DNA of 64,000 nucleotides, from contig CBDDOO010000001.1 of NCBI GenBank assembly GCA_965231905.1, forward strand, positions 869,130 to 933,129, written 5' to 3'. Of this stretch, positions 1 through 64,000 are shown in pieces; within the stretch, counting starts at the first letter, position 1; each line of letters begins with the position of its first letter. Both the position numbers and the translations under genes were made by a program. A model generated the notes under the pieces. That model saw nothing but the letters and a program-made list of their open reading frames with translations, made no database searches and was not told where the DNA came from. The DNA is from Arenicellales bacterium (lineage in GTDB: Bacteria > Pseudomonadota > Gammaproteobacteria > Arenicellales > Poriferihabitantaceae).

Positions 1-1387
1 GTAGCTGGTGCGTCAACCCGGGCAATTCCGGCGCCAGTGTGAACAGGTTGGGCATCTCCCGCCGGATCGTTCTGATTGCGGCGCGAGGTCCGATCTGCTG
101 ATTCATCCATTTCTCCAGAAACGGTTTCGCCGTTTCCCACAAATCCAGTTCCGGGTATAGCTGGCGACCCATGCCCTCGATGTTCAGGATGGTTTTTTGC
201 AGTAATACCAGTTGTGGCTGGATCGGCATGTCGAATCTTCGGGCCACCCGGAACAAGTCTACCAGAAAGCCGCCAAAGGAGATTTCACTGATCGGACGGG
301 AAAAAACAGGCTCACACACGGTTCTGATGGCGCCTTCAAATTCCTCGACATGGGTGGTTGGCGGTACCCAGCCCGCCTGCACATGCACTTCCGCCACCCG
401 GTGATAATCCCGATTGAAAAAGGCCAGCAGGTTCTCCGCCAGATAGCGTTTGTCGGCGGCGCTCAAGGTCCCCATGATGCCAAAATCCACCGCCCGATAC
501 TGTCCCGACTCGCTGACAAAAATATTTCCCGGGTGCATGTCGGCATGGAAGAAGCCGTCCCGAAAAGCCTGCGTGAAAAAGATCTCGACTCCGGTATGGG
601 CCAGTTTTCGCATGTCGATACCGGCCTCCCTGAGTCGTTCTGTATCGCGTATCGGAATACCCCGGATTCGTTCCATTACCATGACGTTGCGGCGGGTATG
701 CTCCCAGTAGACGGCGGGGACATGGATCCGGTCGCAATCCCGGAAATTGCTTTTCAATTTGCTGGCGCTGGCCGCTTCACGCATCAGGTTCAGTTCGTCA
801 TGAATGGTTTTGTCGTAATCGGCAACAATTTCCTTAGGCTTTAACCGCTTGCCCTGCGACCAGTAGCGATCCGCCATGCCGGCCAGAGTGTGCAGCAGCG
901 CCAAATCCCGGTTTATCACTTCTTCGATACCGGGTCTGATCACCTTGACAACGACTTCTGCGCCATCATGAAGCTCAGCGTAGTGGACCTGCGCGACCGA
1001 AGCCGAGGCGGTGGATTCGGTTTCGAACAATCTGAAGTGGTTTTCGAGCTTGTCGCCATAAGCCTGCTCGATAATGCGGATTGCCGTCTCACCCGGAAAG
1101 GGCGGCACCTGGTCCTGCAATCTGGTCAGGGAGCGGGCTATATCGTCGGCCAGCAAATCCGGCCGGGTTGACAGAATCTGGCCGAACTTGACAAATACCG
1201 GCCCCAACTCTTCCAACGCCAGCCGTAAACGTTCTCCGCGGGGTAAATCCCGGTTTCGTGTAACCGGCACAAGTTTGAACAGGAACGTCCAGGGCCAGAA
1301 CAGGTTCACCGCCGACAGAAACTCATCGAGTCCGTGCTTTCTCATCACCCGGGCAATTCGAACCAAATGGAATATTCTCCGGTTCAT
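1..1387 (-). CDS. ubiB: Ubiquinone biosynthesis kinase-like protein UbiB (3' end outside window)
   Basis: Read manually: MNRRIFHLVRIARVMRKHGLDEFL...LALEELGPVFVKFGQILSTRPDLL...ASVAQVH...FFHADMHPGNIFV. The start overlaps the ubiJ stop (ATGA). Not in the ORF track because it runs off the edge. Confidence 0.95.
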   Translation of the reverse strand, partial: MNRRIFHLVRIARVMRKHGLDEFLSAVNLFWPWTFLFKLVPVTRNRDLPRGERLRLALEELGPVFVKFGQILSTRPDLLADDIARSLTRLQDQVPPFPGETAIRIIEQAYGDKLENHFRLFETESTASASVAQVHYAELHDGAEVVVKVIRPGIEEVINRDLALLHTLAGMADRYWSQGKRLKPKEIVADYDKTIHDELNLMREAASASKLKSNFRDCDRIHVPAVYWEHTRRNVMVMERIRGIPIRDTERLREAGIDMRKLAHTGVEIFFTQAFRDGFFHADMHPGNIFVSESGQYRAVDFGIMGTLSAADKRYLAENLLAFFNRDYHRVAEVHVQAGWVPPTTHVEEFEGAIRTVCEPVFSRPISEISFGGFLVDLFRVARRFDMPIQPQLVLLQKTILNIEGMGRQLYPELDLWETAKPFLEKWMNQQIGPRAAIRTIRREMPNLFTLAPELPGLTHQL

Positions 1388-2028
1388 GGTATCGAAGGAT
1401 CCTTTTCCGGCGTTGAAGCCGATGAATCGGATTGAAGCGCCGACAGTCTGGTAATCCTCTGTTCGATACGATCAACATCTGCACGCAAGTCATTGACATC
1501 ATTACAGAATCGTTCCCAGGCAAGATGGGTTGCCAGCAACCGCTTTTCTTCCTGGAGATACTCGGCCGTGTTGGTTCTCGACAATTCCACCGATTCAGTT
1601 GCCCAGTCATTCAAATCCCGCAGGACGCTTCCTGTTTTTCGAGCCGGGGTATCGCCGACCAATCTGGATAACCCTTCTTCCCAGTCAATATCCAGTTGGG
1701 ACAGTACTTTCCCGAAGGCCTGTCCGGCCTGGGCATCACCCTGCATGCTGATCTGGCCTTCGGCTGACAGATTGCCCTGTGAACCAGGCCGGGCCAATCT
1801 GATGAACGCGGACAATGGCCCGGTCAGGGTAACATCGGGTTCGCCATCACATTCCCGGACAAGTTTCAGTCCGTGGTCGGTCGGAATCAGGTACAGGGTG
1901 ATCCGTGGCGCGGTCACTTCCAGGCAAAAAATCCTGCCCTTGAGGCCAGCCAGTTTTTCCCGGCCATCGGGGTCGAGGCTGAGCAGCAATCGTAAGACCT
2001 GGTCTGATAAGTTTGCCAATGCGTCCAT
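1384..2028 (-). CDS. ubiJ: Ubiquinone biosynthesis accessory factor UbiJ (SCP2 domain)
   Basis: SCP2-like N-terminus, LDIDWEE..LSRLVGD and EYLQEE motifs; lies between ubiE and ubiB. Confidence 0.9.
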   Translation of the reverse strand: MDALANLSDQVLRLLLSLDPDGREKLAGLKGRIFCLEVTAPRITLYLIPTDHGLKLVRECDGEPDVTLTGPLSAFIRLARPGSQGNLSAEGQISMQGDAQAGQAFGKVLSQLDIDWEEGLSRLVGDTPARKTGSVLRDLNDWATESVELSRTNTAEYLQEEKRLLATHLAWERFCNDVNDLRADVDRIEQRITRLSALQSDSSASTPEKDPSIP

Positions 2029-2045
2029 GGAAACAACGATTCACG

Positions 2046-2813
2046 TCAGTATTTGAACCCGATATGCAATGCCACGATGCCGCCGCTCAAGTTGTGATAT
2101 TTGACCTCATCAAAGCCTGCCGACAGCATCAGGTCCCGTAGTGTATCCTGATCAGGATGCCGGCGGATGGATTCAACCAGATAGGTGTAACTGGTTTCAT
2201 CGTTGCTGATGATCTTTCCAATCCTGGGGATCACATTGAAGGAGTAGAAGTCATAAACGGACCCAAGCATCGGGATCACCGGTTTTGAGAATTCCAGTAC
2301 CAGCGCCCGGCCGCCGGGCCTGACTACCCGGAACATGGATCCGAGCGCCTTTTCCTTTCGGGTTACATTGCGCAGGCCGAAAGATATGGCAACACAATCG
2401 AACTGATTGTCTGCAAAACGCAGGTCTTCGGCATCCGCAATGGCGTATTCGATATTGCCGACCAACCCCGCATTGACCATCTTTGACTTGCCCTGATCCA
2501 GCATGTTCTGATTGATGTCGGTCAGAATCACTTTCCCGGTATCGCCGACCTGTCTGGCCAGTTTCTGGCTCAGGTCGCCACTGCCTGCCGCCACATCCAG
2601 CGCCTGGTCCCCGGGCCTCAATCCGCTTTGCGATGCGGCAAAACATTTCCATAAGCGGTGGGCGCCGAATGACATGCAGTCATTCATCAGGTCATAATTG
2701 CCGGCGACGGAGTTGAATATTTCGTCCACCATGCCGGCTTTTTCCGATTCCCGGACTTCGCGATATCCGAAATCGGTTGTCTGTTCAGAATTATGTCGGT
2801 CGTTTTCGTTCAT
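2046..2813 (-). CDS. ubiE: Ubiquinone/menaquinone C-methyltransferase UbiE
   Basis: [49 protein letters not shown]. Confidence 0.97.
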
Positions 2814-2871
2814 TATCCTTGATGCCTGATCGAAGATTTGCCTGCGGGCAGCTTTATCCGGCGTCGCCAGT

Positions 2872-3234
2872 TCAGGAATCGGGTTTTCTGGTTATGCCCG
2901 CATCGCTCAGCCGCCGCAAGTAACGTTCCCAGTTTTTCTCCTGATTGACAGCCAGCTGGTAAAGTGTGTCCCAGGAGAAGATGCCGGTGTCATGGCCATC
3001 ATCAAAAACCGGTTTTATGCCATAGTTTCCGACCGCTTCTATAGAATCGATATTGACGTTTTCCTTGCCGGTCTGCAGCACGTCCTGGCCCGGACCATGC
3101 CCCTGAACCTCAGCCGATGGAGAGTGCGCGCGAAGATACTCGCAACTTAAAGAGTAGACCTCCTGGTCAAATGAGATCGTCAACATCCGGGTTCTGCGAT
3201 TCAGGTTGATTTCTGTAGGAACTTTTTTACTCAT
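2872..3234 (-). CDS. DUF971 / GBBH-like N-terminal domain protein
   Basis: [16 protein letters not shown]...VGNYG...[12 protein letters not shown]; likely start MSKKVP at 3234. Confidence 0.9.
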
Positions 3235-3300
3235 GAAATGGGACCCCGGGGTGAAGTTCGTATTGTACGCGAATTTCAGGGCCGGATTGGGGATGGAGGT

Positions 3301-5250
<1,950 letters not shown>

Positions 5251-5364
5251 GACGGAAACTCGCAGTTGCCTGGATAGTATTGATGATGGGGGAAAAGCCT
5301 ACTCGTTGTTGGCTTTGAGGTCAACCTCCACCAGGCCGCAATCAGACCGGGCTCGATTGTTCAA

Positions 5365-6168
5365 TCAATCTTTGTCCAGAAATTTCACCCAATTCACCGA
5401 TTGGTCTCCGCAGGCCAGAAACCAGGGATTCAGAATGTCGGGTTTGTTGTATCGGAGGCGGTTTCCGTGCAGATCAATCAGGCTGCCTCCGGCCACGTCC
5501 AGTACACAGTGAGCCGCTGCCGTATCCCATTCAGAGGTAGGGCCGAGCCGGGGATAAATATCTGCCGAGCCTTCAGCGACCCGGCATATCTTCAGCGAGC
5601 TGCCCATGCTGACGATATTGACTTCGCCAACCTGACTCTCCAGATTCTGACGAAACCGGACGGTTTCCGGGCCGGCGTGGGAATGGCTCTTCAACAGGGT
5701 CGTTTTCCCCACGCCTATGGTTCGTATGCGGATTGCTTCGCCAGCCGAGCCCCCGTCACCTCGAAAGGAGCCAACCCCAAGCGCGGCGTAATGGTTGATA
5801 TTTTTCACCGGGGTATGCACGACGCCCAGTATCGGTGAACCATTGTCGATCAATGCGATGTTTACCGTGAAGTCTCCGGTTCCGTTGACGAATTCCCGGG
5901 TGCCATCGAGCGGATCCACCAGCCAGAACCGATTCCATTGTCTGCGCGCTTCAAATGCTTCCCGGTTCGATTCTTCAGACAGGACCGGAATGTCGGGGGT
6001 CAGAGCCGTCAGTTCGGCCAGAATGGTTTCGTGAGCCCGGCGGTCGGCCGCTGTCAGTAAGGAGCCGTCGTCTTTATGATCAACTTCGAATGGATTTTGA
6101 TAAACTTCAAGAATTTCCCGGCCTGCGGCAACCGCGACGTTCAATACGTTATCCAACAGTGTTCTCAT
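5365..6168 (-). CDS. cysQ: 3'(2'),5'-bisphosphate nucleotidase CysQ
   Basis: VLSEE, WLVDPLDGTREF, GSSLKIC.VAEG.AD.YPR.GPTSEWDTAA; start set at MRTLLD because the longer ORF extends into REP repeats. Confidence 0.93.
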   Translation of the reverse strand: MRTLLDNVLNVAVAAGREILEVYQNPFEVDHKDDGSLLTAADRRAHETILAELTALTPDIPVLSEESNREAFEARRQWNRFWLVDPLDGTREFVNGTGDFTVNIALIDNGSPILGVVHTPVKNINHYAALGVGSFRGDGGSAGEAIRIRTIGVGKTTLLKSHSHAGPETVRFRQNLESQVGEVNIVSMGSSLKICRVAEGSADIYPRLGPTSEWDTAAAHCVLDVAGGSLIDLHGNRLRYNKPDILNPWFLACGDQSVNWVKFLDKD

Positions 6169-6208
6169 CAGCGAATGACTCCGAAGGGATGCAACAGGAA
6201 TCCACAAT

Positions 6209-6370
6209 TTGCGGGCGGGCACCTTGCGGGCGGGCACGGAGACCCGCCCCTACTACCGATGCGTAGGGGCGACCCACTGTGGTCGCCCGCAACCGATGGA
6301 GACTATCACAATATGAGCGGGCAATGTTCAGATGACGCAATCGGATAACCACAGGGGGGGATTGTCCTCC
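6209..6370. repeat. REP cluster (back-to-back GTAG-type palindromes plus degenerate copies)
   Basis: TTGCGGGCGGGCACGGAGACCCGCCCCTAC (6224-6253), GTAGGGGCGACCCACTGTGGTCGCCCGCAACC (6263-6294), a partial copy at 6209 and a degenerate GGATAACCAC..TTGTCC near 6343. Confidence 0.85.
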
Positions 6371-6381
6371 CGACCTGTACC

Positions 6382-7473
6382 ATGATGCAGGTTTTTCAGG
6401 CGAAGGTGGACCGGGATGAGCTCAAAATGGATCCGGCTCAATTCGCCGCGGTACAAAAACTGGATGCGCTCCGCCATCAATTGATTGCTCAGCCTCTGAC
6501 TCCAAACCGGTTCCTGTCATGGTACCGAAATCGGTTTGCGCGTCCCGGTCGGACGATGATCCGGGGACTGTATTTATGGGGAGGGGTAGGGACCGGCAAG
6601 ACGCTGCTGATGGACCTGTTCCATCAATCACTGCCGGCCCGGTCAGCTCAGCGTATCCACTTCCACCGTTTCATGCAATCCGTGCACGATGAAAAAAACA
6701 AAGTCGGGGATCAAGCCGATCCACTGGATATTGTCGCCGGGAAATGGGCTTCGAAATGGCGCGTCCTTTGCCTGGATGAGTTTTCAGTCACTGACATTAC
6801 CGATGCGATGATCCTGTCCGGCCTGCTCCGGCGCTTGTTCCGGCGTGGTGTCGTATTGGTCACAACCTCGAACACCCGGCCGCAAGACCTGTATCGGGAC
6901 GGGTTGCAGCGGGACCGTTTTCTGCCCGCCATTGAGTTGCTCGAAAATCATACGGTTTCGGTCGAAGTCGATAATGGCAATGATTATCGTATGGCCCATT
7001 TGCGGGATGAGGCCATTTATCATATTCACCGCGGCGATGGGACCACGGCGAAACTGCGCCATTGTTTCGAGGTTCTTGCCGGCGCCCGGAGCAGTGGCCG
7101 GCAATCAATCACAATCAACGACCGGATGGTCGAAGTGTGCGCAGTCGAGTCCGGGGTAATCTGGTTCGAGTTTGCCGGGTTATGCCAGACTCACCGCTCA
7201 AAACCGGATTTTATTGCGATTGCCCGCCAGTACCATACGGTGATTTTGTCGGATATTCCACAGTTGACCGCGGCTATGGATGACGCGGCCAGACGGTTCA
7301 TCGAACTGATTGATGAGTTGTATGACCGCAACGTCAATCTGATCGCTTCTTCAACCCGATTGCCGGACCAGATCTATGTGGGCAAAAGACTGGCGGAACC
7401 GTTCAAACGTACAGCCAGCCGTCTGGTCGAGATGAGCTCCGACGACTATCTTTGCAGACCGCATCTGCCCTGA
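6382..7473 (+). CDS. zapE: Cell division ATPase ZapE (AFG1 family)
   Basis: GLYLWGGVGTGKT, RIHFHRFM, LCLDEF.V.DITDAMIL, TTSN..P..LY..GLQR. Confidence 0.95.
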   Translation: MMQVFQAKVDRDELKMDPAQFAAVQKLDALRHQLIAQPLTPNRFLSWYRNRFARPGRTMIRGLYLWGGVGTGKTLLMDLFHQSLPARSAQRIHFHRFMQSVHDEKNKVGDQADPLDIVAGKWASKWRVLCLDEFSVTDITDAMILSGLLRRLFRRGVVLVTTSNTRPQDLYRDGLQRDRFLPAIELLENHTVSVEVDNGNDYRMAHLRDEAIYHIHRGDGTTAKLRHCFEVLAGARSSGRQSITINDRMVEVCAVESGVIWFEFAGLCQTHRSKPDFIAIARQYHTVILSDIPQLTAAMDDAARRFIELIDELYDRNVNLIASSTRLPDQIYVGKRLAEPFKRTASRLVEMSSDDYLCRPHLP

Positions 7474-7522
7474 TCAACCCCGGATCACAGGAAAACGGCG
7501 GCGCGTGGCGCGCAGGTTTGTG

Positions 7523-8605
7523 TCAGATTTTGCCGGAAGCGATCAATCCCAACGGGTCGTCCGGGTCTATCCCATCCATGAATACCTTCTTCCTGTCCTG
7601 GTTGGCGACCTGATAAACCAGACCCAGCCAGTTATTGACAATGGCCTTGCCGGTATCGGCCCATGTGATGTCAACCAGACGGGACAACTCTTCTTCCGGG
7701 AAGGGCTTCAGGTTTTTCCGGTCCCCCTTGTGTCGCAGTACTTCGCGTTCGTAAGCGGTAATCACATCCATCGCCTGATCAAAGAAATAATGCTCCGGGG
7801 GAGGCGTAAAATCCGGGCGCACTCCATTGATATACCGGACGACTTCCCTTTTATACTCTTTCAGCAGGCTGACCGCGTCATATTCCGGGTGCCCCTGGAA
7901 GAAAACAAACCGCAACCCGTCCGGACTGACCCCCAGGTGCAGGTCCGATTCCCGACTTTCGGCCAGGACGATCAGACCCGCTTCCCGGAACTGGTTGGAA
8001 TTGACCTCATAGACATGGGAATGCGGGGCATCGAACCGACTGTCAATGTTGATGGTCAACGGATGATACTGATCGGTGAGGCGATTGGAATAGACCCCCC
8101 ATCGCTTGCGCGGCAACGGATAGCGCTCAATCCCCCATAATTGCTGGACGATGGCGTGTGTCGCCAGGCAGGAACACATCACCGAACAGACATTGGTTTT
8201 TGCCCACTGAATCACTTCCTCGAGCGGCCGCCAGAAGGGTTCCCGGGAAATATCACTTTGCGCCGGGTTGGCGCCGGATAAGATCAGCGCGTCCAGGCCG
8301 GATTCCTGCAGATCTTCAAAACTGCGGTAGAATTTGTCAATATGCCGCCTTGCCGATTCGTCCCTGGGAATCTCCGGGAAGGTAAACGGATGAACGTAAA
8401 ATTGCGCGATTCGATTGCAGGATCCGACCAGTCTCAGGAATTGCCTTTCGGTAGCCTGTAATGCCGCATCGGGCATCATGTTCAAAAGACCGATGTGCAT
8501 CTCCCGGATATCCTGTTTTTCCGCCCTGTCCGGGGACAGCACTTCCTGTCCTTCCTGCCGGAGTCGGGCAAAACCGGGTAAATCGGAATGGGCAACCAGG
8601 GGCAT
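7523..8605 (-). CDS. metA: Homoserine O-acyltransferase, MetA family
   Basis: IGLLNMMPDAAL.ATERQF, nucleophile SCLATHA, FFQGHPEYD; acetyl versus succinyl specificity cannot be determined here. Confidence 0.92.
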   Translation of the reverse strand: MPLVAHSDLPGFARLRQEGQEVLSPDRAEKQDIREMHIGLLNMMPDAALQATERQFLRLVGSCNRIAQFYVHPFTFPEIPRDESARRHIDKFYRSFEDLQESGLDALILSGANPAQSDISREPFWRPLEEVIQWAKTNVCSVMCSCLATHAIVQQLWGIERYPLPRKRWGVYSNRLTDQYHPLTINIDSRFDAPHSHVYEVNSNQFREAGLIVLAESRESDLHLGVSPDGLRFVFFQGHPEYDAVSLLKEYKREVVRYINGVRPDFTPPPEHYFFDQAMDVITAYEREVLRHKGDRKNLKPFPEEELSRLVDITWADTGKAIVNNWLGLVYQVANQDRKKVFMDGIDPDDPLGLIASGKI

Positions 8606-8617
8606 ATTGAATTTGAG

Positions 8618-9466
8618 TCAAGCGGGTTGATTGCGCATACTACTGCAAATCAGGTCTATTATGTCTTTTTCGTCCCGCATTTCAAAAATCTTTTCTGCAT
8701 GGATGGTATAACCGTATTGATGCGCGATGGTCTGATACCGGGATTTGCGAAATCTCACCAGACGCGGGAACACCCATTGGAAAAACTCATCCGGAATGAT
8801 CTCACTGATCTTTCCCAGGTCGTTTTGTTCAAGATACATTTGCAGGCGCCGGTCCAGAAATTCATTTTCATAGAACAGCGGCTTGGGATTTTGCAGGGCC
8901 CGCTCCAATAGCAACTGTTCCATTTCGTCGCTGGCTTCAAGATACAGGATTACCGTGGTTTCCGACAGGTTCCGCCAGCATTCCTCATCGTTCAGCTCGC
9001 AAACACTGCCACCGGCGTCATTGACGAAGTGAGGATTCCGATAGTCTTGTCTGGCTTTTTTCATGAACAGGGCAACATCGGCCATGGCCTTTACTTCCGC
9101 GTCCCGGAAAAGCGCCTGCCGGCGTTTGAACTCGCCGACATCCAGGCCGCCCAACTCCGGGTTGCCGACCATGCCGAGAAACTTTGAAATCGGGTGCAGA
9201 TGATCGGTGGTGATGTTGTTGCGGATGTGAATCGAATCACTCAGCAATAAATCCCGAAGGAATTCGTTCTGCATCGCATGGGCTTTTATGTTGTCCAGGA
9301 TAGGTTCATCGAGATATTTTGTGCCGATCCGATAATCTCCGGAGTAGTGAAACCAGGTGTCGGGAGGCAGTTTCGAACTGAATGTGGTTTTGCCCACGCC
9401 GGACATGCCCAGCAGGGTAATGGCTTTGTTCGGCCATTCGCGAAATTGTCCGGCGGTCAATCTCAT
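8618..9466 (-). CDS. Uncharacterised P-loop NTPase/kinase-like protein
   Basis: Walker A GMSGVGKT, HYSGDYRIGTKYL, NDAGGS; ends 12 bp upstream of metA. Confidence 0.75.
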   Translation of the reverse strand: MRLTAGQFREWPNKAITLLGMSGVGKTTFSSKLPPDTWFHYSGDYRIGTKYLDEPILDNIKAHAMQNEFLRDLLLSDSIHIRNNITTDHLHPISKFLGMVGNPELGGLDVGEFKRRQALFRDAEVKAMADVALFMKKARQDYRNPHFVNDAGGSVCELNDEECWRNLSETTVILYLEASDEMEQLLLERALQNPKPLFYENEFLDRRLQMYLEQNDLGKISEIIPDEFFQWVFPRLVRFRKSRYQTIAHQYGYTIHAEKIFEMRDEKDIIDLICSSMRNQPA

Positions 9467-9502
9467 CTCGACATCAAATCCACAGATTGCAAAGGCGTGA
9501 TT

Positions 9503-10315
9503 TTACAGGAACAGAGCCAGTATGATCACGCCCAATATCAGCCGATAGATCACGAACGGCATCAGGCTGAAACGTTGTACGAATTGCAGGAAATAATGCA
9601 CACAGATGAACGCGACACTGGCTGAAACGAGGGTTGCGAAAGCCAGGATTCCCCATTGTGTCTGCCACTCGGCTTGAGCCGAATCAACCAGAAGGTTCCG
9701 GGTCTGCCAGATTCCAGCCAGCGCAATGATCGGCATGGCCATCAGAAATGAAAACCGGGTGGCGGCTTCCCGTGTCAGCCCCGCCATCATTCCGGCGGAT
9801 ATGGTGATTCCGGAGCGGGAAGTGCCCGGAATCAACGCCAGTACCTGAGCGCAGCCAATCAGCAGGGCATCCTTCCAGCCGAGGGATTCCAGCGCCCTGG
9901 TTTTTCTCCCCAGCCGGTCGGTCAGGCCGAGAACCATTCCGAACACGATGGTTGCAAGGGCAATCGGGACCGGTTTCCTCGCCGCGCTGATAATGAGGTC
10001 TTCCAGTATCAGACCGGCGATGCCGGTGAGCGCCGTGGCAAACACGATAAACCAGGCCAGTTTGCTGTGAATGGTCGTCTGTCCGGTATACAGGGAGCGG
10101 AGCCAGTCGCCCAGAATCAGGACGAGATCCTTGCGAAAATAGATCACGACCGCAATCAGGGTGCCGACATGGATGGCGACATCAAAAGGCAATCCCTGGT
10201 CCGGCCAGTCAAACAGCGCCGGGAGCAGGACCAGATGCCCGGAACTCGATATCGGCAGGAATTCCGTGATTCCCTGAATCAACGCCAGCCAAAAGGCCTG
10301 AATCCATTCCGTCAT
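9503..10315 (-). CDS. uppP: Undecaprenyl-diphosphate phosphatase
   Basis: QGITEFLPISSSGHL and ALIPGTSRSGITI motifs. Confidence 0.96.
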   Translation of the reverse strand: MTEWIQAFWLALIQGITEFLPISSSGHLVLLPALFDWPDQGLPFDVAIHVGTLIAVVIYFRKDLVLILGDWLRSLYTGQTTIHSKLAWFIVFATALTGIAGLILEDLIISAARKPVPIALATIVFGMVLGLTDRLGRKTRALESLGWKDALLIGCAQVLALIPGTSRSGITISAGMMAGLTREAATRFSFLMAMPIIALAGIWQTRNLLVDSAQAEWQTQWGILAFATLVSASVAFICVHYFLQFVQRFSLMPFVIYRLILGVIILALFL

Positions 10316-11499
10316 AATTTGTGCCGGTAATTTTGCATTGTGAATCCGCTCAACGGAGCGTCGTGATTCCGGGTCAGGGCGAGTACCTTGAACAACTCGC
10401 CCATTTCATGCGGCAATGTCAGCTTTTTGATTTCCTGGTTTCGCGCCAGTGATTCCGCGCCGGGTTTGGCGTCGTCTCCGCTATCCGGTGAAAAATCCAG
10501 CAACCCCAGCGAAAGCAGGAACGCGGCCTGGTTGCAATAGCCCGCCAGATCCATTCCCGCGTCCAGCGCCGCCGCCGCCAGGGCGCTGAAATCGACATGA
10601 GCGGTAATGTCCTGCAATCCCGGCCAGAGAAACGGATTGTGATGGGCAACATGTCGATAGTGACACATCAGTGTACCATCCACCCGGTCCCGGTGATAAA
10701 ACTCCCTTTGCGGGAAGCCATAATCAATTATCAGGATTACGCCCCGCGCCAATTTCTCCCCGACCGTTCGCAGCCAGGCTTCCGCCACAACTCCAATCTC
10801 GCTCTGGTATCCGGCTGGCAGGTCGAACCGGGACAACCGCTCGGCAAGTCGGGGTTCCAGTGGGTCGGACGACAGACTGTATCTGAATTCCTCATTTTCA
10901 AGGCCCACCCCGATTTGAAAGGGGGTTCCGTCATGGTCCATCTCGAACCGGATAACCGGCAGCGCGTCCAGCAACTCATTGGCGATGACCACCCCGTTCA
11001 GGCCGGATTCGGGAAGGGCGGTCAACCAGCTAGTGATCTGGAGAAATTCCGGACAATGTCCTGCAATGGTCTGCGTTTGTCTTTGTTTTAATTCCGGGCT
11101 GGTTTCCATGATCCAATACCGGTCAATGCGGCTCCCGCTCTGTTTGAAATGCTCCAGTATATCGCGAGCGAGTTTCCCGGCGCCGGCGCCGAATTCGATG
11201 ATCGTGCGCGAGGATGGGTCGCCGGGCGATATTTCCTCCTGTTGGTCAAAAATTTCCATACACTGCCGGGCGAGACATCCGGCGAACTGGCTGCCAAGCT
11301 CCGGCGCGGTTATAAAATCGCCGTCTGCGCCCAATTTAACCGACCCGGCACTGTAGTAACCGAGTCCTCGGGAGTATAATGCCAGATGCATGAACCTGTC
11401 GAAGCCGATCCATCCCTGATTGTCCCTGATCTCGTCCTTGATTCTTCTCACGAGGGTATCGCTGTGTTGCAGTTGAACGGGGTCAGGCGGGTTTGGCAC
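10312..11499 (-). CDS. SAM-dependent methyltransferase, MidA/NDUFAF7 family
   Basis: FM.LALY..GLGYY, GDFITAPE, EFGAG.G, ANELLDALP, IDYG, QDITAHVDF; start codon uncertain (GTG at 11499 chosen). Confidence 0.88.
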   Translation of the reverse strand: MPNPPDPVQLQHSDTLVRRIKDEIRDNQGWIGFDRFMHLALYSRGLGYYSAGSVKLGADGDFITAPELGSQFAGCLARQCMEIFDQQEEISPGDPSSRTIIEFGAGAGKLARDILEHFKQSGSRIDRYWIMETSPELKQRQTQTIAGHCPEFLQITSWLTALPESGLNGVVIANELLDALPVIRFEMDHDGTPFQIGVGLENEEFRYSLSSDPLEPRLAERLSRFDLPAGYQSEIGVVAEAWLRTVGEKLARGVILIIDYGFPQREFYHRDRVDGTLMCHYRHVAHHNPFLWPGLQDITAHVDFSALAAAALDAGMDLAGYCNQAAFLLSLGLLDFSPDSGDDAKPGAESLARNQEIKKLTLPHEMGELFKVLALTRNHDAPLSGFTMQNYRHKL

Positions 11500-11597
11500 G
11501 GCGTGAGTGAGGTCAGTCCTTAAGGCAGGCAACCGAGTATACAGGCTTTGATAAATTGTGAACAATAGAACTTCAAGCGCGGGCAGCCGTTGAAAAC

Positions 11598-12356
11598 ATG
11601 AGTGATTCATCCAGCAGGATCATTCTGATTACCGGGGGAGCGCGGCGAATTGGCGCCGGTACGGCGCGGTATCTGCACTCACAGGGTATGCAGGTCATCA
11701 TCCATTACAACCGGAGCGCAAGGGAAGCAAAGTCATTGCAACAGGAGTTATGCCGGATTCGCCCTGAATCGGCTTGCACGATCCAGGCAGACCTCAGGGA
11801 TGTTTCCAGTCTGGAAGAGATGCTCCGCGCAGCCATTGACCAGGCCGGGCGGCTGGATGGCTTGATCAACAATGCCTCGGCCTTCTTTCCGACGCCTCTG
11901 GCCTCCTGCGCCGAGCGGGAGTGGGATGAATTGATGGACATCAATCTCAAGGCGCCTTTTTTCCTGTCCAGGGCCGCCGCGCCTTTTCTTGAAAAGACCA
12001 GCGGCGTGATCATCAATATCATCGACATTTACGCGCAATATCCGCTCCTGCATTATGCGGCCTATTGCGCTTCAAAAGCCGGCCTGGCATCCATCACCCG
12101 GTCGCTGGCCCAGGAACTCGGCCCCCGCGTGCGGGTCAACGCAATAGCGCCGGGCGCGATTCTCTGGCCGGAAAACAACGATGACCTGGATGCCCGTCGG
12201 CAACTGATTGCCCGCACCCCGCTCAAACGGGTCGGCGACCCGCGGGACATCGCAAGAACCGCGCATTTCCTGATCTCCTGTTCGGATTTCATCACCGGAC
12301 AGACGATCAACGTGGACGGCGGCCGCGCCGGCGCATTTCTGGAATCCGCAATATGA
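11598..12356 (+). CDS. Pteridine reductase (FolM/PTR1-like SDR)
   Basis: ITGGARRIG, HYNRS, NNASAFFPTP, YCASK, VNAIAPGAILWPE; divergent from the MidA-like gene. Confidence 0.88.
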   Translation: MSDSSSRIILITGGARRIGAGTARYLHSQGMQVIIHYNRSAREAKSLQQELCRIRPESACTIQADLRDVSSLEEMLRAAIDQAGRLDGLINNASAFFPTPLASCAEREWDELMDINLKAPFFLSRAAAPFLEKTSGVIINIIDIYAQYPLLHYAAYCASKAGLASITRSLAQELGPRVRVNAIAPGAILWPENNDDLDARRQLIARTPLKRVGDPRDIARTAHFLISCSDFITGQTINVDGGRAGAFLESAI

Positions 12357-12835
12357 CCACTTACAGAACTCTCTCCCTGACTGGTTTCTTGACCTGTGCC
12401 GCGCTGATTGCCGCGGCGCTCTATTTCCAGCACGTCGAGGGGCTGGATCCCTGTCCGCTTTGCATTTTCCAGCGCATCGCTTTCATCGCGCTGGGTGTCG
12501 TCTTTCTGGCGGGTTTTATACATAACCCCGGTGGCTGGGGACAAAAGTTTTACAGCGGGCTTGCAGTCCTGGTTGGTCTGACCGGCGCCGGCATTGCGGT
12601 GCGCCACGTCTGGTTACAGAATCTCCCGGCTGACCAGATACCCGAGTGCGGCCCCGGACTCGACTTCATGCTGGAAGTGATGCCCTTCACGAAAATGCTG
12701 GCGACCGTATTCAGGGGTTCGGGAGAATGCGCCGAGATACTCTGGACGTTATTCGGTATATCCATGCCCGGCTGGAGCCTGATCTGGTTGATCCTGCTGA
12801 CCCTGCTGGCGTTTTCGATGATGTTCAGGCGCTGA
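12353..12835 (+). CDS. dsbB: Disulfide bond formation protein DsbB
   Basis: PCPLCIFQR, second Cys pair (ECGPG...GSGECA), four TM segments. Confidence 0.95.
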   Translation: MTTYRTLSLTGFLTCAALIAAALYFQHVEGLDPCPLCIFQRIAFIALGVVFLAGFIHNPGGWGQKFYSGLAVLVGLTGAGIAVRHVWLQNLPADQIPECGPGLDFMLEVMPFTKMLATVFRGSGECAEILWTLFGISMPGWSLIWLILLTLLAFSMMFRR

Positions 12836-12838
12836 TGA

Positions 12839-13096
12839 TTGCGGGACGGCACGTCCCCTACGGGTATCCTCGTTGTGGCACAGGCGGGCCGGGGCAAGCT
12901 CTACGATGATGTTCAGGCGCCGGATATCCTGACATCGCGATTTCTCCGTAGGGACAACCCCCCGTGGTTGTCCAATCCGTTGGATTCCCGCCTCCCCGTC
13001 ATTCCCGCGAATGCGGGAATCCACAACCGACATCCCTGGCGCCATCCGACATCGTAGGGGCGGGTCACTGTGCCCGCCCGCAACCGACGGGAATGC
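12839..13096. repeat. Composite repeat cluster: GTAG REPs plus an ATTCCC-N8-GGGAAT palindrome
   Basis: GCGGGACGGCACGTCCCCTAC; GTAGGGACAACCCCCCGTGGTTGTCC (12948-12973); ATTCCCGCGAATGCGGGAAT (13001-13020); GTAGGGGCGGGTCACTGTGCCCGCCCGCAACC (13054-13086). Confidence 0.85.
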
Positions 13097-13164
13097 ATGC
13101 GTTGATGAAATTCTGAACCTGATGTTTTATTGAGACATGGCTGAAAAAGAAGTAAGCTCCCGCA

Positions 13165-16100
13165 ATGCTGATGACCACACCCGAACGTGATCTGGAAGAG
13201 GCTCTGGTCACAAAGCTATGCGACCTCAAGTACGGGCATCGCCCGGACATTCGCGATCGAATCACGCTTGAAGCAAACTTCAGGGAAAAGTTCGATGCTC
13301 TGAATCGTGTCAAACTAACAGATGGCGAGTTTCAGCGACTTCTCGATGAGATTGTCACACCGGATGTGTACGAAGCCGCCCGCTCCCTGCGGAACCGGGA
13401 AGCCTTCACCCGCGACGACGGTACACCGCTCAACTACACTCTCATCAATATCAAGGACTGGTGCAAGAATACCTTCGAGGTCGTCAATCAGCTCCGCATC
13501 AATACCGACAACAGCTATCACCGCTACGATGTCATACTCCTGATCAATGGCATCCCTGTCGTTCAGATCGAATTAAAGTCACTCGGGATCAGTCCGCGGC
13601 GAGCGATGGAACAGATCGTCAATTACAAGAATGACCCCGGTAACGGATACACCCGGACGCTGCTTTGTTTCGTCCAGCTTTTCATCGTCAGCAATCGCAC
13701 GGACACGCAGTATTTCGCCAACAATAATGCCCGGCACTTCGCTTTCGATGCAGACGAACAGTTCCTTCCGGTCTACCAGTTCGCGGACAGAGACAATACG
13801 AAGATTGCCCATCTCGACGACTTCGCCGAACAGTTCCTCGCCAAGTGCACGCTCGGCCAGATGATCAGCAAGTACATGGTCCTGATCGCGACTGAGCAGA
13901 AACTCCTGATGATGCGCCCATACCAGATCTACGCGGTCAAGGCCATCGTCGACTGCATCGACCAGAACTGCGGTAACGGCTATATCTGGCACACGACCGG
14001 CTCCGGCAAGACGCTTACCTCTTTCAAAGCCGCAACGCTGCTCAAGACCAACGAGAGCATTCACAAATGCCTGTTCGTCGTCGACCGCAAGGACCTTGAC
14101 CGTCAGACCCGCGAGGAATTCAACCGGTTTCAGGAGAACTGCGTTGAGGAAAACACCAACACCGGGACGCTTGTCCGCCGCCTCCTGTCCGACGATTATG
14201 CGGACAAGATCATTGTCACGACGATCCAGAAACTGGGCCTCGCCCTCGATGAGAGCAGCAAGCACAGCCGACGGGACATTGCTCAGGGGCGGTCAACGTT
14301 CAAGGAACGCCTCGGTCAACTCCGGGAGAAGCGGATGGTTTTCATCTTCGACGAGTGCCACCGCTCGCAGTTCGGGGAGAACCACAGGGCCATCAAGGAG
14401 TTCTTCCCGAACTCTCAACTCTTCGGCTTCACCGGCACCCCGATTTTCGAGGATAACGCGACGGCCCGACAGATTGAGGGGGATGTTGCCACTCTTCGAA
14501 CCACCGAGGACCTCTTCCAGCAGGAACTCCACGCCTACACCATCACCCACGCGATAGAGGACCGAAACGTTCTTCGCTTCCACGTCGACTACTATAAGCC
14601 GAAAGATATACCGGCTATCCGGCCTGGTCAGACGCTCACCAAGCAGGCGGTTGCCCAGGCCATTCTCGATAAGCACGGCCCCGCGACCGGAGACCGACGC
14701 TTCAACGCGCTGTTCGCCACCGCTTCGATCAATGATGCCATCGAATACTACGGTGTCTTCGAGAAGCTCCAGGTCGAACGTCAGATCGCCAACCCGGAGT
14801 ACATCCCTCTCAAAATCGCCGCCGTCTTCTCGCCGCCGGCAGAGGGCAGCAAGGAGGTCCAGCAAATCCAGGAAGACCTCCCCCAGGAGAAGGAGGACAA
14901 CCGGCACGACCCGGAGGGCAAGAAGACCGCGCTCAAGGCCATCATCGCCGACTACAACCAGCAGTACGGCGCCAACCACGACCTCAACAACTTCGATCTC
15001 TATTATCAGGATGTCCAGAAGCGCATCAAGGATCAACAGTTCCCCAATCGCGATCTGCCCCGGAAAGGACAGGAAAAAATCGACATCACGATTGTTGTTG
15101 ATATGCTGCTTACCGGCTTCGACGCCAGATACCTCAACACGCTCTACGTCGACAAGAATCTCAAGCACCATGGCCTGATCCAGGCATTTTCCCGCACCAA
15201 CCGCGTTCTCAACGCGACCAAGCCTTACGGCCATATCCTTGATTTCCGCCAGCAGCGGGACCGTGTTGATGCCGCCATCGCTCTTTTTTCCGGCGCTCAG
15301 CCTGAGCGCGCCCGAGAAATCTGGCTGGTTGACAAGGCCCCTGATGTCATCAAAAAATTCAAGCAGGCTGTCGCTGACCTCGGTGCGTTCATGCAGTCGC
15401 AGGGGCTTGAAGCCGAACCTGATCAGGTCAACAATCTGATGGGAGACGATGCCCGTGTCCAGTTCATCAAGCGATTCAAGGAGGTGCAGCGACTCCAGAC
15501 GCAACTGGACCAGTATACCGACCTTACCGACGAGCAGCGCGAGCAGATCAAGCAGGCTCTCCCCCAGGATGACCTCCGCGCTTTCCGCGGCGCTTACCTC
15601 GAAACGGCTCGGCGTTTGAAAGAGCGTCAGGGCGCATCCGGTGAGGATGGCGAGCCAGCCAACCCGGATATTGACCAACTCGACTTCGAGTTCGCCCTGT
15701 TCGCCTCCGCCGTCATTGACTACGACTACATCATGAAGCTGATCGCGAGATACTCCGGACAGAACCCCAGGAAGGTTGAGATCAGCCGTGAGCAACTCAT
15801 CGGTCTGATTCAGTCCGATGCCAGGTTCCTCGACGAGCGGGAGGAGATCACCGAGTATGTCCGCTCACTCAGAGAGGGCGAAGGTCTTGATGAATCTGCT
15901 GTCCGCAAGGGTTACGAGCAGTTCAAGGCTGAGAAGCGAGCCGGGGAGATCGCCGACCTTGCCCAGATTCATGGTCTGACTACCGATTCGCTCTCGGACT
16001 TCGTCGATACTATCCTGCAGCGCATGATCTTCGACGGCGAACAGCTTACCGACCTGATGGAGCCGCTTGACCTCGGCTGGCGTGAGCGCCGCGAGCGGGA

Positions 16101-16200
16101 ACTTGCACTGATGGATGACCTGATTCCGGCGCTGAAAAAGCGGGCGGAGGGGCGGGATATATCGGGGCTCAATGCGTATGAGCAGGGAGGCGCGCGGTGA
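13165..16200 (+). CDS. hsdR: Type I restriction endonuclease subunit R
   Basis: Nuclease motif D-X13-QIELK, WHTTGSGKT, VVDRKDLD, DECHRSQ, FGFTGTP, VVDMLLTGFD, QAFSRTNR. Confidence 0.97.
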   Translation: MLMTTPERDLEEALVTKLCDLKYGHRPDIRDRITLEANFREKFDALNRVKLTDGEFQRLLDEIVTPDVYEAARSLRNREAFTRDDGTPLNYTLINIKDWCKNTFEVVNQLRINTDNSYHRYDVILLINGIPVVQIELKSLGISPRRAMEQIVNYKNDPGNGYTRTLLCFVQLFIVSNRTDTQYFANNNARHFAFDADEQFLPVYQFADRDNTKIAHLDDFAEQFLAKCTLGQMISKYMVLIATEQKLLMMRPYQIYAVKAIVDCIDQNCGNGYIWHTTGSGKTLTSFKAATLLKTNESIHKCLFVVDRKDLDRQTREEFNRFQENCVEENTNTGTLVRRLLSDDYADKIIVTTIQKLGLALDESSKHSRRDIAQGRSTFKERLGQLREKRMVFIFDECHRSQFGENHRAIKEFFPNSQLFGFTGTPIFEDNATARQIEGDVATLRTTEDLFQQELHAYTITHAIEDRNVLRFHVDYYKPKDIPAIRPGQTLTKQAVAQAILDKHGPATGDRRFNALFATASINDAIEYYGVFEKLQVERQIANPEYIPLKIAAVFSPPAEGSKEVQQIQEDLPQEKEDNRHDPEGKKTALKAIIADYNQQYGANHDLNNFDLYYQDVQKRIKDQQFPNRDLPRKGQEKIDITIVVDMLLTGFDARYLNTLYVDKNLKHHGLIQAFSRTNRVLNATKPYGHILDFRQQRDRVDAAIALFSGAQPERAREIWLVDKAPDVIKKFKQAVADLGAFMQSQGLEAEPDQVNNLMGDDARVQFIKRFKEVQRLQTQLDQYTDLTDEQREQIKQALPQDDLRAFRGAYLETARRLKERQGASGEDGEPANPDIDQLDFEFALFASAVIDYDYIMKLIARYSGQNPRKVEISREQLIGLIQSDARFLDEREEITEYVRSLREGEGLDESAVRKGYEQFKAEKRAGEIADLAQIHGLTTDSLSDFVDTILQRMIFDGEQLTDLMEPLDLGWRERRERELALMDDLIPALKKRAEGRDISGLNAYEQGGAR

Positions 16201-17453
16201 CTGCCGACAAGCCATCGCAACTTGTGCCGAAGTTGCGGTTTCCGGAGTTTAGGGATTTGGGGGAATGGTATAAAAGACCGTTAGGGGAGTTGGCATATAT
16301 CATCGCTGGTCAATCGCCCAGCGGGGAAAACTACAACACCACAGGTAACGGTGTCCCGTTCTACCAGGGCAAGGCCGATTTCGGCGATACATACCTCAAA
16401 AAACCGACGAAGTGGACCACTCAAGTCACAAAGCTTGCCCGACCAAACGACATTTTGATGTCTGTGAGGGCACCTGTTGGCGCACTAAATGTATCTACAG
16501 AGCAAATCTGCATCGGTCGTGGCTTAGCGTGTTTGCAGCCGAGGTGTGATAGGTGGTTTTTGTATTACGCATTACTTGGTCAGTCAGGCCGGATCATCGG
16601 AAATGGCGGTTCGGTTTTTGACTCGATCAATAAGGATCAGATCGAAAAGTTGCCGATTCCGGCATCTTCGAACGTCGCCGAGCAGCAGAAGATCGCCGAC
16701 TGCCTCGGTTCGCTGGATAAACTGATTATAGCGGAGAACCGGAAGCTCGAAGTCCTGCGGCAGCATAAGCAAGGACTGATGCAGCAGCTCTTTCCCCAGC
16801 CCGGTGAAACCGTGCCGCGATTGCGGTTCCCGGAGTTTCGGGGTGCGGGCGATTGGATAACCAAGATACTGGACAGTCAAGGTGGCTTCCTATCTTCGCT
16901 CACAGGCAAGACAGCGAAAGACTTTGATACAGGTAATGCTGCTTTTATCCCGTACATGAATGTTTTTTCAAATACATTCACTAACGTATTCGATCTGCGC
17001 TCGGTAAACGTTGGCAGCAACGAATCACAAAATGCCGTTGCAAAAGGAGATGTGTTTTTCACTATTTCATCGGAAACACAAGAAGAAGCGGGAATGTCGA
17101 GCGTTTTGCTCGAAGAAATCGAAAATTGCTATTTGAACTCGTTTTGCGCTCTGTTTCGTTTCGACACCGGAAAATCACCGAATCCTGTTTTTCTTGGCTA
17201 CTTGCTCCGATCAGCGCTGGCAAGGGCACACTTATCTCGTGAGGCACAAGGCGCAACGCGCTACAACATCTCCAAGGCGACATTCCACAGTCTGCCTCTT
17301 CAACTTCCATCTCGTCCCGAGCAGCAGCAGATCGCCGACTGCCTCGGCTCGCTGGACGACTTAATCGCGGCAGAGGCCCGGAAGCTCGAAGCCCTGCGAA
17401 AACACAAGCAAGGGCTGATGCAGCAGTTGTTCCCAAATCTGGAAGACCGGTAA
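16197..17453 (+). CDS. hsdS: Type I R-M specificity subunit S (two TRDs)
   Basis: Duplicated conserved regions VP.LRFPEF and EQQ.IADCLGSLD.LI.AE.RKLE.LR.HKQGLMQQLFP flanking two AT-richer TRDs. Confidence 0.96.
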   Translation: MTADKPSQLVPKLRFPEFRDLGEWYKRPLGELAYIIAGQSPSGENYNTTGNGVPFYQGKADFGDTYLKKPTKWTTQVTKLARPNDILMSVRAPVGALNVSTEQICIGRGLACLQPRCDRWFLYYALLGQSGRIIGNGGSVFDSINKDQIEKLPIPASSNVAEQQKIADCLGSLDKLIIAENRKLEVLRQHKQGLMQQLFPQPGETVPRLRFPEFRGAGDWITKILDSQGGFLSSLTGKTAKDFDTGNAAFIPYMNVFSNTFTNVFDLRSVNVGSNESQNAVAKGDVFFTISSETQEEAGMSSVLLEEIENCYLNSFCALFRFDTGKSPNPVFLGYLLRSALARAHLSREAQGATRYNISKATFHSLPLQLPSRPEQQQIADCLGSLDDLIAAEARKLEALRKHKQGLMQQLFPNLEDR

Positions 17454-17456
17454 GTT

Positions 17457-18650
17457 ATGGGCAGCGCAACACCATTCATGAATCTCAACGATCTCGCCGT
17501 ACATCTGCGGCAAGAGTTGGAGAACAAGAAATTCATTCTGCTATACGCTTATAACGGCACGGGCAAAACACGATTGTCCACGGCCTTCAAGTATCCGGGC
17601 CATTCTGTGAACTCTAGTGGCGAAGCCGACAAACGCGACACACTCTACTTTAACGCATTCACCGAAGACCTGTTCACATGGGACAATGATCTGGAGAACG
17701 ACAGTGTGAGGAAGCTGAAGCTCAACACGGATTCGAGTTTCTTCGCCGGTCTTGAGTCGATGGAGATGGACAATCGCATCCGCACCCTGCTTAATCGCTA
17801 TGCTGATTTCGAGTTCCAGATTGACACCACCACTTGGGAAGTGGTTTTCGCGCGCGAGTTCAGGGTGAAGAAGGACACAGGCGCCGGCAATGAGATCGAC
17901 AGTGCGGACGCGGAGCGTGGTGAGAACGAAGACGAGTATGAAACCCGCCGCGAGGAAGCCATTAAAATCTCCCGTGGCGAGGAGAACATCTTCATCTGGT
18001 GCTTCTTCCTTGCTATTGTCGAACTCGCGATTGATGGCGATGAAGCCGGTCCTTACAACTGGGTCAAGTACATTTACATTGATGACCCGATCTCATCGCT
18101 GGATGAACACAACGCCATCGCCGTCGCAAACCATCTGGCGCAGCTTCTCAAGAAGCCGGGGAATCAGCTTAATACAGTAATCTCGACTCACCATACACTG
18201 TTCTTTAACGTGCTTTACAATGAGATCAATACCGCGAACAAATATTTTCTCAGCCGCGATAGTTCGCCGGGAGGTTATCTCCTGCGCGAGACGGGAAAAA
18301 CACCGTTCTTCCACCATGTGGCTGCGCTCGCTGATCTTTACGAAGCGGACCGCGATGGCAGGCTATATACCCATCACTTCAATATGCTTCGTGCTATCCT
18401 GGAGAAGACCGCAAGTTTCCACGGCTACCAGAACTTCTCTGCGTGCATCAAACGCGAGGCTGACGATGAAGACGGCATCCTTCATACACGGTTGATTAAC
18501 ATTCTCAGTCATGGGAATTACTCGTTGTTCGAGCCGCAGGAGATGCTGGAGGAGAACAAAAAGTACTTCCACAAAATTCTCCATGAGTTCATCAATCGTT
18601 ATCCTTTCAATCCCGTCCTGTTCTCGCATGAGCAGGTAACTGTGAAATGA
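17457..18650 (+). CDS. prrC: PrrC-family anticodon nuclease (ABC ATPase + HEPN)
   Basis: Walker A YAYNGTGKTRLS, YFNAFTEDLF.WDND, KISRGEENIFIW, Walker B YIDDPISSLD, STHH, HEPN RLINILSH; 397 aa; embedded in an hsd locus. Confidence 0.88.
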   Translation: MGSATPFMNLNDLAVHLRQELENKKFILLYAYNGTGKTRLSTAFKYPGHSVNSSGEADKRDTLYFNAFTEDLFTWDNDLENDSVRKLKLNTDSSFFAGLESMEMDNRIRTLLNRYADFEFQIDTTTWEVVFAREFRVKKDTGAGNEIDSADAERGENEDEYETRREEAIKISRGEENIFIWCFFLAIVELAIDGDEAGPYNWVKYIYIDDPISSLDEHNAIAVANHLAQLLKKPGNQLNTVISTHHTLFFNVLYNEINTANKYFLSRDSSPGGYLLRETGKTPFFHHVAALADLYEADRDGRLYTHHFNMLRAILEKTASFHGYQNFSACIKREADDEDGILHTRLINILSHGNYSLFEPQEMLEENKKYFHKILHEFINRYPFNPVLFSHEQVTVK

Positions 18651-18660
18651 GTGACTCGAC

Positions 18661-20280
18661 ATGACAGAGCAGGACCAGGAAAAACTCGGCAAAACCCTCT
18701 GGGCCATCGCCGACCAACTCCGCGGAGCGATGAATGCGGACGACTTCCGTGACTATATGCTGGCGTTCCTGTTTCTCCGTTACCTGTCAGATAACTACGA
18801 GCAAGCCGCGAGGAAGGAACTCGGTCGCGACTATCCTGACCCGAATGGCAACGGCGGACGATCCTCCCTGTCTGTCTGGTACGAACAAAACCCCGGTGAT
18901 GTGTCGGACTTCGAGAAGCAGATGCGGCGCAAGGCGCATTATGTCATCCGCCCCGAGCACCTCTGGACCAGTGTCACCCATAAGGCCAGGGTCCAGGACG
19001 AAGAACTGCTCAACACGCTCCAGGCAGGCTTCAAATACATCGAGAACGAATCATTCCAGAGCACGTTCTCGGGCCTGTTCTCGGAGATCAATCTTAGCTC
19101 CGACAAGCTCGGCAAGACCTACGCGGACCGGAACGCGAAGCTCTGTACCATCATCACCAGGATTGCCGAGGGACTCGCGAAGTTCTCCACGGACAGCGAC
19201 ATTCTCGGCGACGCTTATGAATACCTGATCGGCCAGTTCGCCGCAGGTTCGGGCAAGAAGGCCGGTGAGTTCTACACGCCGCAACGAATCTCGGACATCC
19301 TTTCCGCCATCGTCACGCTCGACGGCCAGGAGCCGAAGACCGGCGAGCGCAGGCAACTCGCCAGTGTGATGGACTTCGCCTGCGGGTCGGGCTCGCTGTT
19401 GCTCAATGTGCGTAAACGCATGGGGGCACACGGTATCGGCAAAATCTATGGGCAGGAGAAGAACGTCACCACCTACAACCTCGCTCGGATGAATATGCTG
19501 CTGCACGGGGTGAAGGATACGGAGTTCGAGATTTATCACGGCGACACGCTGACCAACGATTGGGATATGTTGCGAGAGACAAATCCGGCGAAGAAACCCT
19601 GTTTTGACGCCGTGGTCGCCAATCCGCCGTTCAGCTACCGGTGGGACATAAACGAAGCGTTGGGCGAGGATATCCGCTTCAAGAACTACGGGCTGGCTCC
19701 GAGGTCGGCGGCGGACTTCGCGTTCCTGCTGCACGGGTTTCATTACCTTAAAGACAACGGCGTAATGGCGATTATCCTGCCGCACGGCGTACTGTTCCGC
19801 GGCGGCGCAGAGGCGAAAATCCGCCGCAAGCTCCTCGACGACGGGCATGTCGACACCGTTATCGGCCTGCCGGCGAACCTGTTCTACTCGACCGGCATCC
19901 CGGTCTGCATCCTCGTCCTGAAGAAGTGCAGGAAGCCGGACAATGTCCTGTTCATCAACGCATCCGAGCACTTCGAGAAGGGCAAGCGACAGAATTACCT
20001 GTCCGGGGAGCATATCGAGAAGATCATCGGCGCGTACCGTGAGCGCCCGGAAAGCATTGAGCAGTACGCCCGATGTGTGGAAATGGGCGAGATTAAGGAG
20101 AACGATTATAACCTCAACATCTCCCGCTATGTCAGCACAGCCAGGCCGGAAGACCCGGTTGATCTGTCAACCACGCACAGTAATCTGGTTGATATTGAAA
20201 AGGAGATTCAGGAGTCAACGGCCAAGCACAATGAGTTTCTCAAGGAACTTGGCCTTTCTCCATTGCCTGCGTCAGATTAA
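18661..20280 (+). CDS. hsdM: Type I R-M m6A methyltransferase subunit M
   Basis: LW.IAD.LRG.M, GDAYEYLI, GEFYTP, DFACGSGSLL, ANPPF, PHGVLFRG. Confidence 0.97.
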   Translation: MTEQDQEKLGKTLWAIADQLRGAMNADDFRDYMLAFLFLRYLSDNYEQAARKELGRDYPDPNGNGGRSSLSVWYEQNPGDVSDFEKQMRRKAHYVIRPEHLWTSVTHKARVQDEELLNTLQAGFKYIENESFQSTFSGLFSEINLSSDKLGKTYADRNAKLCTIITRIAEGLAKFSTDSDILGDAYEYLIGQFAAGSGKKAGEFYTPQRISDILSAIVTLDGQEPKTGERRQLASVMDFACGSGSLLLNVRKRMGAHGIGKIYGQEKNVTTYNLARMNMLLHGVKDTEFEIYHGDTLTNDWDMLRETNPAKKPCFDAVVANPPFSYRWDINEALGEDIRFKNYGLAPRSAADFAFLLHGFHYLKDNGVMAIILPHGVLFRGGAEAKIRRKLLDDGHVDTVIGLPANLFYSTGIPVCILVLKKCRKPDNVLFINASEHFEKGKRQNYLSGEHIEKIIGAYRERPESIEQYARCVEMGEIKENDYNLNISRYVSTARPEDPVDLSTTHSNLVDIEKEIQESTAKHNEFLKELGLSPLPASD

Positions 20281-20332
20281 CCGGATGAGTCAGGCCCGTC
20301 CGGCCATTGTGGACGATCTCTGTTTCTGACAC

Positions 20333-20358
20333 GGGCGACCACAGTGGGTCGCCCCTAC
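20333..20358 (-). repeat. GTAG-type REP, exact reverse complement of 6263-6288
   Basis: GGGCGACCACAGTGGGTCGCCCCTAC. Confidence 0.88.
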
Positions 20359-20567
20359 GCGCCGATAGTGTAGAATCCGTGTGATTTTGGATTTCCGCTC
20401 TCCGTTTTGTACCCCCCATCACACCCGCTTCGCGCGATGTGATTCCCCCTCAAGGGGGGAATGATGGTCGGTTGGTTCGGGTTCTGATGGTTGCGGGATG
20501 GCGCTTCAGACCGCCCCTTGCGGGTGTTGGTCAAGTAAGGCTTTAATTGTGAGAGAAGTGGTATGAC

Positions 20568-20873
20568 CTATTCATTGAGGGCTTGTATAACAGCTTCCGG
20601 GTCATGATCAATTACAGTTAGCAGAACCCGGGCAGCGCGGTCCGGAACGCGTCGACCTTGTTCCCAGTCTTGCAGGGCACGCGCATCGAGTCCGAATCGG
20701 TCTGCAAATTTTTGACGACTCAGTCTTAATCGTTTGCGAAGGGCCAGGATTCGGTCAGCGGCAGGATCATCCATGATTCGGCACGGGAGACTGATTTCGC
20801 CATGCACATGGGCAAGGACCTCATCCAGCGCCGTCTCAATCTCACGACCGACCTGGGTTCGTTCTGTTTTCAT
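20568..20873 (-). CDS. XRE-HTH antitoxin (HigA2/YiaG-like)
   Basis: LRKRLRLSRQKFA..FG...ALQDWEQGRR.PD.AAR.LL.VI..DPE. Confidence 0.88.
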   Translation of the reverse strand: MKTERTQVGREIETALDEVLAHVHGEISLPCRIMDDPAADRILALRKRLRLSRQKFADRFGLDARALQDWEQGRRVPDRAARVLLTVIDHDPEAVIQALNE

Positions 20874-21113
20874 TTCTTTTTATCCTCTTTCTTGATCGCA
20901 GACACCAACTTCGAGAGTACCTTTTTGTCTGCCGGACTTAAATCGCCGCGATCCGATTTTGCATAGGCTGTCAGTTAAGTAAACAGCCCTCGGACCAACA
21001 TGATAAAAATAGATCGCCCGAACACCGCCTCGCTTGCCACGCCCGGGACCGGCCCAACGCAGCTTGTGAATCGCGCGCTCATAGGTGCGGGTAGTGAAAA
21101 GTTGTATTGACAT
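20870..21113 (-). pseudogene. RelE/HigB2-type toxin, internally deleted and frameshifted
   Basis: KLRWAGPGRGKRGGVRAIYF directly follows a very short N-terminus. One extra base after VYL shifts the frame; correcting it restores LTAYAKSDRGDLSPADKKVLSKLVSAIKKE, ending in an ATGA overlap with the antitoxin. Confidence 0.85.
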
Positions 21114-21255
21114 GAATTATGCGGCAATGCCGCAGATGATGCAAGTGTTTGTATAGGTCCACTGCCTTTGGCGCTTGGGAATGATGGTCAGTTGGTTCGG
21201 GTTCTGATGGTTGCGGGACGGCACGGAGACCGTCTCCTATGGGTATTTTTGTTGT

Positions 21256-21714
21256 TCAGGGTTCGAACAATTTGTGTTTTGCCTTGTTTGACGTTTTCCG
21301 GATGGTCTTGTCCAGCGTGGCAATGGGGCAGGATTGCTTTAACGCCAGAATGATATAGGCTGCGTCATACGCGGATATACCGCAAGTATGAGAGAGTTCA
21401 TATAAATCTGCCGGTGTTTCCGAGCCGCGAATCACTGTGGATAAATCAAACAGCCAAGTCAGTTGACTCGTACATCGGGATGGTGGCAGTTTGTTCCGCT
21501 TGCAATAAAATTGCACCACAAAAGCCGCTTCACAGGTCCAGATATACGGAACGATGACTTGCAGGTTTTGCGAATGGATTGCATTCAGCACGTTACGCGC
21601 AAAGGTTTGGTCGGTGTCAGAACCATCCTGGAATAACCAGCGCATCATCACGCTGTTATCCACTACGACCGGATTGTCCAGCAATTCGTTCTTCCGTAAC
21701 GTTCTAAACGCCAC
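21256..21714 (-). CDS. PIN-domain VapC toxin (apparently intact)
   Basis: VVVDNSV...W.CE...SAYDAAY..LA.....ATLD; the GTG start overlaps the antitoxin end. Confidence 0.85.
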   Translation of the reverse strand: MAFRTLRKNELLDNPVVVDNSVMMRWLFQDGSDTDQTFARNVLNAIHSQNLQVIVPYIWTCEAAFVVQFYCKRNKLPPSRCTSQLTWLFDLSTVIRGSETPADLYELSHTCGISAYDAAYIILALKQSCPIATLDKTIRKTSNKAKHKLFEP

Positions 21715-21946
21715 GATGACGCCCTTTCGAGATTGCTTTGGCGACAGGTTGGTTGACCGGTGTTGGTTGCAAGTGCAATAAGCGTTCGAGAGCTTTGTCC
21801 CGCCTGTTGTCAGGGTTGTCCGTAAGCGCGCGAATTTCGGCAATGGGTCTGCCGTGTTTGTAAATAATGGCTGATTCACCGCTTTCAGAAACCTGATTAA
21901 CGATATTACTGGCCTGTCTGTTTACTTCGAGCATTGTAACTTTCAT
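21704..21946 (-). CDS. Phd/YefM-family antitoxin
   Basis: MKVTMLEVNRQAS.IVNQV..SGE...IYKHGRPIAEI; tandem AATGTATGTAAT x2 upstream (21959-21982) may be an operator. Confidence 0.85.
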   Translation of the reverse strand: MKVTMLEVNRQASNIVNQVSESGESAIIYKHGRPIAEIRALTDNPDNRRDKALERLLHLQPTPVNQPVAKAISKGRHRGV

Positions 21947-22016
21947 TGGGGAATCTTCAATGTATGTAATAATGTATGTAATAATAGCGGGATAATATAA
22001 TAAGTCAATCGCGGCA

Positions 22017-22931
22017 TCAGTATTCCATTTCCCGTTCTGCCCCCATTTCTCTCACTATAGCTTTATGAACCAGCGCCGAAAACCAGTCGATCCAGCCGCT
22101 GACATTATTTCCCTGATGCTCCTGGCCATACAGGTTTAATTCCCGGTAGTAGGATTGGCGCTGTATTTCAATGGCCTGGGACAGCTGCATATCGGGAAGA
22201 TTGGCCTTGAGCAGAATCCGCTCCGACAAGGCCCGACCGATACGGCCGTTGCCGTCGATGAATGGATGAATACGCTCAAACCACAGATGCGCGAGAGCCG
22301 ACTTGACCGGCGCCAGCAATACCGGATTGTCCAGTTCCTGATCAGGTAGCGCCGGGGCGCTGCCGGTGGGTAATTGGAAGGGGCGGTTGTACCACTCGAT
22401 AAAGGCGGCCATCAGGGGGCCGACCTGTTCCGGCGGTGGCGCTTCATACAGAATTCGCCGCCCGTCGCCGATCACTACGGCTCCGGATCGGTACTGGCCG
22501 ATTTGTCCCTGATATCGCTTGTCTCGTTCCAGATATCCCAGTAATTTTTGATGTAACCCGTGCAACCAGTCTCTGGTCAGTGGTTCATGGATATTCCCGC
22601 GGGACGCGATCAACATCTGCACAACCCCGGTAGTGCGTTCGTCGATATTCCGGTCCACAGGATGTCCGGTTTTCAGCAGGGAAGTCGTAACCGAATAAAG
22701 GTCGCCATAGGAAAGATGTTCGCCTTCGATTGCGCTGGTAGCGCGGGCTTCCCTGGCCAGGGAACTGATCGCCTCCTCACTCTGTAAACCCGTTTGGTCC
22801 GTGTGAATCGTATTTCCATTGCGCTCTTCCGCCAGCTTATAAATCTTCAATAACTGCCTGATGGTTGGTTCCGATACCACGTATTTCCATACCGGCCAGT
22901 CCGGTCTTTGCCAGATCCAGTTATTTTTCAT
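22017..22931 (-). CDS. Fic family protein with DUF4172-like N-terminus
   Basis: WIWQRPDWP, TSAIEGE, canonical HPFIDGNGRIGR; start set at MKNNWIW just after the Mrp operon. Confidence 0.9.
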   Translation of the reverse strand: MKNNWIWQRPDWPVWKYVVSEPTIRQLLKIYKLAEERNGNTIHTDQTGLQSEEAISSLAREARATSAIEGEHLSYGDLYSVTTSLLKTGHPVDRNIDERTTGVVQMLIASRGNIHEPLTRDWLHGLHQKLLGYLERDKRYQGQIGQYRSGAVVIGDGRRILYEAPPPEQVGPLMAAFIEWYNRPFQLPTGSAPALPDQELDNPVLLAPVKSALAHLWFERIHPFIDGNGRIGRALSERILLKANLPDMQLSQAIEIQRQSYYRELNLYGQEHQGNNVSGWIDWFSALVHKAIVREMGAEREMEY

Positions 22932-22936
22932 TTCAA

Positions 22937-24619
22937 TCAGGCAGAGATATAAAACAGTAATAATACGATCGCCAGCAGCGCCGCGGCAATCAGCACCATT
23001 CCCCGCACCGACCATGATACAAGCAGGTTGTAAGACTGTCTTCGCGCCACCGGCGTCAGCGCCACTGTCATACCCGCGATCGTCGTCATGAAGCCTTGAT
23101 TCAGGCGGCTGGCAAAAACAGTGACGCAGCCATAGAGTCCGGGCCAGAGTTTCCGGTAAAACCATTCACTGTCGAGATTGGTGGACTTCAGTTCGGGTGG
23201 ATACAGGCCCTTCAACTGTAGCCAGATAAAGGCCAGCGCCGAGAAAAACAGCAACTGGGTCTGCTCCACGACATGGGGAATATCGAACGGGACGTAATCC
23301 ACCGGAAACGGCAGATAGCTGTACAGCAACCAGGGATAGCAGCCAATAAAAATACACAGCAACGCGGCTATCGACATCGCGATCAGCATGTGTACGGGAG
23401 CTTCTTGCGGCCGTTTCCCGCAATCATGGGCGAAAAAGGCGAAGTAGGGTATTTTGATGCCGGCATGGTGAAAAACCCCGGCGGACGCGAACAGCATGGC
23501 CAGCCATACTATTTCATGATGCTCGATCAGCAACGCGGCCATCACCATGGATTTACTGACAAAACCACTGAACAGGGGGAACGCGGATATCGAGGCCGCG
23601 CCGACAATGCACAGTCCGGTGGTCTTGGGCATTGACCGCGCCAGACCGCCGAGTTCCGAGCCGCGCATTTCGCCGGTGCGAAACAGTACCGCCCCCATCG
23701 ACATCATCAGCAGGCCCTTGAAAATGACATCGTTGAAAGCGTGCGCCACCGCTCCGTTGACCGCCAGTTCAGTACCGATACCGATACCGCAAATCATGAA
23801 GCCGATCTGGTTGATCATGCTGTATCCGAGCACGCGCCGCAGATCGTTCTCGATCACTGCGAAGAAAATCGGGAAACAGGCCATGATGGCGCCGATATAG
23901 ATCAGTATGTCAAGCCCGGTGAATGAACGCGCCAGCGCATAGACGGCCACCTTGGTCGTGAACGCGCTCAAAAATACTGTGCCGGAGGCGGTCGCTTCCG
24001 GGTAGGCGTCGGTCAGCCAGTTGTGCAGGAATGGAAACGCGGCCTTGATGCCGAACGCCAGCAACAGCCATTTCGCGCCCAGATGGTCCAGGTCCAGCGA
24101 GCGTACCGAAATATCCCCGGTTTCGTGCAGCATCACCAACGCCCCGCTCAGCAGCAGCACCCCGGACACAACCTGGAAAACCAGATAGCGCAGGGCGGCC
24201 CTGATCGCGGCTGGCGTGCGTCTTGCGGTGATGAAGAAAACCGAGGTGATGGCGAGGCATTCCCAGAATATGAAAAAGGTCAGCCAGTCACCGGCGAATA
24301 CCACTCCGAGCGCGCTGCCCGGATAGAGCAGCGCCACCACCTGCTGAGGCCGGTCGTTGACATGCCAGGCATAAATAATGGCAATGATTGCGGCAATGTG
24401 GAACAGTACGCCGAAAATAAAACTCAGCCGGTCAACCTGGAACAGGACCAGTTGCAGGTTTGACCATTGCACGGTCCAGGACAGGGATTGATCCAGCAGG
24501 ACCAGATTGAACAGCCCGATAATCGGTGTCGCCAGCATGATGATCTTGCGCAAATTCCCGTGCACCGACAGGCTTAAGGCCGCGCCGATCAGGAAAATAA
24601 GAAAGGGAGCGTTGATCAT
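22937..24619 (-). CDS. Mrp antiporter subunit, MrpD/MrpA-like
   Basis: Proton_antipo_M motifs (FFIFWE, IKAAFP.LHNWL.DAYPEA, LGYS.INQIGFM). Confidence 0.9.
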   Translation of the reverse strand: MINAPFLIFLIGAALSLSVHGNLRKIIMLATPIIGLFNLVLLDQSLSWTVQWSNLQLVLFQVDRLSFIFGVLFHIAAIIAIIYAWHVNDRPQQVVALLYPGSALGVVFAGDWLTFFIFWECLAITSVFFITARRTPAAIRAALRYLVFQVVSGVLLLSGALVMLHETGDISVRSLDLDHLGAKWLLLAFGIKAAFPFLHNWLTDAYPEATASGTVFLSAFTTKVAVYALARSFTGLDILIYIGAIMACFPIFFAVIENDLRRVLGYSMINQIGFMICGIGIGTELAVNGAVAHAFNDVIFKGLLMMSMGAVLFRTGEMRGSELGGLARSMPKTTGLCIVGAASISAFPLFSGFVSKSMVMAALLIEHHEIVWLAMLFASAGVFHHAGIKIPYFAFFAHDCGKRPQEAPVHMLIAMSIAALLCIFIGCYPWLLYSYLPFPVDYVPFDIPHVVEQTQLLFFSALAFIWLQLKGLYPPELKSTNLDSEWFYRKLWPGLYGCVTVFASRLNQGFMTTIAGMTVALTPVARRQSYNLLVSWSVRGMVLIAAALLAIVLLLFYISA

Positions 24620-24909
24620 TTCGATTCCGTCCCCGGCTCCGTCCCCGACTTGCGATCGTAGTACTGTTCATCGCGCATCAGCGGTTTCCTCATCCAGCTT
24701 GCGACCAGTACCAGTATGACACAGGCGACGAAGCCGAACAGACAGGTGAATCCGAAGAAGGTCCACCAGTGGTCACCATGTTTCGCCACAATCAGGTCCA
24801 GCAAAACCAGCAACCCGCACAATCCGAAAAACCCGGTCAGGCCCTTGCGTACCGGCGCCGGCAATTGTCTGAACCGTTCAGCCATATTGTCTGTTTCCCG
24901 ACCCGTCAT
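24616..24909 (-). CDS. Small 2-TM Mrp-associated protein
   Basis: Two hydrophobic segments and a LMRDEQYYD tail; overlaps both neighbours. Confidence 0.75.
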   Translation of the reverse strand: MTGRETDNMAERFRQLPAPVRKGLTGFFGLCGLLVLLDLIVAKHGDHWWTFFGFTCLFGFVACVILVLVASWMRKPLMRDEQYYDRKSGTEPGTESK

Positions 24910-26351
24910 GCCGCAACCTGTTGAACGAATGCCGCGAGATCATCGGCAATGAAGAACAACGCGACGCTGATTGACGCGGTCGCGACAAGCGGGATAATCA
25001 GCGCGCGCCGGGTTTCCAGGCTCTGCCCCGGATTCTCGCCTTTCAGGAAAAACGCTCTGAATGGGATGGCGGTCAGGTAATACACATTCAACAATGAACT
25101 GATCATCAATACCGCCAGCAAGGCGACCTGCCCTTGTTCCAGGGCGCCCAGAGCCAGATACCATTTGCTCCACAAGCCGCCTGCCGGAGGCAGTCCGGCC
25201 ACTGACAGCGATGCCATAAAAAACGCGGCGAATGTCCACGGCATGACCCGCCCCATCCCGTCGAGTTGCGAGACTCTGGTCTTGCCGGAAAGCACGATGA
25301 TGGCGCCGGCGCAGAAGAACAGGGTGATCTTGCCGAATGCGTGCAGGGTGATATGCAATCCGCTGCCCGTCATGGCCATCTGGTTGGCCATCAACGCTCC
25401 CAGCGCGATATAGGATAATTGACTGACGGTTGAATACGCAAGGCGGGCCTTCAGGTCATCCTGGCGCATGGCGATGGCCGAAGCCAGCAGTATGGTCACC
25501 GCGGGAATCCAGAGAATCAGATCATGGAACGGCAGCGATTGCAGCGTATCGAAGCCGAAAATGTAGACGCTGATCTTGAGGATGGAAAACACGCCGGCCT
25601 TGACGACCGCCACGGCATGCAGCAAGGCGCTGACCGGAGCCGGAGCGACCATGGCGCTGGGCAGCCAGCGATGGAAGGGCATGACCGCGGCCTTGCCGAT
25701 ACCGAACAGAAACAGGAATACCAGAACGCCGACCAGAGACGGCGGCGCCGCGGACAATACTCCCCCGGACACGAACGAAATCCCCTCGCCGTAATTGCCC
25801 ACCAGTACAATCGCGAGCAGAAACAGCAACAGCGAAGTGGTCAACAACACGCCCAGATAAACCCGGCCCGCGGAGATCGCAGCCGGGGTACGGCTGTGAG
25901 TGACCAGGGGCCAGGTGGAAAAAGTCAGTATCTCGTAGAACAGGAACAGGGTAAAAAGATTCTCCGCGAAGGCGATCCCCATGACACTGCTGATGGCGAC
26001 ACAAAACAGGGCATGGAAACGGGTCTGGTGATCATAGTTTCCCGCTTTCAGATAACTGATGGCATAGACTGAGGTGAGCGGCCACAACAGACCGGCGGTG
26101 AGCGCGAAGATCAGCCCCAGCGGTTCGACATGAAAAGCGATACGCAGGCCGGGCAGTATCCGGAACAGAACCTGCGCCTGATGATATTGATCACGATATA
26201 CAAACAGGATAACCAGCAGGGCCAGGGTGACCAGTCCGGTTACAATCAGCGCGGCGTCCCGGGTCGCGGGCGCCTTCCTGACAGCGACTACCGCACAGGC
26301 GCCGAGCAATGGCGACAGGACGCACAGGCCGGGCAGTATGCCTTCCAACAT
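24906..26351 (-). CDS. mrpD: Mrp antiporter subunit D-like
   Basis: LFLFYE, GKAAVMPFHRWLPSAMVAPAPVSALLHAVAVVK, LAYSTVSQL; start MLEG via a TAATG overlap. Confidence 0.88.
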   Translation of the reverse strand: MLEGILPGLCVLSPLLGACAVVAVRKAPATRDAALIVTGLVTLALLVILFVYRDQYHQAQVLFRILPGLRIAFHVEPLGLIFALTAGLLWPLTSVYAISYLKAGNYDHQTRFHALFCVAISSVMGIAFAENLFTLFLFYEILTFSTWPLVTHSRTPAAISAGRVYLGVLLTTSLLLFLLAIVLVGNYGEGISFVSGGVLSAAPPSLVGVLVFLFLFGIGKAAVMPFHRWLPSAMVAPAPVSALLHAVAVVKAGVFSILKISVYIFGFDTLQSLPFHDLILWIPAVTILLASAIAMRQDDLKARLAYSTVSQLSYIALGALMANQMAMTGSGLHITLHAFGKITLFFCAGAIIVLSGKTRVSQLDGMGRVMPWTFAAFFMASLSVAGLPPAGGLWSKWYLALGALEQGQVALLAVLMISSLLNVYYLTAIPFRAFFLKGENPGQSLETRRALIIPLVATASISVALFFIADDLAAFVQQVAA

Positions 26352-27880
26352 TATCGGATCACTCCGACGCCGGAGCCAACCAGACTGTGCGCGGCCAGCT
26401 CCGCGACCCCGGTCAGCCAGGTCGCATTCAGTCCGAACCAGGCTGCGATAGCGGTCATGAGAACCAGTGGAAACCACTCGACGAAATGGATTGCGGACGG
26501 TTGCGTTTCAAGCTCCGGGCGCCCCGGTTTTGCCCACAGTGTTTCCACGATCCTCCAGATATAGGCGGCGCTGGCCAGTGAACCGGCCAATACCGGAATC
26601 GTCAGCCACCACGCCCCGCTGTCGATTACCGCAGTCACCAGTACCCATTTGCTGACAAAGCCTGTCGTGCCGGGGAGACCGATCAGGCTGAGGCCGCCGA
26701 ACAACAGGATATAGCAGGCAAAACGATGATGATGGGCGGCGCTGCCGAGATGCTTGATCCGGTCCGTGCCGGTCCTGGCGATCAGAATCCCGACCGCCAT
26801 GAAGATCATGGCTTTGATGATCGAATGATTGAACAGGTGCAACAGCGCCGCGGCGGCCCCTGCCGTTGTGCCGAGACCAATCGCGATCACAATATAGGAT
26901 ATCTGCGCCACACTGGACCAGGCAAACATCCGCTTGAGACTGGATTCGCGCAGTGCAATCAAGGGCGCCAGGAGCAGGCCTGCGATGCCGCAGACGATCA
27001 GGATCCAGTCCAGCGGCATGGCCAGGATGCTGAAATCGGCGCTGAACAGATCATGCAGGAAACGGAGCAGTACATACAGCGCAACCTTGGTCGCCGTCCC
27101 GGATAATAAAACCGTGACCGAATCCGGGGCGTAGTTGTAGGCGTTCGGCAACCAGTCATGTAATGGAAACATGGCGCACTTGATGCCAATGCCGATGACA
27201 AAAAACGACAGCGCCATGATGATGGTTCGATCCGCTCCCCGGTCGGCAATGCGGTCAGCCAGATCGGAAATATTCAAGGTTCCTGTCTGCATATACAAAA
27301 GCCCGATCGAAAGCAGTACGAATGTCGCGCCGACGGCGCCCATGATCAGGTAGCGGTATGCCGCGAGCAATGCCCTGTGGTCCCGACCGCAGCTGATCAG
27401 CACATAAGTTGCCAGCGAACTGATTTCGAGAAATACGAACAGGTTGAAGGCATCGTTGGTGACCACCATGCCGTTCAATCCGGCAATACACAGTAGCCAG
27501 GCCGCGAAAAATGCGGGGCGGTCAGTTTCATCGGAAGCGTCATGGGAAGCGCTATGGGAAGCGCCATGGCTCCCGGAGAGACAAAAAACCGCGGCCAGCA
27601 GGTGCACCAGGTTGATCGTCAAAAGCACGAATGCAGCGACATGATCGACCACATATTCGATGCCCCAGGGCGCTGCCCAACCGCCCAGTTCATAGATGTA
27701 GCGGCGGCCATCCAGCGCTCCGGCCATCAGCGTCACACTGATCCCGAACATTACGATGGCGGCAGTCAGCATGAAACCGCGAGCCACCGTCCGGTTGCCA
27801 ATCAATATACAAAACGGCGCCAGCAGCATCGGCACAATTACCTGCAACACCGGTAAATGACTGGCGGAGATCAAACTCAC
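26351..27880 (-). CDS. mrpD: Mrp antiporter subunit D
   Basis: GGW.APWGI, DAFNLFVFLEISSL, KCAMFPLHDWLPNAY, HLFNHSIIKA. Confidence 0.92.
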   Translation of the reverse strand: MSLISASHLPVLQVIVPMLLAPFCILIGNRTVARGFMLTAAIVMFGISVTLMAGALDGRRYIYELGGWAAPWGIEYVVDHVAAFVLLTINLVHLLAAVFCLSGSHGASHSASHDASDETDRPAFFAAWLLCIAGLNGMVVTNDAFNLFVFLEISSLATYVLISCGRDHRALLAAYRYLIMGAVGATFVLLSIGLLYMQTGTLNISDLADRIADRGADRTIIMALSFFVIGIGIKCAMFPLHDWLPNAYNYAPDSVTVLLSGTATKVALYVLLRFLHDLFSADFSILAMPLDWILIVCGIAGLLLAPLIALRESSLKRMFAWSSVAQISYIVIAIGLGTTAGAAAALLHLFNHSIIKAMIFMAVGILIARTGTDRIKHLGSAAHHHRFACYILLFGGLSLIGLPGTTGFVSKWVLVTAVIDSGAWWLTIPVLAGSLASAAYIWRIVETLWAKPGRPELETQPSAIHFVEWFPLVLMTAIAAWFGLNATWLTGVAELAAHSLVGSGVGVIR

Positions 27881-28269
27881 GGGATCATTTCCGGTTCCAC
27901 ATCCGGGTTGTGCTGGATTTCATTCTCATCGACAGCGCCGTAAACGCGGCGAATCCGCACCACCAGCGCCAGTCCGAGCGCCGTGGTCGCCACGCCGACG
28001 ACAATGGCCGTCAGAATCAACACATGGGGCAGGGGGTTGCTGTAGATTTCAATCGCCGGATCCAGAATCGGAGGGTGGCCGCCCGATACTTTGCCCACGG
28101 TGATAAACAACAGGAACACCGCGGATTGAAACAGGTTCAATCCGATCAGTTTCTTGATCATGTTATGGCTGTCGATGACGATGACCAGGCCCAGCACAAA
28201 CAGGGCAACGGCGACCCAGTAGTTGAACAGTCCCGGTATCAGATGAGATAGATCCGCGTCCATTGTCAA
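27877..28269 (-). CDS. mrpC: Mrp antiporter subunit C
   Basis: N.IKKLIGL, NPLPHVLILTAIVVG. Confidence 0.92.
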   Translation of the reverse strand: MTMDADLSHLIPGLFNYWVAVALFVLGLVIVIDSHNMIKKLIGLNLFQSAVFLLFITVGKVSGGHPPILDPAIEIYSNPLPHVLILTAIVVGVATTALGLALVVRIRRVYGAVDENEIQHNPDVEPEMIP

Positions 28270-29258
28270 TCCTGGCTCCGGGCAAAACAGATGAAAAGGG
28301 AGATCATAGTGAACGCGACGGTAATTCCGACACCGAGTTCAATCAGCAGGATGCCGATATGCTGTCCGGCCACCGGGGTCCCGGCCAGAGTGGAATAATC
28401 CAGGAAGTTTCCGCCACGCCACATCGCCGCCACTCCGATGCCGGCATACAGCAGCGCGCCGCCCGCCATCCCGATGGCGACCCATCGTTCGCTCACAATC
28501 GCCAGCAACCTTGCCGAGCCGCATAACAGGCCGTAGGTAATCACCCCGGCGCCCAATATTACGCCCGCCTGGAATCCGCCGCCGGGGCTATAGTCGCCAT
28601 GAAACTGTACATACAGGGCAAACAGCAAAACCAGCGGAATGACGCGGAGCAGAGCCGCTTTCAGGATCGGGTTGGTCGCGAGCCAGGTCTGGCGTTGTCG
28701 GTTTTCGCGCTCTTCGTCTGCATCCGTATTCCCGGCGGGAAGCAGCAACAGCACCGCCAGACCGGCCGTGAAAATAACGACCACTTCGCCGAGGGTATCG
28801 TAGCCGCGGTAACTGGCGAGCACCGACGTCACGGCATTGGGGATCCCGGTCTCCATACCGGACTGCCCGATAAATCGTGGGGCGAGGTGCAAATGAACCG
28901 GCGCCAGCGGATTGCCATACATCGGCATATCCAGTGTTCCGATGATCAACAGCGCCCCCAGACCCAACCCGGTCACAATCGAAATCGCGGAGGGCCAGCG
29001 GGGGGTATGCAGGGACTCATCCTGGCGCCGGATCACGGCCAGCATCAGAACGGTGGAAATTCCGGCGCCGACCGCGGCTTCTGTAAAGGCGACATCCACC
29101 GCGTCCAGAATCACGAAAAGAGCGCAGATGACCAGACTGTAGGCGGCGGATAATAAAATAATCGCGAACAGGCTTCCGCTTCGCAAAATCAACAGGGCGC
29201 AGGCCAGCAACAGGCCGAGCAGACCGATGTCCATCCCGATGTTGATCATGTCAGTCAT
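28266..29258 (-). CDS. mrpB: DUF4040-MrpB fusion (Mrp subunit B)
   Basis: DVAFTEAAVGAG, YRGYDTLGE, HGDYSPGGGFQAG. Confidence 0.9.
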   Translation of the reverse strand: MTDMINIGMDIGLLGLLLACALLILRSGSLFAIILLSAAYSLVICALFVILDAVDVAFTEAAVGAGISTVLMLAVIRRQDESLHTPRWPSAISIVTGLGLGALLIIGTLDMPMYGNPLAPVHLHLAPRFIGQSGMETGIPNAVTSVLASYRGYDTLGEVVVIFTAGLAVLLLLPAGNTDADEERENRQRQTWLATNPILKAALLRVIPLVLLFALYVQFHGDYSPGGGFQAGVILGAGVITYGLLCGSARLLAIVSERWVAIGMAGGALLYAGIGVAAMWRGGNFLDYSTLAGTPVAGQHIGILLIELGVGITVAFTMISLFICFARSQD

Positions 29259-29271
29259 GTAATTATTCTGG

Positions 29272-29574
29272 TCAGGACGGCTTGTCGGTGAAGGGTCGCA
29301 GGCCGGATTTCAGGGCGGTTCGCGCCAGTCCGTGGGAGTTCACGGGGGACAGGAAAAATAACAGGACGATCAACAGGAGGACCTTGAACGCGACGATCAC
29401 TGAAGTGGATAGAACCAGAAGACCCAGCAGCACAAGCCATGCCCCCAGAGTGTCGATTACACCGGCGGCGTGAAGGCGGCTGAAACAATCGGGTAACCGC
29501 AACAGACCCAGGCCGCCAATCAGTACGACCACTGCACCCAGGATTAAAAGCGCTCCTCCCAGCAGATCAATCAT
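29272..29574 (-). CDS. mrpG: Mrp antiporter subunit G
   Basis: GLLRLPD.FSRLHAAG..DTLG, P..SH.LAR. Confidence 0.92.
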   Translation of the reverse strand: MIDLLGGALLILGAVVVLIGGLGLLRLPDCFSRLHAAGVIDTLGAWLVLLGLLVLSTSVIVAFKVLLLIVLLFFLSPVNSHGLARTALKSGLRPFTDKPS

Positions 29575-29854
29575 TTGCCGTTTCCGGGGGGGTTGCGGTC
29601 ATCCGGCGATTGAGGCAGTGGATCAACGCCAGTGTTCCGACATAGTTGATCAACCCGTAAAGCAATGCAATATCAATATATTGCGGATGACCGACCGCAA
29701 ACAGATAAACAGAAATCGTCAGGATAATCTTGGTGGTAAAGGCGTTTACTGAAATGGCCCGGTCAAACCAGGTGGGCCCCAGGCCGGTCCGGATCAATGA
29801 GCACAACATCGCCGCAAAGAGCGCCAGCAGAACAATCAAGTACAATCTTTCCAT
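29567..29854 (-). CDS. mrpF: Mrp antiporter subunit F
   Basis: GPT.FDR, YIDIALLY.LIN. Confidence 0.9.
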   Translation of the reverse strand: MERLYLIVLLALFAAMLCSLIRTGLGPTWFDRAISVNAFTTKIILTISVYLFAVGHPQYIDIALLYGLINYVGTLALIHCLNRRMTATPPETAND

Positions 29855-29864
29855 TTACTGAGTT

Positions 29865-30341
29865 CTAATCGGAAACCAGTTTTCGCACCCGGTCCAGCAT
29901 CCGATGATCGGCAAAACTGTTGTCGGCGTCCTCAAAAAGCCCGTGAACCTGGATTTTACCTTCGGTTACATCCGTACTGACCGTGCCCGGCGTCAGGGTG
30001 ATCGAGTTGGCGTAGATGACCTGGCCGAGTTCATTCAGGTCCGATGTTTCCACTTCGAATATTTCCGGGGAAATATTCCGGCCGCTGACAATGGCCCGGA
30101 CCACTACGAAATTGGACTTGGCGATCTCGATCAACAACCATCCGGTGTATCGGAGCAGTGGCAACGGAGCCAGTGAAATACCCGTTAAGCCGGTTTCTGT
30201 CCGGACGCGATGATAAACCGCCTGGCAAAGTACACAGGACAGTAACCCAAGCCCGACCAACAAGCCGGAAGTGTGGCCAGAGAGCAGAAACCACGTTGCC
30301 AACAGGCCCACAAACAGAATAATGTGATGGCGAAAGCTCAT
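29865..30341 (-). CDS. mrpE: Mrp antiporter subunit E
   Basis: W..LSG, EI.KSN, YANSITLTPGT, VH. Confidence 0.92.
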   Translation of the reverse strand: MSFRHHIILFVGLLATWFLLSGHTSGLLVGLGLLSCVLCQAVYHRVRTETGLTGISLAPLPLLRYTGWLLIEIAKSNFVVVRAIVSGRNISPEIFEVETSDLNELGQVIYANSITLTPGTVSTDVTEGKIQVHGLFEDADNSFADHRMLDRVRKLVSD

Positions 30342-30527
30342 TTCATAAGCAAAATGTTCGATATTTCGTCAGGCCGTACAGAGCCGGGCTGAATATAATA
30401 TGGGCAGGAGTGTTCAATGAATGGTGTTAAAATCCGATAATGTATACGGAATCTGCCTGAATCATGAAATTAAATCAATCATGACGAATCACACACATCA
30501 GGATTGGCCCTACCCCAGGTGACGAAA

Positions 30528-31550
30528 ATGACCCAACCCGTAATAGATTTACGCAGTGATACTGTTACCCGGCCCTGTGCCGCCATGAGAGAGGCGATGT
30601 CAAGGGCGCAAGTCGGAGATGACGTCTATGGCGAAGACCCGACCACCATTGCGTTACAGGAGCGCGTGGCTGAAATAACCGGGCAGGAATCGGCGCTGTT
30701 CTTTCCTTCGGGAACCCAGAGCAATCTGGTCGCGTTACTGAGCCACTGCCAGCGAGGCGATGAATATATTGTCGGTCAGACCGCGCATACCTATAAATAC
30801 GAAGGAGGAGGCGCCGCCGCCCTGGGTGGAATCCAGCCGCAACCGCTGGAAAGAACCTCCGCGGGGATCATCGACCTTGATCGCATCGAAGACGCGGTCA
30901 AGGCCGACGATATTCACTTTGCCAAAACCCGGTTGCTGGCGCTGGAAAACACCACTACCACCGGAGTCGCTGTTCCGCTCGACTATTTCAGGCAGGCCCG
31001 GCGGTTATGCGACCGCAAAAACATCGCCATGCATCTGGATGGCGCCCGGGTTTTCAACGCGGCTGCCGCCCTGGGCGTCGAGATTGAAGAAATCACTTCC
31101 CGGTTCGATACGGTTTCAGTCTGTCTGTCCAAGGGGTTGGGCGCTCCGGTGGGTTCGGCGCTGGCCGGCCCTGCCGGATTCATTGAAATCGCCCGGCGCT
31201 GGCGCAAGACGGTCGGCGGCGGCATGAGGCAATCCGGAATACTGGCCGCCGCGGGATTGTTCGCGCTTGAAAACAATGTGGAGCGGTTGGCTGAAGACCA
31301 TCGACTCGCCCATCATTTGCATGGGCGACTGGATCAGATTGACGGTATTGAATTAACCACCGAACAGGCCAATACCAACATGGTTTTCTTTAATCTGAAA
31401 GATGGAAATTATGATGGCTTTTATGAATTTGCAAGACAGCGAAATGTGCTGTTTGGTGATCGTCACCCGGTCAGAATGGTCACCCACAAGGACCTTTCGA
31501 GGGAACTCGTGGATACCGCGATATCGCGCTTGTCGGGATTTTTCTCCTGA
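30528..31550 (+). CDS. ltaE: Low-specificity L-threonine aldolase
   Basis: IDLRSDTVTRP, GDDVYGEDPT, HLDGAR, CLSKGLGAPVGS, GGGMRQ.G. Confidence 0.95.
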   Translation: MTQPVIDLRSDTVTRPCAAMREAMSRAQVGDDVYGEDPTTIALQERVAEITGQESALFFPSGTQSNLVALLSHCQRGDEYIVGQTAHTYKYEGGGAAALGGIQPQPLERTSAGIIDLDRIEDAVKADDIHFAKTRLLALENTTTTGVAVPLDYFRQARRLCDRKNIAMHLDGARVFNAAAALGVEIEEITSRFDTVSVCLSKGLGAPVGSALAGPAGFIEIARRWRKTVGGGMRQSGILAAAGLFALENNVERLAEDHRLAHHLHGRLDQIDGIELTTEQANTNMVFFNLKDGNYDGFYEFARQRNVLFGDRHPVRMVTHKDLSRELVDTAISRLSGFFS

Positions 31551-31577
31551 TCTTCATATTAGCAAGTGCATAGTAAC

Positions 31578-33122
31578 ATGAATACGAGTGTGGAAGCGGG
31601 ACAGCGGGTTACGTCCAGGCGATCCGGACGCGGCCACAAAAGAGAAAGGCCGCAGGCTGCGGCGCCGGCCTATGTAACCCGGAAAATCCCGTATTTCGAG
31701 TTTCTCGATGAAGAGGGGCTGGTTACTCTGGAAGATCAGGCGGACTGGTTGATGCAGGAAATCGGACTGGAGTTCCGGGGCGACCCGGAGGCTCTGAGAC
31801 TCTGGAAGGAAGCGGGGGCCGACGTCAACCAGACCCGGGTAAAATTGCCCCGCGGTATGGCTCGTGAGTTGTGCAGGACGATCCCTTCACAGTTTATCCA
31901 GGTTGCGCGCAACCCTGCCCGCAGTGTCCGGATTGGCGGTCGGGCTCAAGTATTCGCCTGTGTTTACGGCCCCCCTTTTGTGCGTGACCTCGAAGGGGGG
32001 AGGCGCTACGGCGCCATGCAGGATCTGGAAAATCTGGTCAAGATCGCCTGGCAACTGCCCGGCATCCACCACACCGGACTGGTGATCTGTGAACCCTGCG
32101 ACGTGGCCGTATCCTGGCGTCACCTGGATATGCTGTACAGACACATGCGCTACAGCGACAAACCCTTTCTCGGCGCGATCACCGCAAAATCAAGGGCGCA
32201 GGATTCAGTGGATATGGCCAGAGTGTTGTTTGGCGAGGAATTCATGCAGAACCATTGCGTCATTATGGGTAACGTCAACACCAATTCGCCGTTGCTGATC
32301 GACAAGGTGGTCACCGAAGCAGCCCAGGTTTACTGCGGGGCCGGGCAGGGGCTGATTGCGGCTCCGTTCATTCTTGGCGGCGCAATGGGGCCGGTGACGA
32401 CGGCGGCCTCTATTTCCCAGGCCCTGGCGGAAGCCATGATGGTCGGGGCATTCACCCAGCTGGTGCGTCCGGGCGCTCCTTTCGTATTGGGAAATTTCCT
32501 GTCATCCATGAGCCTGAAAAGCGGCGCTCCCACTTTTGGTATGCCTGAGCCGGTCATGTCGAATTTCATTATCGGGCAGTTGGCCCGCAGATTGGGCATT
32601 CCGTTGCGAAGCGGCGGGTCGTTGACGGCCTCCAAACTGCCCGATGCCCAGGCGGCGGCCGAAAGCGCCGATTCGATGATGTCCACGGCTCTGGGCGGGG
32701 CCAATTTTGTGTTGCACGCGGCTGGCTGGCTGGAAGGGGGGCTGGCGACCGGATATGAAAAACTGGTCCAGGACGCCGATCGGCTGGGCGCCTATCAGGT
32801 GATGTTGTCCGGGTTGCCGCTGGATGACAATGCCCTGGCCAGGGACGCCTATCATGAAGTGGAACCGTCGGGGCATTTCCTGGGCAGCGCCCATACCCTG
32901 GCCAATTATCAAACCGCCTATTATGACGCTGTCCTGTCGGACAGCGAAAGCGTCGAGCAATGGGAAGACCAGGGCGGCAAGGATTCAGCGAGACGCGCCT
33001 TTGAGCGTTGGAACCGATTGCTGAGGGAATACCAGCCTCCGCCAATGGATGAGGGCACGGACGAAGCGTTGCGGGAATTTGTCGAGAAGAGGAAAAGACA
33101 AATCCCCGAAGCCTGGTACTGA
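31578..33122 (+). CDS. Non-pyrrolysine MttB-superfamily methyltransferase (quaternary amine:corrinoid type)
   Basis: YGPPFVRD...GRR, CEP.D, NSPL, PF...GAMGPVT, SK.PDAQAA.E, GAN..LHAAGWLEGGL, GHFLG..HT; no internal amber codon. Confidence 0.88.
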   Translation: MNTSVEAGQRVTSRRSGRGHKRERPQAAAPAYVTRKIPYFEFLDEEGLVTLEDQADWLMQEIGLEFRGDPEALRLWKEAGADVNQTRVKLPRGMARELCRTIPSQFIQVARNPARSVRIGGRAQVFACVYGPPFVRDLEGGRRYGAMQDLENLVKIAWQLPGIHHTGLVICEPCDVAVSWRHLDMLYRHMRYSDKPFLGAITAKSRAQDSVDMARVLFGEEFMQNHCVIMGNVNTNSPLLIDKVVTEAAQVYCGAGQGLIAAPFILGGAMGPVTTAASISQALAEAMMVGAFTQLVRPGAPFVLGNFLSSMSLKSGAPTFGMPEPVMSNFIIGQLARRLGIPLRSGGSLTASKLPDAQAAAESADSMMSTALGGANFVLHAAGWLEGGLATGYEKLVQDADRLGAYQVMLSGLPLDDNALARDAYHEVEPSGHFLGSAHTLANYQTAYYDAVLSDSESVEQWEDQGGKDSARRAFERWNRLLREYQPPPMDEGTDEALREFVEKRKRQIPEAWY

Positions 33123-33173
33123 TCGCGGATCAGTCAACCGGGGCAGTCAACATTGAACCTGGAAGGTAAGCGA

Positions 33174-33263
33174 ATGCAATCTCATGCGAAAGTAGTCATC
33201 ATTGGCGGCGGTGTTGTCGGCTGCTCGATTTTGTTTCATCTGGCCCGGTTCGGCTGGAAAGAA
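33174..33263 (+). pseudogene. 5' remnant of a GcvT-family FAD oxidoreductase (dimethylglycine/sarcosine dehydrogenase-like)
   Basis: MQSHAKVVIIGGGVVGCSILFHLARFGWKE, then similarity is lost abruptly. Confidence 0.8.
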
Positions 33264-33333
33264 AGCCAGAGGGGAACCTTCCGTTTGATCTGGACTCAAA
33301 ATCATAAAGGGGCACAACGACGGGGGCACAACG

Positions 33334-33885
33334 ATGAGACGGGTACTTCAACTGATGGCGCTGATCCTGGTATGCGGTTCGGCGCCATCCGGGTCGGACC
33401 AGAACAACCCCGAACTGGATGAGCTTTTCCGACTGCTGCATGAAGTCACCAGCCCGGCGGAAGCGTCTGTGCTGACCCGGCAGATCTGGCAAAACTGGTA
33501 TCAGTCCGATAACCGGGAAATTGAAGCATTGATGCAGCGCGGTGAAATCAGTCTGCGCCGGGGGAAGCTGGAGCAGGCAATCGAAATCTATTCCAGAGTG
33601 ATCGACATTGACCCCGGGTTTGCCGAAGGCTGGAATCGACGGGCGACCGCATACTACATGATGGGTGAATTGCAGTCTTCGACAGAAGATGTAGTGGAAA
33701 CATTGAAGCTGGAACCCCGGCATTTCGGCGCTCTTTCAGGGCAGGGCATGATTTATACCCAGTTGCGGAAAATTGATCTGGCGCTGGAATATTACGAAAG
33801 AGCCCTTGAGGTGAATCCCCACATGACCGGAGTCAGAATTTCAATCGAGGCCATCCGGAAATATCTGGAGAAGGAAGTTATTTAA
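33334..33885 (+). CDS. Exported tetratricopeptide repeat protein
   Basis: Signal-like N-terminus; P.FAEGWNRRAT.YY and L.LEPRHFGALSGQG. Confidence 0.88.
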   Translation: MRRVLQLMALILVCGSAPSGSDQNNPELDELFRLLHEVTSPAEASVLTRQIWQNWYQSDNREIEALMQRGEISLRRGKLEQAIEIYSRVIDIDPGFAEGWNRRATAYYMMGELQSSTEDVVETLKLEPRHFGALSGQGMIYTQLRKIDLALEYYERALEVNPHMTGVRISIEAIRKYLEKEVI

Positions 33886-33895
33886 TGGTTATCAT

Positions 33896-34960
33896 TTATT
33901 CTGGAGCCAGCTCGAACAGCGTTATTTCATTGAGTGAACCCAGTCTCATCAATGGTCCCCAGGTGCCGGTGCCGGGGGATACATACAGGTGGTGACGGCG
34001 CTTTCGATAGAGTCCGCTAATGCGGTTGAACTGCTGTTTGACGATCAGGTTGAACGGGAAAATCTGCCCGTTGTGAGTATGTCCGCAAAGCATCAGGTCA
34101 ATGCCATGATCCATCGCCGCTTCCCAGCCGTGCGGACGGTGATAGAGCAGCAGGCTGAACTGATCCGGGTTATTGGCGATCTGCGGTAGATGAATAGCGA
34201 CCTGATCCCTGCGGTCCGCGTCGTCTATGCCGATAAAGACGAGTTCTCCGGCGCTCGATGAATCCTGCCGCAACGTATTCATGCCGAGACGTTTTGCAAT
34301 ATCCAGAATCTTGTCCAGGTCGGCGTACCGCTCATGATTGCCAATCGTGAAAAACGCTGGAGCCTTGAGCTGTTCTATGGATTTCAACGCTTCATAGTCA
34401 ACCGAACTGCTGTCGATCAAATCTCCGGTGACGGCGACAAAATCAGGTTCAAGGGCATTAATCCTGTGGACGATACGTTGCATGAATCCGCTCTGCCGGG
34501 AACCGATATGGACATCGCTGATCTGGGCAATCCGGTATTTACGGCTGATTTTCGGGCTTCTGATCCGTAGTCTCTTGATCGACAGGTGGTGAGAGGCCAG
34601 GATTGAAAACAGCGCCAGCAGGGCGCCGGTGACGAGGACTGCCCGGGCGACCAGCCGGTCATCCGCATCCAGCGTCCACCGGAGCGGCTCGGCAATCAGC
34701 GCAAGGACCGCGAATACGAAGCTTATCCCGAACCAGTGTACGACGAGGTAGCGAACTTTCATTTTTGGCCCGCTGAATGAGTAGTACATACCGGCCATAC
34801 CCACCAACCAGGCTGCGATCGCAAGAAAAATCGTGAACTTGATTTCGCCGCCATACCAATGGGTCAATCGGTTGACCGGCCAGGCGAACACGAAGCAGCA
34901 GGCGAGCGGAAACAGGAGATTGAACCAGAGACGGGTATTGGGTTGAGCGGACGCCATCAC
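33896..34960 (-). CDS. Membrane metallophosphoesterase (YkuE-like)
   Basis: N-terminal TMs; SDVH, TGDLID, GNHE, GHTH.GQ. Confidence 0.9.
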   Translation of the reverse strand: MMASAQPNTRLWFNLLFPLACCFVFAWPVNRLTHWYGGEIKFTIFLAIAAWLVGMAGMYYSFSGPKMKVRYLVVHWFGISFVFAVLALIAEPLRWTLDADDRLVARAVLVTGALLALFSILASHHLSIKRLRIRSPKISRKYRIAQISDVHIGSRQSGFMQRIVHRINALEPDFVAVTGDLIDSSSVDYEALKSIEQLKAPAFFTIGNHERYADLDKILDIAKRLGMNTLRQDSSSAGELVFIGIDDADRRDQVAIHLPQIANNPDQFSLLLYHRPHGWEAAMDHGIDLMLCGHTHNGQIFPFNLIVKQQFNRISGLYRKRRHHLYVSPGTGTWGPLMRLGSLNEITLFELAPE

Positions 34961-35050
34961 TACAGGATATAACAGGATCGGTTGAAATGAAATTGACAGG
35001 ACTGATTTTTATGCGCGGGTCTTTCCTGTAATCCGGGGTATAATCCGGCT

Positions 35051-36505
35051 TTGGAATCTCCCGGAGACACGACACTGAAACCCGCGCACAAATTACGCAA
35101 GACCAAGGTCATCGCCACCATTGGTCCGGCCTGCGACCATATCGATACGCTGAAAGAGATGGTTGAGGCGGGCATGAATGTGGCGCGCCTGAATTTATCC
35201 CATGGAGATGTGCAATCCCATTCCCGGACGCTGGAACGTGTGCGTCAGGCGGCGCTGGAAATGGAGGTTGCGGTGGCGGTCATGGTGGATACCCGGGGGC
35301 GTGAAATCCGTACAGGCCGGCTCAACGCCGACAGCGTGCCGCTGGAACGCCACCAGTCGTTTTCAATTTACGCGGGGGATGGAATCGGGGATCAGACCGG
35401 CGTCACCGTTTCCCATCCGACTCTGTACCGGCATACCAGCGCCGGTGACCGCATATTGATTGATGACGGTCAGATGGAGTTGATCGTGACCGCTGTCAAA
35501 GGAGACGAAATCCAGTGCAGGGTTGAATGCGGCGGCTTGCTCAGGGACGCCAGAGGCGTCAACCTGCCGGACAACAAAACCGCGTTCAACGACATTCCAT
35601 CCGATGACGCCCTGGAAATAGAATTCGCGGCGGCCAATGATGTTCAGTACATCGCCGCGTCATTTGTCCGAAATGCCAGCGAAGTGGTGACCATGCGTAA
35701 CGCGCTCAGGAGCCGGGGCGCGCATATCCCGATCATTGCGAAGATAGAAAACCGCGAAGGGGTGGATAACATGAGCAGCATCATCGCGGAGGCTGACGGT
35801 ATCATGGTTGCGCGTGGCGACCTCGGCGTCGAACTGGAACTGGGCGAAGGCCCGACCGTTCAAAAGCGGATTATCCGGGCTACCGTAGCCCAGGGCAAAC
35901 CCGTGATCACCGCCACCCAGATGCTGGATTCGATGGAACGAAATCCGAGACCGACCCGGGCTGAGGTCAGCGATGTCGCCAATGCCATCTTCGATGGCAC
36001 TTCCGCCGTGATGCTGTCCGGCGAAACCGCGGTCGGGAGGCGCCCTGTCGAAGCTGTGAAAACCATGGTCAGCCTGGCGCGGGAAGCGGAGGCGGGGTTA
36101 CGCCGATTCGGGTATCTTCAACAAATTCAGCCGCATCCCGCCAACGAGGTCACGGAGGCGGTGGCGCAGGCTTCGATCACGATGGCCAATCACCTGGACG
36201 CAGCCGCCATTATCGCACTGACTGAAACCGGATTCACTTCCCGCCTGATTTCCAAATACCGCCCCGATTGTCCGATTCTCGCCATCACCACCTGTAAATC
36301 AGTGGTCAGCCGTCTCGCCATGAACTGGGGCGTATTGGCCATTCACTATGACGCTGATGGCGGCGATGACGCAAAAATTGTTTTCGCCATCAACCGCGCC
36401 AAAGAGCTTGGCTACGTCAGTAACAATGATCTGCTGATCCTGACCGCGGGGAGTTCGAGGCAGGCCGGCAGTACCGATTTGATCCGGGTTTTACGAGTCA
36501 GATAG
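35051..36505 (+). CDS. pyk: Pyruvate kinase
   Basis: RKTKVIATIGP, VARLN.SHG, IIAKIE, MVARGDLGVE, TATQMLDSM, RPTRAE.SDVANA; start codon uncertain. Confidence 0.96.
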   Translation: MESPGDTTLKPAHKLRKTKVIATIGPACDHIDTLKEMVEAGMNVARLNLSHGDVQSHSRTLERVRQAALEMEVAVAVMVDTRGREIRTGRLNADSVPLERHQSFSIYAGDGIGDQTGVTVSHPTLYRHTSAGDRILIDDGQMELIVTAVKGDEIQCRVECGGLLRDARGVNLPDNKTAFNDIPSDDALEIEFAAANDVQYIAASFVRNASEVVTMRNALRSRGAHIPIIAKIENREGVDNMSSIIAEADGIMVARGDLGVELELGEGPTVQKRIIRATVAQGKPVITATQMLDSMERNPRPTRAEVSDVANAIFDGTSAVMLSGETAVGRRPVEAVKTMVSLAREAEAGLRRFGYLQQIQPHPANEVTEAVAQASITMANHLDAAAIIALTETGFTSRLISKYRPDCPILAITTCKSVVSRLAMNWGVLAIHYDADGGDDAKIVFAINRAKELGYVSNNDLLILTAGSSRQAGSTDLIRVLRVR

Positions 36506-37588
36506 ACGTTCCGGCCAGACCTGGTCTTCGGTTTTCAGGTGCAGCGTGGTCGTCGGGAAAGCGCATTGGGCGTTGTTGTCTTCAATAATCTTCAGGATGG
36601 CGAGCATGACTTCCTGCTTGATTCTGAAATATTCCTTCCCGTTTTGCGTTCTGGTGAAGCAGTAAATAAAGAAATCCAGCGATGACGGGGCGAATGTGGT
36701 GAAGCTGACCATCAGGGTCTGATCCGGGTCGATTTCTTCGTGGGATTCGAGATAGGTTTTCACCTGCGCCACGATGTCGTCCATCGCAACGGCGTCATCG
36801 TAACGGATTCCGATGGTTTCGTAAATCCGCCGGTTTTTCATGCGAGTGATATTCTCGATCGAGATAGTCGAAAAAGTCGAGTTCGGCACATACAGCGCCC
36901 GGCTTTCCAGGGTCCGGATCAGGGTGATTCGCCACCCGATCTTTTCCACTATTCCTTCGATTTGTTTGTCCGGGGAGCGAATCCAGTCGCCGATGAAAAA
37001 CGGGCGATCCAGATAGATCATCAATCCGCCGAAGAAATTGGAAAGCATGCCCTGGGCGGCAAACCCGACCGCGATGCCGCCAATCCCGCCGAACGTCAAA
37101 ACCCCCGCAACGCTGAGTCCGAGGGTCTGCATCGCCACCAGAGACGCGATGATCAACACCGTCAACCGCAACAATTTTCCGATGCTGGTGACCGCGAACT
37201 GATCGACTTCTTCGCCTTTTCCGGTTTTCCTTTGGATCAGGTTTTGCTGGATATTGTTGATGAATCGAACCAGAAACCAGGCGATCGCGGTAATCGCGCC
37301 CAAATCCCTGGCCGGAACGATGGCTCCCGCAATCGGCGTGTCCAGGCCGGCCGCAGCGGTTTCACAGGCCAGACCGACACCGACCACCCAGATCATCAAT
37401 CGCAAGGGGGGGGCCAGCGCATTCAGGAAGGCGCCATTCCATGACAGTCCACTACTATCCAGACGTTTGCGCAAAAACGCCAGGATTCCCCGGGTCGCCA
37501 GACTCAAAGCCAGGGTCACGGCCAGAATCACGATCACCTGCAACATCAGTGAATCCCGGTCGAACAGATTGATGAACGAGTCAGGCAT
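36491..37588 (-). CDS. MscS-family mechanosensitive channel (YnaI-like)
   Basis: GGIGGIAVGFAAQ..LSNFFGG..IY.DRPF..GDWI, GWR.T, YVPNS.F. Confidence 0.92.
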   Translation of the reverse strand: MPDSFINLFDRDSLMLQVIVILAVTLALSLATRGILAFLRKRLDSSGLSWNGAFLNALAPPLRLMIWVVGVGLACETAAAGLDTPIAGAIVPARDLGAITAIAWFLVRFINNIQQNLIQRKTGKGEEVDQFAVTSIGKLLRLTVLIIASLVAMQTLGLSVAGVLTFGGIGGIAVGFAAQGMLSNFFGGLMIYLDRPFFIGDWIRSPDKQIEGIVEKIGWRITLIRTLESRALYVPNSTFSTISIENITRMKNRRIYETIGIRYDDAVAMDDIVAQVKTYLESHEEIDPDQTLMVSFTTFAPSSLDFFIYCFTRTQNGKEYFRIKQEVMLAILKIIEDNNAQCAFPTTTLHLKTEDQVWPERLSDS

Positions 37589-37917
37589 TATTCTGTCAGT
37601 CCGTCAGCCTTCGGGAGATCAGCCTGTCTGGCCCATCCGGTATAGCCGCCATTCAGACTGTAGCTTTGACTGAATCCCTGTTTGCTGAAAAAATCCGCCG
37701 CGCCCTTGCTCATGTTGCCGTGATAGCAACAGACAATCAGTGGCCGCGATTTATCCGCGCCTTCAATAAAGGACTGAACGTTGCTGTTGTCGATATGGAT
37801 GGCGTTCCTGATATGCCCCGCTGACCAGGACGCGGCATCCCGGATATCAACAATAATCGGGTCCTGACTGTCGATCAGCTCCCTGGCGTCTTCAATGTCT
37901 ATGTTGTTGTATGGCAT
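37588..37917 (-). CDS. glpE: Thiosulfate sulfurtransferase GlpE
   Basis: VDIRD, GHI, CYHGNMSK.AA, SL.GG. Confidence 0.9.
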   Translation of the reverse strand: MPYNNIDIEDARELIDSQDPIIVDIRDAASWSAGHIRNAIHIDNSNVQSFIEGADKSRPLIVCCYHGNMSKGAADFFSKQGFSQSYSLNGGYTGWARQADLPKADGLTE

Positions 37918-38077
37918 AGATGATGAACTTGTGTTCGAGCAATAGCAGCATCAGGTCTTTGTCCAGTTCGCTGTCTTCATCAATCATCGCCAGCAATGAT
38001 TCCCGACCCGGACGCGATGTATCGTACTCCTGTTTCAGGGCCTGGATACGGTCTCTTATTGGCCGGGTGGTTGGCAT
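37892..38077 (-). pseudogene. Short chimeric ORF; N-terminus resembles that of certain Fic-family proteins
   Basis: RIQALKQEYD..RPGRESLLAMIDE recalled as a Fic N-terminal helix (not searched); TATAAT 6 nt before the ATG. Confidence 0.4.
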
Positions 38078-38083
38078 ACCGCC

Positions 38084-38182
38084 ATTATACTTTATTCACG
38101 GTATATTATGAAAATAACGTGAATAGAGCCGTAAATATGATAATCATTCACTAATTATGAGTGATTAACAGTGAATCAATCG
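38084..38182. promoter_or_regulatory. Double palindrome ATTCAC-N19-GTGAAT (copy 1) overlapping a minus-strand sigma70-like promoter
   Basis: Palindromes at 38094-38124 and 38146-38176; minus strand TTCATA-N17-TATAAT-N6-ATG. Confidence 0.65.
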
Positions 38183-38212
38183 CGATTTTGGGGGGCGATG
38201 GCTATTTTTCAC

Positions 38213-38638
38213 CTAACGGACACTGACCAGTACATCGCCACCTAATGAACGGATAAATCGCTCCAGAGTATCGGCTTTGGTATTGTGGCGTGGATTGAGG
38301 ATACGTCGTACTTCGCTTTCTTTGATGTCCAGCGTTTCGGCAATAGCTACTTTAGTTTGACCGGATTCACGGAACTTGATATAGGCAGCCGCTTTCAGCG
38401 CGGTGGTTACTGGCACTGAAACCAGTCGTTCTCCGGCTTGTTCAGCTGAAGGTTCGGGAATTTCCCGACCTTGATTGATACAGCCGCAAATGGCCTCATC
38501 CAGGGCATCGGCAGCCTCGACAAGCGCTTCTTCAATCGTATCGCCCTGAGTAATTACTTCTGGCATATCCCGGCAGGTGACAACGTAGCCGCCTTCATCA
38601 GGGTCTTCGGTAAGGATAACAGGATAAATATATTTCAT
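38213..38638 (-). CDS. hicB: HicB antitoxin with C-terminal HTH
   Basis: YPVIL....EGGYVVT..D.PE.ITQGDT.EEA, EIPEPS, VRRILNPRHNTK. Confidence 0.92.
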   Translation of the reverse strand: MKYIYPVILTEDPDEGGYVVTCRDMPEVITQGDTIEEALVEAADALDEAICGCINQGREIPEPSAEQAGERLVSVPVTTALKAAAYIKFRESGQTKVAIAETLDIKESEVRRILNPRHNTKADTLERFIRSLGGDVLVSVR

Positions 38639-38641
38639 GGT

Positions 38642-38854
38642 TCATATCTCCGATTTGTCAATGCCCAGCTGTTTTAACATGGCGTGGCAAGTACCTGTTT
38701 TCAGTTCATCTTTCGGGTTTCTCAGGATTGTATATCTGTCACCATAGTAGAGAGTTATATGGCTGCCTTTCCCTCGTTCTTTGTTTACGTCAAACAACAA
38801 ACCTTGAGCTTTTGCCAGTTTTTTCACTCGTTTCATAAATTCGTTTCCGTTCAT
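38642..38854 (-). CDS. hicA: HicA toxin
   Basis: RGKGSH..LYYG, ELK.GT..AMLKQLGI; start MNGNEF. Confidence 0.9.
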   Translation of the reverse strand: MNGNEFMKRVKKLAKAQGLLFDVNKERGKGSHITLYYGDRYTILRNPKDELKTGTCHAMLKQLGIDKSEI

Positions 38855-38994
38855 AGTTCTTAATATCGAACAAAATTGATCGACAGTCAAATCTTTATTT
38901 AATAACTGTAAATTTCTGGTAGACCCTCGTCGTAGGTGCTACACTGGATACATCACAGAAATCATTTCAAACCCTGGCCCATTCGAGTTACGCT

Positions 38995-39150
38995 ATGAAC
39001 AAGAAAAGTCCCAAACCTTCGGATTCATCAAGAACTGGTGCCAGTAGCTCCCAAACAAATCGGGACAGCGTACAACATCGACAACAGTCCAACAAGGTTA
39101 CGAATACTCACCCTCCGCCAAATAAAAAACCAACCAAGAAAACAAGCTGA
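38995..39150 (+). CDS. 51-aa low-complexity small protein (below the ORF-track cut-off)
   Basis: MNKKSPKPSDSSRTGASSSQTNRDSVQHRQQSNKVTNTHPPPNKKPTKKTS; ends 22 bp before the 2TM gene. Confidence 0.5.
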   Translation: MNKKSPKPSDSSRTGASSSQTNRDSVQHRQQSNKVTNTHPPPNKKPTKKTS

Positions 39151-39172
39151 TGAAAAAATGCCGGAATAGAAT

Positions 39173-39700
39173 ATGACTGAAGAACCGACAAGCGAATACG
39201 ATAGATTCCAGTTTGATGTACGTCGGTCGGTACGTTATCACGACAGGCGCGTGTCGTTTTTCGAGATGTGCCACAAGGTCGTTCTGTTCATAGCCCTGAT
39301 TGGCGGGTCAGCCAGTATAGCCACTTTTACAGCCGAGTTTGCTTCTGATTGGCCGCAATGGTCAAAACTTCTTCCAGCTGCGGTGATTTCTGTATTTGCT
39401 GGCCTGGACCTAGTGGCGGGATCCTCCAACAAAGCCAGAATTCATGACAGATTGAAGCAGCGTTTCATTGCCTTGGAAAGTAGGATGCAACGGGAAGAAA
39501 CAGGCAGTGTGCTGAATGAATGGACAGTCGAACGATTGGCAATTGAATCTGATGAACCGCCGGTTCTGAGAGTACTGGATACGTTATGCCACAATGAGTT
39601 ATTGCGCTCAATGGGGTATTCAAAGGATGAATATATTCCGGTGAAAAGACTTCAACGGTTTTTCTCTCCCTTCTTTGACATGGGCGCGGACGCGCTCTAG
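39173..39700 (+). CDS. SLATT-like 2-TM protein
   Basis: RSVRYH.RR..FF helix, two TM segments, A..H..L..RF..L helix, IE.DEPP; SLATT assignment is by architecture only. Confidence 0.6.
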   Translation: MTEEPTSEYDRFQFDVRRSVRYHDRRVSFFEMCHKVVLFIALIGGSASIATFTAEFASDWPQWSKLLPAAVISVFAGLDLVAGSSNKARIHDRLKQRFIALESRMQREETGSVLNEWTVERLAIESDEPPVLRVLDTLCHNELLRSMGYSKDEYIPVKRLQRFFSPFFDMGADAL

Positions 39701-39860
39701 CCTCCGTTGCCTGCATATAACCGTAGTCGTGGCGCTGGCGGAAATTGAAAACGACGATTGCGATTTCACTGGTTATCAGATTCTCATTAGTGCTGTGCAG
39801 CGTATTGGCGCTTCTATTGTCCACCGTCGCAAGTTATTTATTGAATGATGGAGAGTGGTT

Positions 39861-40202
39861 TCAAAGATCCGGTTCACTTTGCGTCCAGGCATGAAATTCT
39901 TCACTACGCAGAATATAGAAGATATAGTTTGTAAGCATCCGATTCTCGTTTGGCCTAATGGCGGCAATTCCTCGACCTATACAGATTCGGCTTGTCGTCA
40001 AGTTGACAGGCCCGACAGGGGCACGCACGGACATAAGAATGTCGCCTTCCTCGGCGAATCTCTTTGGGTCAGTAGTCCATTTTGTCGGCTTGCCAATAAA
40101 CATTCTTTTAAACTCGGCTTTTCCTTGATAGAACGGCATCCCTATACCAGTATCATTGTATGATTTCCCCGGCGGTGATTGTCCGCTTCCAATCTTCCAC
40201 AC
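39861..40202 (-). pseudogene. Orphan HsdS target-recognition-domain fragment
   Basis: GQSP.G..YN.TG.G.PFYQGKA.F.....KPTKWTT...A...DILMSVRAPVG..N.....ICIGRG.A shared with TRD1 of hsdS at 16.2 kb; conserved flanking helices absent. Confidence 0.85.
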
Positions 40203-40221
40203 TCCCTTCTCTCAAATTCCC

Positions 40222-40308
40222 TATTCACTATATATTACAAAAATAGAGTGAATGGTATGAATATGGTATTGATTCACTGAATATGAATCATAGACAGTGA
40301 ATCAATCG
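40222..40308. promoter_or_regulatory. Double palindrome ATTCAC-N19-GTGAAT (copy 2)
   Basis: Palindromes at 40223-40253 and 40272-40302, the latter with 12-bp perfect arms ATTGATTCACTG/CAGTGAATCAAT; degenerate direct repeat of 38093-38182. Confidence 0.7.
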
Positions 40309-40330
40309 TATAAGTGGGCAAACCAAGAGC

Positions 40331-40356
40331 GTAGGGGCAGGTCACCGTACCTGCCC
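40331..40356 (+). repeat. GTAG-type REP at the higB truncation point
   Basis: GTAGGGGCAGGTCACCGTACCTGCCC. Confidence 0.78.
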
Positions 40357-40375
40357 GGAACGGTGAAGATGTATC

Positions 40376-40522
40376 CTGAGGATTCCACCCGGTAATCGAT
40401 TGGAGTCATTGGCAGGTAATAGAAAGGGGCAGTATAGTATTCGTATTAATGAGCAATTTCGTATCTGTTTCAAATGGGGCGAGTCTGGCCCATTTGAAGT
40501 AGAAATCATTGACTATCACTAG
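40376..40522 (+). pseudogene. higB: HigB (killer-type) toxin, 5' half missing
   Basis: [34 protein letters not shown]...EVEIIDYH*; in-frame stop just upstream and no start codon. Confidence 0.88.
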
Positions 40523-40531
40523 AGGTATACC

Positions 40532-40882
40532 ATGGTTCGCATACCTGTACATAGAGAGCCCACTCACCCGGGAGAAATGCTGATCGAAGAGTTTTTGCAT
40601 CCGATGCAAATTACCCAGCGTGAATTGGCGGACGCCATCCATGTGTCGTATCAGCGAGTGAATGAACTGGTCAATCAAAAGCGTGGCGTTACGCCAGGTA
40701 CCGCATTACGCCTGGGGAAGTTTTTTGGGATGTCGGCTGATTTCTGGCTGAATCTCCAGGTGCGTCATGACCTCTACAAAGCTCAGAAATCCGAAAGCGC
40801 CGCACTGGAAAAAATTCATGACTTCCACCATTCAAAAAATGGCTTGACCACTCAAGGCGCCCGCCATCAAATCAGCCAATAA
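40532..40882 (+). CDS. higA: HigA/VapI antidote protein
   Basis: PTHPGEML.EEFL.P..ITQ..LA, RVNELVN.KRG.T..TALRL.KFFG.S..FWLNLQ. Confidence 0.93.
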   Translation: MVRIPVHREPTHPGEMLIEEFLHPMQITQRELADAIHVSYQRVNELVNQKRGVTPGTALRLGKFFGMSADFWLNLQVRHDLYKAQKSESAALEKIHDFHHSKNGLTTQGARHQISQ

Positions 40883-41003
40883 CCGCCGGTATCCGGTACA
40901 TACAACTGAACCCGGACTGCATTTTGTTTGTCAACTCTGGTATTTGCCTGACGACAAAATATAACTATAATGGTCTTGATATTTTAACCAAACAGGTCAT
41001 TTT

Positions 41004-41294
41004 ATGACGACTGCAACCGTATCAGAACTAAAAAGGTCAATCAGCGCTTGCCTGCGTCAGGTCAAGGCCGGTGAAGAACTGTTGATTACCGAGCACGGCC
41101 GTCCCGTGGCGCGCCTGTTGCCGGTCAAGGATATAGCGTCTTTGCCCGAAAGCCTGCTGGACATGGAAAAACGGGGATTGTTGAAACGCCCTGAAAAAAA
41201 CCTGTCGGCTGATTTCTGGAGCCTGCCGCGCCCTGCGGATCCAAAGGCAACAGTGCGTTCGGCAGTCTTGCAGGAGCGGCGGGAAGGCTGGTGA
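41004..41294 (+). CDS. Phd/YefM-family antitoxin
   Basis: ATVSELK..IS..LR.VKAGEE..ITEHGRPVARL.P; C-terminal ERREGW. Confidence 0.9.
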   Translation: MTTATVSELKRSISACLRQVKAGEELLITEHGRPVARLLPVKDIASLPESLLDMEKRGLLKRPEKNLSADFWSLPRPADPKATVRSAVLQERREGW

Positions 41295-41438
41295 AATTTT
41301 GGGATACATCGGCTATTGTCCCCTTATGTATTGACGAACCAGACTCTGACAAGTGAACAGGGCTTTGTTTCCTTTGATCAGCGATTGCGTGACGCGGCAT
41401 ATCGGGAAGGCTTTGACGTTCTTCCCGAAGGGCGTTGA
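41291..41438 (+). pseudogene. VapC PIN toxin with a large internal deletion
   Basis: MKFWDTSAIVPLCIDEP joined out of frame to FVSFDQRLRDAAYREGFDVLP*; the central part of the PIN domain is absent. Confidence 0.88.
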
Positions 41439-41683
41439 AACCAGCGAACAGACTCCGGTTTGGTATTGGTAATCCGGTACATACAACTGAACCCGGACTG
41501 CATTTTGTTGTCATTGATGAGTCGGGCTGTGCTATAATTCCGGCTTTTATGCTGACCGTCGCTGGCTAAAGGTAGCGTTTGGCTGCGAATAGTCGCAAGT
41601 CTTTGACAGCTATTGATGATTCTGATATTAGGGCTATGGGTATACTGGGAACAAGCGACTTATCCGAGAGCGATAATATATAT

Positions 41684-41702
41684 CCCCCCCCCCCCCCCCC
41701 CC
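41684..41702 (+). repeat. C19 homopolymer 52 bp upstream of the giant gene start
   Basis: ATATATAT-C19-GTTCTG. Confidence 0.9.
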
Positions 41703-41754
41703 GTTCTGCATGTTGAATCCGGCGGCGTTTAGCGGCGTGGCTTATTGACAGGCG

Positions 41755-44700
41755 ATGGGTTCCCTGAACAGAATGTACGTCCATCCGGCAAGAAGACAGG
41801 TGAACGCCTGCGCCGCGGGCATTCGGGCGTTCAGTCCGTGGCGCCTGTTCGGCCTCCTCGCGCTGGTCGCTGTCGGTATTTTGACCATCATGGAGCCGGC
41901 GCTGGCGCAGGGGGGCACATTGTCGTCCCCGAAAGTCTGGTATGAAGGCGATGGCCAGAAAACATTGCGGTACATTGTCAAGACGACCGGCAAATACGAC
42001 GATGTCGGTAAAACATACACCATCGAGACAGCGGGCACAGCCACCCCGGCAGACGACTATGTGCTGGGAACTCCCGTCAACTCGAATCTGGGTTCGCCAA
42101 ACAACAGTCACAGACTTGACCATGTCAAGGTGCCGATCGAGTTCAAGACGGACGGCCTGAACGAATCCGACGAGACCATCGTGCTCAATTTTTACTGCGA
42201 CTGCGGCGCCAGCGATGAAAAGACGCTCGCAAATACCTTCACCCTGAAGCTGAAGAACGCCGCCCGCCCGGTCCCGAAATTCAGCGTGACCAGTATCAGC
42301 CTGGACGAAGGCGCAACGGCTACCTACGGATTATCACTGGACGCCGACCCGGGCGCCAGCGAAACGGTTGTCATTGACGTGCGGCCTTCAATCCGTGGTC
42401 TGAACCCGCATGTCGGCCCCGTAAAGGTAGGAAAAACAGCCAACGCGCTGGTTGACAGCGCGAGTTTCAGTTTTACCGGAGGGCCATCCGGCACCTGGGC
42501 GACGCCGCAGATCGTCACGTTACAGGCGGGAAACGACTGGGAGACCGTGGACTACAGCGTCGAGCTGGTGCATCAGGTCAACCAACAGCCCATTGACCAA
42601 CTCACCGAAAGGCTGACGGCGTCAGTCACCAATAAAGTCGCGGGTCTGCTCGTCTCAGAGACGGCCCTGACGGTGGAGGAAGGCGCGGTCGCTACATTTT
42701 CAGTGCAACTGATAGGAGATCCGCTGAATAATGGAAGTGTGTTTATCGAAATCCCGATAGCGCAAAGAGATTCGTTTGGGATACGGCCCGGAAGGGAGGT
42801 GGCCAGTGCAAATTTCAGAGCGCCGACTGCGATCACTCAGTTCCGAGGCAGTAAAATTGGCAGTCCAAATTGGGAGGATCCGATATTCTTCACGGTCAAG
42901 GCGCTCAAGGATGTTGATCTGGAGGATGTCACCATCACTCTGGCGCCTGTTCTCACGCTGACGACACATCCTCGCTCCGGAATAAACGCCTTCCCCAATC
43001 GGACAGGCGCGGGCGTGAAAGTGACTGCGAAGGAGGTGGTGACTCCATTGACTCGACCCACCCTCTCAACCACAACGCTGAATGTGGCTGAAGGCGAAAC
43101 CATGCAATACACGGTGGATTATCCGCAGTTGAAGGCAACCACGGTAACGGTCGATATTCCCGCGAGCCACCAGGGCAAGGCGACTGTGCAGGCTGCGGGC
43201 GGACAGCCCGGCGCCAGCGTGGTACTCGAGTTCAAAGAATATATTCTGGTGCCCGGAATGGATCCCCCCCCCCCACGGAAGCCTCATACCGTCACGGTGA
43301 CAGCGTCCCGGGACACCGATACGACCGATGAATCCTTTGACCTCACACACACCGCCCCGGCGGGATACAAGTGGAGTGGCGGCGACCTCGCGGTTGCTGT
43401 CGCGATCACCGACGCCGGTACTGGCCTGAATGTCTCCGCCCTCAAGTTCGACGAACACGACCCTGCCGCTCCCTTGAAGCTGAGTGAAGGCTATAGCGCG
43501 ACTTACACGGTCTCCCTCAAGTCCTGGCAGAGCGGCACAGTCACGGTGACCCCGGCTTCAGATTTCTCATCGGTGACCGTCTCGCCCACAACCCTGACCT
43601 TCAACGGCGGCAACTGGAGCGAGCCGCAGACGGTAACGGTCACCGCGATAGAAGATGAAAACGCTTTTGACGAGAAGGCCACCATCAGCCATGCCGTCAG
43701 CGGTTATGGCGATGTCGATACCGGACCCGAAATCAAGGTGAACGTGGATGACGATGAACATCCCGTCAGCGCAAAACTCACCCTGCGCATGACCGGCAAG
43801 GGCGTATTCAAGGAAGGATCAGGCCGCGATACAGAGGCCCGTGTCGAAGTCGAGTTGTTCGGCCCGGACGGCTATCGGGACCGCTTGCCGCAAACGGATT
43901 TCATACTCTGTTATACCCTGGGCACTCTGGGCAAGCAAAATGTAAAGCCAGTGGCGAAATCCGAAGGAATAGCGGATAACTGCGTTGATTGGTTCATATC
44001 GGAATTCGTGGGACTACCGTCCGTAGTCAGGAGCTTCGAAGTCTTTGAACTTCTCCACTCGGACTCGGACCCGCTCTCGCTGGACCTGGGAACTGTCACA
44101 GTTACGCTGAAAGCGCATCCGACCCTGACGATGCATGACCGGGTCAGCATCAGCTCTACCGAAAAGGAGTTCGAATTCCGGGCTATTGACTCAACCCCCA
44201 CACAAATAGAGATGACCGCCGATGGCCCGGCCAGCATCCATGAAGGCGACGGCAGGGTTTTGTTCGATGTCGGATTGAGCCGCCGTCTGGTTGCCGGCGA
44301 GGAGGTGCGAATTCCGCTCGTAGCCAGCGGTACGGGTATCGCGGATGACGACTACGAGATCGCGCTCCGGTCCGGCACAGGCGCCACCCTCAGCGCCGCG
44401 GCTCCCTATACACTGACACTGGCCGGCGCCGGAGCCAAAGACGTTGTGCTTATGCTGACCGCCGTCGAAGACCGCAAGAACGAAGGCGGCACAAATGAAA
44501 CATTAACCCTGACCCTCGGCGAGGTGACCAGCAACCTGGATGTCGAGGACCTCACAACCTTTGGTACCGGGGGCACCGAACTGAAATCCGCCAAAAGCTT
44601 CTCGGTGGACATTGTGGATGGTATCACCCTGAGTCTCAGCGCCGGCGCCGCCGTTACTGAAGGTGGAGACGCTGTTTTCACCGTCACAGCCAACCCGAAT

Positions 44701-47700
44701 CCGTCGGCGCCGCTGACCGCCAACATCGGCATTGCCCAGACGGGCGCTTTTGTCGCCGACGCCGACATTGGTACGGACAAAACCCTCACCATCCCGGTAG
44801 CCGGCAGCGCGGACTATACCGTAAAGACACTCGATGACACAACAGACGAGCCGGACGGGGCGGTGACCGCCACGCTGATCGACAGTTTCGACTACGCCAT
44901 CGAGACCGGTGGCGGCAGTGTCACCGTGAAAGACAATGACGCGACCACCGTGACACTTTCCGCTGCCCCCACCAGCGTCAGCGAAGGCGGCGATGTCACG
45001 GTTACCGCCACGTTGTCCCTGGTCCAGGCCGCGGATGTCACCATCCCCATCACCGCCAGCGTGGAATCAGGCGATAGCGCTGAAGAGGTCGATTTCAGCG
45101 CTCCCGCGAGTATCGTGATCAAAGCGGGCGACCTCACCGGCAGCGCCGACATTGCCACGGTCAAGGACGCGGACAAGGATACCGATACGTTTACGGTCGC
45201 TCTGGGGACGCTGCCCGCCGGCCTGGTCGCCGGTACGCCTGGCAAGGCATCTATCAGCATCACGGATGACGGAGAAGGCGCCACCGTCAACCTGTCTGTG
45301 GCCGCGACCACCGTCAAGGACACGGATGACGTCCGCGTCACGGCCACTCTGAGCCATGTCTTCGCCAGCGATATTACTGTGCCGCTCCGCGTCACCGCTA
45401 CCGGCGCCAATCCCGCCGCGACCACCGAGTGGGTCGCGCCGGGCGGCATCGCCATCCGCAAAGGCATCGCCACGGCCAGCGTCGCGATTGATATTATTCG
45501 CGACCAGGACAAGGCCGATGAAACCTTCACCGTCAGCCTGGGCAGCCCGTTGCCGACCAACCTGTCCGCAGGGGCAACGACCTCATCTGAAATTATCATC
45601 GACGATGACGGTCTGGGACACAATATTACCCTGTCGGCGGACCCCAACCCGGTTGACGAGGGCAGTTCCACCACCATCACCGCCACCGCCAACGGCAGTT
45701 TTGACGCCGATACGGTCATTCCCCTGACCTTCAAGGGGCACGGGACCGCCAAAGCGGAGGACGGCGACTACGAGGCGCCGGACAAGGTCACCATCGCCAG
45801 CGGCGCCACCAGCGGCTCGGTCACGCTCAGCGCCAATGGCGACCGTGATGAGGACGATGACGTGGTGCGGGTAGCGTTGGGCTCGCCGTTGCCGGCTGGA
45901 GTGATTGGCGGCAACCACCAGGACATCACCATCACGGACACCGGAGTCGCGACAGGACCGACGCTGACCCTGAGCATTGATCCGGAACCGGCTTCAAACG
46001 GAGATATTCAAGTGGATGAAGGCAGCGCCGTGACTTTCACCGCCACGCTGGATAAAGCCTGGAGCCAGGATATTACGCTTGAACTGGCAAGCGCTGATTC
46101 GGGTGATTCGGGTGACCCGGAGCACGCATTCCTCAGCGCCAGCGAAGATGACTATACCACCCTGTCGAACATCACCATCGCGAAAGGAAAAACCTCCGGC
46201 AAAACCACAGTTACCGCGGTTGCGGATGGCGAGACTGAACCGGGAACGGACGAAGTTTTCCGGGTTTCTGTATTGGCCAAGAAACTGCCTGATCTGGTGT
46301 TCTATACGTCCGATCATGTTTTCCCGGGATCGGATGATCTGTACTATGTCTACATCGAAGACCAGGACAAGCCGAAACCGAAGATCAGCATTGAACTCGA
46401 TTCACGTTCGCGGAATGTGAAGGAAGGGGACACGGTCCGGTTCAAGCTGACATCTGCGGGCGGCGTACCGTCCGGCGCGGTGAAGCTCAAGGTGGAGGAG
46501 GATGGGAAAGTTCTGCCGAATGGCGCATCGGGTGACAAGACCTTCACCATGACCAGCGCCAGTGACGAATACAGCATCACAACTACGGCAGACAAAATCG
46601 ACGAGCACGCCAGCGCCATAACGGTCACTCTGGTTGCAGACCCCGCCTACCAGATTGACGAGACCAAAGGCAGCGCCACAGCGACGGTTAAAGACGATGA
46701 CCCGACGAAGGTGGGAATCAGTGGGAGCGCCACCGAAATCAATGAAAGCGGCGGTACCAAGCTGATCACCATCACGCTGAATCGGGAGCTGGTGGCGGGC
46801 GAGAAGCTGCGCGTGGAACTGGATCGCAGGGGCGGTGACGCCCGGTTTCCCAATGATTTCCTGCTGACTCTGAGAAAGAATAATGGGGTGAGTTTTTCAA
46901 CTGAGAAATCGACGAACTCGGCCCTTGGATTTTCCGGTGTGGTGCCCGTAATCACCTTCACGGGCCCGACCGGTAAAAAGGCGGATCTGGATCTCACGGC
47001 TGTTGACGATAAGGTGAATGAAGGCGCCAGCGAATCCGTCAAGCTCTCCATCGTGACTCCTGTAACCAAGCCCGAATTGGGTGGTGGCGGCGCCATCGCC
47101 AAAACAGACACGAATGTAAAACAAAATGTAGCATTCAACATCAAGGACGACGATACCAAAAGGACCCACAATGTCACTGTGGCGCCGACCACCCTCACAC
47201 TGAATGAGGGCGAGCAAGGCGAATACTATATTCTTTTTGGTACAGGGTATACAAGTGACGAAGTGGATGAAACTAATTTCCGTCACGAATACAAGGCCAC
47301 GCCTGCCTATACGGGGAATGCGGTTACCTTTTCTCCGCCGGAAGTTTCTGTTGAAGCTTTCCGAGGCTGGGGTACAGCTCAAAAAGTCACAGTCACCGCC
47401 GTCAACGACAATCAGGTCAACGAAAAACCTCGCACCGCGATGATCACCCACAGTGTCGCAGGCTACCCCAATCTTCCTGGCGTTGATAACATTACCACCG
47501 CCCCCAGCGTCACCATCACCGTCAACGATGACCGCTCCGGTCTGGAAGCGGATAGCGAAACCGTGTCGTTCCCGATCACCAGGCCCAGAGGCTACAAAAT
47601 CAAGCTATCGCTCAAAACCCAGCCGACAGGCAACGTCACGGTCAAAGTCGCAAGCAGCGACATCAACATCGTCGCCTTCGCAGGATCTGATTTTGGAACC

Positions 47701-50700
47701 AGAAACTGTAACTCCTCCGGCGCGTCGCCCCCCACATTCGGGTTCGGGCCGAGCAACTGGAAGTCGTTCGACCGTTTCGTCTGTATCAAAGGCCTCAAGG
47801 AAGGCAAGGCCAATATTACTTTCAGCGTCGGGGCTACGGCTGACACTCGCTATAAAGGCAAAACACTGGTCGTGCCGGTCACCGTCACAGCCGATTCGCG
47901 CCCGACTGTGGAGTTGTCAGTTGACGCCAACCGGGTCAATGAGGGTGGTTCGCTCACGCTCAAGGCCACTCTGAGCGCCGCCGCGACGGCTGCAACCACG
48001 ATTCCGCTGGTCTATACCAACGGTACTGCGGAAGATGCCGACTATACGAAAGCCACAAGCATCACGGTTGCCAAAGGACAGACTGAGGGCACGGCCCCTT
48101 TCGCTACCGCCAACAATAATATCTACGAAGGCGATGAGACGGTCACCGTCCGGCTCGGAACCCTGCCGGGAACCGTGCTCCCGGGAACGGTCACCGAGCA
48201 GATGATCACGATTGCCGACGACGCTGATCTGCCGACGCTCGAATTCCTGGACGCCGCCAACCGGGCGCCAGTGCCCGAAGATGAGGGCATGTATGATGTG
48301 GCGCTGATCTGGAGAGGGCAAAGTGAACTGGATTCCAGCATCGACTGGACGACAGCCAATGGCTCCGCGACAGCAGGCGAGGACTACACGGCCGCCAGTG
48401 GCACGATTACCCGCAAGGCCGGTTCCACCAGCGCTTCCGATCAGTTCAAGGTGACCATCACCGACGACTCCGTCGACGACCCCGGCGCCGCTGAAACCTT
48501 CACCATCACCTTGTCGAACGCATCAAACGCCAAGGTGGGAACCAAGTCGGTGCATACCGTCTCGATCACCGACAATGACCCCACTGAACTTCGCCTGATC
48601 ACCCGATCCGGCAACGATATAGCCGAGGCCGCGGGCACAGGGACGATTGATGTCGAGGTGGTGCGCGACCTCGCCACCGGCGAAAGCGTGTCGGCGCCGC
48701 TGGTTTTCAGCGGCGACGCGTCCTTCGGCGTTGACTACACCCTGTCGGCGCCGAACCCGAAACCGAAGGGCGTGACCTACTCCCATCTCGCCAGTAAAGA
48801 CCCTGCGAAAAACCCGCCGACGATTGCCTTTACCGCCGGCAATGGCCACAAGCGCATCGCTCCTTTGATCATTACCGCTGTCCAGGACACTGCCGATGAA
48901 GGCGCCGATGGCGCCGGGGAAGACCTCACCATCGCAATCGGCAAGAGCTCCGCCACCGGCTTTGGCGGCGGCGTCCAGGTGCGGGCAGCCGAAGACCGTC
49001 ACACGTTCGCCATCACGGATGATGACGACCTGCCCACTATCAGCGCCGCCGCCGTCCGTGTCGCCGAGGGAGATGCGGGCGAGACGCCAACGCTCCGTTT
49101 CACGGTCAGTCTGAGCCCGGCCAGCGGCCGTTCGGTCAGCGTCAACTATGCGGATGGGGCGTCCGGCACAGCCACTTCGGGCGCCGACTACGCGGCCGTC
49201 ACCGCCGGCGCGCTCACTTTCGCGCCGGGCGAGACCAGCAAAACTGTAGATGTCATCCTCACCGGCGATGTGGACGATGAACCCGATGAAACCATCGTCC
49301 TGCGCCTGTCGGCGCCGGTAAACGCGGTCTTTGCCGGCAAAGCCACGACCGTGGATGTCACCGGTTCCATCACGGATGATGACGCCACCGGCGTCAGCCT
49401 GAGCGCCTCCGGAGCAACCCGCCTTGCCGAAGGAGACGCCACAACCAGCGTCTCGCTGGCGCTGGAACTGGCCCGCGACCTGAAGCCGGATGAGATCGCC
49501 GAGATTCCGCTCGACATAACCAGCGCCACCGGCGTCGCCATCACGGCCGCCGCGCCCGCAAACCGTGACTATATCCTGACCGCCGCCGGAACCGGGGTCA
49601 CTGTGACGGGCGCCGCCACGGCGGCGCCGAAAATCAGGTTCACCGGCGGCGCCGCAACCGAGCGCTCCGCCACCATCCAGTTGACGGCCACTGCCCGGGA
49701 CGATAACGACGCGCAGCATGAAACCCTGAGCGTAGCTCTCGGCAACCTGGCGGACAGCGCGCTTGCCACCACCCTCTCCGGCGGCCTCGCGGCGATCGTC
49801 GACAATGACCCCAATACCGACGACAACGAGGTCGAGATTTCAATTACCGACGATGAGGCTGCCCTGCCGCTGCTGAATCTGGCTCTCGCCGACGGCGCGA
49901 GCGCCCCCACAGAAGGTTCGCCGGCGCAATACAAGCTCACGTTGTCTCCGGCGCCGGTCGCGCCGCTGTCCGTCAAGATCACGGTAGCCGAGGAAAGCGA
50001 CGATACGCTCGACTATATCGCAACTACCGAAGAGGGGGAGCGCACACTCACGGTTGCCGCCAGCCAGTCCGTTTTCAATTTCAGCGTGTCGACCGTGGAC
50101 AATACCCGCGATGAGGATGACGGCGGGGTGGTGGTTACCCTGGTCGCCGACAGCGCATACCGCATCGGTAGCAATAGCGCCCATACCATTGCCGTGATGG
50201 ACGATGAGGTCACGGCGTTGACCCTGACTCGCAGCGACGACCCGGACCCGGTTCATGAAGACGGCGGCGCGGCGGAGCTGGAATTCAAGCTCAAAAAGGC
50301 GCTGGGCGCCGACAGCGCCGTCACCATTCCCCTGTCCATACAGGGCGCTGTATTGCCCACACACGCGACATTGACCGTTAAAGCCGGTCAGCCCGGAGTA
50401 CGCCTGCTCACCACGAGCCCCTACAGCGCCGCGCAGCCGGCGCTGGAGATCCAGGGCGCCGGCCTGACCACGGCGACGCTGGTACTCACCGCCGTCGCGA
50501 ACAGCGATGAGATGGAGCGCACCGTGAGCCTCGCCCCGAGCGGTTCCATCTCCGTGGTGGGCGCCGGGTTCAGCGGGGGCGTCGCCTGGTCCGGGAAAGC
50601 CATAGACATTGACATCGCCAACGATGACGGCATGCCGGAGGCCCGCATTCTCGCGGCGGCGGACAGGGTGGAGGAAGGCGATACCATTGAGCTCCACCTG

Positions 50701-53700
50701 CATGTACGGCCGGTGCCGAAAGAGCCCCTGTACATCCGGGTTGATTTCAGCGATCCGCATGAAACCATTGGCCGGGTGTACGGGGCGGGTGAGACGAGCA
50801 GTAAAGGTGGCGGCGTTTATTACTTCAGCTTTCCCGCCGGTTGGACAGCGCCTCGAATCATTGAGGTAGTCAGTAAAGAAGACAATGAGGATCGTCCGGA
50901 TGTCCGGTTTGAAGCGGTTGTCGCCGCCGGCCAGGGGTACAATGTCGCCGCCGCGCCCGACAACCGCGCGCGCGTCCTGGTGATCGACGACGATGATAGC
51001 CCATTCCTGAGCATTGCCGCCGGTCCCGCTGTCGTGGAAGGCAACCGCGCGGTATTTACCATTACGCGCAGTAATCCCAGAAGTGTCAGCCCCCACTTTC
51101 CAGCGCCAAAGGTACGTCTGAAGATTTCCCAGACAGGCGATGTCGTCAAAGCCGGCGAACTGGGCGTCAAAAAGCCTCGATTCATCGGCGATTCCATGAC
51201 ACTGACTGTTGAAGTCGAAACCGTTAATGACGACAGCGACGAGGCCAACGCGCAGGTCATTGCCGAACTTCTGGATTGCCCGACAGGAAAATTTGGAACC
51301 TCTACTGTCAGTACATGCACCATACCGCCGCCGCCCGACCACCAGGTTTCGGTTCCGGTGAACGACAATGATCCTGCTGTCGCCATGGTGAATATCCGCG
51401 GCGCTCCGCTTGCGCTGTCGGAACGAAAACTCGAACAAGGCGCCTACGAAGTTTTTCTGCAAACCGACCCGGGCCAGACTGCGACGGTGCGCGTGGATGT
51501 TCCGGCGGCGCACACAGACGCGGTCTCCGTCCAGGCGCCCGGCGGGACGCCCGGCGCCAGCGCCACCCTGAGTTTCACCGGCGGCTCCTCAGGCAACTGG
51601 AATACGCCACAGGCCGTCACCGTCTCTGCGCTGGCCGATGACGATATAACGGACGAGACCATCACGCTCAGCCATACGGTAACGGGCTATCCGGGAGTCA
51701 CTTCAGCGCCCGATGTCGAGGTCCGCGTGACGGACGCCAGGCACGGAGTTGTGACCGACAAGACCCGCCTGGAGGTGCGCGAGTATGACGGCACAGCCAC
51801 TTACCGCGTACGGCTCGGCAGCGCTCCGACGGCGGCTGTAACCGTGACGCCGGTCAGCGGCAATGCCGGGGCGGCCACGGTCAGCGGCCCGCTCACTTTT
51901 ACCGCCGTCAACTGGAAAACCTGGCAGGATGTGACGGTAACGGGTGTGGTGCGAAACGGACCCAACCCGATCCAGCTGACTCACCAGGTCTCCTCCAGCG
52001 ACGCAAGCTACAGCAGTTTGCCGGCTGCCCGGATCAGCGTTGTTTCCGTATCCCTGTTGAGAGACCAGCGCCCGGGAGTAACCCTTGCCGCTGACCCCAA
52101 CCCGGTCATCGAAGGTACGAGCGCCACGGTCACCGCCACCCTGGACCGGATCATTACACCTGCCAAAGCCGTCACGATCCCGATCAAATTCGGAACTGCA
52201 AACGCGGATTTCGTCCCGGTATCCGGCATACCGATTGCGGCGGGCCAGAAAAGCGGCAGCGTGAGCGTCATGACGGTAGAAGACAGCGAGTATGAACCCA
52301 ACGAGGGTTTCCGGGTCGAAATTGACACCGATCAGTTACCGGAGGAGCTGTATCCGCGAGCGCGGTCATCCGTGTTGATCAGGATTGACGACGACGAGGA
52401 CAAGCCGCGCATTGCCACTTTGTCGGTGTCGCCGACAAGAGTCCATGAATGTGGCAAGCCAGAGAATGAAGGTTGCAGTGACGACGATGAAAGCGACAGG
52501 GATTCCGAAAAAGACGGCGAAGTCACGGTGACCGTTACACTCGATGAGGCGCTGAACTCGCCGGCGCGGGCCATCACCATTCCACTCGCCTACACAGACA
52601 GCGGCGCCGTCGCAGACGCGGACTACACGCGGCTGGCCAGCGTCACGATCGCCGCAGGCGAGACACAGGGCACGGGGAAAATCAGAATTATCAACGATCA
52701 GATTCACGAATCCAGTCAGGATTTCGTGGTGAAGTTATCCGGGAATTTGCCGCCTGCCGTCCGGGCTGGCGATCCGGCTCAGGTGACGGTGAAAATCCTC
52801 CGGGATGGGTCGGAAAGTCCGCCTCATTTCCGGTTCGACCGCGCGGGTGTCTACATAGAAGATGACTCGAATTATCGCGATGTCAGTGAAGGCGTCGGCA
52901 TGCTGCCCATGAAAATCTACCGGGATGGTGAAACCGAGGACACGATTACCGCAGGTGTCGATATATCCAGAAATGAGGACCTGAAAGGATACCGCCTGCG
53001 CTGGCAGGAAAATGTTACGTTCTCGCCGAAGGACACCAGCAAAACCATCCGGATTCCAATTCCTGACAACAGGACCGATCAAATCGAGAGTCACACGCTT
53101 GGTTTGTCTATCCGGGGTACGGTCACGAGGGGGTGGCCTAATGATCTCACAATCAGAGTCGTTGATGACGACCCGATTCTCGCAACCCTGGAGCCGGGCG
53201 CCGACCTGGAGCTCTTGGAAGGCGACTCCAGCAATAAGGCCACGGCAAACCTGAGCCTGTCCCGGAATCTTGAAGAGGGGGAGATGGTTGAAATTCCGCT
53301 GCTTCTGACCACATCCACCGGCGCCGCATTGCCCGGGTCCCTGGCGATGTCTGCCGCCAATGGAAAGGGTTGCAAGGTCTCCGTAGCATTGCGGTATACC
53401 GATACCGCGCGACCCAGAATCAGAATTACGGGAGTAGATTCAGAACAGAAATTCCCCTCCTGCGTAGCGGTCTCTTTTGACGCGCGTCACCATGATAGCG
53501 ACACGACCGAGGAGGAGATCAAGGTTTCGTTTGGTGACTTTACGGATAAGACTCTGGTGACGACGTCCGATGGGGGAGTGGCGGAAGACGTCGGCAACAA
53601 TACGGTTACTCTGGAGATCCTGGACGATGACCAGGAAGCGGACGGATTTACGTTGAGTGTCGATACCGGCGCCGTTGCCGAGGATGTATCGGTGGCGCCG

Positions 53701-56700
53701 ACGATTACGGTAACCGCGGAGGCCAATACGAGAACCGCCTTCAACAAGGAACACAGCATCACCGTCAGCGTAGGCGCGTCCGGGGACCAGGCCAAAGCGC
53801 CCGCCGATTATGCGGCAGTGACTGATTTCACCATCACCGTGCCCGCGAACCAGAAAAGCGCCACCGGCACGTTCGTCCTGGCCCCGGTCGATGACAGCAT
53901 CGACGAGGCCGACGAGATTCTGAGTGTAACCGGCTCATCCGGCAACATCTTCGTGCGTCCGGCAACCATCGCCATAACCGACGATGACCCGACGCCGGCC
54001 CTGACCCTTGCGCTTGTCCCCGCGACCATCAGCGAAAGCGGCGCCGCCAACGCGAGCGTCGTCAGCGCCAGTATGAATGGTCTGTCAGGAGAGGACATCG
54101 AGCTGGTGGTTTATACGGAGAAAATTTCCCGGCATGCCGTCCCTGGCGACCTCGCTGTAAGCGAGAATGCCGTTCTGACCATTTCTTCCGGAGCCACCAC
54201 CAGTACCGGCCCGGTTACCTTGACCGCAGTGGACAACAGGGTGGATTCAGATGATAAGGAGTTCCGGGTCTTCGCCCGCGTCAGGAAAGGTCACGGCGTG
54301 GTCTCTCCGTCTCCCCTGACGCTGACCGTCACGGACGATGATACGCGCGGCGTGACGATCGCGCCATCCGCGCTGGCCCTGGACGAAAAAGACGACGACA
54401 GTACCATGGCGACCAAAGAGCACGAGGGCGAGTACAGCGTTGTGCTGGACAGTAAGCCGAGCGGCGATGTCGTCATCAATCTGGCCAGTGACTCGACCGA
54501 CCTGACGATTGCCCCGGTGAAGCTCACCTTTACTCCGGCGAACTGGAACACGGCGCAGAAAGTCACCGTCACTGCGATAGATGACGCCGATATTAACCCG
54601 GAGTCAACCCGCGCCGCCGCCATCCGCCATACAGTGGCCGCGTCCGGCACGGACTATGCCTCTGTCAAGGCGGCCCCGCTCAGCGTCACGATCCAGGATG
54701 ACGAGGGGCGGCAAGTGGAGATTGCGCTGGATGACGCCGATGGCCGGGTTGTTGAAGGCGGCAGCGCCAATGTCTCCGTGTCTCTGAGCGGCGGTACGCT
54801 CAGTAATAATCTGGTCGTACCGATCACGGTCAGTGGCGCCCAGGCGGCTGATTACAGTTTTCCCGCAGGCATCACCATTGCCGCTGGCGCAACCAGCGCC
54901 AGCGCCGCCATCAGTCTGGTGGACGACGCGGTTGACGAGCCAACGGAAACTCTGACCCTGGCCATCGGGACATTGCCGGAGCCGGTGCGCGCGGGTTCGG
55001 TGAAGTCGGTGGAGCTGGCCATTATTGATGGAGACGCCACCAGCGTGGTGATGGCGCGGGCGCCGCCCGACTCCACCAGCGCCATCGCCGAGAATGGCGG
55101 CGTCGCGGAAATGACCGTGACTGCCGGGCGCGCTCTGGTGGGTGGCGAAACGCTCACCGCGCCGTTGACTGTCAGCGGTTCCGGCGTCATTGCCGCCGAC
55201 TATCGCGTACGACTGAAATCCGGCGCCAGTCTGAACAGCGGTGTCACGCTGAATACCGCTGACCCCTACAGCCCGGGCGCCCCGGCCCTGGTATTTACCG
55301 GCAACGATTCGACCACCTCGCCGGTGCGTATCGCCACACTCGAACTGGTCGGCGCCGACGACAGCATCGACGAAGGCGATTCGGAAACCATCAGCCTGTC
55401 CTTTGGCAGTGTTGTCAGCAATCTGGACCGCGTTTCCGGTACAGGTACAGGCGGAACTTCGGCCAGCGGCGCGGTGGCGGTGGAGGTTACGGATGATGAC
55501 GCGACGCCGGTGGCGACGCTGGTACTGACGCCTTCGAGCATCGCCGAGAGCGGGAAGGGGAATGTCAGTACCGTGACCGCGACGTTGAGCGGGGAGTCGA
55601 GCGAAGCGGTGGTCTTGACGGTATCGGCGGCGGCGGTGGCTCCGGCGGTGGCGGGGGACTTTGCGTTGATGAGTAGTACCAAAGAGTTGACGATTGCGGC
55701 CGGCGCCTTGAGCAGTAGCGGGGTAGTGACGGTGACGGCGGTGGACAATGATGTAGACGCCGCGAACAAGAAGGTGACGGTATCGGCCGGCGCGAGCGGC
55801 GGGCATGGAGTGGCGCCGCCGGCGGGCGTGGCGCTGACGATCACCGATGATGATACGCGCGGGGTGGTGGTGCCCACAGGTGTGGAATCTGTGGTCAGTG
55901 TGCGCGAGAGCGATGACACCGGCACCCCTTCCCAGCGCGAAGACCAGGCGACCTATACGGTGAAGCTGGCGAGCGAGCCGACCGGCGGCGATGTGACGAT
56001 TGCGGTAGCGAGCGCGGACACGGACGCCGCCACGGTCTCCCCGGTGAACCTGGTATTCACCGCCAAAAACTGGAATGTGGCGCAGACCGTAACGGTCAGT
56101 GGGGTGAACGATGACGTGCACAACACCAACGACCTGCGTACCACGTACATTTCCCACATAGTGAGCGTGTCGGGCACGGATTACGATTCGGTGAGGTCGA
56201 GTCATCTTGTGAATGTGGTGGTGAATGATGATGATGGTCCGCCGACCGGGGTGAGGCTGTCGGTGAACCCGGCGAGCGTATCGGAAGACGCTGGCGCCAG
56301 GGTGGTGACGGTAACCGCGGCGCCGACCGGCGGTTCGGCCTTTGCGGAGTCGAAGACAGTGCGGGTGACGGTGGGCGCGGCGACGGACAGCGCCGATTCA
56401 CCGGCGGACTACGCGGCGGTGAGCGCCTTTGACGTAACGATTGCGGCTGGCGCTCCGAGCGGTACGCAGACCTTCACGCTGACGCCGGTGGATGACGACA
56501 TTGATGAAGAGGCTGGCGAAGCGATTTCGGTGAGCGGCGCGCTGTCCGGCTTTACCATTGACCCGGTGAGCGTGACGCTGACCGATGAAGATGAGCGCGG
56601 GGTTTCGGTGACGCCGGTTGTGCTGACGCTGGACGAAGAGGACACGGCTTCGACGCCGGGTACGACCGAGAATGTGGGGACTTACGAAGTGGTTCTGGAG

Positions 56701-59700
56701 AGCGAGCCGACCGGCGCGGTGACGGTGAGCTTGAGCAACAGCGACGCCACGGTCGTGGGCCTGAGCGACGCCAGTTTGAGTTTCGACGACAGCAACTGGA
56801 GTACGGCGCAGACGGTGACCGTGACGGCGGTGGCGGACGCTTTTGACAATGCGGGCGACAAGCGCACCGCGACCATCGGTCATACGGTGAGCGCGGTGGA
56901 CACGGACTATGCGGATGAGACCGCGGACCCGGTCGTCGTGACGGTGACCGATGACGATGACGCGCCGACGCAGGCGACGCTGACGGTATCGCCCGCCACC
57001 GTATCGGAAGACGCTGGCGCCACCGAAGTGACGGTGACCGCGACGTTATCGGGGACTTCGCGCTTCGCCGAAGCGAAGACGGTGGCGGTGGAGGTCGGGA
57101 CGGCGGGCGACAGCGCTGTCGAGGGTACGGACTACAAGACGGTGGGTGCGCTGAATATCACGATTGCCGGTGGCGCGGCCAGTGGCAGCGTGAAGTTCAG
57201 TCTGGAGCCGACCGATGACGACTGGCACGAAGGCAACGAGCGGCTGAGTGTTGCGGGCACATTGGCTGGAGTGAACTTCACGGATACCCATATTGACATT
57301 ACCGATGATGACGCGGCGCCGGACGGCGTGACGCTGACGGTGGACCCCGCGAGCGTATCGGAAGGGGCGACCAAAGCGACCGAAGTGACGGTCACGGCGA
57401 CCGTAAACGGCTCCACTACCTATAGTGAGGGCAAGACGGTGACGGTATCGGTCGGCGATTCAGCCGACAGCGCCACAGAGGGCACGGACTACGAAGCGGT
57501 GACGGACATCGACATCGTGATTCCGGCTGGCGCGGGCAGCGCGACCGGAACGTTCAGCCTGGAGCCGAAAGACGATAGCGCCGATGAGCCGACCGAGACC
57601 CTGTCGGTTACCGGCTCCGCGACCGGCGGCGCTACGGTGAGCGGGACGCAGGTCTCGCTGACCGATGATGATGTCACGCCGATTGTGTTGAGTCGCTCCG
57701 GCGGCGCGGCGTTTATTGAAGAAGACGGCGGCAGCGTTGAGGTCAGCGTATCTTTGGGACGGGCGCTGGCGACCGGCGAGCGTGTGACGGTTCCGTTGGT
57801 GATCAGTGACGCGGTAGTGACGACCGACTACACGCTGGGGCTGAAGGGCGCCACGACCGGGGTTACGCTGTTGACCACCAGCCCGCACAGCGCGCAGAAC
57901 CCGGCGCTTCGCTTTATCGGTCCGAGCGCGTCCTCGGCGACCCTGACGCTGACCGCGGTCAATAACGATGACACCATCGAGCGCACGGTGAGGATCGTTT
58001 ATGGCGCCAGCGCCCGGGCGCCGTCTTCATCCGGTCTGGACGGAAGCTTTACGACCTCCGGCGCTCCGGTTGTTGTGCCGATTGCCGATGATGACGCGCA
58101 GATCACGATTGCGGCGGCGGAGGCGGCGGAGGGTAGCGCGGTGGTGTTCACGGTGACCTTGCCGGCCGCCGCCCCGTCCGGCGGAGTGACCATTGACTAC
58201 GCCATCTCGGATGGTCGCGGCGTGTCCACGGACACGTACCAGGTGGCGACTTCCGCCGACTACACGGCGGCGGCGAATGACGCTTCGCTGTCCATTGCCG
58301 CCGGAGACCGCAGTGGAACGATTTCGGTGGCGACGACCCAGGACAATACCTATGAGGGAGACCACTACTTCACGGTGACCTTGAGCAATCCCAGCCGCAT
58401 GACGGTCAGCCGTACCGCAGGTTCCGCGGTGGGCACGATCACCGATGTGGCCGACACGCCGGTTTTCGCGTTCTCATCGGCGACCGGTTCGGTGGATGAG
58501 GGGGATGGAACCATTACTCTGACGGTTGACAAGAGCGGGACTTCCCTGGTGGCGTCGACGGTGGATTACGCGACTGCGGACGGGACCGCCGAAGCGGGTG
58601 AGGACTATACAACAAAGACCGGTACATTGAGTTTTGCGGCGGCGGATGCCCGTAAGACCTTCGAGGTCACGATTGACGATGACGTGATGGACGAGGTTGC
58701 GGAGACCTTCGCGGTCGCTCTGACGGCGGGCGCTCACGCTGCGCTTGGAACGGTGAAAACGCAGACGGTGACGATCACCGATGATGACGCGGCGCCGACC
58801 GGGGTCACGCTGTCGGTATCGCCTTCGAGCGTATCGGAAGGCGCCAAGGCGACTGATATTACGGTGACGGCGACGGTGACCGGCGGCACGACTTACGCCG
58901 ACGACAAGACGGTCACGGTGAAGGTCGGCGAAGCGGCTGACAGCGCGAAGTCCGGTACGGATTACGAAGCGGTGGCGGATCAGACGATCACCATTGCGGC
59001 TGGCGCCGCGAGCGCGACCGGGAAGTTCAAGCTGACGCCGAAAGACGATGCCCTGAACGAAACGGGCGAGACCTTGTCGATCACCGGCGCCGCGACCGGC
59101 GTGTCGATCACCGGCGCCCAGGTAACGATCACCGATGATGACGTGACGCCGACTGTGGAGCTTGTATTGACCCCGGCCAGCATTGCCGAGAGCGGCGCGG
59201 GCAACCGGAGCGTAGTGACGGCGACGTTGAGCGGTCGTTCGAGCAAGGCGGTGGTCTTGACGGTATCGGCGGCGGCGGTGTCTCCGGCGGTGGCGGGGGA
59301 CTTTACGTTGAGTAGTACCACAAAGTTGACGATTGCCGCCGGCGCCACCGCCAGTACCGGCCTGGTGACCGTGACGGCGGTGGACAATGAGGTAGACGCC
59401 GCCAACAAACAGGTGACGGTATCGGCCACCGCGAGCGGCGGGCATGGAGTAGCGACTCCGGCCAACGTGGCGCTGACTATCACCGATGACGATACGCGGG
59501 GAGTGGTTCTGTCCGAGACTTCGGTGACGGTTGCGGAGGGCGGCACGAAAACCTATACGGTGAAACTGGCGAGTCAGCCGACGGTGGATGTGGTGGTGAC
59601 GATCGCGGGCGCCGGGGATGTGACGGTGGATACGGATACGGGGGACCCTGGCGACCAGAATACGCTGACCTTCACCACCGGCAACTGGAGTACGGTGCAG

Positions 59701-62700
59701 ACGGTGACGGTGATTGCGGGTGAGGATACGGATGTGTCCAACGACACAGCGACGCTGAAGCACACGGCTGCGGGTGGAGATTACGCATCGGTGACGAAAG
59801 ACCTGACGGTGACGGTGACGGACGATGATGTTCCGGCGGTGACGATTACGGGCGGGACGGCGGTGACCGAGGGAGCGGATGCGGTGTTCACGGTGACGGC
59901 GACCCCGGTTCCGGCGGCTGATCTGGTGGTGAATCTGGAAGTGGCGGACGCGGCCAACAGTGACTTTGTGCTGGCGGCGAATGAAGGATCGGGCAAGACG
60001 GTGACGATACCGGAGAGCGGTACGGTGACGTACCGGGTCGCGACGGTCAACGATACCGGAGCGAACGCCGATGAGGCGGACGGGGTGGTGACGGTGGCGG
60101 TCGCGGTCAGCGACGACGATCCGGCGACCTACACGGTGGGCGCGACCGCGAGCGCGGGCGTGACGGTGAACGACAACGACGCGACGGTTGTGACGCTGAC
60201 CACGCCGGACGCGAGCGCTACGGAAGAAAGTTCGACCGCGACCGCGAGTCTGGCGCTGACGCTGGGACGGGCCTTGCGGTCTGGCGAATCCCTGTCGGTT
60301 CCGTTGCAGTTTAGTGGGGGTACGGTGGGCACGGACTTTGCACTGTCGTTGTCGGGGACTGCGACCGGAGTGGGACTGGTGGCGAATACGGGGGTTGTGA
60401 CCTTCACCGGCAGCGCCGGAGGTTCGGCGACGGTGGCGACAGTTGCGCTGGCGGCTCTGTCGGACGCGGACGCGGCGAATGACACGGTGACGGTATCGAT
60501 CCCGGATTCTGACACGCGCAGCGACCCGGCTGATCAGGCCGAGCCGGTATTGACGGCTACGGGATTGAGCGGCGGAGCGAGCGGAGATCGCACGGGCAAC
60601 GGCGAGATTACGGTAACGGATGACGACACGGCCGGATTGACGCTGACGCCGGATTCCCTGACGGTGACCGAAGGCGGAACGAATACTTATACGGTGAAAC
60701 TGGCGACACAGCCATCGGCTCCGGTGACGGTGACGGTGACGGGCGCGGGAGATGTGACGGTCAACAAGACCGACGGCGCGGCGGGTGTCAGCCAGATCCT
60801 GACCTTCACGACCACCAACTGGAGTACGGCGCAGACGGTGACGGTGATTGCGGGTGAGGATGATGACGCCGCCAACGACACGGCGACGCTGACGCACACG
60901 GCGACGGGCGGGGATTATGGTTCGGTGACGAAGAACCTGGTGGTGACGGTGACCGATAATGACGAGGCCGGATTGACGCTGACGCCGGACGCGCTGGCGG
61001 TAGGAGAAGGCGACAGCAAAACCTACACGGTGGCGCTGGCGAGTAAACCGACGGGGGATGTGACGGTGACGGTTGCTTCGAACAACACGGATGTGACGGT
61101 GGATACGGACCCGGATATCGGTGGCGCCCAGACGACGCTGACGTTCAGCCGGACTGCGGCGGCCACCTTGTGGAGCAAGGCGCGGACAGTGACGGTGACG
61201 GCGGGGCCGGATACGGATGTGGCCAATGATATAGCGACGTTGAAGCACACGGCTGCGGGTGGAGATTACGCATCGGTGACGGAAGACCTGACGGTAACGG
61301 TAACGGACGATGATGTTCCGGCGGTGACGATTGCGGGCGGGACGGCGGTGACCGAGGGTTCGGATGTGGTGTTCACGGTGACGGCGACCCCGGTTCCGGC
61401 GGCGGATCTGGTGGTGAATCTGGAAGTGACGGACGCGGCCAATTCGGACTTTGTAGCGGCGTCTGATCAGGGAACCGGCAAGACGGTGACGATACCGACC
61501 AGTGGTACGATGACGTACCGGGTCGCGACGGTCAATGACACCGGAGCGAGCGCTGATGAGGCTGATGGAGTCGTGACGGTGACGGTCGCGGTCAGCGACG
61601 ACGATCCGGCGACCTACACGGTGGGCGCGACCGCGAGCGCGGGCGTGACGGTGAACGACAACGACGCGACGGTTGTGACGCTGACCACGCCGGACGCGAG
61701 CGCTACGGAAGAAAGTTCGACCGCGACCGCGAGTCTGGCGCTGACCCTGGGGCGGGCCTTGCGGTCTGGCGAATCCCTGGCGGTTCCGTTGCAGTTTAGT
61801 GGGGGTACGGTGGCTACGGACTTTGCGTTATCGTTGTCGGGGACTGCGGCCGGAGTGAGTCTGGCGGCGGGTACGGGGGTTGTGACCTTCACCGGCAGCG
61901 CCGGAGGTTCGGCGACGGTGGCGACGGTTGCGCTGGCGGCGTTGTCGGATGATGACGCGGTGAATGATGTGGTGACGGTATCGATCCCGGATTCTGACAC
62001 GCGCAGCGACCCGGCTGATCAGGCCGAGCCGGTATTGACGGCTACGGGATTGAGCGGCGGAGCGAGCGGAGATCGCACGGGCAACGGACAGATTGCCGTG
62101 ACGGACAATGACACGGCGGCCTTCACACTGACGCCGACCGCTCTGACGGTAGCGGAAGGCGCGAGCAAAACCTACACGGTGGCTCTGGCGACGCGGCCAT
62201 CGGCTCCGGTGACGGTGACGGTGACGGGCGCGGGAGATGTGACGGTCAACAAGACCGACGGCGCGGCGGGCGTCAGCCAGGCCCTGACCTTCACCACCAC
62301 CAACTGGAGTACGGCGCAGACGGTGACGGTGATTGCGGGTGAGGATGATGACGCCGCCAACGACACGGCGACGCTGAAGCACACGGCGGCGGGTGGGGAT
62401 TACGCCACGGTGGAACAGGACCTTACGGTGACGGTGACCGATGACGACGAGGCCGGATTGACGCTGATGCCGAACGCGCTGACGGTAGGAGAAGGCGACA
62501 GCAAAACCTACACGGTGGCTCTGGCGACGGAGCCGACGGCTCCGGTGACGGTGGCGGTGGCGGGCGCCGGGGATGTGACGGTGGACACGGATTCGGGGGA
62601 CCCTGGCGACCAGAATACGCTGACCTTCAGCCCGACTGAGACGGCTACCCTGTGGAGCAAGACGCAGACGGTGACGGTGACGGCGGGTCAGGATACGGAT

Positions 62701-64000
62701 GTGATCGGCGATACGGCGACCCTGAAGCACACGGCTTCCGGCGGAGATTATAGTTCGGTGGAACAGGACCTGGTGGTGACGGTGACGGACGATGATGAGC
62801 CGACCGTATCAGTGGCGAACGCCGCCGCGGTGACCGAGGGCGATGATTCGTCCAAGACCACGGACATGACGTTCACCGTATCGCTGTCCTCGGTGAGCGA
62901 CAAGACCGTGACCGTGCCCTACACGCTTTCTGGCGATGCCACAGCCGGCGCCGATTACACGGAGCCGAACCCACTGTCGGTGACGATTGCGGCGGGCAAC
63001 CCGTCCGCCGACATTACGATACCGGTCAAGGGTGATGCGCTGGATGAGATCAACGAGACGGTGATCGTGACCCTCGGCGCCCCGACCAACGCCACCGTCT
63101 CGACCGTGGCCGGGGAGGGCGCGGCAACCGGCGTCATCACCGATGACGATGCTGAGCCGACCGTTTCGGTGGGCGATGCCGATGCGGTGACCGAGGGCGA
63201 TGATCCGGCCACGATTACGAACATGACGTTCACCGTGTCGCTGTCGGCGGTGAGCGGCAAGACGGTGACAGTACCCTATACGCTGGGTGGCAGCGCCAAA
63301 GCCGGTGACGACTACGTGCGGCCGAATCCGCTTTCAGTGACGATTACGCCGGGAAGCGCTACGGCGAGCATAGCGGTAGCGATCAAGGGCGATGAGGTGG
63401 CGGAGGCCAACGAAACCGTTGAGATTACCCTCAGCGCCCCGACCAATGCCGGCCTTTCGACGGTTGACGGGGCGGCAACCGGATCCGGCACGATTACCGA
63501 TGACGAAGACAAGCCGACAGCGAGTCTGACCCTGACCCCTGCGACAATCAACGAGAGCGGCACGGGCAATGTCAGTACAGTGACGGCCAGTTTGTCCGGG
63601 GTTTCGAGCGAAGACATTGAACTCACTGTTTCGGCTCCCGCCGATGTCACTCTGAGTACGAACAAGAAACTTGTGATCGCTGCCGGAGTGAAGGAGAGTA
63701 CGGGCGAGGTTACCGTTACCGCGAAAAACAACACCAGCGATTCCGCTGACGCCAGTGTCACCCTATCCGCGACAGTAACCAAAGGCGAGACGGCGAACAG
63801 TTCCTCCGACGCCGCGCTGATTATTCGCGACGACGATCCGACAACCGTTACCCTGTCAGCGACCAGTCCTCGCATTACCGAACGGGTTCCGGCGCACACG
63901 GCTACATTGTCTCTGCGACTGTCCCGCGATCTCGATGCGGATGAGATTGCGGAAGTACCGCTGGTATTGAGCAGCGCCACCGGCGCGGTCATTGCCGGCG
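41755..64000 (+). CDS. Giant secreted Calx-beta/Ig-like repeat surface protein, more than 7,400 aa (3' end outside window)
   Basis: No stop seen in frame +1 from ATG 41755 to the end, and no frame +1 ORF in the track. Signal peptide ...RLFGLLALVAVGILTIMEPALA-QG. Dozens of I.DDD, A..G.DY, D...E.DET and LTFT..NW.T.QTVTV repeats. Confidence 0.92.
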   Translation, partial: MGSLNRMYVHPARRQVNACAAGIRAFSPWRLFGLLALVAVGILTIMEPALAQGGTLSSPKVWYEGDGQKTLRYIVKTTGKYDDVGKTYTIETAGTATPADDYVLGTPVNSNLGSPNNSHRLDHVKVPIEFKTDGLNESDETIVLNFYCDCGASDEKTLANTFTLKLKNAARPVPKFSVTSISLDEGATATYGLSLDADPGASETVVIDVRPSIRGLNPHVGPVKVGKTANALVDSASFSFTGGPSGTWATPQIVTLQAGNDWETVDYSVELVHQVNQQPIDQLTERLTASVTNKVAGLLVSETALTVEEGAVATFSVQLIGDPLNNGSVFIEIPIAQRDSFGIRPGREVASANFRAPTAITQFRGSKIGSPNWEDPIFFTVKALKDVDLEDVTITLAPVLTLTTHPRSGINAFPNRTGAGVKVTAKEVVTPLTRPTLSTTTLNVAEGETMQYTVDYPQLKATTVTVDIPASHQGKATVQAAGGQPGASVVLEFKEYILVPGMDPPPPRKPHTVTVTASRDTDTTDESFDLTHTAPAGYKWSGGDLAVAVAITDAGTGLNVSALKFDEHDPAAPLKLSEGYSATYTVSLKSWQSGTVTVTPASDFSSVTVSPTTLTFNGGNWSEPQTVTVTAIEDENAFDEKATISHAVSGYGDVDTGPEIKVNVDDDEHPVSAKLTLRMTGKGVFKEGSGRDTEARVEVELFGPDGYRDRLPQTDFILCYTLGTLGKQNVKPVAKSEGIADNCVDWFISEFVGLPSVVRSFEVFELLHSDSDPLSLDLGTVTVTLKAHPTLTMHDRVSISSTEKEFEFRAIDSTPTQIEMTADGPASIHEGDGRVLFDVGLSRRLVAGEEVRIPLVASGTGIADDDYEIALRSGTGATLSAAAPYTLTLAGAGAKDVVLMLTAVEDRKNEGGTNETLTLTLGEVTSNLDVEDLTTFGTGGTELKSAKSFSVDIVDGITLSLSAGAAVTEGGDAVFTVTANPNPSAPLTANIGIAQTGAFVADADIGTDKTLTIPVAGSADYTVKTLDDTTDEPDGAVTATLIDSFDYAIETGGGSVTVKDNDATTVTLSAAPTSVSEGGDVTVTATLSLVQAADVTIPITASVESGDSAEEVDFSAPASIVIKAGDLTGSADIATVKDADKDTDTFTVALGTLPAGLVAGTPGKASISITDDGEGATVNLSVAATTVKDTDDVRVTATLSHVFASDITVPLRVTATGANPAATTEWVAPGGIAIRKGIATASVAIDIIRDQDKADETFTVSLGSPLPTNLSAGATTSSEIIIDDDGLGHNITLSADPNPVDEGSSTTITATANGSFDADTVIPLTFKGHGTAKAEDGDYEAPDKVTIASGATSGSVTLSANGDRDEDDDVVRVALGSPLPAGVIGGNHQDITITDTGVATGPTLTLSIDPEPASNGDIQVDEGSAVTFTATLDKAWSQDITLELASADSGDSGDPEHAFLSASEDDYTTLSNITIAKGKTSGKTTVTAVADGETEPGTDEVFRVSVLAKKLPDLVFYTSDHVFPGSDDLYYVYIEDQDKPKPKISIELDSRSRNVKEGDTVRFKLTSAGGVPSGAVKLKVEEDGKVLPNGASGDKTFTMTSASDEYSITTTADKIDEHASAITVTLVADPAYQIDETKGSATATVKDDDPTKVGISGSATEINESGGTKLITITLNRELVAGEKLRVELDRRGGDARFPNDFLLTLRKNNGVSFSTEKSTNSALGFSGVVPVITFTGPTGKKADLDLTAVDDKVNEGASESVKLSIVTPVTKPELGGGGAIAKTDTNVKQNVAFNIKDDDTKRTHNVTVAPTTLTLNEGEQGEYYILFGTGYTSDEVDETNFRHEYKATPAYTGNAVTFSPPEVSVEAFRGWGTAQKVTVTAVNDNQVNEKPRTAMITHSVAGYPNLPGVDNITTAPSVTITVNDDRSGLEADSETVSFPITRPRGYKIKLSLKTQPTGNVTVKVASSDINIVAFAGSDFGTRNCNSSGASPPTFGFGPSNWKSFDRFVCIKGLKEGKANITFSVGATADTRYKGKTLVVPVTVTADSRPTVELSVDANRVNEGGSLTLKATLSAAATAATTIPLVYTNGTAEDADYTKATSITVAKGQTEGTAPFATANNNIYEGDETVTVRLGTLPGTVLPGTVTEQMITIADDADLPTLEFLDAANRAPVPEDEGMYDVALIWRGQSELDSSIDWTTANGSATAGEDYTAASGTITRKAGSTSASDQFKVTITDDSVDDPGAAETFTITLSNASNAKVGTKSVHTVSITDNDPTELRLITRSGNDIAEAAGTGTIDVEVVRDLATGESVSAPLVFSGDASFGVDYTLSAPNPKPKGVTYSHLASKDPAKNPPTIAFTAGNGHKRIAPLIITAVQDTADEGADGAGEDLTIAIGKSSATGFGGGVQVRAAEDRHTFAITDDDDLPTISAAAVRVAEGDAGETPTLRFTVSLSPASGRSVSVNYADGASGTATSGADYAAVTAGALTFAPGETSKTVDVILTGDVDDEPDETIVLRLSAPVNAVFAGKATTVDVTGSITDDDATGVSLSASGATRLAEGDATTSVSLALELARDLKPDEIAEIPLDITSATGVAITAAAPANRDYILTAAGTGVTVTGAATAAPKIRFTGGAATERSATIQLTATARDDNDAQHETLSVALGNLADSALATTLSGGLAAIVDNDPNTDDNEVEISITDDEAALPLLNLALADGASAPTEGSPAQYKLTLSPAPVAPLSVKITVAEESDDTLDYIATTEEGERTLTVAASQSVFNFSVSTVDNTRDEDDGGVVVTLVADSAYRIGSNSAHTIAVMDDEVTALTLTRSDDPDPVHEDGGAAELEFKLKKALGADSAVTIPLSIQGAVLPTHATLTVKAGQPGVRLLTTSPYSAAQPALEIQGAGLTTATLVLTAVANSDEMERTVSLAPSGSISVVGAGFSGGVAWSGKAIDIDIANDDGMPEARILAAADRVEEGDTIELHLHVRPVPKEPLYIRVDFSDPHETIGRVYGAGETSSKGGGVYYFSFPAGWTAPRIIEVVSKEDNEDRPDVRFEAVVAAGQGYNVAAAPDNRARVLVIDDDDSPFLSIAAGPAVVEGNRAVFTITRSNPRSVSPHFPAPKVRLKISQTGDVVKAGELGVKKPRFIGDSMTLTVEVETVNDDSDEANAQVIAELLDCPTGKFGTSTVSTCTIPPPPDHQVSVPVNDNDPAVAMVNIRGAPLALSERKLEQGAYEVFLQTDPGQTATVRVDVPAAHTDAVSVQAPGGTPGASATLSFTGGSSGNWNTPQAVTVSALADDDITDETITLSHTVTGYPGVTSAPDVEVRVTDARHGVVTDKTRLEVREYDGTATYRVRLGSAPTAAVTVTPVSGNAGAATVSGPLTFTAVNWKTWQDVTVTGVVRNGPNPIQLTHQVSSSDASYSSLPAARISVVSVSLLRDQRPGVTLAADPNPVIEGTSATVTATLDRIITPAKAVTIPIKFGTANADFVPVSGIPIAAGQKSGSVSVMTVEDSEYEPNEGFRVEIDTDQLPEELYPRARSSVLIRIDDDEDKPRIATLSVSPTRVHECGKPENEGCSDDDESDRDSEKDGEVTVTVTLDEALNSPARAITIPLAYTDSGAVADADYTRLASVTIAAGETQGTGKIRIINDQIHESSQDFVVKLSGNLPPAVRAGDPAQVTVKILRDGSESPPHFRFDRAGVYIEDDSNYRDVSEGVGMLPMKIYRDGETEDTITAGVDISRNEDLKGYRLRWQENVTFSPKDTSKTIRIPIPDNRTDQIESHTLGLSIRGTVTRGWPNDLTIRVVDDDPILATLEPGADLELLEGDSSNKATANLSLSRNLEEGEMVEIPLLLTTSTGAALPGSLAMSAANGKGCKVSVALRYTDTARPRIRITGVDSEQKFPSCVAVSFDARHHDSDTTEEEIKVSFGDFTDKTLVTTSDGGVAEDVGNNTVTLEILDDDQEADGFTLSVDTGAVAEDVSVAPTITVTAEANTRTAFNKEHSITVSVGASGDQAKAPADYAAVTDFTITVPANQKSATGTFVLAPVDDSIDEADEILSVTGSSGNIFVRPATIAITDDDPTPALTLALVPATISESGAANASVVSASMNGLSGEDIELVVYTEKISRHAVPGDLAVSENAVLTISSGATTSTGPVTLTAVDNRVDSDDKEFRVFARVRKGHGVVSPSPLTLTVTDDDTRGVTIAPSALALDEKDDDSTMATKEHEGEYSVVLDSKPSGDVVINLASDSTDLTIAPVKLTFTPANWNTAQKVTVTAIDDADINPESTRAAAIRHTVAASGTDYASVKAAPLSVTIQDDEGRQVEIALDDADGRVVEGGSANVSVSLSGGTLSNNLVVPITVSGAQAADYSFPAGITIAAGATSASAAISLVDDAVDEPTETLTLAIGTLPEPVRAGSVKSVELAIIDGDATSVVMARAPPDSTSAIAENGGVAEMTVTAGRALVGGETLTAPLTVSGSGVIAADYRVRLKSGASLNSGVTLNTADPYSPGAPALVFTGNDSTTSPVRIATLELVGADDSIDEGDSETISLSFGSVVSNLDRVSGTGTGGTSASGAVAVEVTDDDATPVATLVLTPSSIAESGKGNVSTVTATLSGESSEAVVLTVSAAAVAPAVAGDFALMSSTKELTIAAGALSSSGVVTVTAVDNDVDAANKKVTVSAGASGGHGVAPPAGVALTITDDDTRGVVVPTGVESVVSVRESDDTGTPSQREDQATYTVKLASEPTGGDVTIAVASADTDAATVSPVNLVFTAKNWNVAQTVTVSGVNDDVHNTNDLRTTYISHIVSVSGTDYDSVRSSHLVNVVVNDDDGPPTGVRLSVNPASVSEDAGARVVTVTAAPTGGSAFAESKTVRVTVGAATDSADSPADYAAVSAFDVTIAAGAPSGTQTFTLTPVDDDIDEEAGEAISVSGALSGFTIDPVSVTLTDEDERGVSVTPVVLTLDEEDTASTPGTTENVGTYEVVLESEPTGAVTVSLSNSDATVVGLSDASLSFDDSNWSTAQTVTVTAVADAFDNAGDKRTATIGHTVSAVDTDYADETADPVVVTVTDDDDAPTQATLTVSPATVSEDAGATEVTVTATLSGTSRFAEAKTVAVEVGTAGDSAVEGTDYKTVGALNITIAGGAASGSVKFSLEPTDDDWHEGNERLSVAGTLAGVNFTDTHIDITDDDAAPDGVTLTVDPASVSEGATKATEVTVTATVNGSTTYSEGKTVTVSVGDSADSATEGTDYEAVTDIDIVIPAGAGSATGTFSLEPKDDSADEPTETLSVTGSATGGATVSGTQVSLTDDDVTPIVLSRSGGAAFIEEDGGSVEVSVSLGRALATGERVTVPLVISDAVVTTDYTLGLKGATTGVTLLTTSPHSAQNPALRFIGPSASSATLTLTAVNNDDTIERTVRIVYGASARAPSSSGLDGSFTTSGAPVVVPIADDDAQITIAAAEAAEGSAVVFTVTLPAAAPSGGVTIDYAISDGRGVSTDTYQVATSADYTAAANDASLSIAAGDRSGTISVATTQDNTYEGDHYFTVTLSNPSRMTVSRTAGSAVGTITDVADTPVFAFSSATGSVDEGDGTITLTVDKSGTSLVASTVDYATADGTAEAGEDYTTKTGTLSFAAADARKTFEVTIDDDVMDEVAETFAVALTAGAHAALGTVKTQTVTITDDDAAPTGVTLSVSPSSVSEGAKATDITVTATVTGGTTYADDKTVTVKVGEAADSAKSGTDYEAVADQTITIAAGAASATGKFKLTPKDDALNETGETLSITGAATGVSITGAQVTITDDDVTPTVELVLTPASIAESGAGNRSVVTATLSGRSSKAVVLTVSAAAVSPAVAGDFTLSSTTKLTIAAGATASTGLVTVTAVDNEVDAANKQVTVSATASGGHGVATPANVALTITDDDTRGVVLSETSVTVAEGGTKTYTVKLASQPTVDVVVTIAGAGDVTVDTDTGDPGDQNTLTFTTGNWSTVQTVTVIAGEDTDVSNDTATLKHTAAGGDYASVTKDLTVTVTDDDVPAVTITGGTAVTEGADAVFTVTATPVPAADLVVNLEVADAANSDFVLAANEGSGKTVTIPESGTVTYRVATVNDTGANADEADGVVTVAVAVSDDDPATYTVGATASAGVTVNDNDATVVTLTTPDASATEESSTATASLALTLGRALRSGESLSVPLQFSGGTVGTDFALSLSGTATGVGLVANTGVVTFTGSAGGSATVATVALAALSDADAANDTVTVSIPDSDTRSDPADQAEPVLTATGLSGGASGDRTGNGEITVTDDDTAGLTLTPDSLTVTEGGTNTYTVKLATQPSAPVTVTVTGAGDVTVNKTDGAAGVSQILTFTTTNWSTAQTVTVIAGEDDDAANDTATLTHTATGGDYGSVTKNLVVTVTDNDEAGLTLTPDALAVGEGDSKTYTVALASKPTGDVTVTVASNNTDVTVDTDPDIGGAQTTLTFSRTAAATLWSKARTVTVTAGPDTDVANDIATLKHTAAGGDYASVTEDLTVTVTDDDVPAVTIAGGTAVTEGSDVVFTVTATPVPAADLVVNLEVTDAANSDFVAASDQGTGKTVTIPTSGTMTYRVATVNDTGASADEADGVVTVTVAVSDDDPATYTVGATASAGVTVNDNDATVVTLTTPDASATEESSTATASLALTLGRALRSGESLAVPLQFSGGTVATDFALSLSGTAAGVSLAAGTGVVTFTGSAGGSATVATVALAALSDDDAVNDVVTVSIPDSDTRSDPADQAEPVLTATGLSGGASGDRTGNGQIAVTDNDTAAFTLTPTALTVAEGASKTYTVALATRPSAPVTVTVTGAGDVTVNKTDGAAGVSQALTFTTTNWSTAQTVTVIAGEDDDAANDTATLKHTAAGGDYATVEQDLTVTVTDDDEAGLTLMPNALTVGEGDSKTYTVALATEPTAPVTVAVAGAGDVTVDTDSGDPGDQNTLTFSPTETATLWSKTQTVTVTAGQDTDVIGDTATLKHTASGGDYSSVEQDLVVTVTDDDEPTVSVANAAAVTEGDDSSKTTDMTFTVSLSSVSDKTVTVPYTLSGDATAGADYTEPNPLSVTIAAGNPSADITIPVKGDALDEINETVIVTLGAPTNATVSTVAGEGAATGVITDDDAEPTVSVGDADAVTEGDDPATITNMTFTVSLSAVSGKTVTVPYTLGGSAKAGDDYVRPNPLSVTITPGSATASIAVAIKGDEVAEANETVEITLSAPTNAGLSTVDGAATGSGTITDDEDKPTASLTLTPATINESGTGNVSTVTASLSGVSSEDIELTVSAPADVTLSTNKKLVIAAGVKESTGEVTVTAKNNTSDSADASVTLSATVTKGETANSSSDAALIIRDDDPTTVTLSATSPRITERVPAHTATLSLRLSRDLDADEIAEVPLVLSSATGAVIAG

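Follow-up and report, generated by a model that had tools for sequence, protein, structure and literature searches.

The closest described counterpart of the locus analysed here is CccR of Yersinia pseudotuberculosis, which the published account presents as a Fic toxin with a C-terminal helix-turn-helix (HTH) domain, its DNA-binding helices lying 70 Å apart (PMC9755527). According to the same account, CccR leaves a footprint of the form AGATAATCAT-N26-ATGATAATCT near the -35 and -10 boxes and represses its own gene; besides this negative autoregulation, a need for a dimer is shown there (PMC9755527).

In the window, by which we mean the whole stretch of 64,000 nucleotides of DNA that was analysed, four widely spaced palindromes are arranged as two double sites. 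These are likely to be two relic copies of the operator/promoter region of a horizontally spread, self-repressing one-gene fic module. The arrangement resembles that of CccR, in which a widely spaced inverted repeat (10-bp arms, 26-bp gap) also lies over the -35/-10 region of the protein's own gene (PMC9755527). Literature searches found no published account of the ATTCAC-N19-GTGAAT palindrome or of the Fic subfamily that accompanies it.

Four palindromes form two double sites in the window

The pattern ATTCAC-N19-GTGAAT has exactly four matches in the window, which start at 38094, 38146, 40223 and 40272. In 100 shuffles of the window the expected number was 0.01, and four or more matches were reached in none. 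The same four sites are the only matches in the whole genome of 2,908,481 bp, and a backwards control pattern gave 0. The sites form two pairs of approximately 90 bp, A (38091-38182) and B (40220-40308), which are direct repeats. The homology between the pairs runs from TATTCAC through CAATCG, with ACAGTGAATCAATCG at the end of both copies. A and B are 76-82% identical (82% in the distal 49-nt part), and each of the four sites extends into a longer, imperfect palindrome whose arms measure 18-19 nt. An earlier interpretation made from the letters of this DNA, hereafter the sequence-only reading, had described four such sites in two double sites of approximately 90 bp, with a direct orientation, a common end and identical arms around diverged spacers. 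All four were found at the positions claimed; the repeat alignment bears out the orientation and the common end, and divergence is seen in the spacers but not in the arms.

Double site A (38091..38182, minus strand) was delimited by pattern search, repeat alignment and congener identity, and comprises the proximal and distal palindromes of the promoter/operator region of a fic stump. Its identity to the region upstream of fic is 90-92% in one congener (G002) and 83-84% in two others (G005 and G006). Site 1 (38094..38124), the predicted proximal operator, occupies the family-wide proximal position at -47. Site 2 (38146..38176), the predicted distal operator, lies 52 bp from site 1, start to start. 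A sigma-70-type promoter (38084..38112, minus strand) is formed by a -35 box TTCATA at 38112-38107, a 17-bp spacer and a -10 box TATAAT at 38089-38084. Site 1 encloses the -35 box, and its arm on the fic side falls within the -35/-10 spacer. The ATG of the stump, at 38077, is located 6 nt past the end of the -10 box on the minus strand. A TTCATA-N17-TATAAT promoter over the first site was part of the sequence-only reading; the promoter is present, and it is on the minus strand.

Double site B (40220..40308, minus strand) is a second, more divergent fic operator region that is 76-80% identical to A and to the congeners. It contains the predicted proximal operator site 3 (40223..40253), located by pattern search, and the predicted distal operator site 4 (40272..40302), which lies within a 19-nt-arm palindrome at 40268-40306. 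The -10 position of B reads AATTTG, and the copy has neither a usable -10 box nor a start codon. Its distal flank (40309..40361), which has a homologous counterpart beside the G002 double site, holds a GC-rich hairpin that is found again elsewhere in the genus. A search for copy B in 243 genomes of the order returned nothing beyond the weaker genus matches already found, and exact-pattern scans of metagenome contigs for this copy gave 0 matches. One 1,117-nt contig from run X6 contains 40188-40361 without a difference.

The double site is a conserved upstream element of one Fic family

The congeners G002, G005 and G006 each have one double site, which is directly upstream of a full-length Fic gene of 290-318 aa. 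In two other genera (G013 and G014) the site stands at -47 of a fic that is 70-71% identical. The comparative set comprised 80 related fic loci, which represent nine or more higher taxa. Among these 80, the proximal palindrome has no mismatch in 67, at most one in 76 and at most two in every locus, and random positions scored alike mostly have 6-8 mismatches. It is located at -47 relative to the fic ATG in 69/80 loci. The GTGAAT arm of the distal palindrome is exact in 65/80 and within one mismatch in 79/80. The left arm of this palindrome is exact in only 30/80, which indicates that a second full operator is not universal. The proximal and distal palindromes are spaced by 52 bp in 39 loci and by 51 bp in a further 11; L033, L045 and L051 have three or four sites in tandem. 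The half-sites ATTCAC/GTGAAT are kept across loci and the spacers, which are AT-rich, are not. In the consensus, the half-sites of the two to four operators follow one another at intervals of ~25-27 bp and alternate in orientation, and T-tracts lie midway between them. Part of this high conservation could be due to a recent spread and not to constraint, though the spacers have diverged and the arms have not. Nine single motif matches with GC-rich spacers in relatives (L005-L009, L013, L014, L017 and L018) are presumed to be chance occurrences.

All-against-all blastn delimits a block common to the loci, which begins at about -100/-75 and ends with the fic stop at +865-875, and the genes around the module differ widely between the 20 loci sampled. 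Judged from these alignments, fic is the only gene that travels with the sites. The sequence-only reading had suggested a motif scan of related genomes with a tabulation of downstream genes; in the related loci compared here, the double site is a constant element upstream of fic (80/80 loci). At least 8,000 database clusters match the Fic subfamily at E ≤ 1e-10, and the module is located between an R gene and a fused M-S gene in 13-14 of the 80 loci. No close relative was found in the plasmid and phage collections, where all 276 plasmid and 7 phage records are below 60% identity. Nearly unchanged, the module has passed across many phylum boundaries.

The upstream region also has common promoter features. 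A -10 box TAnnnT is present in 66/80 loci, 6 nt before the ATG in 60, and a -35 box is found at 17 bp from it in 54/80 (TTGACA in 33). An SD-like 4-mer upstream of fic was observed in 5/80 loci, and an in-frame stop within 24 nt upstream of the ATG in 71/80. From the 6 nt that separate the end of the -10 box from the ATG, the fic mRNA is predicted to be leaderless.

The Fic family has a predicted C-terminal winged helix

The intact relatives match Pfam PF02661 with E values of 6.5e-20 to 2e-18 and are members of the Fido family. The active-site motif HPFCDGNGRMGR is invariant in alignments of the intact Fic proteins. In class II Fic proteins, a helix that precedes the Fic core carries the inhibitory motif (S/T)xxxE(G/N). 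All 38 sequences compared have S44-N-A-I-E48-N49, which aligns with the TVAIEG stretch of FICD. By this motif, the Fic family of the sites would belong to class II, the N-terminally auto-inhibited proteins.

The C-terminal stretch LSAPAVTNAARRQTIPAFREKGVWKIG is nearly invariant in the same number of sequences (38). When the C-terminal ~45 aa were modelled alone, a strand-helix-helix-hairpin topology was obtained with a pLDDT of 94.8. The best fold match of this model is BldC (VIA-align; Z 4.8, rmsd 2.2, 44 aligned), followed by the phage P2 DNA-binding protein, the MerR N-domain and Pukovnik Xis (Z 4.4 each) and by Tn916 Xis, TnrA, GlnR and others; all Z values are below 5, and such values can reflect a common arrangement only. 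Foldseek against the PDB with the C-terminal model gave no match at E ≤ 0.001. Pfam returned no HTH match for four C-terminal pieces of the family at E ≤ 10 and detected no HTH in the C-terminus of full-length sequences. The AlphaFold model of the full-length protein has a mean pLDDT of 56 and a poor core, yet Fic structures were matched at Z 8-10. A homodimer prediction with the full-length protein (score 0.00, mark 0.42) gave 'no answer', which is evidence neither way. The best reading of the model is that the C-terminus is an excisionase/MerR-type (HTH_17) winged helix.

A Fic homologue from a Chlorohelix plasmid, which is 31% identical, aligns through the C-terminal domain, and its aligned domain matches Pfam HTH_17 at E 5.5e-6 and 27.0 bits, exactly the cut-off of 27. 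The recognition helix of this homologue differs, as does the inverted repeat upstream, which has 17-nt arms and a 16-nt spacer, ends 19 nt before the ATG and holds TATAAT at its centre. This one data point suggests the same architecture with a different specificity. Within the 80 loci no covariation is seen, since there is hardly any variation in either the recognition helix or the half-sites. A Mycetohabitans plasmid Fic was also considered for comparison and set aside; it has no C-terminal HTH match, and its upstream repeats are short.

The sequence-only reading had offered, as its first alternative, a tandem operator of an unknown defence regulator, possibly of the Fic-like gene. The fixed upstream position of the element in 80/80 loci supports this alternative, and the regulator is most likely the HTH_17-type C-terminal domain of Fic itself. 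Autorepression by Fic is the best reading because fic alone travels with the sites and has an HTH_17-type C-terminus. The double sites might instead be operators of another regulator, either a host factor or a nearby HTH antitoxin such as HicB or HigA. HTH-bearing HicB and HigA do flank the two copies in the window (Pfam), and the binding of Fic to the sites is itself deduced from sequence. However, fic is the only companion gene in the 80 loci and the common block reaches no further than about -100 on one side and the fic stop on the other, the adjoining genes vary widely in the 20 loci sampled, and hicB adjoins the site in G000 and G006 only. With modules spread over nine or more higher taxa, a host factor would need to be near-universal. 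A regulator other than Fic is therefore considered unlikely.

Both fic modules in the window are decayed

The fic stump is a 61-aa ORF (37892..38077, minus strand) that was recognized by alignment with the full-length Fic proteins of G002, G005 and G006. It keeps Fic residues 1-34 and about 94-113 of ~290 aa, and tblastn matches it to residues 1-34 with 82% identity. The catalytic motif and the predicted C-terminal DNA-binding domain are deleted. The stump had been said to follow copy 1; it is instead located to the left of this copy (37892-38077, minus strand), and its transcription leads away from the copy. Next to copy B, blastn and alignment identified the last ~29 nt of a fic ORF (40188..40216, minus strand), which correspond to codons about 280-289 (...EKGVWKIG) and match the fic 3' ends of G002, G005, L045 and L060 (blastn). 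In these alignments, this segment is the sole remainder of the fic gene once driven by copy B. This module has lost all sequence from the operator up to the last ten fic codons and is joined to a restriction-modification gene fragment.

An intact fic orthologue, or another copy of its C-terminal domain, is absent from the genome. The sites in the window are thus relics, since the genome no longer encodes the cognate C-terminal domain, and the window has no functional Fic member, since the stump lacks the active-site region. By their sequence, both fic modules in the window are dead.

Between the two modules, hicB (38213-38638, minus strand) and hicA (38642-38890, minus strand) were assigned by Pfam. 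The junction of fic, double site and hicB is also present in G006; the hicBA toxin-antitoxin (TA) pair lies between the two fic modules and is not part of them. The region 38995..39700 (plus strand) holds a 51-aa ORF and a membrane-like 175-aa ORF with two helices, a possible SLATT relative. The 175-aa ORF has no Pfam match, and SLATT_4 is found on a minority of its look-alike clusters, so its SLATT-like identity is only a lead. A fragment of a fused type I methylase-specificity (MS) gene (39903..40184, minus strand) corresponds to residues about 497-591 of an 859-aa protein of G002. Its Pfam specificity domain (E 2.8e-4) is just under the cut-off. The fragment shows 98% DNA identity to L019 3195-3476, inside ORF 1704-4283, an intact congener gene with the domains N6_Mtase and Methylase_S. 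Its protein is 72-75% identical to the MS gene directly downstream of fic in L053 and L034. The sequence-only reading had listed hicAB, a SLATT-like gene and an orphan HsdS target recognition domain (TRD) as a 2-kb cargo between the sites. Pfam agrees on hicAB, and HsdS holds as the MS gene fragment. The content is ordinary defence-islet content and not cargo: because a fic 3' end adjoins copy B, the '2-kb cargo' is the interval between two decayed fic modules.

The second alternative of the sequence-only reading was a recombination site that delimits a cassette. In this case the double sites would be of the att, attC or dif type, and a recombinase would insert or excise the 2-kb segment between the direct copies. 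The two direct copies do flank 2 kb of low-GC defence-type genes, the gene order of the islet varies between congeners, the model of the Fic C-terminal domain has an excisionase-like fold, and inserted genes elsewhere have directly repeated fic 3' ends on either side. However, the site is locked at -47 of fic, over its promoter, in 80/80 loci, and the two copies are only 76-82% identical. The fic 3' remnant beside copy B indicates a decayed module and not a bare site. Moreover, the blocks common with relatives and with a metagenome contig end at 40187/40188 and 40361 and not at the site edges. A check for an excised form, as the sequence-only reading had suggested, was made on the contigs of four runs (X1, X3, X5 and X6), none of which joins site A to site B; rare excision could escape contigs. 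The contigs show a single joint, between 37918 and 40187, which is weak (side 25) and falls outside the sites. None of the 22 ORFs from 21 to 51 kb matches a Pfam recombinase domain. The fixed distance to fic, the block ends and the lack of a recombinase domain largely refute the recombination-site reading, which we regard as very improbable.

Least credible of all is the idea that these imperfect palindromes with 18-19-nt arms act as hairpins, whether in termination or insulation, as a structure in an RNA leader, or as an origin or nick site of single-stranded DNA, because the two arms differ in 45/47 deviating sites, so that arm pairing is not preserved, the AT-rich spacers hold the -35 box, the inferred transcript start is downstream of the sites, and Rfam at a permissive threshold gave no family in 37000-42000 (best, a chance-level E of 0.59 elsewhere). 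With only 2/47 deviating sites symmetric, there is likewise no covariation signal for a dimer.

Discussion

An intact module, in the reading preferred here, would consist of the operators, the promoter and fic, and would be one self-contained gene. A sigma-70 promoter would start a leaderless fic mRNA, with the -35 box inside the proximal palindrome and the fic-side arm in the 17-bp spacer. The product would be a FICD-like Fic with an N-terminal inhibitory helix motif, an HPFxDGNGR active site and a ~45-aa C-terminal HTH_17 winged helix. Fic dimers or higher oligomers could set their C-terminal domains on half-sites 25 bp apart, centre to centre, on two to four operators phased at 51-52 bp. 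Fic on the operators would occlude RNA polymerase, and a potentially toxic AMP-transferase would repress its own synthesis in this manner. We infer both that Fic binds the sites and that this binding represses.

A bolder proposal, which we consider quite unlikely, is that the module may serve for addiction or defence with one gene only, the operator DNA itself taking the part of the 'antitoxin'. A Fic oligomer would then wrap the half-site array, which would turn transcription off and hold the enzyme in an auto-inhibited oligomer. Loss of the locus, dilution of its DNA or competing invader DNA would release active enzyme. With its own regulator and an RBS-free leaderless start, a unit of ~970 bp might work in any bacterial host, and such host independence would account for modules at 72-100% protein identity from candidate-phyla-radiation bacteria to Proteobacteria. 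The conserved sequence of the module might also give portable homology for the exchange of adjoining defence genes, as tandem fic remnants and direct repeats of the fic 3' end around inserted genes suggest.

For the window, a false lead is removed, since the 'bracketed cassette' is two decayed gene modules. The comparison also delineates a very abundant subfamily of Fic proteins, whose only annotation is 'Fic family protein' and which has a predicted operator array of its own and an apparently leaderless promoter. If Fic binds the sites, the subfamily would extend the case of CccR, the single experimentally studied Fic toxin that is its own repressor. What would be new is the fold that binds DNA, a geometry of several operators and a host range that is very broad. 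A defined 31-bp operator and a 45-aa domain would also be at hand, both of them easy to test. The setting in restriction-modification operons, together with the matches to candidate defence models, suggests that the module bears on how single-gene defence toxins are silenced.

Comparison with known systems

The match of the Fic family to PDB 7xux, which is probably CccR, has an E value of 1.6e-7 and covers residues 94-198, the Fic core only. By analogy, the module may work like CccR, and the limited match indicates that it is not a CccR orthologue. In contrast to CccR, the half-sites here read ATTCAC and stand 19 bp apart, the operators number two to four and are phased, the promoter appears leaderless, and nothing about the family suggests type VI secretion. 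CccR is described as a 380-aa protein with an HTH domain of ~100 aa (PMC9755527), whereas the Fic here has ~290 aa and a predicted 45-aa HTH_17-type winged helix.

Among solved structures, the best sequence match is the class II protein FICD/HYPE (FICD E 2e-20, residues 21-221). Unlike the Fic module, FICD has neither a DNA-binding domain nor an operator. Full-length Fic also matches the PADLOC models PDC-S04 (E 5.7e-35) and SoFic (E 1.3e-27) in the Fic core only (residues about 39-237). As in these defence candidates, defence-gene surroundings are usual here and include restriction-modification, TA, PD-T4-4 and GmrSD genes. The C-terminal domain of SoFic is different and larger.

The modelled C-terminal domain resembles BldC, Xis and MerR in its strand-helix-helix-hairpin topology, and nearly all top fold matches come from the HTH_17-type group. 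BldC and Xis proteins bind site arrays cooperatively. In contrast to these proteins, the domain here is a C-terminal appendage of an enzyme, and Z reaches at most 4.8.

A separate co-transcribed antitoxin gene is absent from the conserved block, which sets the module apart from type II TA systems. The proposed negative feedback on a Fido protein and the promoter-overlapping palindromes are shared with type II operators such as that of Phd-Doc, in which Doc has a Fic fold. Unlike those systems, the module here is a single ORF and has the inhibitory element and the predicted DNA-binding domain on one polypeptide.

Palindromes in the window and their surroundings

Exactly four ATTCAC-N19-GTGAAT palindromes are present in the window, at 38094, 38146, 40223 and 40272, against a shuffle expectation of 0.01. 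The whole 2.9-Mb genome holds these four sites and no more, and a control pattern gave none. The palindromes form two direct repeats of ~90 bp, copy A (38091–38182) and copy B (40220–40308), whose homology extends from TATTCAC to CAATCG. The pattern count and the repeat alignment thus bear out the two double sites described by the sequence-only reading. Both lie in a region of low GC content (42–47% over 38.0–41.0 kb, compared with 51–61% in the surroundings). Between A and B are hicA and hicB, a 51-aa ORF, a 175-aa ORF and a type I specificity-domain fragment; these agree with the hicAB, small ORF and specificity-domain contents proposed earlier.

To the right of the two repeats are a 5´-truncated higB (40380–40522; Pfam HigB profile positions 53–91 of 91) adjoining an intact higA, and then a Phd-type antitoxin gene followed by a PIN toxin reduced to about 40 codons (41316–41438). 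The islet is a graveyard of toxin genes in which the antitoxins survive. A perfect 29-nt direct repeat (ATCCGGTACATACAACTGAACCCGGACTG; 40891–40919 and 41472–41500) surrounds the Phd-type gene and the PIN remnant. In the flank of copy B, a GC-rich hairpin-like element (40321–40361) recurs at 86–96% identity on the other contig of this genome and in three congeners (G001, G004 and G005), and may be a small dispersed repeat or a shared terminator. Further right, the stretch from ~41500 to 58000 has 55–67% GC and a strongly positive AT skew; every ORF of at least 100 aa there lies on the minus strand, and the nine that were tested had no Pfam match. This stretch may represent a giant gene that has decayed or become frameshifted, or an unannotated feature. 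The congener G002 has an RTX-repeat gene near its corresponding islet.

The double site travels with fic

Among 40 related genomes examined, three of the seven other members of the genus (G002, G005 and G006) have exactly one double site, located directly upstream of a full-length 290–318-aa fic gene (Pfam Fic, E ~1e-19). G006 and the window share the gene order glpE, fic, double site, hicB. When the Fic alignment was used to scan species-representative genomes, 111 relatives were confirmed, of which the best 80 (72–100% protein identity) were kept. By record title, these 80 comprise Latescibacterota (28), Gammaproteobacteria (11), Nitrospirales/Nitrospira (6), Gemmatimonadota (5), Rhodothermales (5), Binatia (3), Opitutales (3), Chloroflexota (3), two candidate-phyla-radiation lineages (2) and unclassified 'bacterium' (14); many are complete chromosomes. 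No close relative was found on the plasmids or phages searched. The family is very large, with at least 8,000 matches at E ≤ 1e-10 in a homology search, the best 120 of which are 82–100% identical and carry the sole name 'Fic family protein'.

The proximal palindrome is exact in 67 of the 80 loci; allowing one mismatch raises this to 76, and allowing two covers all 80. It starts 47 nt before the fic ATG in 69; random positions scored in the same way mostly gave 6–8 mismatches. In 39 loci the distal site lies 52 bp further upstream, and in 11 loci 51 bp. GTGAAT, its arm on the fic side, is exact in 65/80 and has no more than one mismatch in 79/80, and its far arm is exact in just 30, often reading ATTAAC instead. 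Tandem arrays also occur, with three exact sites in locus L033 and four in L045 and L051. Information content across the 80 loci is near maximal in the hexamers and low at most spacer positions, except in the -35 box and in a T-tract halfway from one operator to the next. The motif scan that the sequence-only reading had proposed thus returns four sites in this genome and, in relatives, a double site upstream of fic.

All-against-all blastn shows that the loci have in common only the block that begins at about -100/-75 and ends with the fic stop codon, and the genes adjoining the module vary, which defines a unit of operators, promoter and fic of ~970 bp. Comparison across loci therefore favors the earlier suggestion of a tandem operator, possibly of the Fic-like gene, as fic is the only gene that travels with the sites. 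For the same reason, Fic itself is the simplest candidate binder. Given this strong comparative evidence, the sites are probably operators.

Several loci show additional rearrangements. In L027, L033, L038, L040, L045, L049, L052, L053, L057, L059, L062 and others, the order is R, operators, fic, MS, with the fic module repeatedly inserted between an HsdR-like helicase gene (R) and a fused N6-methylase/specificity gene (MS); in G002, R and MS adjoin directly, with no intervening fic. In L022 (5821–6005 and 7427–7611; 185 nt, 93% identity) and L081 (3776–3897 and 5570–5691; 122 nt, 84% identity), the 3´ end of fic is present as direct repeats. They flank inserts of 1.6–1.8 kb, in L022 a 404-aa AAA ATPase gene, suggesting that genes were inserted just behind fic and that its 3´ end was duplicated in the process.

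Promoter layout

The -35 box lies inside the proximal palindrome with a 17-bp spacing to the -10 box in 54/80 loci (TTGACA in 33), and the fic-side arm of this palindrome falls within the 17-bp spacer. A protein bound to the arms would flank the -35 box on both sides. A TAnnnT -10 box is present in 66 loci, and in 60 it ends 6 nt ahead of the ATG. Just 5 of the 80 have an SD-like tetramer before fic, and 71 have an in-frame stop in the 24 nt preceding the ATG. Judged from sequence, the fic promoter region has the predicted layout of a leaderless mRNA. On the minus strand, copy A retains the family layout (TTCATA, 17 bp, TATAAT, 6 nt, ATG). Copy B lacks it, with AATTTG at the -10 position and no start codon.

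The Fic protein and its C-terminal domain

The Fic core resembles FICD, which gives the best matches among solved structures (E 2e-20), and has an HPFCDGNGR active site and an invariant SNAIEN stretch that is consistent with the class II inhibitory motif. Conservation within the protein is highest in the last ~45 residues, where LSAPAVTNAARRQTIPAFREKGVWKIG is nearly invariant in 38 sequences and Pfam has no match. Modelled alone, this domain gave a pLDDT of 94.8 and a strand-helix-helix-hairpin topology. Its best fold matches are nearly all excisionase/MerR-type DNA binders. DNA-bound BldC comes first (Z 4.8, with an rmsd of 2.2 across 44 residues), then a phage P2 DNA-binding protein, a MerR N-domain and Pukovnik Xis (each Z 4.4), followed by Tn916 Xis, TnrA-DNA, RdfS, GlnR-DNA, BmrR, SoxR and TipAL. 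These Z values are low, as expected at such a small size, and Foldseek returned nothing significant for the model. The predicted structure indicates that the domain likely belongs to the excisionase/MerR-type fold class.

A fic gene on a Candidatus Chlorohelix plasmid encodes a 31% identical homologue whose alignment runs through the C-terminal domain, where Pfam detects HTH_17 (E 5.5e-6). Its recognition helix differs, as does its upstream repeat, AGATAATTACTACGAAT-N16-ATTCGTGGTAATTATCT, which ends 19 nt before the ATG with TATAAT at its centre. This homologue, with the same architecture and an apparently different specificity, provides independent support.

Copies A and B as decayed fic modules

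Next to copy A, a 61-aa ORF on the minus strand (37892–38077), starting 16 nt from its proximal palindrome, is a fic wreck that retains residues 1–34 and about 94–113 and has lost the remainder. Directly after copy B, also on the minus strand, are the last ~29 nt of a fic ORF (40216–40188; ...EKGVWKIG), followed by a fragment of a fused methylase-specificity (M-S) gene (40184 to 39903). The fragment is 98% identical in DNA to the region for residues ~497–591 of the 859-aa M-S gene of G002 and shares 72–75% protein identity with those of L053 and L034. An M-S gene is found just downstream of fic in 19/80 loci (14 matches >400 aa) and an R gene just upstream in 16/80 (13 >500 aa). Given the two remnants and the M-S position in relatives, copy B looks like an operator-fic-MS arrangement that has suffered two deletions. 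Copy B is only 76–80% identical to copy A and the congeners' sites, while copy A is 90–92% identical to that of G002, so B is a more distant copy rather than a fresh duplicate of A. At the place corresponding to copy B's remnant, G006 has a second fic C-terminal-domain fragment (L021 12627–12743, minus strand; 69% identical), followed at once by a PD-T4-4/PDC-M47 A-B defence pair, after which come hicB and the intact fic module. This layout of fic remnant, cargo and fic is common to G006 and the window, which indicates that tandem fic modules with genes between them are older than the window's species.

The genome has no intact orthologue of fic, the best match being the stump. Six other Fic-domain paralogues are 26–45% identical, and their alignments all stop by residue 235, which means that the genome lacks the cognate DNA-binding domain; nor can any of the six carry the motif, given that the genome has four sites only. 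This makes both double sites relics. Another Fic-domain gene in the window (~22122–22304, minus strand; 382-aa open frame, 45% identical over query residues 163–220) is unrelated to the palindromes.

A recombination site bounding a cassette, the other explanation raised initially, did not hold. The sites keep a fixed position relative to the fic start, over its promoter; the 22 ORFs between 21 and 51 kb of the window gave no recombinase domain; and copy B is not a bare site, being adjoined by the fic 3´ remnant and the M-S fragment. As for alternative alleles, contigs from sequencing runs X1 and X3 keep the window arrangement, with no A-B joint. A contig from run X6 carries 40188–40361 without a difference in another context, but the limits of this block are the fic remnant and a point 53 bp past the distal site, not the palindromes. 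A hairpin function is also very unlikely, because 45 of the 47 deviating sites are asymmetric, so that arm-arm base pairing is not maintained, and Rfam gave no family match.

Comparison with known systems

The relic double sites in the window are a fossil that reveals a gene family. Among PADLOC candidate defence models, the Fic core matches PDC-S04 (E 5.7e-35) and SoFic (E 1.3e-27). A literature search found no description of multi-operator 51–52-bp phasing, the apparently leaderless start or a spread over many phyla at ≥72% identity. CccR of Yersinia provides an experimental precedent: this Fic toxin carries an HTH domain at its C-terminus, dimerizes with its DNA-binding helices 70 Å apart, and leaves a footprint on AGATAATCAT-N26-ATGATAATCT, close to the -35/-10 boxes of its own gene, which it represses (PMC9755527). 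The half-sites here, 25 bp centre to centre (~85 Å), would fit a similar arrangement. The two systems have different operators, and their DNA-binding domains are related neither in sequence nor in size. By analogy, the Fic module would work like CccR without being its orthologue.
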